IMG/VR virus record: IMGVR_UViG_3300005326_000102
Location: 1 to 31,410 of that record
Length of the DNA: 31,410 nt
Reading direction: 5' to 3' (one strand)
DNA from: a virus
Taxonomy: Duplodnaviria; Caudoviricetes
The notes under the pieces were generated by a model. The model saw only the letters and a list, made by a program, of their open reading frames with translations. It did not search any database and had not been told where the DNA came from. Below are positions 1-31,410 of this stretch, one piece after another. How positions within the stretch are numbered: position 1 is the first letter of the stretch; each line of letters opens with the position of its first letter. The position numbers were made by a program, and so were the translations under genes.

Positions 1-336
1 TTTTCCGCGGCTCCCTTCCCCGCCGCCCCCGCCTCCCCCGCCGCCCCCGCCGCCTACGCCGCTGCCCACGCCGTTTACGCAGCTGCCTTCGCCGCCGACT
101 CTGCCTTCGCCGCCGCCTCCGCCGCCTACGCCGCCTTCGCCGCTGCCCACGCCGTTTACGCAGCTGCCTTCGCCGCCGACTCTGCCTTCGCCGCCGCCTC
201 CGCCGCCTACGCCGCTGCCCACGCCGCCGACTCTGCCTACTTCGCCGCCGACTCCGCCGCTGCCAAGAGGAACATGCAATTAGAAATACTAACCTACGGA
301 CTGGAGCTGTTGAGATGCCCAACATGGATAAGCTGA
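1..336 (+). CDS. 5'-truncated Ala-rich repeat protein (phage accessory)
   Basis: Frame 1 is open from base 1 to TGA 334-336 and reads ...AAYAAAHAVYAAAFAADSAFAAASAAYAA...KRNMQLEILTYGLELLRCPTWIS. It is missing from the ORF track because it lacks a start. Confidence 0.7.
   Translation, partial: FSAAPFPAAPASPAAPAAYAAAHAVYAAAFAADSAFAAASAAYAAFAAAHAVYAAAFAADSAFAAASAAYAAAHAADSAYFAADSAAAKRNMQLEILTYGLELLRCPTWIS
57..215 (+). repeat. 78-bp direct repeat (period 81) within GCC-rich coding repeat
   Basis: 57-134 and 138-215 are identical by eye (cgccgctgcccacgccgtttacgcagctgccttc...). Confidence 0.85.
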
Positions 337-836
337 GGGAGTCAGTTACAAGATTGGAAAATGAGAAGCAGAATATCTCTGTCCGCGAAGACGATTTGTT
401 GGACGCAATTGATTATTTACTCAACCTCGCCACCGCCGTGATTGAGGCGGGGAAGGGATGGCCGAATAAATTAGAAAACAGGACGCATCAACATGTAGGA
501 ATCTGTCCGATATGTGAGAGAATCGCAGAAGCTAACGCGATGAATGATGCTTGCCAGCTATTTGTCGCTCGCCAGTTCGCCTCCGGGGAGTGGGTCAAGA
601 AAGATCGCATTGTTAAAACATGGGAAAAAATAGGAGAACGATGCCCTACCTGTGGAATGAAAATTAAAATTTATCAAGGTGATGAAGGTACTGGTTGTAT
701 GTTGCCTGACATGACCGGTTGGGTCAAGTGCCCGACGGAGGATTCTCTTTATAGAATTTTGTTTGAAAACTGGGACTCGCACAATCCAAGCCAAATGGCC
801 GAATTAATCATCGCCGAGATGAAAGGAAAACAATGA
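315..836 (+). CDS. hypothetical phage protein with two CxxC motifs
   Basis: 173-aa ORF containing CPIC and CPTC; alternative start at ATG 324; stop overlaps next start (ATGA). Confidence 0.7.
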   Translation: MPNMDKLRESVTRLENEKQNISVREDDLLDAIDYLLNLATAVIEAGKGWPNKLENRTHQHVGICPICERIAEANAMNDACQLFVARQFASGEWVKKDRIVKTWEKIGERCPTCGMKIKIYQGDEGTGCMLPDMTGWVKCPTEDSLYRILFENWDSHNPSQMAELIIAEMKGKQ

Positions 837-973
837 GCGCATTCTTATGGGTTATCGTTGGTATTCTAATAGGGATATCCGTATCTTTGTTGTTGTTCGC
901 ATATATCATGTGTTACGGAAAGTTACCGCTAAACTTAGAAAGACTTGTTTGGGGAGGAAAGGACAAACAATGA
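833..973 (+). CDS. small membrane protein (46 aa)
   Basis: Hand translation MSAFLWVIVGILIGISVSLLLFAYIMCYGKLPLNLERLVWGGKDKQ; AAGGA RBS; ATGA coupling at both ends. Confidence 0.7.
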   Translation: MSAFLWVIVGILIGISVSLLLFAYIMCYGKLPLNLERLVWGGKDKQ

Positions 974-1209
974 AACATAACAAAGTTAAGCTGCCGGAAA
1001 CGTGGGGAAAAATATCGAACAAGCCGAAGTATTGGGTGGAGATTGCGCGTCCAGTATCCGGAGACCCTGTTTATCGCTGGGTTATTTTAGGATACCGTAA
1101 GCGTGCTAGTGTAAATAGCCGATGGTTTCCCCATCTCTCCCGCTGCCGCAAGGACGCCCTCGACTTCTGCCGGGCTACGGGGTTGGAGCTGAGGGAGGGG
1201 AAGAAATGA
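970..1209 (+). CDS. hypothetical protein, KPKYWVEI...ALDFCRATGLELRE paralog 1
   Basis: Start at ATG 970 after GGAGGAAAGGA RBS, rather than the track's 847; shares a domain with the next gene. Confidence 0.7.
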   Translation: MKHNKVKLPETWGKISNKPKYWVEIARPVSGDPVYRWVILGYRKRASVNSRWFPHLSRCRKDALDFCRATGLELREGKK

Positions 1210-1645
1210 GAAAAATGGAAAAAGAAGATTATTCGATGTTTACTGGGGAGATTGGAAAACACTATGGTTTTTCGTTTCATACTTTAAAAGAAAATTTTAA
1301 AAAAGGGGAGAAGGTAGTTGTAACTGATAAACAAACATGTTTTTTCGGTAAACGAGGGACAGTTGTCGTGATTGCCAATGATTTAATAACTGTAGTATTC
1401 AATGGCAACAACACTCCTTGGTCTTTTAAATCAGAACAGCTCATGAAGATAAGCAGTTCATTTTGTAACCCCAAGCCGAAGTATTGGGTGGAGATTGATG
1501 AAAGGGGATTAGTGGCGATCAAGGGTTATCGGAAAAAACATTCCTTTATAATGATTCCGAACAAAAGTTCTTGCCATCCTTATTATCGTCGTTATTCTCG
1601 TCAGAAATATATGGCCCTCGACTTCTGCCGGGCTACGGGGTTGGA
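1020..1645 (+). repeat. two pairs of identical blocks: 26 bp (1020-1045, 1472-1497) and 32 bp (1156-1187, 1614-1645)
   Basis: caagccgaagtattgggtggagattg occurs twice; gccctcgacttctgccgggctacggggttgga occurs twice; a degenerate third copy of the 3' end lies at 1757-1787. Confidence 0.9.
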
Positions 1646-1667
1646 ATTACGAGAGGAGAAGGAATGA
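1206..1667 (+). CDS. hypothetical protein, KOW/SH3-like N-part plus KPKYWVEI...ALDFCRATGLELRE paralog 2
   Basis: Start at ATG 1206 after GGAGG; FKKGEKVVV...GKRGTVV resembles a KOW motif; C-terminal domain shared with the upstream gene. Confidence 0.7.
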   Translation: MRKMEKEDYSMFTGEIGKHYGFSFHTLKENFKKGEKVVVTDKQTCFFGKRGTVVVIANDLITVVFNGNNTPWSFKSEQLMKISSSFCNPKPKYWVEIDERGLVAIKGYRKKHSFIMIPNKSSCHPYYRRYSRQKYMALDFCRATGLELREEKE

Positions 1668-1753
1668 TTTCTACCGCGATTGCGATTCTTTTTGCAGGAT
1701 ATTTTATATCTGGCGGGCTGTATGAAATTGCTAGGGCTATTAAGAATAAATAA
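1664..1753 (+). CDS. tiny membrane peptide (29 aa)
   Basis: MISTAIAILFAGYFISGGLYEIARAIKNK; AGGAG RBS; ATGA overlap. Confidence 0.5.
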   Translation: MISTAIAILFAGYFISGGLYEIARAIKNK

Positions 1754-1784
1754 CAAACGGGTTTGGAGCTGAGGGGGGGGAATA

Positions 1785-2060
1785 ATGCCAACGGTGTTTT
1801 TGCGGATATGTCCAACGTGCGGTAAGGATTTTTTTACTCCGAAGGGGAATGAAACGACTCATTGTTCTCTTTCTTGCAGCGCAAAATTAAAATTAAACAA
1901 CATAAACAGCCGAGCCGAAAACAGAAAAATTAAAAAAATTAGGATCCCCTGTATCGGCCCGCTTTGCCGAGGAGAGCGAGAATTTTTATCCCGCGATCCC
2001 ATAACCAATAAATTATGTGTTAATTGCAAAGCATCAATATCTCAAATAATGGAGGTCTAA
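1785..2060 (+). CDS. Cys-rich zinc-finger protein
   Basis: CPTC...CSLSC and C-x4-C...CVNC motifs. Confidence 0.7.
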   Translation: MPTVFLRICPTCGKDFFTPKGNETTHCSLSCSAKLKLNNINSRAENRKIKKIRIPCIGPLCRGEREFLSRDPITNKLCVNCKASISQIMEV

Positions 2061-2767
2061 TGTCTTGCCCGAGGCCGTATATCAAACAGAACTGGAGAAA
2101 AATGACAGTCACAATCATTGTTTTTACGCTAAACGAGATCGAGGGTGTACGTGTAACTCTACCGAGAATCAAAAAAGAATGGTACGACCAAATTATCATA
2201 GTGGACGGAGGGTCAACGGACGGGACAATTGAATACGCCCAACAACAAGGATTTGATGTGTTTGTTCAGAGCAAACCGGGGATTTCTACCGCCTTCCGCG
2301 AGGCATTATCCAGATGCACCAGCGATATTGTTGTTATGTTCGCGCCAGATGGCAACAGTGTCCCGGAGGATATTCCAGCGCTGGTTAACACGGTCAGTCA
2401 AGGATATGACATTGCCATTGGTTCCCGTTATTACAACGGGGCCAAGAGCGCAGATGACGACCTGATAACTTCTTTTGGTAATTGGATGTTTACCACGTTA
2501 TTTAACGTACTTTTCGGGACAAGGATAAAAGACGTGCTCAATATGTACCGCGCTTATCGCGTTGATATGTTGAAAAAATTAGACATTAGCACGGATTTGG
2601 ATTCGTGGGGAACGCAAATATTGGCTCAGGCGGTCAGGTTGCGATATAAATATATCGAGATCCCCAGCGAGGAGCCGAAAAGAATTGGCGGAACCCGCAA
2701 AATGCAACCCCTTAAGAACGGATGGATGGAACTAAAAACTATTCTGTTCGAGTTTTTTCGCAAGTAA
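2060..2767 (+). CDS. glycosyltransferase family 2 (DPM synthase/GtrB-like)
   Basis: IIVFTLNE, IIVDGGSTDGT, FAPDGNS, DIAIGSRY, EIPSEEPKRIGG motifs; start at ATG 2060 (GGAGG) or ATG 2102 (GGAG). Confidence 0.9.
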   Translation: MSCPRPYIKQNWRKMTVTIIVFTLNEIEGVRVTLPRIKKEWYDQIIIVDGGSTDGTIEYAQQQGFDVFVQSKPGISTAFREALSRCTSDIVVMFAPDGNSVPEDIPALVNTVSQGYDIAIGSRYYNGAKSADDDLITSFGNWMFTTLFNVLFGTRIKDVLNMYRAYRVDMLKKLDISTDLDSWGTQILAQAVRLRYKYIEIPSEEPKRIGGTRKMQPLKNGWMELKTILFEFFRK

Positions 2768-2781
2768 CTGAAAAATAAAGG

Positions 2782-2809
2782 TTGTATATTATTTCAAACA
2801 TGAAACAAT
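2782..2809 (+). promoter_or_regulatory. possible sigma70-like late promoter
   Basis: TTGTAT-16 nt-AACAAT with TGn extension, in an AT-rich gap before the packaging genes; weak match. Confidence 0.35.
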
Positions 2810-2860
2810 TAATTTAGATATTCCTCGCCCGGCTGATCCCCGGACGGCAACAAAGATTTT

Positions 2861-2897
2861 AAGGCTCATATCGTGCACGACGATGTGGGCCTTTTTT
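2861..2897 (+). terminator. intrinsic terminator
   Basis: aaggctcatatcgt / acgatgtgggcctt form a 14-bp stem with 2 G-U pairs, loop gcacg, followed by a T-run. Confidence 0.75.
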
Positions 2898-2997
2898 GTT
2901 GGCAAAATTTGAAAAAAGAAAATCAGGGCCGTACATACCTGCCGGACAAGACCAACGGGAATAAAGAGCGGCAATGCGTTTTGGCGGCCCATAATTT

Positions 2998-3450
2998 ATG
3001 ACGATAAAAATAGTTAAATCGCAGTACGCAGATACCAGCGCCCCAAGCGGGGCGGTCAACAAAGATGTCCTTTTAGCAAACTCAAAACTCCATATCTCTG
3101 ACGTTTCCGCTGCTATGCGCTGGATGGCAAACCAACTAGAGATAGCTGGTGATCTACACGATTGGACGAAAATAAAATTCATTGACGAATTTTATCGTGA
3201 CTTTGAAGACAATCGTAAAAACGAAAACTGGTTTAAGTCTATCCACCTGCAAGAACGACATCATCTAACCGACAGATGTCCGGATGACGTTAACTTGTTT
3301 GATGTTTTGGAGCGGATTGCGGATATCACGATGGCGGGGATGGCCCGGTCAGGAAAAACGTACGATGACGATTTGTCTCCAGCGCTTTTGACGAGGGCAT
3401 ATAAAAACACCATTGAACTTTTAAAGAAAAATATCGAGGTGGTCGAGTGA
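2998..3450 (+). CDS. HD-like (DUF5662-like) hypothetical protein
   Basis: H...HDWTK...HLQERHH...DVNLFDVLERIAD His/Asp pattern. Confidence 0.6.
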   Translation: MTIKIVKSQYADTSAPSGAVNKDVLLANSKLHISDVSAAMRWMANQLEIAGDLHDWTKIKFIDEFYRDFEDNRKNENWFKSIHLQERHHLTDRCPDDVNLFDVLERIADITMAGMARSGKTYDDDLSPALLTRAYKNTIELLKKNIEVVE

Positions 3451-3884
3451 ACATTCGACAGCAAAAATATAAACGCAACCGATTGCTTGGGATGAACCAA
3501 CGTAACGCCGCGATAGCAGCCGGTTACTCGTTAAATTACGCACGAAACGCTCGCCCGGAAAAGGTTGTCAAGGGTTGTTTAGCCGACGCCTTCGAGCAGG
3601 CTGGCTTTACAGATAAAAAGATAATTGAACACGCGCTTGCAGGGCTTGAGGCAGAAAAAACTTTTGTTGCGGACAAAGTGGTGCTGACTTCGGAGGACTG
3701 GAACGCTAGGCATAAGTATTTTGATACAATTTTGAAGCTAGCGGAAAAGTTGAAAGACCAAATTAATGTTCAACCTGCACAGGTAATCTTGATGAGGTTC
3801 GATAATGCCGGAAATCAAAGTTCCAGTCCAGAAGTTTCTCGACGGGCTGACCGAGTGGCAGAAGCAGATATTGCGAGATTTTGA
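3447..3884 (+). CDS. terS: terminase small subunit
   Basis: N-terminal NQRNAAIAAGYS HTH motif typical of TerS; immediately upstream of TerL. Confidence 0.8.
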   Translation: MNIRQQKYKRNRLLGMNQRNAAIAAGYSLNYARNARPEKVVKGCLADAFEQAGFTDKKIIEHALAGLEAEKTFVADKVVLTSEDWNARHKYFDTILKLAEKLKDQINVQPAQVILMRFDNAGNQSSSPEVSRRADRVAEADIARF

Positions 3885-5091
3885 TTCGCAAGCCGCGAGG
3901 TTTTTCCTCGTCAACTGGCACCGCCGAGCGAGAAAGACGACGCTGGCGATTAATATTTTAATTCGAGAGTGCGTGGCTAATCCCAAGTCGAGGTATGGAT
4001 ATATTACCTCGACGTACCGCGCTGCAAAGAATATTGTTTGGCGTGATCCTAATATGCTCAAGGCGTATCTTCCGGCTGAGTTGGTCAAGAAATACAACGA
4101 CACAGAATTGTTTGTTGAGTTTAAAAACGGTTCCATTCTTTCTTTGCACGGCTCTGACGACCCCGACAGTTTGCGCGGGGTTGATTTCTCCGGGGTTGTC
4201 GTTGATGAGTGGCCGCTGGTAAAAAAAGAAGTTTGGGAAGAGATCATCCGTCCAATTATCGCTCAGGACATTAAGCGCTGGGCGATTTTTATTTTTACCC
4301 CGCGAGGAAAAAACCATGCTTATCACTATTGGCTGAAAGCGAAAGAGAGCGGAGAGTGGAAGACATATATTCTCAAATCGAGTGAGAGCGGCATTCTCCC
4401 GTCGGAAGAACTCCGCAAAATGAGAACCGAAGTTCCTGAAAGAGTTTTTTTGCAAGAGATGGAATGTGAGTTTAATGACGACGCGTCAAGCGTTTTTCGT
4501 GGGGTGTCAAATTGTATCTCGGGGAGTTTTGAGGCTCCGCAGCGGGGTAGCAGTTATATTCTCGGCGTCGATTTGGCGAGGACGGAAGATTACACCGTTC
4601 TCTGCACGATGTGCCGAGAAACAAAGCACGTCGTTGATTTTCAGCGATTTAACATGATTGACTGGCCGCTACAAAAAGAAAAAATTATCGCAACCGCGCT
4701 TAAATATAACAGCCAAGTTTGTATTGACGCATCCGGAGTTGGCGACCCGATTGTGCAAGACCTAAAACAAGCTGGAGTGTGTATTCCCGAGTCAGGAATT
4801 ATTAAGTTTACTCACGAGACAAAAAAACAACTGATTGACCGGTTGATTGTTGCCATCGAGCAGCGGTTGATTACGTTCCCTAAGATTGATTTTCTCCTCG
4901 ACGAGTTAAGCGCTTTCGGCTACGAGATAACGCAGGCGGGGAACGTGAGATACACCGCGCCGGAAGGGTATCACGACGATTGTGTTATCGCCTTGTCGTT
5001 GGCTGTTCATGGCGTTAGGAATTTTCTTTACAGCACGTCGCGGCCTAGTCAACGGCCTCGGCAGTCGCTTGTTACCGGAGGCGTTTATTAA
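3805..5091 (+). CDS. terL: terminase large subunit
   Basis: Walker A-like WHRRARKT, LRG...VVVDEW Walker B, FTPRGKN coupling motif, C-terminal nuclease GVDLA..DYT...DASGVG...HDDCVIA. Confidence 0.95.
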   Translation: MPEIKVPVQKFLDGLTEWQKQILRDFDSQAARFFLVNWHRRARKTTLAINILIRECVANPKSRYGYITSTYRAAKNIVWRDPNMLKAYLPAELVKKYNDTELFVEFKNGSILSLHGSDDPDSLRGVDFSGVVVDEWPLVKKEVWEEIIRPIIAQDIKRWAIFIFTPRGKNHAYHYWLKAKESGEWKTYILKSSESGILPSEELRKMRTEVPERVFLQEMECEFNDDASSVFRGVSNCISGSFEAPQRGSSYILGVDLARTEDYTVLCTMCRETKHVVDFQRFNMIDWPLQKEKIIATALKYNSQVCIDASGVGDPIVQDLKQAGVCIPESGIIKFTHETKKQLIDRLIVAIEQRLITFPKIDFLLDELSAFGYEITQAGNVRYTAPEGYHDDCVIALSLAVHGVRNFLYSTSRPSQRPRQSLVTGGVY

Positions 5092-6890
5092 TGGCAAAAA
5101 TTAAAATTACCGACGAGGAATTGGTTAAATATGTCATGGACGCACGAAAGCGGGCGAAGTATTTTCGCGATGCGTATCAAGAGGACATTGATAAATGCGT
5201 AAATAATTACAATTGCGTTCATCCGCAAGAGTGGAAGGCCAAAGAAAAATGGGCGACACGGGTGTTCATTCCCCTTGCCTACAAGAACGTCGAGGTCGCA
5301 GCGTCGTTGTTGGGAAAGATGCTTTTTAGCCAGAAAGATTTTTTTGAAATTACTGGGTTCAATCCCGAGGAAGACGATCTCCGGGAAGCGCTGAAAGATT
5401 TTGTTGTTCATCTTTTGCAAAAGGGAAATTTTTATAACATCGCAATGCTGGCGCTTAAAGAGTCATGCATAACTTCAACATCATTTTTAAAGACTGTTGA
5501 TGTCAGCAAAGGAAAGAATGATTTTACTCTGCATTTTCTCCCCCGAACATTCTACGACGTAATGATTGACCCGAGTGTCTCGACGTACTGGGTTAACTCA
5601 CGTTTTATCATCGACGAGTACGAGCGCGACATATCCGATATTATCAGCAATCCGATTTACGATTACGGGAAAAAGCATTTAGACGACATCAAGAAAAACA
5701 CCGAGACCAGTAAAAATTTCAGCGAAGAAAACCGGAAAGCGATGGACAGGGTTCAGGACGCAGGCATTGATGTGACATACAAGCCGCATTATGTTCTGGA
5801 GTTCCACGGAAAAGTCAAAGACCCGGAAACGCAAGAAGACGTTGAAATGATCGTGACGATATGCGACGAGAAATGGGTTATCCGACGTGATGAAGTCGAG
5901 GACGAAGAAGATCGGGCGTATGACGTTATTCGTGTTAATCCAATCCCCAAACAATTTTACGGAGCGGGGCTGGTATTGAAAGATTTGGATATTCAGGAAC
6001 TCGCCAATGGGGTTATCAATTTATGGATGGACAATTGGAAACTCTCGGCGATGAAAATGGTAGCTGTTGACCCTGCCGGTGATGTTAAGTGGGACACGGT
6101 AAAGTTTGAACCGGGCGCAATCTGGGAAGTGGCAAAGAATGCGATAAGCCCGATTGAAGTCGGCATAGCCGTTGACGGGCTGGCCGCGCTTGGCATTCTC
6201 GATCAGTTGTCGCAAGAAACCAGCGGAATTACCAAGACGGCACAAGGGCAGTCTACTCCGGGCACCGATGAAACCCTCGGAGAGGTACAGCTAAAGTTGA
6301 GCCGGTCGGACACACGGTTTGTAAATATCGCCAAGTTTATCGAGGCGGAGTTTCTCGGGCGGTTTATAAAAAAGGTTATTAATTACACGATTAAAAATTG
6401 TCCTCAATCCTACGTTGACAAAATCATGGGATTTCGCGAAGAAAAAAGAAAGCTCCCTGTCCCCGTGATCGGGGATGTTGTTCAACAAGCGCAGAATTTG
6501 GTTAACAAGGTTTTTCGTATCCGACGGCTAGACCTCGACCACATTCGAAAAAACTACGGACAGAAAGGCGCGGAGGTTGCTCTCGATTTTCATCCTATCG
6601 GGATTAGTCGTTTTTCGTCCAAGGGCGAAGAGCAAGCGCGGTACAAAGAACTCATCCAAGCGATTCTGTCAAATGAAACTCTAGGAATGTTGTTCGACGT
6701 GAAGAAAACAATCAAGCGCGGATTCCAGTCTATGGGATTTGAAAACATCGGTGATCTGATGAAGTCAGATGAAGAGCTTGACGAAATTCTGGCACAGATG
6801 CAAGGGGCGCAACAGCCGCAAGGTCGTGCTCCGGGGATGAATGTCCCGCCAGCGCAAACACCAGAACAGATGCAAGGAGGAATGATCTAA
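5091..6890 (+). CDS. portal protein (podovirus type)
   Basis: 599 aa directly after TerL; FYGAG, PGAIW, SGIT...QG, ETLGEV motifs; Gln-rich C-terminal tail. Confidence 0.85.
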   Translation: MAKIKITDEELVKYVMDARKRAKYFRDAYQEDIDKCVNNYNCVHPQEWKAKEKWATRVFIPLAYKNVEVAASLLGKMLFSQKDFFEITGFNPEEDDLREALKDFVVHLLQKGNFYNIAMLALKESCITSTSFLKTVDVSKGKNDFTLHFLPRTFYDVMIDPSVSTYWVNSRFIIDEYERDISDIISNPIYDYGKKHLDDIKKNTETSKNFSEENRKAMDRVQDAGIDVTYKPHYVLEFHGKVKDPETQEDVEMIVTICDEKWVIRRDEVEDEEDRAYDVIRVNPIPKQFYGAGLVLKDLDIQELANGVINLWMDNWKLSAMKMVAVDPAGDVKWDTVKFEPGAIWEVAKNAISPIEVGIAVDGLAALGILDQLSQETSGITKTAQGQSTPGTDETLGEVQLKLSRSDTRFVNIAKFIEAEFLGRFIKKVINYTIKNCPQSYVDKIMGFREEKRKLPVPVIGDVVQQAQNLVNKVFRIRRLDLDHIRKNYGQKGAEVALDFHPIGISRFSSKGEEQARYKELIQAILSNETLGMLFDVKKTIKRGFQSMGFENIGDLMKSDEELDEILAQMQGAQQPQGRAPGMNVPPAQTPEQMQGGMI

Positions 6891-6967
6891 TGGAAAAAAA
6901 GAGCAAGCCTAAAGAAGTTAAGGTCAAGCGGATTCCGTTCGTGGGGGTTAAAAAAAGTGGACGATAA
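6890..6967 (+). CDS. Lys-rich micro-ORF (25 aa)
   Basis: MEKKSKPKEVKVKRIPFVGVKKSGR; TAATG coupling to the portal stop. Confidence 0.4.
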   Translation: MEKKSKPKEVKVKRIPFVGVKKSGR

Positions 6968-7211
6968 CCTTTTGCAGCAACAATTGCGCGACGCTGTTGT
7001 CGTTAAAGAAATGATGGCGACGGCAGGATGGAAGGTTCTTGAGAAATACATTGACGAAATTTACGCGGCGAAAGTCGCCAATTTAATTGAAGCCGAAGAC
7101 GCGGAGGCCCGGACAGTCATCCGGGGTATCACTTCATACCGTCGGGCTATTGCATACATTTTAGAGCATGGGAAAAGAGCTAATCAGGAATTAAGCAAAA
7201 AAGGAGAATAG
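6957..7211 (+). CDS. small head-module protein between portal and scaffold
   Basis: 84-aa helical ORF (MMATAGWKVL) in a position typical of podoviral post-portal genes. Confidence 0.7.
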   Translation: MDDNLLQQQLRDAVVVKEMMATAGWKVLEKYIDEIYAAKVANLIEAEDAEARTVIRGITSYRRAIAYILEHGKRANQELSKKGE

Positions 7212-7212
7212 C

Positions 7213-7290
7213 ATGCGGTGCGATGTAAAAAAGCTGGATGAAAAAAAGATTAAAAAGCAAGTCAAGCCGTTAAAGAAGAAAAAGAAGTAA
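7213..7290 (+). CDS. Lys-rich micro-ORF (25 aa)
   Basis: MRCDVKKLDEKKIKKQVKPLKKKKK; AGGAG RBS; fills the gap exactly. Confidence 0.5.
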   Translation: MRCDVKKLDEKKIKKQVKPLKKKKK

Positions 7291-7304
7291 CAAAGGAGAT
7301 ATCA

Positions 7305-8048
7305 ATGACAGAGCAGAACACCCAAGAACAACCCGCAGGGCAAGAGGGAACTCCGGTGGAGTCAACCCCTCAGCCGTCGGCTCTTGAGGAACGTCTGGCT
7401 AAGTTGGAAGGTGCTGTAACTGACCAAAAAGGTTATATCACCAAGCTAGAGCAGGAGAACTCAACATACCGTCAGATTATCACAGACCGAGGACAGGCTG
7501 ATTCCGCGCAAGCGACAAGACAGCCGGTTACAGTCTCGGAACTCGACAAAGAAATTGAGACTCTTGAACGTCAAGCAGCGGCGGGAGAAATTACGGCTGA
7601 AGATTTGTCTGTTCGTTCTTTGCAATTAATCCGCAAAGCAAAATCCGAAGGCAGGCAAGAAGCTGTTCGGGAAGTCACTAACTTGTATTCTCAGGAACAG
7701 GAAATTTCCCGAAGTTTTGCGTCGATCTTTGAAGACCCGGATTTGAAAGGGTTGGATAAAGACATGAACGACATTGCCTATGGATATATGCAAGCGGGGA
7801 TCTCGCAAGGGATGAACGTCAAGCGAGCGTCGGAGTACGCGAAAGACCAGACCAAGCAGAAATTGGTTGCGCTCCGGGCCCGATTTGGCGGACAGAAAAG
7901 TCCAGAGCCGCAGAAAGAAACACCGGCTGCCAGCTTGAAAGGTGAAGGGGAACAAAATAAGCAACCACCCAAAAAAGAAGAACCCGTCACCGCAGAGTCA
8001 AGCCAGGCAAGTTTTATTGAACAGCGTCGAGCGAGAATGATGCGGTAA
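7305..8048 (+). CDS. capsid scaffolding protein
   Basis: Acidic coiled-coil protein with disordered ends and a basic C-terminal helix; immediately upstream of the MCP. Confidence 0.75.
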   Translation: MTEQNTQEQPAGQEGTPVESTPQPSALEERLAKLEGAVTDQKGYITKLEQENSTYRQIITDRGQADSAQATRQPVTVSELDKEIETLERQAAAGEITAEDLSVRSLQLIRKAKSEGRQEAVREVTNLYSQEQEISRSFASIFEDPDLKGLDKDMNDIAYGYMQAGISQGMNVKRASEYAKDQTKQKLVALRARFGGQKSPEPQKETPAASLKGEGEQNKQPPKKEEPVTAESSQASFIEQRRARMMR

Positions 8049-8069
8049 GGGTTTTAGAAAGGTTTTACT

Positions 8070-8999
8070 ATGGCACAAGGACAATTATGGTCAGTAGACG
8101 CCCAGGGCGGATACTCAGCCAATCCTAAATTGTCCGAGAAACTTCGGTTCAGCGCGTATGAAATGACGAGGTTCCGACAGTTCTGCAATATCAAGCAAGA
8201 GGTAAAGCAGGCTGGCGAAACAATGAACTTCGACAAGATTCTACGTTTGGGAACCGGGGGAGGAACACTGGTTGAAACCAACACTGTTCCGTCGGACAAG
8301 TACACGATTTCAAAAGGGACTATTACCGTGAACGAATACGGTAATAAAATTCCTTTCACGCAGAAACTCGAATTGCTTTCTCAATTCGATGTTACCAACC
8401 CGACCCAGCAACGGTTGCGCGATGACATGAAAGACACGCTGGACGCTGCCGCTGGCGCGCAGTTCACTGCGGCAGAGTTCAAGGCCGTTTTGATTTCTAC
8501 GGCTTCGGTCAACTTTTACACAAACGGGACAGCAGCTACTACAGCGACGGCCAATTTGCACACCTCAACGGTGCGTCAAATTGTGTCGTACATGAAGAAG
8601 CAGCGCATTCCGTTTTATGATTCAAACGGGTATGTGTGCGTCGGTGCAATTGATTCCATTGGGTCATTGTACGATGCATTCCAAGCGTTGATTCAGTATA
8701 CCAAACCGGAAATGATGTTTGCCGGTGAAGTCGGGCGTTATTACAGCACCCGTTTCGTTGAAGAGAACAACGTTTTAGATCAGGCGATAGGAAATTCGAG
8801 CGCTTACGCTGAAGCGTGTTTCTTTGGTGCCGACAGCGTTATGGAAGGCATCTCGTTAGCCGAGGAGTTGAGAGCCGATACTCCTACGGATTTGGGAAGA
8901 TCAAAGGCAATCGGCTGGTATGCGCTGTTAGGGTTCCAGAAGATTTGGAGCTATGACACTGATAGCGAAGAGCACATTCTGCACGTAACCTCAGCATAA
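8070..8999 (+). CDS. major capsid protein (N4-gp56-like)
   Basis: 309 aa; FRQF, EYGN, GEVGRY..TRFVE, DLGRSKAIGWY motifs; position after the scaffold. Confidence 0.9.
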   Translation: MAQGQLWSVDAQGGYSANPKLSEKLRFSAYEMTRFRQFCNIKQEVKQAGETMNFDKILRLGTGGGTLVETNTVPSDKYTISKGTITVNEYGNKIPFTQKLELLSQFDVTNPTQQRLRDDMKDTLDAAAGAQFTAAEFKAVLISTASVNFYTNGTAATTATANLHTSTVRQIVSYMKKQRIPFYDSNGYVCVGAIDSIGSLYDAFQALIQYTKPEMMFAGEVGRYYSTRFVEENNVLDQAIGNSSAYAEACFFGADSVMEGISLAEELRADTPTDLGRSKAIGWYALLGFQKIWSYDTDSEEHILHVTSA

Positions 9000-9012
9000 A
9001 AGGAGAACGACA

Positions 9013-9435
9013 ATGGGACAAGGCTATTATGATGACGCCCGTTACCGCACTCTGCAGATGCTGCCGACTGCGGCTTTTGGGCTTTTAAAGACGGCTTCCT
9101 TGGCCGGTACGACCACGGCAGCGTCAACGCTGGGATATCCGTTGAAAATGATACATCCAGTACGTGTTGTTAGCGCGTCTGGATATTTCGTTGTTGGCGG
9201 AACTAACGCGATAGTTAGTTTGGTGTTAAGCAAGTCCGCAGCTGGGACTGGCACGGCATCAACAATCGGTACGATGGCGGTCGGCACGTCTGCTGCGGCA
9301 ACGCATAAGGCGTTTACTGTGACGGAAACTTCTCTTAGTGCTGGAGACACTCTGCTTCTACAGAGAGCGTTAGGCACACATGCCGACGTGACCGATGTCA
9401 TGGTTACTGTTGGGCTGAGAGAAACGTTTGAATAA
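9013..9435 (+). CDS. putative capsid decoration/cement protein
   Basis: Thr/Ser/Ala/Gly-rich beta-type 140-aa protein directly after the MCP; strong RBS. Confidence 0.65.
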   Translation: MGQGYYDDARYRTLQMLPTAAFGLLKTASLAGTTTAASTLGYPLKMIHPVRVVSASGYFVVGGTNAIVSLVLSKSAAGTGTASTIGTMAVGTSAAATHKAFTVTETSLSAGDTLLLQRALGTHADVTDVMVTVGLRETFE

Positions 9436-9451
9436 AAGACAAGGGGGAGAA

Positions 9452-10429
9452 GTGAAAAAAGTGCTGGTGTCACGATATGGTGCTTTCGGTGATGCTGTGT
9501 TTATTTCACCTCTCCCCCGTCTTTTAAAAGAGCAGGGATTTGACCAAGTGGATTTCGAGGTCAATCACAAGACGTTTCAGGTTTTAGGGAACAACCCGTT
9601 CATTGACAACCTAATTTATTTCGAGCCGCCTCCGGGAACTATTGGACACGATCTGGTTCCGCATTGGGAAAAAATTTCCAAGGGGTACGATAAGTTTATA
9701 AACCTTTTTGGCTCGCTCGAGGTTGGATGTATTTCGATGGCTGGCGATGATTTTTACGACAAGTCCGACGAGGTTAGGCGAAAAGAATTTGGCGGGATAA
9801 ATTTTTATGACCAGACGATCGCGTGGGCTGGGTATCCAGAACTTTGTGGGAGATACAGGCCAGAGCTTTATTTCACCGACGAGGAAGTCAAGAAGACCGA
9901 AGCATGGCTAGAACAATTTGAGGGAAAATTCAAAGTGTTAATTGGAGTTTCCGGCAGCTTACCGCATAAAGATTTCTATCAGGCCGAGGAAGTGGCGAAA
10001 AAGATTTTAGATAAGTACGAAGACGCCATTGTTATCTTAACCGGCGGGAAGAATGACGAGAACAAAGTATTCTCAGGAGACCGGATTGTCAGCGTCGTCG
10101 GGGAAAAGCCGTTTATGCAAGCGGCCTTAATTTCAAAATATTGTGACGCGGTGATTTGCATGGAAACCGGGCTGGGAGTTGCGGCGCAAGTGTGGGGGAC
10201 GCCGACGATATTTCTTTTAACTTCATCGAATCCGGTCAACGTCTGCCGATACGCAGAAAATAGTTTACACGTTCAATCACCGGCTAATTGTTCCCCTTGC
10301 CACCGTGGGCCATATAAATACGAACATTGCGAATTTAAAGACGGTCGCCCGGTATGCGTATATTTTCACGTCGATTATATTATGCAACGAGTCGAGGAAG
10401 CGTATTCCATGAGGTCAATATGCGTGTAG
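9452..10429 (+). CDS. glycosyltransferase family 9 (heptosyltransferase-like) #1
   Basis: RYGAFGDAVFISP N-terminal motif, NNPFID, ETGLG..A..GTPTI, CSPC..C..C cluster; GTG start at 9452 after GGGGAG. Confidence 0.9.
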   Translation: MKKVLVSRYGAFGDAVFISPLPRLLKEQGFDQVDFEVNHKTFQVLGNNPFIDNLIYFEPPPGTIGHDLVPHWEKISKGYDKFINLFGSLEVGCISMAGDDFYDKSDEVRRKEFGGINFYDQTIAWAGYPELCGRYRPELYFTDEEVKKTEAWLEQFEGKFKVLIGVSGSLPHKDFYQAEEVAKKILDKYEDAIVILTGGKNDENKVFSGDRIVSVVGEKPFMQAALISKYCDAVICMETGLGVAAQVWGTPTIFLLTSSNPVNVCRYAENSLHVQSPANCSPCHRGPYKYEHCEFKDGRPVCVYFHVDYIMQRVEEAYSMRSICV

Positions 10430-10698
10430 ACGTGGCGAAGAATTTTTCTCAGACAAAAAACACCGGGGTGTTGTCGTGGTGCAAGGTTTGCGGGCGATAT
10501 TATTCCTGGGAATGCCCGACGAGGTTGGTCTACGTTGACGTAAAGACCGGGAAGAAGAAGGCCAGTTGGGAGCCAGAGCATTGCGGAAGCTCGGTATGTA
10601 AGGATTTCTGGAAGTATTACAAGGACTGCAGGGAGAAAGAAATGATGGATTTCGACATGGCGCGGGCAATGTTTTTGAAGCGGAAAGGGTTAATGTAA
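10420..10698 (+). CDS. small Cys-rich hypothetical protein
   Basis: CKVC...C...CGSSVC; ATG 10420 after GAGG. Confidence 0.65.
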   Translation: MRVDVAKNFSQTKNTGVLSWCKVCGRYYSWECPTRLVYVDVKTGKKKASWEPEHCGSSVCKDFWKYYKDCREKEMMDFDMARAMFLKRKGLM

Positions 10699-11363
10699 TG
10701 CTTTGCGACATTTGCCATAACGAAATGGATTTTTACGCGAAAGACCTTCGACGATGCCAGAACGATGGACTAATTTCGAGTGTTTTAAAGGCAAGGGTAG
10801 AAATTTACGACAAAGAATATCACCAGAAGCACGTCACCTATGCCCACAACGATATTGATGTGGAATTGCAGCGGATCAGAACTGATTTTGTTTTGAAAAA
10901 TACCGAAGAGCATGAGCGCGGAGAAATCCTTGACATTGGTTGCGGAAACGGAAGTTTCCTTAGAAGCCTCGACGGGAATTTCGGAATTAAGCGGGGGTTT
11001 GACATTAACCCTTATGAGAATTTTACCCGGATAGATTTTCTTTTACAGTCGCATGATGTCATCACTCTTTGGGATTGCATCGAGCATCTGGAAAGTCCAT
11101 TTAATTTTCTGCGGGGGTTAAGGGCAAACAAAGTTTTCATCACATCCCCACAGACGGATTGTTTAAAGACGCGAGATGACATGATGACCTGGCGTCATTA
11201 CCGACCGCACGAACACGTTCATTATTTTAATTTGCAGAGTTTGACTGCATTGTTAAACAAGTGCGGGTACGAAATCATTGACTACAATTTTGGTGAATCG
11301 ACCGTTAGAAAAGCGGGCGGGGAGAACAACCTTCTATCTATCGCGGGGAAAAAGAATGTCTGA
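10698..11363 (+). CDS. class I SAM-dependent methyltransferase with N-terminal zinc-finger-like motif
   Basis: ILDIGCGNGSFL, DVITLWDCIEHL, HVHYFN; resembles methyltransferases found in sugar-modification clusters. Confidence 0.9.
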   Translation: MLCDICHNEMDFYAKDLRRCQNDGLISSVLKARVEIYDKEYHQKHVTYAHNDIDVELQRIRTDFVLKNTEEHERGEILDIGCGNGSFLRSLDGNFGIKRGFDINPYENFTRIDFLLQSHDVITLWDCIEHLESPFNFLRGLRANKVFITSPQTDCLKTRDDMMTWRHYRPHEHVHYFNLQSLTALLNKCGYEIIDYNFGESTVRKAGGENNLLSIAGKKNV

Positions 11364-12264
11364 CCACGTTGATATTTTAATCCCGACGTATCGAAATGCG
11401 CGAAGGCTGAAGAATTTAGTCAGCAACATTGAGCAGACCGCGGGATATCCGCACAAGATTGTTTTTATTACCGAGGCCGACGACGAAGAAACAGCAAAGA
11501 CAATCGCCGGCATGGAAGGGGATTCTGTTATTTGGATTACCAATGACAAGAAAGGCCGATTGACGCATTGTCTGAACTTAGCTTATCGCTGCACACAAGG
11601 TAATTTTCTTGTTATTACTTCCGATGATGTTTTATTTTCCGAGAACTGGCTGCGCGATGCGGTTAACGAGATTGGCAGCAAAGGCGTACTGGCTTTTTCA
11701 GATAAGAACGCCGCCGGATGGGGACATTTCTTGGTCAAACGGGAATACATCGAAAATTATTCCGGGGTAGTAGACGAACCCGGACAAATTTTTCACGAAT
11801 ACCGCCACGAATACGCAGACGCAGAATTTCAGTTTACCGCTAGGCAGCGGGGACAAATTGTTTATTCAAACATAGCCGTAGACCACCGAGATCCTAAGTA
11901 TTTCGGCGCGGCATACGAAGAAAACGGAGAAATTAAACCAATCGTCAAGACGTATGTTATCCGCGATCATTCTTTACGCCATGTTGATATCAATGTCGGA
12001 ATTGTGGAAAATCAGAACAACCCTAAAGAGCTTATTTTAAGAATCGACCTGGTTCCCAAGAATCCGATTGTCGTCAACCCGAATTACTTGAACAACAATA
12101 ATAAATCCGACGAAGCAAAAGCCATGGACTATAAAGATTTCTCTAGCCGCGCTCATTTATGGGGCGGACAGACGGTTGAGACGATAATGAGCGCAAGCCA
12201 AGCTAAGTTTTTGGACACAGACGTTGATAATAAACACGGATGCCCCGTAATGGCGGGAATGTAA
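11356..12264 (+). CDS. glycosyltransferase family 2
   Basis: ILIPTYRN, N..Y....GNFLVITSDDV (DxD-like), YADAE; start at ATG 11356. Confidence 0.85.
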   Translation: MSDHVDILIPTYRNARRLKNLVSNIEQTAGYPHKIVFITEADDEETAKTIAGMEGDSVIWITNDKKGRLTHCLNLAYRCTQGNFLVITSDDVLFSENWLRDAVNEIGSKGVLAFSDKNAAGWGHFLVKREYIENYSGVVDEPGQIFHEYRHEYADAEFQFTARQRGQIVYSNIAVDHRDPKYFGAAYEENGEIKPIVKTYVIRDHSLRHVDINVGIVENQNNPKELILRIDLVPKNPIVVNPNYLNNNNKSDEAKAMDYKDFSSRAHLWGGQTVETIMSASQAKFLDTDVDNKHGCPVMAGM

Positions 12265-12632
12265 TGGCTAATCTAGTCGATATGGAGAAAATTTGGCAGA
12301 TTGAAAGTTCGATGAACCCGAAGGCGTTCAATAAAACGTCGAAAGCGCGGGGGCTGGGGCAGATTACGCCAATTGTCGTGCAGGAATGGAACGGATTTAA
12401 CCCGCGACGTAAGTTTGTTGACGACGACATGTTTAAAGAAGATATAAATCGGGAAGTTTCTACATGGTACATGACCCAGAGAATCCCGCAAATGCTGAAA
12501 TATTACCGGATCCCGGTAACGACCGAGAATGTATTGGCCGCTTATAACGCGGGGATTGGGAATGTCAAACAGGGAGTTATGCCAAAAGAAACGGTCAACT
12601 ATATCAATAAATACAAGGCGTTAATGCAATGA
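12264..12632 (+). CDS. lytic transglycosylase (SLT domain)
   Basis: IESS (catalytic Glu), ARGLGQI, LAAYNAG, ETVNY motifs. Confidence 0.9.
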   Translation: MANLVDMEKIWQIESSMNPKAFNKTSKARGLGQITPIVVQEWNGFNPRRKFVDDDMFKEDINREVSTWYMTQRIPQMLKYYRIPVTTENVLAAYNAGIGNVKQGVMPKETVNYINKYKALMQ

Positions 12633-13711
12633 AGTATCTTTTAACAAGGTGGGGCGCTCTGGGGGATATTGTCTTCATCTCTCCGGTAATTCGTTATCTC
12701 AAGGCCCAGGGGCACAAGGTAATCGTGTCCACAACCGAACGCGGGAAAATGCTTTTAGCAGATGACCCCAATATCGACGATATTGTCTTCACTCCCGATG
12801 GTCAGATTGAAGACGTAAGGACGTATTGGGAAGCTGAAGCAAAAAGAATCGGAGCGGATAAGGTTGTAAATTTCAGCGAAAGCATTGAGGTCGCGTTATT
12901 AAAGCACCCGCTAGACCCTAAATATAATTTGCCGAAGGAAGCGAGAATAAAAGAATGTGATGTTAATGCTTTTGATCAGGAGTTTCGCTGCGCGGGAATT
13001 AATCCGGACGAGTTAACGGCAGAGCAGAAACGGCCTAAGCTGTACTACACACAGCGCGAGATTAATAACGTCGAGAGGTTCTTTGATTCATATTCCGGGC
13101 TAGGGTGGAACATCGAGCCGAAGAAGAAAATGATTATCATGTGGGTTCTGTCGGGTTCCGGCATTCAGAAAACTTGGCCGTATGTTATGGGTACGATGCT
13201 CCAACTTTTGGAAAAGTACGATAATCTTTATTTTCTGACCGTCGGAGATGAGGTTTGCAAGCTGCTTGAGCCTGATTTATGCGCGCATCCCGACGCCAGC
13301 AGGATAATTCCACAGTCCGGGGAATGGTCGGTAAGAGAAACAATGCTGGCGGTCAAATATTGCCAGATGGTTATCGGGCCGGAAACGGGCGTTTTCGTTT
13401 CTTCCGGGCAGTTTGATACGCCAAAGATCGGGATGTTTTCAAGCATCACGAAAAATCACGTCACTAAATATTTTGTGAATGACTATTCACTTGAGGCAGA
13501 AGGTGTCAACTGTTCGCCGTGTTTCCGGATGATTTATGACACGTTTCAGTGTCCGATGCACCTTAGCGGGGCTACTATTTGCATGGGAGACGGATTTTCG
13601 CGGGCCAGGATAATAAATCAGATCGAAAATATTATTGATAAACACTATGGGGGATTTAAATGCAATATACGAAAGTTGTCAACCTTGGCCAGTCCGGGCT
13701 TAGCACTGTAG
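12629..13711 (+). CDS. glycosyltransferase family 9 (heptosyltransferase-like) #2
   Basis: RWGALGDIVFISP, DPNID, GPETG, TPKIG, CSPCF..C..C; paralog of 9452-10429. Confidence 0.9.
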   Translation: MKYLLTRWGALGDIVFISPVIRYLKAQGHKVIVSTTERGKMLLADDPNIDDIVFTPDGQIEDVRTYWEAEAKRIGADKVVNFSESIEVALLKHPLDPKYNLPKEARIKECDVNAFDQEFRCAGINPDELTAEQKRPKLYYTQREINNVERFFDSYSGLGWNIEPKKKMIIMWVLSGSGIQKTWPYVMGTMLQLLEKYDNLYFLTVGDEVCKLLEPDLCAHPDASRIIPQSGEWSVRETMLAVKYCQMVIGPETGVFVSSGQFDTPKIGMFSSITKNHVTKYFVNDYSLEAEGVNCSPCFRMIYDTFQCPMHLSGATICMGDGFSRARIINQIENIIDKHYGGFKCNIRKLSTLASPGLAL

Positions 13712-14577
13712 GCTTTACCCTTTACGACAAGGACGGCGCGGAATATCAAGCTAGGACAACAACCGGGGTTGTTGAGCTAGGTGCCAGCGGTGTTTATTCG
13801 GTAAAGCTCGATGTCCCGGACATGTTCGACGGGATTTTGGTCTGGGATGACGGCAACGCCGAGGCGCTTTATGCCGGGGAAAGTTTCAACAATTTTCAGG
13901 TAAATCGGCTGTCTACGATCAGCGACCGAACGGAGTATATTTTGCAGTCAATCGCCATGCACCGCAGCGAAGTTGAGCCGATAATCGCCAAGATGGATAT
14001 AAAATCAGTTCTCGAACAGTTTGAAAAAGTGATGGAAGATATTAAGGCCGCAATAAAAACTTTTGAAATCGGGGCAAAGGCCGCGAATGATGACGTTAAG
14101 GCCGCCGTGAAGAACATTAAAATTCCCGAGCAGAAACAAGACATTGTTTTGCTCGACAAACACTTGCGGATGGTTGAAGCGCTTTATTCTGATTACAACA
14201 AAGTCATGGACGGCATGAGGAAAATAGAAAAAAGTCTGCAGGCAGTAAAAAGCGACACGGCCAAACAGGTCAGAAACGAGATCGCGCCGCTTGTGGATAA
14301 AGTCGCTGTGGCCAGCGAGTCGCTGTTAACTTCTGATGAGGTAAAAAAATCTCAAGCGGCTATTTCAAAAAAGTTTGACGAGCAGGCCGTCGCTCTCCGG
14401 GCAAGGATTTCCACGGACTTTGACCAAATTATTAAAAAGCTGGGAGCAGAAAGGTTCAGCGTTTTAAAAGACATGCTTGGTATTTTGGAACAAAGTGCAT
14501 ATCGTAACTCTCCCAGCGGGGCGGAAAACGTGGCGTTTACTAGAAAAATGAGCATGATGCTGGGGCGGCGAAAATGA
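13660..14577 (+). CDS. hypothetical protein: beta-rich N-domain plus long coiled coil
   Basis: First ~80 aa show a beta-strand pattern; the remainder is heptad-rich and helical. Confidence 0.7.
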   Translation: MQYTKVVNLGQSGLSTVGFTLYDKDGAEYQARTTTGVVELGASGVYSVKLDVPDMFDGILVWDDGNAEALYAGESFNNFQVNRLSTISDRTEYILQSIAMHRSEVEPIIAKMDIKSVLEQFEKVMEDIKAAIKTFEIGAKAANDDVKAAVKNIKIPEQKQDIVLLDKHLRMVEALYSDYNKVMDGMRKIEKSLQAVKSDTAKQVRNEIAPLVDKVAVASESLLTSDEVKKSQAAISKKFDEQAVALRARISTDFDQIIKKLGAERFSVLKDMLGILEQSAYRNSPSGAENVAFTRKMSMMLGRRK

Positions 14578-15269
14578 TCTGTCCAGTATGTCGAAACGAA
14601 ACAATTAACGGAATGAAAATAACCGGGTTTGAAACTTTGAATTGGGCGCGGTGTTCGTGTGGCGTGATTTTTCAGGAGATGATCGAGGAGAAAACGATTT
14701 CCAACGATTACCTTGAACAGTATAAACAAAAAAAGTTTTATGAATCCAGTGCACAATATCCCGTTGATGTTTATTTCCCGCTGATTGAAGAGATTACTTT
14801 TGGCCGCCGGTTGTTGGAAGTTGACAGCTTGGATTTAGAAGTCTGCAACGCCGCCGCCAAACGGGGATGGATTACTTTTGCCACGTCGGAGAAAGAGCTG
14901 ACCGGGACGAGTGTTTGGACGGACAAATTTTTAAATATCAAAGACGCGCCGGAAACCAAGTTTGACTGTATTTATGTTTATCACTGGATTGAAAAATTAA
15001 TAAACGGGGAGTCATTGAGAAAACTGCACGACTGGCTGAATCCCGGCGGGGTTTTGTTCTTAGCTACCCCGGACAGTCATTACGTTGACGAGATCGGTGT
15101 TGTTAATTTTGGACATTGGTTCAAAGAAAACAACATCATTTTTTCCCGTGCGGCCATGAAGAAAGAACTTGAAAAAGCAATGTTTGAGGTCGTTTTACTG
15201 CGAGGCAATCCTTCAAACAGATTTTTAAAGTGTAACGATATGCACATTATTGCCCGGAGGTTAATGTAA
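14574..15269 (+). CDS. methyltransferase-fold protein with degenerate SAM motif
   Basis: CPVC...CSC N-terminus, FDCI..YHWIEK, WLNPGGVLFLATP; motif I lacks glycines (LLEVDSLD). Confidence 0.75.
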   Translation: MICPVCRNETINGMKITGFETLNWARCSCGVIFQEMIEEKTISNDYLEQYKQKKFYESSAQYPVDVYFPLIEEITFGRRLLEVDSLDLEVCNAAAKRGWITFATSEKELTGTSVWTDKFLNIKDAPETKFDCIYVYHWIEKLINGESLRKLHDWLNPGGVLFLATPDSHYVDEIGVVNFGHWFKENNIIFSRAAMKKELEKAMFEVVLLRGNPSNRFLKCNDMHIIARRLM

Positions 15270-15931
15270 TGGCAGTTGAAAATTTAACGCTCTTGCAAAT
15301 TGTTCAAGAAGTGTTTACGGCGATCAGAGAGACCAAGCCAACAAGCCTTTCCTCTCAAACGACGCGGACACAGGAAGTCGTTCAGGCGGTTAAGGACGTT
15401 TACTTGGAAGTGTGTTCGATGAATAACGGCCACCTGAAATTTCTTGAATCTAGCGGGACGATAACGCTTGCCACAGATGATCGCGACTACGCAATGGCGG
15501 CAGATGTGAAAGACTTGTGTCTGGAAAGTTTTATCTTGGACAACCAGGACGACGTTGAATACCTTGATTACAATTCGTTTATGGCGAAGTACCCGGACAT
15601 CACCGACACCGGGAAGCCATACAATATTACCGTCTGGAACAATGAGTTCTTGATCGGATACGTCCCGTCCTCATCTTACGACGGAAAAACCATTCCCTAT
15701 AAATATTGGAAACAGCCGGACGACATTGTTAACGATGGCGATTATCCATTAATTCCTAAAGAACTTCGCCGACGGGTTCTTGTTTTCGGTGCGGCGGCTC
15801 AGCTTTTTCAGACCGACAGCGACCCGTCTTACAAGCTTTACTGGGATAGGTATATGGGCGCGATAGCGGATCTAAAACGCGGGTATTCTTCGGCAACACC
15901 GGGAAATGTCAGGGTAACGCATGTCTTCTAG
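15269..15931 (+). CDS. head-tail adaptor / tail tubular protein A-like
   Basis: TLLQIV N-terminus, TGKP, D.PLIP, LVFGA; typical size and position before the nozzle gene. Confidence 0.75.
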   Translation: MAVENLTLLQIVQEVFTAIRETKPTSLSSQTTRTQEVVQAVKDVYLEVCSMNNGHLKFLESSGTITLATDDRDYAMAADVKDLCLESFILDNQDDVEYLDYNSFMAKYPDITDTGKPYNITVWNNEFLIGYVPSSSYDGKTIPYKYWKQPDDIVNDGDYPLIPKELRRRVLVFGAAAQLFQTDSDPSYKLYWDRYMGAIADLKRGYSSATPGNVRVTHVF

Positions 15932-18104
15932 GGACACATTATTTTCAGAATTTCGGGGGATAAATCGCCAAGCGGACAAAAGCAATATGTCCCCGAAGTA
16001 TCTTTACGACGTTTATAACGGATATTTCTCGAAGTCCGGGACGATTAAGAAGCGGTTTGGTTATAACAAGAAATATAGTGTGCCGATAACGGCAAAAGAT
16101 ACTAACAAGGTACTATTAATAAATTTTGATGGTGCGGACGCCGCGACAACGCATATCGCAGAAACAGGACAGACGGTTACTTTTGTCGGTAACGCGCAAT
16201 TGGACACAGCACAAAAAAAATTCGGGGTCTCTTCTTTTTTGCTCGACGGTACGGGCGATTATGGAACTGTCCCGGATAATATTAACTGGAGTTTTGGTGC
16301 CGGGGATTTCATCATTGATATTCATGTGAGATTTGCTTCTTTGACAAACGAGCAACGATTAATAGGACAAGTGGCGGATTCAGATAATTATTGGTTTATA
16401 GGAAAACATACTGCCTCGAATGCAAATGCTTTAGAGTTTTATTTTAAGATTGGGGGCGTTGTCGTTGCCGATTACACCTCAGCTACTTGGGCAGGAGCAT
16501 CTACGACTAATTTTCACCATCTTCGCTTTGCCAGAATAGGAAGTTCAGTTTATATGTGGGCTGATGGAACGCCTCTTGCTCCTACGGAAACAGTCGCAAT
16601 CGGCACAAACAATCTCGGGAATGTTGCCGCGGATTTATGTATCGGGTCATTAGGGGGGAATCAAGCTGTTGACGGATGGATAGACAATGTTCTCATTCAG
16701 AAAGGTAATACCGCTACCGCCGGGGCCTTTACTCCTCCTACTCGGGCGCATAATCTTCATTATAATTCGACGAATACAGTTGATATTTTGGCTTATTACG
16801 AGGCAGTTTATGACGATGAATCGACAGACTATTTCTGTTGCTCTTCGACCACAATCTATCGGTGGAATGCCAGCGCTGCGGATTGGGATATCCTCAAGGA
16901 GCTAGCAAGCACAGCGACATATTTCTCCATAGCTCAGTATGGCGATGAGGTGTTATTTTCTGACGGGATTAATGCGCCGCAGACATTCACGAAGGGAGGA
17001 ACCGCGACGGCGGATTTTACAATGCCAGCTGGCGTGACTTCGTTTAAGCTCGTTCATGTCCATGAAAACCGGCTCTGGGGGATAACGACGACCTATGTGC
17101 CGTGGTATTCGGCGTTAGGTAATATCGACGACTGGACAACCTCTGGGGACGCTGGAGCGGGGTATCTTAACCTTTTGGCATACGTTTCAAAAGGTGATGA
17201 GATCGAGGCGGTTTCTACTTTTTCCAAAGCATACTTGGGTTTCTTTATGAAAGAACATGTGCTGATTTACAGTATCGGCGCGGTAGCCAGCGAGTTTCAG
17301 ATTTTGCAAACGATTATTAACACTGGGGCTAAGTCGGCGTTGTCTGTCATGTCGTTTGGTAATGACAATTATTATCTTGATGAGGACAGTCCTAAAAGTC
17401 TGGTCGCGTCAACAACAAGTCAAGAACTCGATATCAATGACTTTGTTGGCGGGGTGATGGGGAATTATTACCGCGACTTAATGTATGCCGCCAGCGGGGC
17501 GCGTATCTGCATGGCGAAATATACAAAAAAGTCATGGATTGTTATCCATATCCCAATAGGAACTGACGGGGGAGAAATTCATATTTGGGACTACGCCTAT
17601 AAAATCTGGTCGGGACGGTGGCGGGTTTATGACAAGGTAAATTCGATATTTCAAGACAGCGACGGTAATTTGTCTTTTGCTAGTGCGGGATATGTTTACA
17701 CGTTTGACGAAACCGTCCTTAACGACGACGGAGAAATTATAGAGTTCGTTGTGCAGACGCCTTTTTATCATGGCCGCGATCCGCTGGCTTATGAACGCGT
17801 CCCTTTTATGGAATTTCTTTCAGAGACAACGACGGCGGGAACAGAGCTTGAAGTTTCGGCGTTCTTTGATTACCAATCTGAATATTCGACTTATGAAGTC
17901 GTTCCTCTGGCGGCGAATGTATCTTTATGGGACGTGGCGCTATGGGATGTAAATTTATGGGACGCTTCCGGCCAAGCGGTCAGCCGGGTAAGAGTTACCG
18001 GGCGCGGGAAGATGCACCGTTTATCTTTCAGAAATAATCAGCTTGATAAAGACGTTGAATTGAAATATTGGAAAACTTTTCAAAAGAATCTTGGGTACAA
18101 CTAG
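15921..18104 (+). CDS. tail nozzle/hub protein (P22 gp10 / T7 gp12-like) with inserted LamG domain
   Basis: FRGIN, IKKRFGY, HENRLW, WYSALG..DW, LWDVALWDVNLWD motifs; LamG-like block at about 16090-16760. Confidence 0.8.
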   Translation: MSSRDTLFSEFRGINRQADKSNMSPKYLYDVYNGYFSKSGTIKKRFGYNKKYSVPITAKDTNKVLLINFDGADAATTHIAETGQTVTFVGNAQLDTAQKKFGVSSFLLDGTGDYGTVPDNINWSFGAGDFIIDIHVRFASLTNEQRLIGQVADSDNYWFIGKHTASNANALEFYFKIGGVVVADYTSATWAGASTTNFHHLRFARIGSSVYMWADGTPLAPTETVAIGTNNLGNVAADLCIGSLGGNQAVDGWIDNVLIQKGNTATAGAFTPPTRAHNLHYNSTNTVDILAYYEAVYDDESTDYFCCSSTTIYRWNASAADWDILKELASTATYFSIAQYGDEVLFSDGINAPQTFTKGGTATADFTMPAGVTSFKLVHVHENRLWGITTTYVPWYSALGNIDDWTTSGDAGAGYLNLLAYVSKGDEIEAVSTFSKAYLGFFMKEHVLIYSIGAVASEFQILQTIINTGAKSALSVMSFGNDNYYLDEDSPKSLVASTTSQELDINDFVGGVMGNYYRDLMYAASGARICMAKYTKKSWIVIHIPIGTDGGEIHIWDYAYKIWSGRWRVYDKVNSIFQDSDGNLSFASAGYVYTFDETVLNDDGEIIEFVVQTPFYHGRDPLAYERVPFMEFLSETTTAGTELEVSAFFDYQSEYSTYEVVPLAANVSLWDVALWDVNLWDASGQAVSRVRVTGRGKMHRLSFRNNQLDKDVELKYWKTFQKNLGYN

Positions 18105-18113
18105 GGGGCTGAT

Positions 18114-19016
18114 ATGTCAGTTGCAAAAACAAGACTTTATAACTTCGCCAATGATAGCGCGGCATCAACGCCGATTTCTTCGGCTAAAATTGACGCTGAG
18201 TTAGACGCAGTAATAGCTGCGCTCAATCAAAAGGTGCAGATAAAAAGCACCGCGCCGGGAACCCCTGTTGATGGTCAAACGTGGGTTGATTTATCGACCG
18301 ACCCGCCAACGTTGAAAATTTACGATCAAACGAATGCGGGATGGACGCCGTTAATTACAATCGCTTCTCCTGCTCAGGGCGGGACGATTTACCATAATGG
18401 CACACAATGGACACAGTTGGCAGCAGGAACCGCTGGCCAGACGTTAGTAACCGGCGGGGCAGCAGCAAACCCTGCTTGGGGAGGAATGACCACTCAAGGA
18501 GATGTTGAATTTCGCAGCGCCACGACTAGAGCGCGTTTAGCTGCCGGGACTTCTGGCATGTTTTTGAAAACTCTCGGTACTGGGGCAGACCCGGCTTGGG
18601 CATACATTACGAGAGATATCGGAGCGAGAGCCTACGCTTCCGGGCAGAGCATAGCCAACAATACAGCGACGGCGGTCGCCCTTGCGAACGAAACGTATGA
18701 CACGGATACCATTCACGATAATTCGACAAACAACAGCCGCCTCACGAGTAAAACCGCGGGGAAATATATCATTACCGGCTATGCCGCGTTTGACGTGAAT
18801 GGAACCGGAATTAGAGCGGCTGAGATCAGGCTAAATGGGACGACCAGATTAACTCAAGCAACCGGGACGACGGCAGGGAGTCCGACTGTTTCGCACAGTG
18901 TGGCGACCTTGTACTCGTTAGCAGTAAATGATTATGTCGAGTTGGTAGTTACTCAAACAAGTGGGGACGCCTTGAATCTCTCTGAGGGGAACTTGGCGAT
19001 GAGTCTTATCCCATGA
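18114..19016 (+). CDS. tail fibre/needle protein with C1q/TNF-like C-terminal head
   Basis: N-terminal KIDAELDAV anchor, two AAGTxGxxLxTxGxxAxPAW repeats, AGKYIITG...LAVNDYVEL head. Confidence 0.75.
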   Translation: MSVAKTRLYNFANDSAASTPISSAKIDAELDAVIAALNQKVQIKSTAPGTPVDGQTWVDLSTDPPTLKIYDQTNAGWTPLITIASPAQGGTIYHNGTQWTQLAAGTAGQTLVTGGAAANPAWGGMTTQGDVEFRSATTRARLAAGTSGMFLKTLGTGADPAWAYITRDIGARAYASGQSIANNTATAVALANETYDTDTIHDNSTNNSRLTSKTAGKYIITGYAAFDVNGTGIRAAEIRLNGTTRLTQATGTTAGSPTVSHSVATLYSLAVNDYVELVVTQTSGDALNLSEGNLAMSLIP

Positions 19017-19576
19017 TAAACGCATCTTCAATTTTAACTGGGAATGATTTTGTGCTTGTTCCGACGGTAGAGAAAGAGATTCCGTATATCTGGGAACTCT
19101 TAGCCCAGTGGAAGTCCGGGTGTTTGTGGAAGAGCATGTATAAAGATTATGACGAGTTTTTCCTTGATTTATCGTCGAGGCTGACCAATAAGAAGGACAT
19201 GCTATGGACGTGCTGGACGAAGAACGGAAAGGCGTCTAAAAAGTTTGGCGTTATTTTGTTATCGGATATTTGCTACGGACTAAGCACCGAGATCCACGGG
19301 ATAGCGGACAAAGATATTTATAAGACGATGACGCGAAAATCTTCTCTGGCGGACAAGGCTTTCAGTAAGGTATTGGATTTTTGCTTTGAAGGATTAGGGG
19401 TAGCGAGAGTTAACGCGACATTTTACAAGCAAGATAAGTTGATTCTAGCACTACTCAAGCGGCATGGATTCAAGAGGAATGCTTTTCTAAAAAAGTCGGT
19501 TTACATTAACCAAGAGATTTTTGACACATATATTTATGGCCTGCTCGAAGAGCAACATTTAAACAAGGGGAAATAA
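19013..19576 (+). CDS. GNAT-fold acetyltransferase (tail module)
   Basis: EIHG, FCFEGLGVARV, LKRHGFKR, YGLL; RimJ/RimL-like; position matches podoviral tail acetyltransferase-like genes. Confidence 0.75.
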   Translation: MINASSILTGNDFVLVPTVEKEIPYIWELLAQWKSGCLWKSMYKDYDEFFLDLSSRLTNKKDMLWTCWTKNGKASKKFGVILLSDICYGLSTEIHGIADKDIYKTMTRKSSLADKAFSKVLDFCFEGLGVARVNATFYKQDKLILALLKRHGFKRNAFLKKSVYINQEIFDTYIYGLLEEQHLNKGK

Positions 19577-19577
19577 A

Positions 19578-20537
19578 ATGTCTAAAAAAGAGAAACCCGC
19601 ATTTCAAGGGCCAATGACACAAGATCAATCCTTAGAAAAATTCACCCCGCAAGGTTTTTATGCTCCGACGGGAAATGTGACGTGGGGAAATGACGGGTAT
19701 AAGGCGACGATTAGCGACCAGTACAATCCGCTAAACGTCTTGCCTCAATACGACGATATGCGGTTACGGCTTCTTGGCGATATCGGGTTGACAGGTCAGG
19801 CCCGCGCTGATCAGCTAGACCAATACGGGAACGCCTTTATGGACAAGTCGCTGGAATACTCCGCGCCGCGATTAAAGGCGATGACTTATGGCCGGGGCCA
19901 AGCCGGGTCAAGAATGGCGGCAGATTCTTATTCCGATCTGGTTAATAAAGCCTCAACAGACGCGATATTAAGCCGGGAACAGCTAAGAAACCTCGATGAG
20001 CAGCTGAAGCTCCAACAGTTGACGGCGGTCGAGGGGGGAATAGGGAACGCTTATAATCAATATGGGAACATGATTCAACAGCTTTTATCCGGCGGGCAAA
20101 TTTCCCAGCAGGCGGCGAAGCAAGCGATGGATCAGGCGCGGGCGTATGTATCTGATTACAACACGCTTGAGTCTGAGAGAGTGAAGCGGGCTAATTCTTC
20201 AAATAACGCGGGGACAATCGGGAGTCTGGCTGGAACGGCGTTGGCAATCGGCGCGGCTCCTTTTACTGGCGGGGGTAGTTTGGCTTTTATGCCGCAGGCG
20301 GCTGCGCTGGGCGGTAGCATCGGCGGGATGTTTGACCCGGCCACAATGTCAAACGGCGGGGGCCAAAATAATGTCATCCAAGCCACCCAACTGATGAAGT
20401 CTTTCCCGTCTTTTGCTCCTTGGCAACCCGGACAGGCTGTCCCCGGATATGGCGGATATGGGGCAAGTACTCCGTCGGGAGTTTATAACACAGGAAGATT
20501 TAGTATGCTGCCCAAAACAGCGTTAGGGAGGGGATAA
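19578..20537 (+). CDS. putative DNA ejection/internal virion protein 1
   Basis: Gln/Ala-rich helical body with a Gly-rich hydrophobic segment (GAAPFTGGGSL). Confidence 0.65.
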   Translation: MSKKEKPAFQGPMTQDQSLEKFTPQGFYAPTGNVTWGNDGYKATISDQYNPLNVLPQYDDMRLRLLGDIGLTGQARADQLDQYGNAFMDKSLEYSAPRLKAMTYGRGQAGSRMAADSYSDLVNKASTDAILSREQLRNLDEQLKLQQLTAVEGGIGNAYNQYGNMIQQLLSGGQISQQAAKQAMDQARAYVSDYNTLESERVKRANSSNNAGTIGSLAGTALAIGAAPFTGGGSLAFMPQAAALGGSIGGMFDPATMSNGGGQNNVIQATQLMKSFPSFAPWQPGQAVPGYGGYGASTPSGVYNTGRFSMLPKTALGRG

Positions 20538-20538
20538 A

Positions 20539-21708
20539 ATGTCGGACATTCTTCCTCAATCACACTTTGATTATTTAAAAGAGCAGCGCGGGGTTGCGCG
20601 GGAAAACCAGTTGATTAACCAAGACCAGATCAACAACATCATCGTCGCGCAGGAGGTCAATAAGGCTTTTAACGCCTATGCTCAAAACAAGGATGGCACG
20701 AAATTTGTCCAGCAAATGCGGACGCTCGGCCATCTGTTCGGAAACGAGAAATTGCAGGGGTTCGAGATGCCGGATTATATGGGCGAGATGGGCCAGCCGG
20801 TTTATACGATGGACGATGCCGGGGCCTTAACCAAGAATGGCGTTGTTCCTAAAAACGCTATTATCAGGAATAAATCTAAGGAATCAGACGCTGCCCGATT
20901 AACCAGCGCAGTTCAGTCTGGTATGCAACCTGATCAATTGCGGGTTAACTTCCCCCAGTATGCCGACAAGATAGACCAGCTTGAGATGGCCGGGATTTTT
21001 CAACAAAAGGGGGTTACTGGCGCACAGGGGGCGCAAATACCGCCTTTTTCCATGCCACAGGGCCAAGGGTTATCTCAACCGGGAATGAGTGTTGAGCCGG
21101 GAATGACGCCGGTTAATGGCGGGATTGTTCCGACTGGCTGGGATGCGTTAGGGCGTCCGAAGGGATATGAACGCGAAAAACCAGATTTAGCGAAAATGAA
21201 ATTCGAGGCCGATCAAGCCGCAACAAAATTGACCGACGAGAAAAGAATTGAAAACGAACAAGAGTTTTCCGCAGACCTTCTTTCCACGATTGGAGAAATT
21301 AAGAAAGGGATAAAATATTTCGGCGCGGCCGGGTCTGTTCCTCCTCTTCCGGGGGAATATTCAAAAGTAAACTGGCGGGCTAATTTTGACAAACTGATAT
21401 CACAGCAAGTTTTAGAAACCCTCTCCGATCTTAAAAAACAGAGCAAAACCGGAGCGACAGGTTTTGGACAGCTAAGCAATAAAGAGCTAGGCATATTAAT
21501 GAACGCCGCAACAGTGCTAAAAAGGAACATGTCGGAAGAAGACGCCATGAGATATTTAAATGACATGGAAGCGGTGACAAGGAAAATCTCGGGTGGTGGT
21601 CGTCCTAGTTCTTCGACTGGCGGAAATTTCGAGGAAGGTAAAGTTTATCGTGATGCTCAAGGGAATCGGGCTGTTTTTCAGGGGGGGCGGTGGGTTGAGG
21701 CTCAGTAG
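20539..21708 (+). CDS. putative DNA ejection/internal virion protein 2
   Basis: GFGQLSNKE motif and C-terminal GKVYRDAQGNRAVFQGGRW module; position in the tail-ejection cluster. Confidence 0.65.
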   Translation: MSDILPQSHFDYLKEQRGVARENQLINQDQINNIIVAQEVNKAFNAYAQNKDGTKFVQQMRTLGHLFGNEKLQGFEMPDYMGEMGQPVYTMDDAGALTKNGVVPKNAIIRNKSKESDAARLTSAVQSGMQPDQLRVNFPQYADKIDQLEMAGIFQQKGVTGAQGAQIPPFSMPQGQGLSQPGMSVEPGMTPVNGGIVPTGWDALGRPKGYEREKPDLAKMKFEADQAATKLTDEKRIENEQEFSADLLSTIGEIKKGIKYFGAAGSVPPLPGEYSKVNWRANFDKLISQQVLETLSDLKKQSKTGATGFGQLSNKELGILMNAATVLKRNMSEEDAMRYLNDMEAVTRKISGGGRPSSSTGGNFEEGKVYRDAQGNRAVFQGGRWVEAQ

Positions 21709-21925
21709 GTTCTTCTGAAGACCTAATCATTTGAAAAAAGATTTTTAAAGCCTCGGGATGATTTTTAGGGTTTCTTAGATAAACAAGAAAAAGGAAGACA
21801 CCTAAAGTAATACCAATGAGTATTAACCCATATTCAATAATTGTTGCCATTGGTTCGACAGCCATAATGAAAAAGTCTAGCATAAAGTTTTTGAAAAAGC
21901 AAACTATCGGAAGCCTTAAATCCAA
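21605..21925 (-). CDS. putative opposite-strand membrane protein (moron-like)
   Basis: Strong TM segment YGLILIGITLGVFLFLVYL; occupies the AT-rich gap 21709-21972 but overlaps the upstream gene by about 100 bp; start uncertain. Confidence 0.45.
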   Translation of the reverse strand: MDLRLPIVCFFKNFMLDFFIMAVEPMATIIEYGLILIGITLGVFLFLVYLRNPKNHPEALKIFFQMIRSSEEPTEPQPTAPPEKQPDSLEHHDKLYLPRNFRQSKN

Positions 21926-21972
21926 GATTTATCCGTATCTGTTTGACAGGGTAGAAATTCAGAAAGGGATTT

Positions 21973-23613
21973 ATGCCATTTGACCCGAATACCGCAGTTC
22001 TGGAAGAAGCAAATCCGGAGAGATCTAAATTTGACCCCTCTACGGCGGTAAGAGAAGACCGCCCGAGCAGAGCGGATATGCTTGACCAACAAAGAGAAGC
22101 TCAAGTACAGCAAGCTAACGCTGAATATGGCGCAGCTCATCCTTACGCCACAGCTTCCAATAAAATTGCCCGCGATTTTTCCCGCGATTTGGCCACTATT
22201 CCCGCAAATTTTGTGAATCAACTCGCTATGAATTATCCCAGAAGTGCGGCAAGAACGGCGTTAAAAGATAATCCCGACTTAAAAGATAATCCCGTTGTTT
22301 CTTTTATGGCTAACCCTGAATCCGACAATCCCTTCGCTCAGGTGCTTTCAAAGACAGCTGGCGCAGCTGGCGCGGTTTATGGACTAGGCCCCAAACTGGC
22401 GCTTGGTGCGGCCAACGTCGGAGCGCGAATGGCTCCGAAAGTTATTCTTCCCGCCGCAAAAATGGCCACCGGGAAACTAGGACAAAAGTTAGCTACAGGA
22501 GCAGTAACCGGCTTTGCTGGTGGCGCAACTTACGCCCCGGACACGATAGCCAGAGAAGAATACGCCAAACAAGCCGCGTTAAGCACGGCGTTGGGTGTAA
22601 TGCTCCCCGGAGTTGGTCGGGTGATCAGTTCTCAAGCGCAAAAATATACCAGCAGCCCCGCGCAAAAACTTAAAGCAGCGATAAATCAAAACGCGGCTGT
22701 TTATCGGAAAATTCTGCGTCCTAACCAAGGCGAAGTTAATAAGGTCGAAATTAAGTCGGGGAAAAAGATTGACGATTATTACCGTCTTGCCGCTGAGGAA
22801 GGATTGATTATTAAGCAGACGAAAGATAAAAAACTCGACGTGTCTGATGCGTTGGTTAAGCTGCAAGACAGAAAGTTAGAATTGAATAACCAACTTAATT
22901 CAGCTTTGCGATCTGACAGGAAGAAACAGTTTAGTTTAGCAAAGTTGGGATATGAAGCTGCGGGAGAGTTAAGGAAGAAGTATAAAAATGACACTGAATA
23001 CAAAAAAGCCGTAGAAGATGTTTATCAGTATATTGGTGACGCGATAGAAGAACGAGGAAACAACCTTACTGGATCACAGTTGAATGACTTTAAACAAGGG
23101 ATGTGGTCTGTTTCTTACGACCCGCTCAGTCCCAACAAAAACAAGGTGGCGAGACAACTTGGTTTCCTCGCAAAAAAAGAAATTGAGCAGGCTTATTCAG
23201 ACAAGGCAATCAAGGAAACAAACCGACGGCTTGGAGACTTCCTGACCCTTGAAACATTACTTAATAACGCGCAAGGCCGCGTTGTGCAGGGCGGGAAGCT
23301 AGGAGGATATGCAGCAAGGGGAACCGGGGCGGTTGTGGGAGGATTGGCGGGTCAAGCAATCCCCATTCCCGGAGTAGGCCCGGTTGCGGGTTCTATTGCA
23401 GGTCAGGACATTGGGGGGAGAATTGCAGCTATTATCAACGACCCGGAACGGATAACGAAGGGATTGGCCAAGAGGGTGCAGAGAACAAACACTAAACCGG
23501 CTCTCGGAAGCAAGCAGATTAAGGGCGCGATGAAAAAAGGGATAAGTTTTATAGAGAGAACAGCGGATGAAGGCGAACAGATTATTAGAGGCAAGAGAGG
23601 TATTCTTTTTTAA
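21973..23613 (+). CDS. putative DNA ejection/internal virion protein 3
   Basis: MPFDP..AV repeats at the N-terminus, Ala/Gly-rich hydrophobic stretches, helical basic body. Confidence 0.65.
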   Translation: MPFDPNTAVLEEANPERSKFDPSTAVREDRPSRADMLDQQREAQVQQANAEYGAAHPYATASNKIARDFSRDLATIPANFVNQLAMNYPRSAARTALKDNPDLKDNPVVSFMANPESDNPFAQVLSKTAGAAGAVYGLGPKLALGAANVGARMAPKVILPAAKMATGKLGQKLATGAVTGFAGGATYAPDTIAREEYAKQAALSTALGVMLPGVGRVISSQAQKYTSSPAQKLKAAINQNAAVYRKILRPNQGEVNKVEIKSGKKIDDYYRLAAEEGLIIKQTKDKKLDVSDALVKLQDRKLELNNQLNSALRSDRKKQFSLAKLGYEAAGELRKKYKNDTEYKKAVEDVYQYIGDAIEERGNNLTGSQLNDFKQGMWSVSYDPLSPNKNKVARQLGFLAKKEIEQAYSDKAIKETNRRLGDFLTLETLLNNAQGRVVQGGKLGGYAARGTGAVVGGLAGQAIPIPGVGPVAGSIAGQDIGGRIAAIINDPERITKGLAKRVQRTNTKPALGSKQIKGAMKKGISFIERTADEGEQIIRGKRGILF

Positions 23614-23864
23614 TATGAACACTGTTGTTGGCAATATGAATAAGAATAACCTTTTGATGTACAAGAGTTCATACATTTAAAATCTGTCTGTTTAATTCTT
23701 GGCTGCGGAGAAGTTGGAATTTGGCCTGGCCCGTCATAGGAACACCTTTGTTGACAATATCCATACATATATCCCGATTTCAGGCAATCATTCATGCACA
23801 TAAAATCGGTTGAAGCAAAAGAGGGAGAAGTGAATAAAAGAATTGAAAGTATTGCCAGTATCAT
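23610..23864 (-). CDS. secreted Cys-rich tandem-domain peptide (moron)
   Basis: Signal peptide ending SFA; two TDFxCMNxCxxxGYxYxYCQQxCSY repeats; AAGGA RBS; own promoter. Confidence 0.85.
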   Translation of the reverse strand: MILAILSILLFTSPSFASTDFMCMNDCLKSGYMYGYCQQRCSYDGPGQIPTSPQPRIKQTDFKCMNSCTSKGYSYSYCQQQCSY

Positions 23865-23967
23865 ATTAATCCTTTCGTTAAAACATAACCCCCCGCTTCA
23901 ACGGCCAAGCCAAAGCAGGGGAAAAAGGGAATTGCCCTTTTAAGATGTATCTTGGCCGTTTGGTATA

Positions 23968-23996
23968 AATATACACCATGAACACCTTACTTTCAA
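23968..23996 (-). promoter_or_regulatory. sigma70-like promoter for the moron
   Basis: Minus strand TTGAAA (23996-23991), 17 nt, TATATT (23973-23968). Confidence 0.65.
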
Positions 23997-24020
23997 GTTT
24001 TTCACAACGGAGCCTCAACA

Positions 24021-25760
24021 ATGAATAAAATCAAGAAAATTTCGTTATCTTTACTCGTCGCCATTCTCGGGATCACGGCTTTTGCCTACGCCCAGCCCGC
24101 TTCCCAGCCATTTATCGCCTTTCTCCGCCAACTGCGGGACGTAAACACGACCGATGCCATTACGGGGAGTGTCTTGAAATATAACGCGACCACCGGAAAA
24201 TGGGCGGTTGGAGTTGACGAAGGCGGGGCGGAGGCTACCGGAGACGTTACCGGGGTAGGCGATTGCGCGGGCGGGGCCTGTCTTGACGGGACTAGCGATG
24301 GGGGGACGTGGATAAAATTTTATGACGCACAGGGAGTCGGGCAGTTGATTACGGGTAATTTAACAGAAGCGCGGGTTTGGACACTTCCGGATTTAACCGG
24401 GACGCTTTTAACCGTCGAATCAGCGGCTTTGACATATCAACCATTGGACGCCGACCTAACAACCTACGCCGGAATCACGCCTTCGGCTAATATACAAACA
24501 TTGTTAGGTTCGGCTGATTATTCAGCGGCGCGGACGAATTTGGGGCTGGCCATCGGGACGAACGTGCAGGCGTACAGCGCTGATACCACGACGCAGGGGA
24601 ATAAAGTCACGCTGACGCAGCCTGCGAACGGCTCAACGCTGACGATTGTGGACGGCAAGACACTAACGGCGACCAATACCGTTAACCTCAACACAATGAT
24701 CGACGCGAAGTGGTGCAAGTATTCCACGACCGGGACGGCGCTGGATTGTAACGTTGACCCTGTTACAGACACCAACACAACGTACAGCGCAACGGCTACC
24801 GGCGGCCTGACGTTTACGGGTACGGCAATTGGACTTACCCCTTGCACCGGCAACGAAAACTATATCCCGAAATGGAACGCCGCGACCGGGTGGACGTGTC
24901 AAGCAGATGCCTCTGGCGCGGGGGGCGGGTATACGACGTTAGGCCAGTTTGTTGACCAGGCAGCATGGAAGGTTTTTTATTCAGATGGTTCCGGGGACGT
25001 GCAGGAATTGGCATTAGGTGCGGCCAACACTTATTTCACCTCAGCGGGGGCAACGTCGGCACCGACGTTCGGGGCTATCCCGGCGGCGGGGATAGCGGCC
25101 ATGAGTTCGTCCGACTTAGCTGGGATATTGACCGACGAGGACGGCAGCGGGGATTGCGGGAGCGGGAAGGTCTGTTACGGCGATCACACACACACGACCT
25201 ACACAGCCGGGGGAAGCACCACGGAGTTGCAGCGCAACAATGGCGGAGTTCTTGGTGGAATAACGGGGTTTACGTCTAACGGAACGAATTTGACAGGGAC
25301 GGGTACGTTAAGCATGGGAACGGGGGTTTTGATTATCCCCAACACAGCCGCGGTTACGACCGCCGTAGCCGGGAGTATTGGCGTAGACCTCACCGATGAC
25401 CAGCTTAAATATTACGGCGCAGCAGAGCGGGTGGTGCCATATAAAGCACAAAAATGTTTTGCGTTAAATCTGCCTGTTGCCACAGATGATAATGTCCCGG
25501 TGTTTTTTCCAACGGACGCAATCACCGTTACAAATATGTACTGCATGACGCAGGGGGGAACGAGTGCAGAAATTATTTTATCTGACGGAACTAACGCGCT
25601 TGACACTATGACGTGTGACGCAGATGGGCAAGCAGATGATGGGAATATCGCAAACAACACTTTCACCGCGCTTGAACGGGTAGAGTTCGACACCGGCACG
25701 GTAACTGGTGCAGTCGATTGGGTGACGGTCTGTTTCACTTATACAACAACGGGGGAATAA
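24021..25760 (+). CDS. tail-fibre-like protein with Sec signal peptide and paired cysteines
   Basis: MNKIKKISLSLLVAILGITAFAYA|Q signal; LRQLRDV...GSVLKYNATTGKW, AARTNLGLAIGTNVQAY fibre motifs; Thr/Gly-rich; 12 Cys. Confidence 0.8.
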   Translation: MNKIKKISLSLLVAILGITAFAYAQPASQPFIAFLRQLRDVNTTDAITGSVLKYNATTGKWAVGVDEGGAEATGDVTGVGDCAGGACLDGTSDGGTWIKFYDAQGVGQLITGNLTEARVWTLPDLTGTLLTVESAALTYQPLDADLTTYAGITPSANIQTLLGSADYSAARTNLGLAIGTNVQAYSADTTTQGNKVTLTQPANGSTLTIVDGKTLTATNTVNLNTMIDAKWCKYSTTGTALDCNVDPVTDTNTTYSATATGGLTFTGTAIGLTPCTGNENYIPKWNAATGWTCQADASGAGGGYTTLGQFVDQAAWKVFYSDGSGDVQELALGAANTYFTSAGATSAPTFGAIPAAGIAAMSSSDLAGILTDEDGSGDCGSGKVCYGDHTHTTYTAGGSTTELQRNNGGVLGGITGFTSNGTNLTGTGTLSMGTGVLIIPNTAAVTTAVAGSIGVDLTDDQLKYYGAAERVVPYKAQKCFALNLPVATDDNVPVFFPTDAITVTNMYCMTQGGTSAEIILSDGTNALDTMTCDADGQADDGNIANNTFTALERVEFDTGTVTGAVDWVTVCFTYTTTGE

Positions 25761-26213
25761 ATGAAAAAACTCTTACTTGCATTATGCAGCGTCTTGCTGT
25801 TTAGCTCGACGGGGTGGGGGGCGGAGTTTTTAGTTATTGCAAAACGTCACTGGTCATATAAAGCCAGCATGAGCGTTGAGGAGCAAGCGGAGTATGACAA
25901 ACAGTATCAGGTCGGCGACATTGTGCAAGTTTTCCCCGACGGTAAATTAAGCGATAATGCGACTGCCGGGGGGAAATTTTATGTTGTGCGCGTTAGCGGA
26001 CTGGCCTATGACACGGCATTGAAATATCACGAGCAATGGATTGAAAGAAACGGAGAGGAAACAATTTTCATCAAGCGACGTAAATTCCGAATCCGGGCCA
26101 CTGAGTTACCAGCATCAGTTAAAAACCAGCTGCAAACAACCGGCGTCTATAACACGACATGGACAGCGGTTAAATCTTATATCAGAAATAATGTGACGGG
26201 GCTAGACGAATGA
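25761..26213 (+). CDS. exported hypothetical protein (possible fibre partner)
   Basis: MKKLLLALCSVLLFSSTGWG|A signal-like N-terminus; lies between two fibre-like genes. Confidence 0.75.
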   Translation: MKKLLLALCSVLLFSSTGWGAEFLVIAKRHWSYKASMSVEEQAEYDKQYQVGDIVQVFPDGKLSDNATAGGKFYVVRVSGLAYDTALKYHEQWIERNGEETIFIKRRKFRIRATELPASVKNQLQTTGVYNTTWTAVKSYIRNNVTGLDE

Positions 26214-27247
26214 GAAAAATATTATTATCAGCTTTGTTGGTGTGCTCTCTTTGCTCGCCGGTAATGGCGGCGACGATAACCAGATACGTTAATCCGGGGT
26301 CATCCGGAGGTGACGGAACTACTAGCGCCACTAGCGGGGCTAACGCGGCCTATGCGTCGTGTAATGCTTGGGAAGCAGCGGAGCAAACTAACCTAGATAC
26401 TGCAAACAATATCATGCTGGTTTATGCGGCTGGGACGACAGCGGACACAACCGCCTGCGCTATTAGCGGGTGGACAACGTCCGCTACCGATTACATAGAT
26501 TTCCGGGGCGATAATACGTCGGGGAAGCTCGACGCGGGTAAGTATCGACTTACGGGCATAGCTTCGGATGCTATGAACATTGGCTCAACAAATGTGCGCG
26601 TTTCAAACGTGGCGATCGAAACACCGTGGAATGGGTACGAATGTTTTGACTTAACCGGATGGAATGGGAACTATCAAATCCACGATAACGTCTGCAAATC
26701 TGGCGGCGGTCAGGGGATTAATGTTGGGTACGGGGTAAGCGCCAAAATTTGGAATAACGTCATATACGAATGTAACGGCACGGGAATCAGGAACGCGGCG
26801 ACGCACGCTAATGAAAACGTCGTGGCTGCATACAGCAACACGCTCATCGGGAATGGCGTCGGGATGGCTGATTCTCATGGTCACGTAACCGCAAAAAACA
26901 ATATCGCGTATAACAACACCACTGATTACTCCGGCACTTTTGCTGCCGCGTCAACGCACAATTTGTCAAAAGATACCACGGCCCCAGCGTTAAATACCTA
27001 CTACGTCAGCAAAACGCTCACTTTCGTTAACGCCGCAGGGGATGACTATCACCTCGCTTCTGGCGACACCGACGCCATTGATATGGGGACAGCCACTTCA
27101 GGAGAATCGGCCCCGCTAAACTTTACCACCGACATCGACGGCACTACCCGCAGCGGCACCTGGGACATCGGGGCGGATGAGTATGTGAGCGCGGAGCCGA
27201 CGCCGACGCCAACGCCGGGACGCCAGAGGATACTGCTAATTCAATGA
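26210..27247 (+). CDS. exported right-handed beta-helix (pectin-lyase-like) protein, possible tailspike/adhesin
   Basis: Signal MRKILLSALLVCSLCSPVMA|A; IWNNVIY, YSNTL, KNNIAYNN repeats; DYHL...DIDG..R...WDIGADE; PTPTPTP linker. Confidence 0.8.
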   Translation: MRKILLSALLVCSLCSPVMAATITRYVNPGSSGGDGTTSATSGANAAYASCNAWEAAEQTNLDTANNIMLVYAAGTTADTTACAISGWTTSATDYIDFRGDNTSGKLDAGKYRLTGIASDAMNIGSTNVRVSNVAIETPWNGYECFDLTGWNGNYQIHDNVCKSGGGQGINVGYGVSAKIWNNVIYECNGTGIRNAATHANENVVAAYSNTLIGNGVGMADSHGHVTAKNNIAYNNTTDYSGTFAAASTHNLSKDTTAPALNTYYVSKTLTFVNAAGDDYHLASGDTDAIDMGTATSGESAPLNFTTDIDGTTRSGTWDIGADEYVSAEPTPTPTPGRQRILLIQ

Positions 27248-27336
27248 TTCCCCCCACCGCCGAAATCCTAATCTGTTCAACGGCCTGTCTTGGCAGCGTG
27301 GCGTTGTTTCTGGCGGCGGTCGGATGGAAGATTTAA
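27244..27336 (+). CDS. tiny hydrophobic peptide (30 aa)
   Basis: MIPPTAEILICSTACLGSVALFLAAVGWKI; ATGA and TAATG coupling. Confidence 0.4.
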   Translation: MIPPTAEILICSTACLGSVALFLAAVGWKI

Positions 27337-27503
27337 TGGAAATTTACAAGGACGGGAAGATCAAGGCGTTTGTTAGTGACGGGTTGACGGTGTGGGTTGG
27401 AAGTTCATGCACGGTGTTTGAAGATAGGGACGAAATGGTTAGCTATCGTAACATCTTAACTCAAATAATCGACAACGGGGGGAAGGGAAATGGCGCCACC
27501 TAA
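27336..27503 (+). CDS. small hypothetical protein (55 aa)
   Basis: Hand translation MEIYKDGKIKAFVSDG...GNGAT; translationally coupled. Confidence 0.5.
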   Translation: MEIYKDGKIKAFVSDGLTVWVGSSCTVFEDRDEMVSYRNILTQIIDNGGKGNGAT

Positions 27504-27729
27504 AGCGGAAGCATGGCCGCATGAATGTCTGCACGAGGTTGACTGGTCAGTCGTTAAGAACGACCTTGCGAATATTAGCAAACACTTTAAGGATAACGGT
27601 GAATTGAGTATGCCAAGCAAGGTCAAGCTATTGTGGGAAGATCGCACGTCGAGAAGAAGATTTATTGAGGGAACATCGACGTGGGCTTTCCGTGGGGTTG
27701 TTCTTTGGCTGTTAACGCAGAGGGGCTAA
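27490..27729 (+). CDS. small protein with C-terminal hydrophobic tail
   Basis: 79 aa, helical then WAFRGVVLWLL; typical of lysis-region genes. Confidence 0.6.
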   Translation: MAPPKAEAWPHECLHEVDWSVVKNDLANISKHFKDNGELSMPSKVKLLWEDRTSRRRFIEGTSTWAFRGVVLWLLTQRG

Positions 27730-27731
27730 CA

Positions 27732-27836
27732 ATGACACAATCCGTCTGGTGCGATAGCTGTAAGGTATGGGTCGAAGTTGAACAAGGCCATAGTGTATGG
27801 CGATGTCCAATCTGCGGGGAGGTTATTTATGGATGA
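27732..27836 (+). CDS. zinc-ribbon micro-protein (34 aa)
   Basis: MTQSVWCDSCKVWVEVEQGHSVWRCPICGEVIYG; two CxxC motifs. Confidence 0.6.
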   Translation: MTQSVWCDSCKVWVEVEQGHSVWRCPICGEVIYG

Positions 27837-28020
27837 GAAGTTCGTTGACGATCTGATGTATTACTTCGGCGGGTACGTTAAGAAAGCGTACGCGGTAGAT
27901 AACGACCTTGACCGGCTGTTGGCGGCCCGGTGTGTTGTGATGGAGCGGTTTCGGCATTTAATCCAAGCGGCGAGAGGAGCGGAAAATGCACGAGTTCGGC
28001 AAGAAATTAATGTCGGGTAG
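27829..28020 (+). CDS. small hypothetical protein
   Basis: ATG 27829 after GGAGG; same frame as the track's 27778 ORF. Confidence 0.55.
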   Translation: MDEKFVDDLMYYFGGYVKKAYAVDNDLDRLLAARCVVMERFRHLIQAARGAENARVRQEINVG

Positions 28021-28165
28021 ATTTTTGTTCACCGTAGTAACAGCTGTTGTTTTTGGTTGGATGTCTATTACAGGAAAACTTCCTGCGGATAAAGTATCAG
28101 AGGTTATCCTTTTAGTGATATATGCGTATTTTAATCGAGCAAGGTCAACGGAGGTTACGAAATGA
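27986..28165 (+). CDS. putative holin (2 TM, 59 aa)
   Basis: MHEFGKKLMSGRFLFTVVTAVVFGWMSITGKLPADKVSEVILLVIYAYFNRARSTEVTK; AGGAG RBS; basic ends flank two hydrophobic segments. Confidence 0.6.
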   Translation: MHEFGKKLMSGRFLFTVVTAVVFGWMSITGKLPADKVSEVILLVIYAYFNRARSTEVTK

Positions 28166-28590
28166 AAAAGTTTTTAATGTTAGCTGTAATGCTTTTTTTA
28201 TGCGCTGGGTATGCAAACGCTCAAGAAGAAAAAAAGTTTAGCGGGTTGTTAGACAAGGTTAGCTGGAAGCAGGGAGTTGCTTGGTCGCTGCAAGAAAGCA
28301 CGATGAATGCGTTAAGCACCGTCGAGATTATTAAATTCGAGAAATACGTTAAGGGCCTTACCTTCGAGGTGGGAACAGCTGGTGACGGTGATGATTCCGA
28401 CTGGAAGCTCGTGGTCGTTATGTCCTATCCGCTGTTAAACCTCAAGGAAAAAGGCGTAACAATCCCTATTCTTGATTTGGTTGACGCCAACGTTGGCGCT
28501 TGGTTCGGTGCTGGACATTTAAATAAAGACATGATGAATAGTCGTTCGGATTACGGAGTTAGCCTTTCGCTTCTTAACTTTAAATGGTAA
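28162..28590 (+). CDS. exported protein, possibly outer-membrane beta-stranded
   Basis: Signal ending ANA|Q; alternating amphipathic strands; ends YGVSLSLLNFKW with a terminal aromatic residue. Confidence 0.75.
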   Translation: MKKFLMLAVMLFLCAGYANAQEEKKFSGLLDKVSWKQGVAWSLQESTMNALSTVEIIKFEKYVKGLTFEVGTAGDGDDSDWKLVVVMSYPLLNLKEKGVTIPILDLVDANVGAWFGAGHLNKDMMNSRSDYGVSLSLLNFKW

Positions 28591-28599
28591 GGGGTCAAT

Positions 28600-28731
28600 A
28601 TGAATATCTTGGCTAAAATTCTGGCAACGCTGACCTATCCTTTATTCTTGGGGTTGCGTCAGCCTGACCCCGACGGGAAGGACAAGGGAATTTGGGCCGA
28701 CCTGAAAGGCATTTGGACCAACAAGGAGTAG
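28600..28731 (+). CDS. small hypothetical protein (43 aa)
   Basis: MNILAKILATLTYPLFLGLRQPDPDG...; AGGGG RBS. Confidence 0.5.
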   Translation: MNILAKILATLTYPLFLGLRQPDPDGKDKGIWADLKGIWTNKE

Positions 28732-28733
28732 CC

Positions 28734-28859
28734 ATGGGCGATATTCTTAGCGAACTTGGGAAGGCGATAGATGGAGGGAATATATTGGCGGTGCTCGTCG
28801 GTGCATTAATCATGCTTCCAATGATATGGGCCGTCTGGAAAAATAAATCAGGGGGTTAA
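28734..28859 (+). CDS. small single-TM protein (41 aa)
   Basis: MGDILSELGKAIDGGNILAVLVGALIMLPMIWAVWKNKSGG; AAGGAG RBS. Confidence 0.55.
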   Translation: MGDILSELGKAIDGGNILAVLVGALIMLPMIWAVWKNKSGG

Positions 28860-28860
28860 C

Positions 28861-29061
28861 ATGGGCTGGACTTCAATCTTTGACCTACTCAACAAGTTCG
28901 TCCCCGGACGCGAAGAAAGAATCCGAAACGACATCGACAGAATCAAAGCGGAACGAGAAAGAATAATCAAACATGAACCGTCCACACTTAAAAATATTGA
29001 GCGGCTTGCTATTCTTGAGTCTGAGTTGCACACAAAAGAGCGCGCCTTACAAAATCGTTGA
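28861..29061 (+). CDS. coiled-coil protein, i-spanin-like
   Basis: Amphipathic N-terminus plus coiled coil; overlapped out of frame by a lipoprotein ORF. Confidence 0.5.
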   Translation: MGWTSIFDLLNKFVPGREERIRNDIDRIKAERERIIKHEPSTLKNIERLAILESELHTKERALQNR

Positions 29062-29161
29062 ACCTCCTAACTTAGAGTGGGGCAAGCAGGGCGATCAGCC
29101 GACGTTGCAGAATAACTATCCGTGGGTGTGTATGAGTCAAGACCGGTACTTTTCAAAATAG
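28973..29161 (+). CDS. small lipoprotein, o-spanin (Rz1)-like
   Basis: MNRPHLKILSGLLFLSLSC lipobox-like signal; Pro-containing mature part with a second Cys; overlapped gene arrangement. Confidence 0.6.
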   Translation: MNRPHLKILSGLLFLSLSCTQKSAPYKIVEPPNLEWGKQGDQPTLQNNYPWVCMSQDRYFSK

Positions 29162-29176
29162 GGGGGGTGATTTCAG

Positions 29177-29233
29177 ATGGATTCTAAAAAGAAACCTGTT
29201 GCTAAGAAGATGATCAAGAAAGGGTGTAAATAA
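29177..29233 (+). CDS. Lys-rich micro-ORF (18 aa)
   Basis: MDSKKKPVAKKMIKKGCK; GGGGGTG RBS-like sequence; abuts the next ATG. Confidence 0.4.
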   Translation: MDSKKKPVAKKMIKKGCK

Positions 29234-29704
29234 ATGAATGAACGCCGCCAAGTCAGGGATTGGGCTATTAAGATTGGGGTATGCTTCCTGTTCGCGTTCT
29301 GCTACTCAGCAGGGGGGAGCGAAGATTTTGGCGGCTTAAAAATTCTTCGCCGGTTCCTTGGGCCGCTAATTCTGAGTGCGGGCATGGGGTATTTCTCAAG
29401 GGACTGGCGAAGCCTTCCTATGATATTGCTGATGCCGTTCTCGCTGTCGCTAGGGTATGGCGGCGATCTGGAGTGGCTTAAAATCCTCAAACGGGGCGTC
29501 TACGGCCTCGCCAACGGCGTTTCCTCGGGGTGCTACGACCTACTCAACAAACGCTGGCTACTGGCTGGCTTCCAAACTCTGCTTTTAATCGCTGCTTATA
29601 TCTCCTTTGGGGTGTATAACCCCTTCGACAACGCCCGCATCGAGGAGGGGACGCTGGGTTTTCTGGTGGCGTTTATTCCGATGATGAGCGCAAGGCGGCG
29701 TTAA
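29234..29704 (+). CDS. multi-pass membrane protein
   Basis: 156 aa with several hydrophobic segments; last gene of the late operon. Confidence 0.75.
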   Translation: MNERRQVRDWAIKIGVCFLFAFCYSAGGSEDFGGLKILRRFLGPLILSAGMGYFSRDWRSLPMILLMPFSLSLGYGGDLEWLKILKRGVYGLANGVSSGCYDLLNKRWLLAGFQTLLLIAAYISFGVYNPFDNARIEEGTLGFLVAFIPMMSARRR

Positions 29705-30072
29705 ATCTGATCTTCGGGGTCTCTTCTGTAGGGAGAAAATTGCTCGTATTCAACAAGCCCTTGGAATTTTTTGTAATTATTTTGTGGCGAGTTGGAGGGA
29801 GGCTTCTTGGCCCCGGTGGGGCGGATCTCAAATGGTTGCCACCATCCGTCCTTTAAATTCCCGACAAGGGCGGCGGTAGCGATTAGAACGTCTTTGGTGG
29901 CTGGCTTTTTGTTGGATTTTAGTTGGCTAAGGTAAGATTTGGAAATACCCATAGCGTCTGCGAGGTCTTTATCTTCTTTGAAATTTTTAATTAGGCATAG
30001 ATTTTCTATAAATCCTGGCTTAAAATAAAAGTCATATTCAAGCTCGGAATCAAACTTGTCGTTTAAAGACAT
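29701..30072 (-). CDS. XRE-family HTH repressor-like regulator
   Basis: DKDLADAMGISKSYLSQLKSNK HTH; likely start at ATG 30072 after GGAG, with the track's 30210 start less likely; divergent from a strong promoter. Confidence 0.85.
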   Translation of the reverse strand: MSLNDKFDSELEYDFYFKPGFIENLCLIKNFKEDKDLADAMGISKSYLSQLKSNKKPATKDVLIATAALVGNLKDGWWQPFEIRPTGAKKPPSNSPQNNYKKFQGLVEYEQFSPYRRDPEDQI

Positions 30073-30260
30073 CCTGACTACTCCACGATTATTTTTTAAC
30101 GGAAGGTAGCTTTTGTTAATTATCCCCCAAATCTTGCCCATGAACAAAGCATGGCATAATATGGAAGTAAAATCAAGGGAATAAAAGTTAACTGGAATAA
30201 TTTTCAACAAAAAAGCAAAATTTTACTATTACCCGACGGAAAAATATTTTAATAAACCGC

Positions 30261-30289
30261 TTGACAGTTTGCAACTGGTAAACTATACT
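30261..30289 (+). promoter_or_regulatory. near-consensus sigma70 promoter with overlapping operator-like palindrome
   Basis: TTGACA (30261-66), 17 nt, TATACT (30284-89); imperfect palindrome AGTTTgcaactggtAAACT at 30266-30284. Confidence 0.85.
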
Positions 30290-30371
30290 TTAGGTATGTT
30301 AGAAATGGCGAACGGACAATTTCCCATAATATATGACATCTTAATTTTTCCAACTAGGTTGGAGATGTGCG

Positions 30372-30410
30372 AACTCTGTTTGCTTAAAGCGAACAGGGTT
30401 TTTTTATTTT
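30372..30410 (+). terminator. intrinsic terminator/attenuator in the early leader
   Basis: aactctgtttgct / agcgaacagggtt form a 13-bp stem with 2 G-U pairs, followed by a T-run. Confidence 0.75.
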
Positions 30411-30414
30411 AATC

Positions 30415-30484
30415 GGGGTTCTCTTAGGGATTGTCCGTCCCGTCCACCTAGTAACAAAAACTAGTCATAGAGAACCCCTTTTTT
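30415..30484 (+). ncRNA. candidate C4/CI-like antisense RNA (three-way junction)
   Basis: Perfect 10-bp closing stem ggggttctct/agagaacccc; inner hairpins ggga-TTGTCCG-tccc and ctagt-aacaaaa-actag; the loop is complementary to flanking GGACAA sites. Confidence 0.55.
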
Positions 30485-30509
30485 ATTAACAGAAAGGACA
30501 AAGGACAAA

Positions 30510-31001
30510 ATGACCGAGGACGAACAAACCGTATCAGATTTTGAAGAAGCGAAGAAGCGCGGGGAGCAGCTGGAGAGGCAAGGCGGTATTTTCCTTGATG
30601 ACCAGCTAGACGAGGAGTTTATCTATCTGTCTGTCTGGAAAGTTTTGGGATTGATGGTTCTGGCCGCCGCGATTCTCTGGGCGCTTCTGGGTGTTCCGGG
30701 TTGCGCGAGCGCGGAAGAAATCAACCCGCAAGCTATCGCAGATGCAATCTATATCGCGGAAGGCGGGGCAAAGACTTCCCATCCCTACGGAATCCTGGCT
30801 CACTACAAACACACCACTCCGCGTCAGGCTTGCATCAATACAATCAACCACGCGATTAAGGACTGGAACGGCAAGGAAGATTTTATTGACTTCCTCGGTA
30901 ATCGTTATGCCCCGCTGAACGTCTCTAACGACCCAACCAACCTTAACCGAAATTGGAAAAAGAACGTCCGCTTTTATTTGGCGAAACGAGGTGCGAAATG
31001 A
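30510..31001 (+). CDS. membrane-anchored lysozyme-fold protein
   Basis: TM/signal segment VWKVLGLMVLAAAILWALLG, then IADAIYIAEGG..PYGI...FLGNRYAP...NWKKNV, resembling lysozyme-like folds with a catalytic Glu. Confidence 0.6.
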   Translation: MTEDEQTVSDFEEAKKRGEQLERQGGIFLDDQLDEEFIYLSVWKVLGLMVLAAAILWALLGVPGCASAEEINPQAIADAIYIAEGGAKTSHPYGILAHYKHTTPRQACINTINHAIKDWNGKEDFIDFLGNRYAPLNVSNDPTNLNRNWKKNVRFYLAKRGAK

Positions 31002-31410
31002 ATATTGAAATACGACGTTGGGATAAAGACGAAATAATAATCTGCGGGGAGTATGAAAATGTTGCCAAGTGCATTGAAAAGAACAAAGAAAAAAGTTTTT
31101 ATCGGGCCGACCTGAGCTCTGCCGACCTGCGCTCTGCCGACCTGCGCTATGCCGACCTGAGCTATGCCGACCTGCGCTATGCCAACCTGCGCTCTGCCGA
31201 CCTGCGCTATGCCAACCTGCGCTATGCCAACCTGCGCTCTGCCGACCTGCGCTCTGCCGACCTGAGCTCTGCCGACCTGCGCTATGCCGACCTGAGCTCT
31301 GCCGACCTGCGCTATGCCGACCTGAGCTATGCCGACCTGAGCTATGCCAACCTGAGCAAAAGATATATTCAGATCGCTTGCATAGGGTCACGCAGGGGGA
31401 TGACCACTTA
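30998..31410 (+). CDS. pentapeptide-repeat protein (3'-truncated)
   Basis: MNIEIRRWD...FYR then A(D/N)L(R/S)(S/Y) x16+, then IQIACIGSRRGMTT; runs off the window, so it is not in the ORF track. Confidence 0.9.
   Translation, partial: MNIEIRRWDKDEIIICGEYENVAKCIEKNKEKSFYRADLSSADLRSADLRYADLSYADLRYANLRSADLRYANLRYANLRSADLRSADLSSADLRYADLSSADLRYADLSYADLSYANLSKRYIQIACIGSRRGMTT
31106..31357 (+). repeat. 15-bp tandem repeat, 16 full units plus a partial
   Basis: Unit gcc(g/a)acctg(a/c)gct(c/a)t. Confidence 0.95.

What the first reader, a model, noticed from the sequence alone, without database searches (positions are those of the whole stretch)
24021..27247. Tail-fibre and tailspike-like genes that all carry Sec signal peptides: possible extracytoplasmic virion maturation or phage-encoded surface adhesin system
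Seen: three consecutive genes at the receptor-binding-protein position each start with a basic-hydrophobic-small-residue signal peptide (…AFAYA|Q, …TGWG|A, …PVMA|A). The 579-aa protein has recognisable fibre motifs and 12 Cys, eight in close pairs (CAGGAC, WC…DC, PC…TC, DCGSGKVC) and four in the tip domain, whereas the unsignalled fibre at 18114 has no Cys. Established: tailed-phage fibres normally fold and attach in the cytoplasm without signal peptides, and disulfides form in the periplasm. Inference: these fibres are exported, oxidatively folded and attached to particles in the periplasm or at lysis, or they are displayed on the lysogen surface or released as decoys. This is the strongest candidate for an undescribed system in the window.
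Basis: partly seen in the sequence, partly recalled or inferred. Interest (0 to 1): 0.9.

Follow-up and report, generated by a model that had tools for sequence, protein, structure and literature searches.

The report
Phage appendage cassette carrying export signals
An uncultured short-tailed phage puts bacterial secretion-type signal sequences on three linked genes (a fibre, a small partner and a beta-helix spike) whose relatives in other phages begin without any signal, so these parts are predicted to fold outside the cytoplasm and would likely clip onto finished particles at lysis, a route I found in no paper on tailed phages.

Summary
The three signal peptides and the 12 cysteines are real. 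The cassette is not at the canonical fibre position: a signal-less fibre (18114) holds that, and the cassette follows the ejection genes. The 150-aa protein and the beta-helix form a conserved adjacent or fused pair in the virion-gene regions of many uncultured phages, mostly signal-less and starting at the predicted cleavage site. Signal status travels with the locus: 14 of 14 signal-bearing beta-helix loci have a signal-bearing fibre, against 1 of 20 signal-less loci; it changed at least 5 times on the tree. The fibre ends in a jelly-roll like phage cement proteins and fibre tips; 108 of 119 signal-bearing tips have even cysteine counts. Export is very likely (heuristic, no SignalP). Attachment to particles is not shown: no cultured phage has the genes, the complex predictor was unavailable, and the same beta-helix occurs in giant cellular surface-type proteins and in one phage-free cellular cassette. 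Best reading: periplasm-staged accessory appendage docked at lysis (0.5). This scan noted the same phenomenon before on other DNA (138 notes, at least 132 genomes, unchecked); seven literature searches found no description.

The parts
24021..25760 (+). 579-aa mosaic fibre: predicted Sec signal (1-24), N-terminal fibre motif (31-68), tail-fibre repeat (140-190), four local Cys pairs, C-terminal jelly-roll domain (about 475-576) with four Cys
24021..24092 (+). predicted signal peptide of the fibre
   Evidence: 93 of 120 modular relatives signal-bearing by the same rule
25386..25757 (+). fibre C-terminal jelly-roll (8-strand beta-sandwich, pLDDT 84.7); family of 4,930 clusters; fold like phage capsid accessory proteins and fibre tips
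25761..26213 (+). 150-aa partner protein (130 aa mature, no Cys), conserved upstream neighbour or N-terminal fusion partner of the beta-helix; confident model with no Foldseek match
26210..27247 (+). 345-aa right-handed beta-helix protein with predicted signal (1-20), choice-of-anchor-Q-like end, Pro/Thr linker and short C-terminal basic-hydrophobic peptide
18114..19016 (+). context: signal-less, Cys-free 300-aa fibre at the canonical position after the nozzle (internal control)
23610..23864 (-). context: reverse-strand 84-aa Cys-rich protein with hydrophobic N-terminus and its own sigma-70-like promoter match (23996-23968), separating the cassette from the ejection genes
28162..28590 (+). context: signal-bearing 142-aa protein ending in alternating hydrophobic residues and Trp (outer-membrane barrel-like, pattern recalled); hints at a two-membrane host and is a candidate surface anchor under the rival reading
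   Evidence: no family match

Best explanation
The three coupled late genes encode a fibre, a small partner and a beta-helix spike that are predicted to be exported by Sec, likely fold in the periplasm, and would dock as an accessory adhesion appendage on finished particles when lysis opens the inner membrane. Shown: genes, signals by rule, locus-wide concordance, signal-less twins in virion-gene regions. Predicted: signal peptidase I cleavage, jelly-roll tip, beta-helix. Inferred: the fibre is a trimer whose tip and stem modules are stapled by disulfides; the 150-aa protein binds the beta-helix N-terminal end (they are fused in other phages); the beta-helix binds glycans and hangs on by its short C-terminal peptide; with no membrane anchor the parts wait as a soluble periplasmic pool; the particle is first built in the cytoplasm with its own signal-less fibre (18114). 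The appendage is more likely a head or neck accessory than the tail-tip receptor-binding protein, since the module's gene position follows head and neck genes in phages of different tail types.
For: Signal-less twins start at the predicted mature N-terminus: 7 of 18 relatives of the 150-aa protein, 58 of 113 classed beta-helix relatives; checked in DNA for L003, where no signal fits upstream, and many start 0-2 bases after the upstream stop. A signal-less phage protein can leave the cell only at lysis, and these sit among capsid, adaptor, neck and tail genes, so a virion role is the simplest for them; the signal-bearing form is the same mature module. Concordance: 14 of 14 versus 1 of 20 loci (Fisher p = 1.1e-8, uncorrected for kinship); partner concordant in 29 of 29 signal-less and 6 of 6 signal-bearing clusters where it was found. 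Signal state changes 9 times on a 55-row tree, at least 5 forced by well-supported branches. Fibre repeat 140-190 matches the segments of P0001, P0028, P0057, P0089 that hit PHROG 'tail fiber protein' 24210. Tip: nearest Atlas clusters are viral; best solved folds are a Pam1 capsid chain (Z 9.4, rmsd 4.5, 116 aligned), the 7-7-1 tail fibre C-terminal domain (Z 9.3, rmsd 3.1, 114) and the KHP40 cement trimer (Z 8.1). Even Cys count in 108 of 119 signal-bearing tips; 0-2 Cys in seven tips of proteins I judged by eye to be whole and signal-less. No lipobox, LPxTG, PEP motif or transmembrane segment after the signal in any of the three. Several C-terminal peptide types occur in both signal-bearing and signal-less beta-helices (by eye).
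Against: No direct evidence of particle attachment: no match among 50,697 deposited phage records and no recognised virion anchor at the fibre's mature N-terminus. Only 4 phylogenetically independent pairs support the concordance (all in the same direction or tied, p = 0.125). The beta-helix also lies in cellular genomes: 24 of 51 examined genome loci carry it in proteins of 1,000-4,900 aa, many signal-bearing, and L129 holds a signal-bearing fibre, tip and beta-helix cassette with only cellular genes recognised around it in 20.8 kb. Jelly-roll hits are tied within 1 Z with carbohydrate-binding modules (Z 8.2), so the fold is generic. One C-terminal peptide type is almost confined to signal-less forms (1 of 42 versus 16 of 47, pattern chosen after seeing the data), which could mean different partners. 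Beta-helix Cys content does not follow signal status. This phage already has a cytoplasmic fibre and a nozzle insertion that could do host recognition.
Confidence: 0.5

Rival explanations
1. The exported module would stay with the cell: displayed on the infected or lysogenic host surface as an adhesin (as Bdellovibrio MAT fibres are), using a host export route or the barrel-like gene at 28162 as anchor.
For: Same beta-helix in giant, often signal-bearing proteins of Patescibacteria, Desulfarculales, Elusimicrobia, Nitrospira and DPANN archaea; 150-aa domain detected in two large cellular proteins (L125, L135); phage-free cassette L129; MAT fibres combine signal peptide, fibre and disulfide-bearing beta-sandwich tips (PMC10769870 passages); a repressor-like gene at 29701-30210 hints at a temperate life.
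Against: No anchor motif in the three proteins; no plus-strand promoter consensus above background before the cassette (weak); in L004 the cassette follows the last ejection-type gene directly; the cassette is embedded among capsid and neck genes in L024, L034, L085, L044; most phage copies of the pair are signal-less and could not reach a surface.
Confidence: 0.22
2. The exported proteins would act free of particles at lysis: occupying or degrading receptors and surface glycans of the dying host so that progeny are not inactivated on debris, or blocking competing phages.
For: Soluble, anchor-less proteins; position just before lysis-type genes in the window, L004, L016; beta-helix profile weakly matches a fucoidan lyase (E 0.0016).
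Against: A decoy needs only the binding domain, yet a 579-aa fibre with stem modules and the partner protein are kept and switch signal status together; position next to lysis genes is not general.
Confidence: 0.15
3. The N-termini are uncleaved membrane tethers or the true starts lie downstream, and the proteins assemble on particles at the cytoplasmic face like ordinary fibres.
For: SignalP not run; P0140 is called from Met19; virion disulfides are known in Milano and 7-7-1.
Against: Next Met is residue 226 in the fibre and 37 in the 150-aa protein; diverse signal sequences all end at the residue where signal-less twins begin; 119 of 150 tip-family proteins carry signals; basic N-region favours export orientation (established knowledge).
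Confidence: 0.08

Closest known systems
Bdellovibrio bacteriovorus MAT (mosaic adhesive trimer) fibres (PMC10769870; four passages read)
   Same: Signal peptide, mosaic fibre body, C-terminal beta-sandwich or TNF-like tip with disulfides.
   Different: Cellular and carry a conserved ~130-aa beta-rich domain after the signal, many with an S74 chaperone; here the genes lie in a phage late region, no S74 or other Pfam domain was found, and signal-less twins exist in other phages.
Agrobacterium phage 7-7-1 long tail fibre gp015 (PDB 9RKV; PMC12796354 passages)
   Same: Trimeric fibre ending in a jelly-roll domain that my tip model matches (Z 9.3); cysteine-rich, disulfide-linked virion.
   Different: Anchored to the baseplate by its N-terminal 120 residues; no export signal mentioned in the passages read; 8% identity over the tip.
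Capsid cement/decoration proteins of KHP40 (7DOU) and the 140-aa capsid chain of cyanophage Pam1 (7EEL_H; its role as cement is recalled)
   Same: Same jelly-roll fold (Z 8.1 and 9.4); such proteins add to finished capsids (recalled), which is the property a late-docking appendage needs.
   Different: Stand-alone cytoplasmic proteins; here the domain ends a 555-aa exported fibre; no profile similarity to the gene after this phage's capsid gene.
Podovirus tailspikes such as P22 gp9
   Same: Right-handed beta-helix, likely glycan-binding.
   Different: P22 tailspike has no signal peptide (bioRxiv 10.64898/2026.09.13.751334, figure legend passage); here no head-binding domain is recognised, the helix is short, ends in a choice-of-anchor-Q-like motif and pairs with a separate 130-aa protein.
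Eib trimeric autotransporter adhesins (PMC12511318 passages; that they are prophage-borne is recalled, the word was not in that paper)
   Same: Sec-exported trimeric fibrous adhesins.
   Different: Need a C-terminal beta-barrel anchor, which the fibre here lacks.
Filamentous phage pIII/pVIII (recalled; PMC4823517 seen only as a search listing)
   Same: Signal-bearing phage structural proteins with periplasmic folding.
   Different: Membrane-anchored and assembled during extrusion of a ssDNA phage without lysis; here a tailed dsDNA phage with soluble parts.

Membership tests
Sec/SPI exported protein | basic N-region, hydrophobic core, small residues at -3/-1 | tested here: met
   own rule; false-positive control; SignalP not run
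Sec/SPI exported protein | cleavage and translocation in vivo | not testable with these tools
   needs N-terminal mass spectrometry or fusions
Phage tail fibre | fibre repeats shared with annotated tail fibres | tested here: met
   repeat 140-190 matches segments of four relatives that hit phrog_24210; the window protein itself hit only phrog_34856, unknown function
Phage tail fibre | N-terminal particle-binding domain | tested here: inconclusive
   mature N-terminal motif found at the N-terminus of 5 signal-bearing and 2 signal-less proteins and internally in 2; no named anchor family
Phage tail fibre | present on the virion tail | not testable with these tools
   no cultured relative
P22-type tailspike | right-handed parallel beta-helix | tested here: inconclusive
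   Pfam Beta_helix E 0.0012, below cut-off; profile hits to solved beta-helix proteins E 0.0016-0.0017; not folded
P22-type tailspike | cytoplasmic, no signal peptide | tested here: not met
P22-type tailspike | homotrimer with head-binding domain | not tested
   complex predictor unavailable
Trimeric autotransporter adhesin | C-terminal beta-barrel membrane anchor | tested here: not met
   C-terminus is a soluble jelly-roll; no Pfam or NCBIfam match
Bdellovibrio MAT fibres | conserved ~130-aa beta-rich domain after the signal | not tested
   no MAT sequences fetched; no solved-structure sequence match to the fibre
Bdellovibrio MAT fibres | signal peptide plus mosaic fibre with globular tip | tested here: met
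Capsid cement jelly-roll proteins | jelly-roll fold | tested here: met
   Z 9.4 and 8.1, tied with fibre tips and carbohydrate-binding modules
Capsid cement jelly-roll proteins | binds the capsid shell | not testable with these tools
   no complex job ran
choice-of-anchor Q domain (NF041518) | score above curated cut-off 25 | tested here: not met
   no hit for the window protein; 2 of 7 relatives hit at 19.1 and 18.8 bits

The most novel reading that the evidence does not exclude
A large, uncultured part of the tailed-phage world builds its particles in two compartments: core in the cytoplasm, adhesion appendages in the periplasm, joined only at lysis; and one fibre + partner + beta-helix module moves between three uses (cytoplasmic virion part, exported virion part, cellular surface adhesin) by repeatedly gaining or losing signal peptides across a whole cassette.
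Probability: 0.45. Interest if true: 0.92.

Novelty: categorically new. Interest (0 to 1): 0.74.

Why it matters
Tailed-phage particles are held to be completed in the cytoplasm before lysis. Exported appendages joined at lysis would add a step to the assembly pathway, give phages access to host disulfide formation, and explain why a domain family of 4,930 clusters is mostly signal-bearing among its best hits yet absent from deposited phages. The paired signal-less and signal-bearing versions of one module give a natural experiment that earlier single-protein cases lack. Even if the surface or decoy reading holds, it is a widespread, undescribed phage-encoded secreted fibre system and links virion appendages to surface proteins of CPR, DPANN and other poorly cultured lineages.

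Tried and rejected
Complex prediction (tip trimer + partner + beta-helix): tool not available, nothing folded. Fold of the 150-aa protein: no Foldseek match in BFVD or PDB, no usable Atlas hit; the wider structural search did not finish, so a new fold is not claimed. Foldseek on the tip model never ran. No sequence match in solved structures for the fibre or beta-helix alone; the TrwG hit to the tip profile (E 0.004) was rejected because the model is a jelly-roll. Tip profile versus the genes at 9013, 18114 and L010's post-capsid gene: no similarity. Capsid-protein relatives in viral contigs: none, so no close sister phage and no host assignment. Sequencing runs: one DNA holder, possibly the source; no RNA holder listed. 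Promoter and terminator counts at background; intergenic fold z -1.4. Cysteine enrichment in exported beta-helices: rejected. 'All signal-less records are truncated gene calls': rejected by DNA context, though P0140 shows that some can be. Careful tree did not finish; quick tree used, with long branches. Look-ups of earlier findings by sequence and by place returned nothing. PMC13419713: only the abstract was held, no hits. PMC5723332: signal peptides counted, no proteins named in the passages.
Full report
Setting. The window is the late region of an uncultured short-tailed phage: terminase (3805), SU10-type portal (5091), capsid (8070), SU10-type adaptor (15269), a 727-aa nozzle-position protein (15921), a 300-aa fibre (18114), an acetyltransferase and three ejection-type genes (19578-23613). 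After a reverse-strand gene come the three genes of the finding, then small membrane and holin-like genes. The genome held is the window alone and no host could be assigned.

Observation. All three proteins begin with a basic, then hydrophobic, then small-residue stretch; core virion proteins do not. SignalP was not available, so I wrote a rule; it scored 33 of 13,914 internal slices and 0 of 39 relatives of the 18114 head domain as signals, and none of 19 of those loci with a fibre-like neighbour had a signal-bearing one. The cysteine pattern is as reported. The mature 150-aa protein has no cysteine and the mature beta-helix five. The database calls the beta-helix from Met19, but Met1 overlaps the upstream stop and Met19 is not kept in signal-bearing relatives.

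The fibre. It is a mosaic: of the best 120 of 327 hits most cover 9-25% of it, and 93 of 120 carry signals (98 allowing other starts). The most shared piece, residues 140-190, matches segments of four relatives that hit a PHROG tail-fibre family. The C-terminal domain defines a family of 4,930 clusters at 50% identity. Of the best 150, 119 carry signals, and 108 of those 119 have an even number of cysteines in the last 118 residues (kinship not corrected). The other 31 are largely fragments or missed signals; six that I judged whole and signal-less have 0-2 cysteines, as does L166's. The domain folds as an eight-strand jelly-roll (pLDDT 84.7); its nearest Atlas clusters are viral; the best solved matches are a Pam1 capsid chain, the 7-7-1 tail fibre tip, XepA, two carbohydrate-binding modules and the KHP40 cement trimer, Z 9.4 to 8.1 and so tied. 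In 7-7-1 that domain is the distal end of an N-terminally anchored fibre, so a distal hub is the likelier role; docking on the capsid through it is not excluded.

The pair. The 150-aa protein has 18 relatives: 7 signal-bearing, 7 starting with Met at the predicted mature N-terminus, 4 truncated. Of 119 beta-helix relatives, 6 were dropped for lacking the end motif; 42 carry signals, 58 start at the mature N-terminus and 13 are unclear. In L003 stop codons or the previous gene leave no room for a signal, and many signal-less genes start 0-2 bases after the upstream stop. The two proteins are adjacent or fused. Of 86 sources (window plus L001-L085), 74 gave a beta-helix gene at E < 1e-30 in my gene calls, collapsing to 58 clusters at 70% identity. 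The partner was found in 29 of 43 signal-less clusters, always signal-less, and in 6 of 15 signal-bearing clusters, always behind a signal (4 fused). Among the 34 clusters with a fibre-like neighbour, 14 of 14 signal-bearing and 1 of 20 signal-less ones have a signal-bearing fibre; other genes carry signals at similar rates (20 of 189, 38 of 484). On a quick 55-row tree (3 partial rows left out) the signal state changes 9 times, at least 5 forced; only 4 independent pairs exist, none going the other way, p = 0.125. PHROG annotation of 147 flanking genes puts the module between terminase and portal (L024), between capsid and adaptor (L085, L025), after the tail terminator (L034), before neck genes (L044, L057) or after ejection genes (L004, L016): a mobile accessory of head, neck or late genes rather than a fixed tail-tip gene. 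After a flexible linker the beta-helices end in short peptides of a few types; several types occur with and without signals, one is nearly confined to signal-less forms. I read these as docking peptides; that is inference.

Against. No deposited phage has these genes, so no virion proteome can be consulted. The beta-helix is common in cells: of 69 genome loci, 51 gave a gene in my calls and 24 of these are proteins of 1,000-4,900 aa, often with repeats of the domain and a signal. L129, from an Acidobacteria genome, has signal-bearing fibre, tip and beta-helix genes among cellular genes only. Beta-helix cysteines do not follow signal status (p = 0.50), and disulfide-rich virions are known. This phage has its own cytoplasmic fibre.

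Mechanism. Most likely the three coupled genes are made late, exported, cleaved and folded in the periplasm as soluble parts (no anchor motif), and join the particle when lysis mixes the compartments. The main argument is the twin logic: the same mature module, when signal-less, sits in virion-gene regions and can only act on or with the particle, and whole cassettes switch state together. I give 0.9 to export, 0.5 to docking on particles, 0.22 to surface display, 0.15 to free decoy or enzyme, 0.08 to no export.

Prior knowledge. Seven full-text searches returned no paper whose title, abstract start or passages read describe exported fibres of tailed phages; the library lacks most subscription papers and I read no supplements. 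One preprint legend states the usual view that a tailspike has no signal because it needs no export. The closest described system is the cellular MAT family. This scan's own notes record the same phenomenon 138 times in at least 132 genomes; they are unchecked AI notes, not support, and none matched this sequence. What this window adds is the partner plus beta-helix module with its signal-less twins and cellular cousins.

Verdict. Real, widespread, not found in print; export very likely, destination open. Interest 0.74.

Noticed in passing
window 23610-23864 (-): 84-aa protein with hydrophobic N-terminus and two 4-Cys repeats, weak defensin-like matches below cut-off, own sigma-70-like promoter match and a 14-pair hairpin upstream; a likely secreted moron.
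   Followed up: partly
window 28162-28590: Signal-bearing 142-aa protein with an outer-membrane-barrel-like C-terminus among lysis-type genes; a similar-looking gene lies in L091/L093, whose cassette is signal-less.
   Followed up: no
window 28692-29161: Small membrane, coiled and lipoprotein-like ORFs (28973 overlaps 28861 in another frame; lipobox non-canonical), arrangement reminiscent of spanins.
   Followed up: no
window 9452-15269: Glycosyltransferase, methyltransferase and transglycosylase genes between capsid and adaptor genes; glycosyltransferase-like genes also flank the module in many related loci. Possible virion glycosylation.
   Followed up: no
window 15921-18104: Nozzle-position protein carries an inserted domain (about residues 30-290) matching baseplate-wedge and virion structural PHROGs; a candidate receptor-binding module.
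   Followed up: no
L010 7419-7856; L019 2342-2695; L004 1807-2553: Signal-bearing small genes directly after the capsid-region gene, and in L004 a signal-bearing gene directly after the nozzle-like gene: export may extend to decoration proteins and the canonical fibre slot.
   Followed up: no
L099, L104, L113, L131, L132, L159: Cellular proteins of 2,900-4,900 aa with three or more copies of the beta-helix domain in Desulfarculales, Gammaproteobacteria, Moraniibacteriota and Raymondbacteria genomes.
   Followed up: partly
L129 7881-14321: Cellular cassette of signal-bearing fibre, tip-domain protein, beta-helix and a 972-aa protein next to glycosyltransferase, ABC transporter and O-antigen-ligase-like genes.
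   Followed up: partly
P0147, P0197 C-termini: Two signal-bearing beta-helices flank their terminal hydrophobic peptide with a cysteine pair, while signal-less relatives carry a similar peptide without it.
   Followed up: no
P0272, P0015, P0306, P0309: Signal-bearing tip-family fibres share a mature N-terminal motif that I recall as a phage fibre anchor; no PHROG match to that part confirmed it.
   Followed up: partly
L001 8492-11614; L002 6347-14239: Fibre relatives of over 1,041 and 2,630 aa with hydrophobic N-termini in other viral contigs.
   Followed up: no

Follow-up and report, generated by a model that had tools for sequence, protein, structure and literature searches.

RNA-based control of phage development is understood from work on a few enterobacterial phages, namely P1, P7, P4 and Gifsy-1. 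The locus described here raises the question of whether the early leader of another tailed phage encodes an antisense RNA that controls its own operon, and at what stage of the phage life cycle such an RNA would act. The window, by which the whole analysed stretch of 31,410 nt is meant, is a partial podovirus-like contig with terminase, portal and capsid genes. Its early leader is flanked by a divergent helix-turn-helix (HTH) gene (29701-30072) and by a phage gene starting at 30510. A preliminary description of this DNA had proposed a C4/CI-like antisense RNA switch in the leader, and a letter-by-letter check found the promoter, target, hairpin, terminator, junction, GGACAA pair and 38-codon open reading frame (ORF) to lie where it had placed them. 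The leader runs from a promoter through a start codon with the target, a terminator (T1) inside the leader ORF, a junction with a complementary loop and a U-tract to the first gene:

29701-30072, minus strand: XRE/HTH-family gene, divergent from the leader
30261-30289, plus strand: near-consensus sigma70-type early promoter, at the same position in relatives
30296-30412, plus strand: leader ORF of 38 codons, crossing terminator T1
30305-30325, plus strand: upstream target, with its core at 30312-30320, 7 nt past ATG 30305
30319-30346, plus strand: dif-like site, candidate attP, between the target and the junction RNA
30335-30369, plus strand: intermediate hairpin (predicted fold)
30371-30410, plus strand: intrinsic terminator T1, a 14-pair stem (30371-30401) followed by a U-run
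30415-30478, plus strand: three-way-junction RNA (predicted fold)
30415-30424/30469-30478, plus strand: closing stem P1 of the junction, starting with GG
30427-30441, plus strand: 5' hairpin of the junction, carrying the antisense segment 30430-30438
30448-30464, plus strand: 3' hairpin of the junction, with the second loop
30479-30484, plus strand: U-tract, six T directly after P1, predicted terminator T2 and RNA 3' end
30493-30512, plus strand: two GGACAA copies over the ribosome-binding site (RBS) and ATG 30510, possible second target
30510-31001, plus strand: first early gene, of a phage family without a Pfam or PHROG name (482 homologues)

The promoter (TTGACA at 30261-30266 and TATACT at 30284-30289) agrees with the consensus in 11 of 12 letters and is the top of six promoter-like sites in 28500-31410. 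Transcription is predicted to start near 30296, and the leader ORF would be leaderless if it begins at ATG 30296 and the transcript starts there; a second ATG at 30305 offers an alternative start with 35 codons. Beside the early promoter stands a CCGACGG-type motif followed by A's (30231-30243), which also occurs in L186, L214, L032, L085 and L159 and is a possible operator. The target core ACGGACAAT (30312-30320) has its exact complement at 30430-30438 within the junction, whose predicted stability (-26.2 kcal/mol, z -4.2) was equalled by none of 200 shuffles. The first loop had been said to expose TTGTCCG; the letters are there, whereas the predicted loop is only 5 nt long and closed by a U-G pair, so that all 7 nt would be exposed only once that pair opens. 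The GGACAA copies (30496-30501 and 30503-30508) are the sole pair less than 20 nt apart among 27 on the plus strand. As a lead only, the product of the 30510 gene is modelled as a membrane anchor with a predicted glucosaminidase-like fold; behind it a pentapeptide-repeat gene (30998-31410) runs off the contig end. The leader stretch is identical in two contigs of one sequencing run, which is possibly the source run and hence not independent, and three further runs with a small share of the window gave short unrelated pieces or nothing. The runs listed as containing the stretch included no RNA run.

Within the window alone, the match is modest. Of 232 130-nt tiles, 4 (about 2%) contain 9 nt complementary to the inside of the junction, and the upstream target duplex ranks 75 of 6,276. 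Eight junction-like elements are present in the whole window, and this one alone has a 9-nt upstream complement. By duplex energy with the junction RNA, the target ties for third among 42 gene starts. For the second loop, no convincing target was found among the 42 gene starts or in the XRE leader (best -8.8 kcal/mol), and a regulon of many RBS targets found no support.

Relatives allow the pairing to be followed beyond a single contig. Loci were gathered by alignment of the 30510-gene family from viral, genome and metagenome collections (the window itself being L139) and scanned, blind to complementarity, for a long closing stem with internal structure and a U-tail. The scan gave 43 elements in 139 distinct loci, from which 36 junction RNAs, the window included, were kept after two with too little upstream DNA and five duplicates had been dropped. 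Fourteen of the 36 match their own upstream 130 nt over at least 9 nt, compared with 45 of 1,260 swapped pairs, and the cognate mean complement was reached by none of 20,000 permutations. A distant control within the same locus gave 2 of 29 at 8 nt, and a direct-repeat control gave 8 of 36 at 8 nt, which is above background. When a second scan was anchored on promoters, with no U-tail filter, 36 of 62 leaders had an element; of the 33 non-redundant ones, 21 reach 8 nt, versus 83 of 1,056 swapped. Negative-control leaders came from a promoter-plus-dif pattern scan (91 loci, none with a 30510-family gene), and 66 unrelated promoter-anchored leaders held five elements, none at 8 nt. The target letters are diverse, 30 targets having 29 different hexamers at their centre, and a pair-type table of the targets, being complementary by construction, illustrates this variety alone. 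Among eight close relatives, two of them near-identical, 16 of 25 stem pairs in P1 and P2 are compensatory. Covariation of loop and target, which the preliminary description had suggested as a check, is found: the upstream pairing is kept, almost always with different letters. Judged by sequence comparison, the upstream loop-target pairing is under selection across the relatives and the leader feature is real; the same covariation fits pairing in cis and in trans alike.

The second proposed target, over the downstream RBS, fared less well. It is present in the window and weak across relatives, where a downstream match of at least 8 nt occurs in 4 of 36 elements and the mean was reached by 529 of 20,000 permutations. 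Some relatives have both target positions (L029, L140, L196 and L054); on these counts, a target at the downstream RBS is no general feature of the family. Five loci picked by their XRE protein all have a start codon, target and junction by eye, two-box matches being seen by eye in L220, L221 and L223 alone; the blind scan recovered two of the five correctly and took a different stem in a third.

The element is found in several other genetic settings. Six loci (L141, L159, L171, L200, L209 and L214) have the junction RNA within the coding region of their first gene, where the U-rich arm of the RNA specifies the hydrophobic N-terminal segment of the protein. The same element precedes replication-initiator-like or nuclease-like genes, so labelled by eye, at L001:1238-1296, L073:5539-5591 and L082:5887-5933. 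Since it stands there at second promoters before other types of gene, it appears to be a portable cassette that is not bound to one gene. Many relatives have, first after the promoter, an often leaderless ORF of 45-60 aa that is ribbon-helix-helix-like by eye (L002:2627-2779, L029, L147, L152, L186, L209, L050 and L059); the window lacks it, and neither of two tested gave an NCBIfam match. Two leaders, at L024:2678-2690 and L052:2485-2497, open with an identical short 5' motif that is part of a long stem and may be a further RNA motif.

The elements come in two layouts. Most relatives place the target 7-16 nt past an ATG and 20-40 nt ahead of P1, and nest a terminator-like hairpin with a U-run in the junction, the antisense following it. 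The window layout differs: its terminator lies outside the junction, and its 5' loop carries the antisense. A layout scan, likewise blind, of 182 loci (825 kb) gave 81 elements, 33 of them at 8 nt and some being mirror images of one element; the window layout is repeated in L082, L001, L032 and L049, and L183 shares it apart from having a 3' antisense. L082 has the loop letters and the 7-nt ATG offset of the window, while its stem and flanking pairs have changed together; the downstream target copy is absent. U-rich tails also stand behind most related elements. MAFFT and RNAalifold returned no consensus structure for 15 diverse or for seven window-type elements, and shared descent of the window-type elements is unproven because they do not align to a common structure.

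The position of the target just past a start codon draws attention to the leader ORF. The ORF test used 35 of 41 elements examined, six having been dropped for matches below 8, in a set chosen partly after the match had been seen and with the start codon taken nearest the usual offset. In 33 of the 35, versus 24 of 70 other frames, the leader ORF extends to the terminator or stem. It spans the element in 25, versus 8 of the 70 frames, a count inflated by several leader ORFs that coincide with the family gene. Nineteen of the 35 have a terminator between target and antisense, and none was detected in the other 16.

Folding predictions distinguish the nascent from the finished transcript. In window transcripts ending at 30440-30476, target and antisense are predicted to pair in cis (P 0.87-0.91) and to exclude P1, whereas in the transcript ending at 30484 P1 is predicted to form (P 0.98) and to leave the loop free. 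Two mutually exclusive folds of this kind are predicted in 27 of 36 elements versus 68 of 288 swaps, in a set chosen after the complements had been seen, and P1 wins in the full-length fold of 33 of 36. The half-formed junction of the window also pairs with swapped leaders (mean 10.4 and best 24.9 pairs, versus 24.1 for the cognate). Earlier in synthesis, in RNA ending at 30384-30392, the segment 30307-30316 is predicted to pair with the 5' arm of T1 as an antiterminator (P 0.68-0.84), a pairing matched by 19 of 863 tiles. As a general mechanism the antiterminator was rejected, with -11.2 in the window versus -2.5 to -5.4 in four relatives of the same layout. No gain (ddG 0) resulted when the intact junction was cofolded with the leader in a model without loop-loop kissing.

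C4 RNAs are processed by RNase P at a GG and have a tRNA-like 3' end with a CCA tail, and c4-2 was reportedly described by Weinberg in 2017 together with 223 other motifs. In the present family P1 begins with GG, and 0 of 36 junction-RNA tails begin with CCA. The accessible text of PMC5320573 describes the C4 RNA of P1 and P7 as three stems in 50-100 nt, with a variable loop that sets specificity and a P1 that begins with GG; the C4 motif is listed in the available part of PMC2864571, and c4-2 is mentioned in that of PMC5737381. Like C4 (RF01695, about 77 nt), the window element is a three-stem junction (64 nt; 47-97 nt in relatives) with a P1 that starts with GG and a loop that varies across relatives. 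It differs in having one targeted loop where C4 has a' and b', and in that the conserved target is the upstream start-codon region, whereas in C4 it is the downstream RBS. Rfam gave no gathering-score match in the window or 20 related loci, and its covariance models, including the C4 models (RF01695, c4-2 and c4-a1b1), gave no match at E 10 in 29600-30800 or at E 5 in 13 related loci. The Infernal comparison with Rfam C4 and c4-2, suggested in the preliminary description, therefore yielded no family match; the C4/CI-like switch stands as a layout like that of P4 seqA and CI, and finds no support as Rfam C4 membership or in a target for the second loop.

The closer parallel is with P4, whose CI RNA pairs with seqA and seqC and causes termination, according to the part of PMC4825925 available. 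As in P4 CI and Gifsy-1 IsrK/STnc1160, the antisense RNA of the window lies in the leader that it would control, 3' of an upstream target and a terminator (PMC4825925, PMC3632133, as far as their accessible sections go). The same sections give P4 CI complementary sites before and after the RNA and propose premature termination, as for the window (PMC4825925, PMC3632133). Unlike P4 CI and IsrK, the window RNA has no Rfam or IsrK-like match, ends in a U-tract right after P1, belongs apparently to phages of Omnitrophota-type hosts and has a probable dif attP inside its leader; most of its relatives also nest a terminator-like hairpin within the junction. A literature search, which left most subscription papers outside its reach, found no description of this RNA family.

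The dif-like site bears on when the RNA could act. At 30319-30346, the XerC-side arm agrees with the host consensus in 9 of 11 positions and the centre in 6 of 6, and the XerD side is degenerate (7 of 11). Against that consensus it is the best site in the 31.4 kb, with 15 of 17 over arm and centre. Of 301 genomes of the phylum, 125 contain the host 28-bp site, nearly always in single copy and with 0 reversed-pattern controls; the site closely resembles the B. subtilis dif published in PMC3025954, as given in its accessible part. XRE-linked relatives share a motif just 3' of the promoter. Among 401 genomes there is one strong XRE match, in G288, a genome of the same phylum as L098 (Candidatus Omnitrophota); a chromosome contig with uvrB and valS ends there in a relative's XRE gene and promoter, and a full 28-bp site (G288:C6:56092-56119) marks the end of the phage-like sequence. 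A phage junction was seen at 1 of 48 host-site loci examined, so that one prophage end, in a relative, is visible. Dif-like scores of at least 14/17 occur in 7 of 62 leaders versus 0 of 50 controls; the score is in part circular for those relatives whose match is to the arm on the phage side, and is not so for the window, whose match is to the host-side arm. Most family leaders are without a clear dif-like site. Such sites lie inside early leaders in the window, L159, L219-L223 and L024, and away from early promoters at L025:518 and 1592, L037:359, L030:56 and L056; L025 has one near-complete site and one half site. A PF00589 integrase was found in none of five related records (one of them at least 90% complete) and among none of 26 scanned proteins of the probably partial window.

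In TLC- and GGI-type attP sites, one arm and the centre resemble host dif, according to the available parts of PMC5357621 and PMC12715192. The window site is similar to the attP of TLC-phi and gonococcal-island IMEX and to the left- or right-armed attP of dif-type DJR phages, in which the XerC arm and centre are kept and the XerD arm is degenerate; in these systems, as in the window, an XRE-HTH gene adjoins the site (PMC5357621, PMC6744903, PMC12715192, within their accessible text). It differs from them in belonging to a tailed, podovirus-like phage, in lying inside a regulatory leader and in having an XRE family without a DUF3653 match. The TLC activator XafT combines an XRE-HTH with DUF3653, as the accessible text of PMC6744903 has it. 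The window XRE protein (33 relatives at about 30% identity) was ruled out as an XafT/DUF3653 protein, having no Pfam match to DUF3653; only a helix-turn-helix was identified, and a fold search gave HTH domains alone above E 0.001. It may be a repressor or an integration helper; its family, unlike XafT, lacks the DUF3653 match. The gene is inverted with respect to relatives, where it sits upstream on the strand of the promoter, and the dif-like site of the window is also opposite in orientation to theirs. Close relatives of the window phage, sought through the XRE protein and its 156-aa and 142-aa neighbours, were not found.

These similarities make 30319-30346 a probable chromosome-attachment site, and we infer that the window phage would integrate at dif; the sequences suggest Xer-dependent integration of tailed phages, with hosts that are probably Omnitrophota-type bacteria. 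Because the site lies between the target and the RNA, integration would cut the promoter and target from T1 and the RNA.

On balance, we lean towards the reading that the leader is a P4-CI-like negative-feedback attenuator, whose junction RNA acts in trans on new transcripts and leads to termination at T1. Early in infection, ribosomes on the leader ORF, aided in the window by the antiterminator pairing, would suppress T1, and the junction RNA would be made only if polymerase passes T1. In the nascent transcript, folding predicts a cis pairing of target and antisense that excludes P1 and favours read-through of T2; in the finished RNA (30296-30484), it predicts that P1 is closed and the loop free. 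Closed RNA would then accumulate and bind the first codons of new transcripts in trans, and with the target occupied, ribosome loading and cis pairing would be blocked and both terminators would fire. Of this scheme, the sequence order and the covariation are seen directly and the folds are predicted; from them we infer the translation coupling, the termination at T2 and the action in trans. Since a probable Xer site lies between the target and T1, the free phage circle would be the place of action of the loop, which would not work from the integrated prophage; on the circle it could influence early-gene timing, the choice between lysis and lysogeny, and exclusion between co-infecting genomes that share a loop.

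An unlikely alternative is a switch confined to cis, in which target and antisense pair within one transcript and hold P1 and T2 open, ribosome occupancy decides and no diffusible RNA is made. The two exclusive folds predicted in the window and in 27 of the elements would be expected of it, as would the trans cofold without gain. Yet P1 wins at full length in nearly all elements, leaving a closed RNA with its antisense exposed, and T1 separates the two partners in the window, where most transcripts would therefore stop short of the antisense. The extreme diversity of targets fits specificity groups, although drift explains diversity too.

Less likely still is the role first proposed, that of a processed C4/CI-type RNA made by the lysogen as a second layer of immunity beside the XRE repressor, with targets upstream and at the next RBS. 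The layout resembles P4, and both target positions exist in the window and in the four relatives named above; the downstream match is nevertheless rare in the family and absent in L082, and the dif-like site between target and RNA, together with the relative cut there in G288, implies that the prophage RNA loses its promoter. A role in lysogen immunity beside the XRE protein is therefore doubtful. That the leader holds two tandem terminators only, with the window complement a matter of chance or a relic, is highly improbable: in its favour are the window-only probability of about 2% and the failure to find a close relative of the window phage, but L082 has the layout, loop letters and offset of the window together with compensated flanks, and the excess of complements extends across the family.

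The feedback attenuator that we favour has wider implications. A similar structure with unrelated sequence in dozens of phages, probably of Omnitrophota hosts, would make this design widespread, and the natural variants of loop and target are ready orthogonal pairs for testing cis against trans action. It is possible, if somewhat doubtful, that the elements form an uncatalogued family of trans-acting feedback RNAs with fast-diversifying loop/target pairs, in which XerCD integration, by severing the leader, would be the off switch of the early operon and the RNA would time integration of the free circle, with no need for an integrase or a CI-type repressor. The host-site survey provides a dif consensus for the phylum, and the dif-like site in the leader ties the RNA to an integrase-free lysogeny of tailed phages and predicts both their host and their point of insertion.
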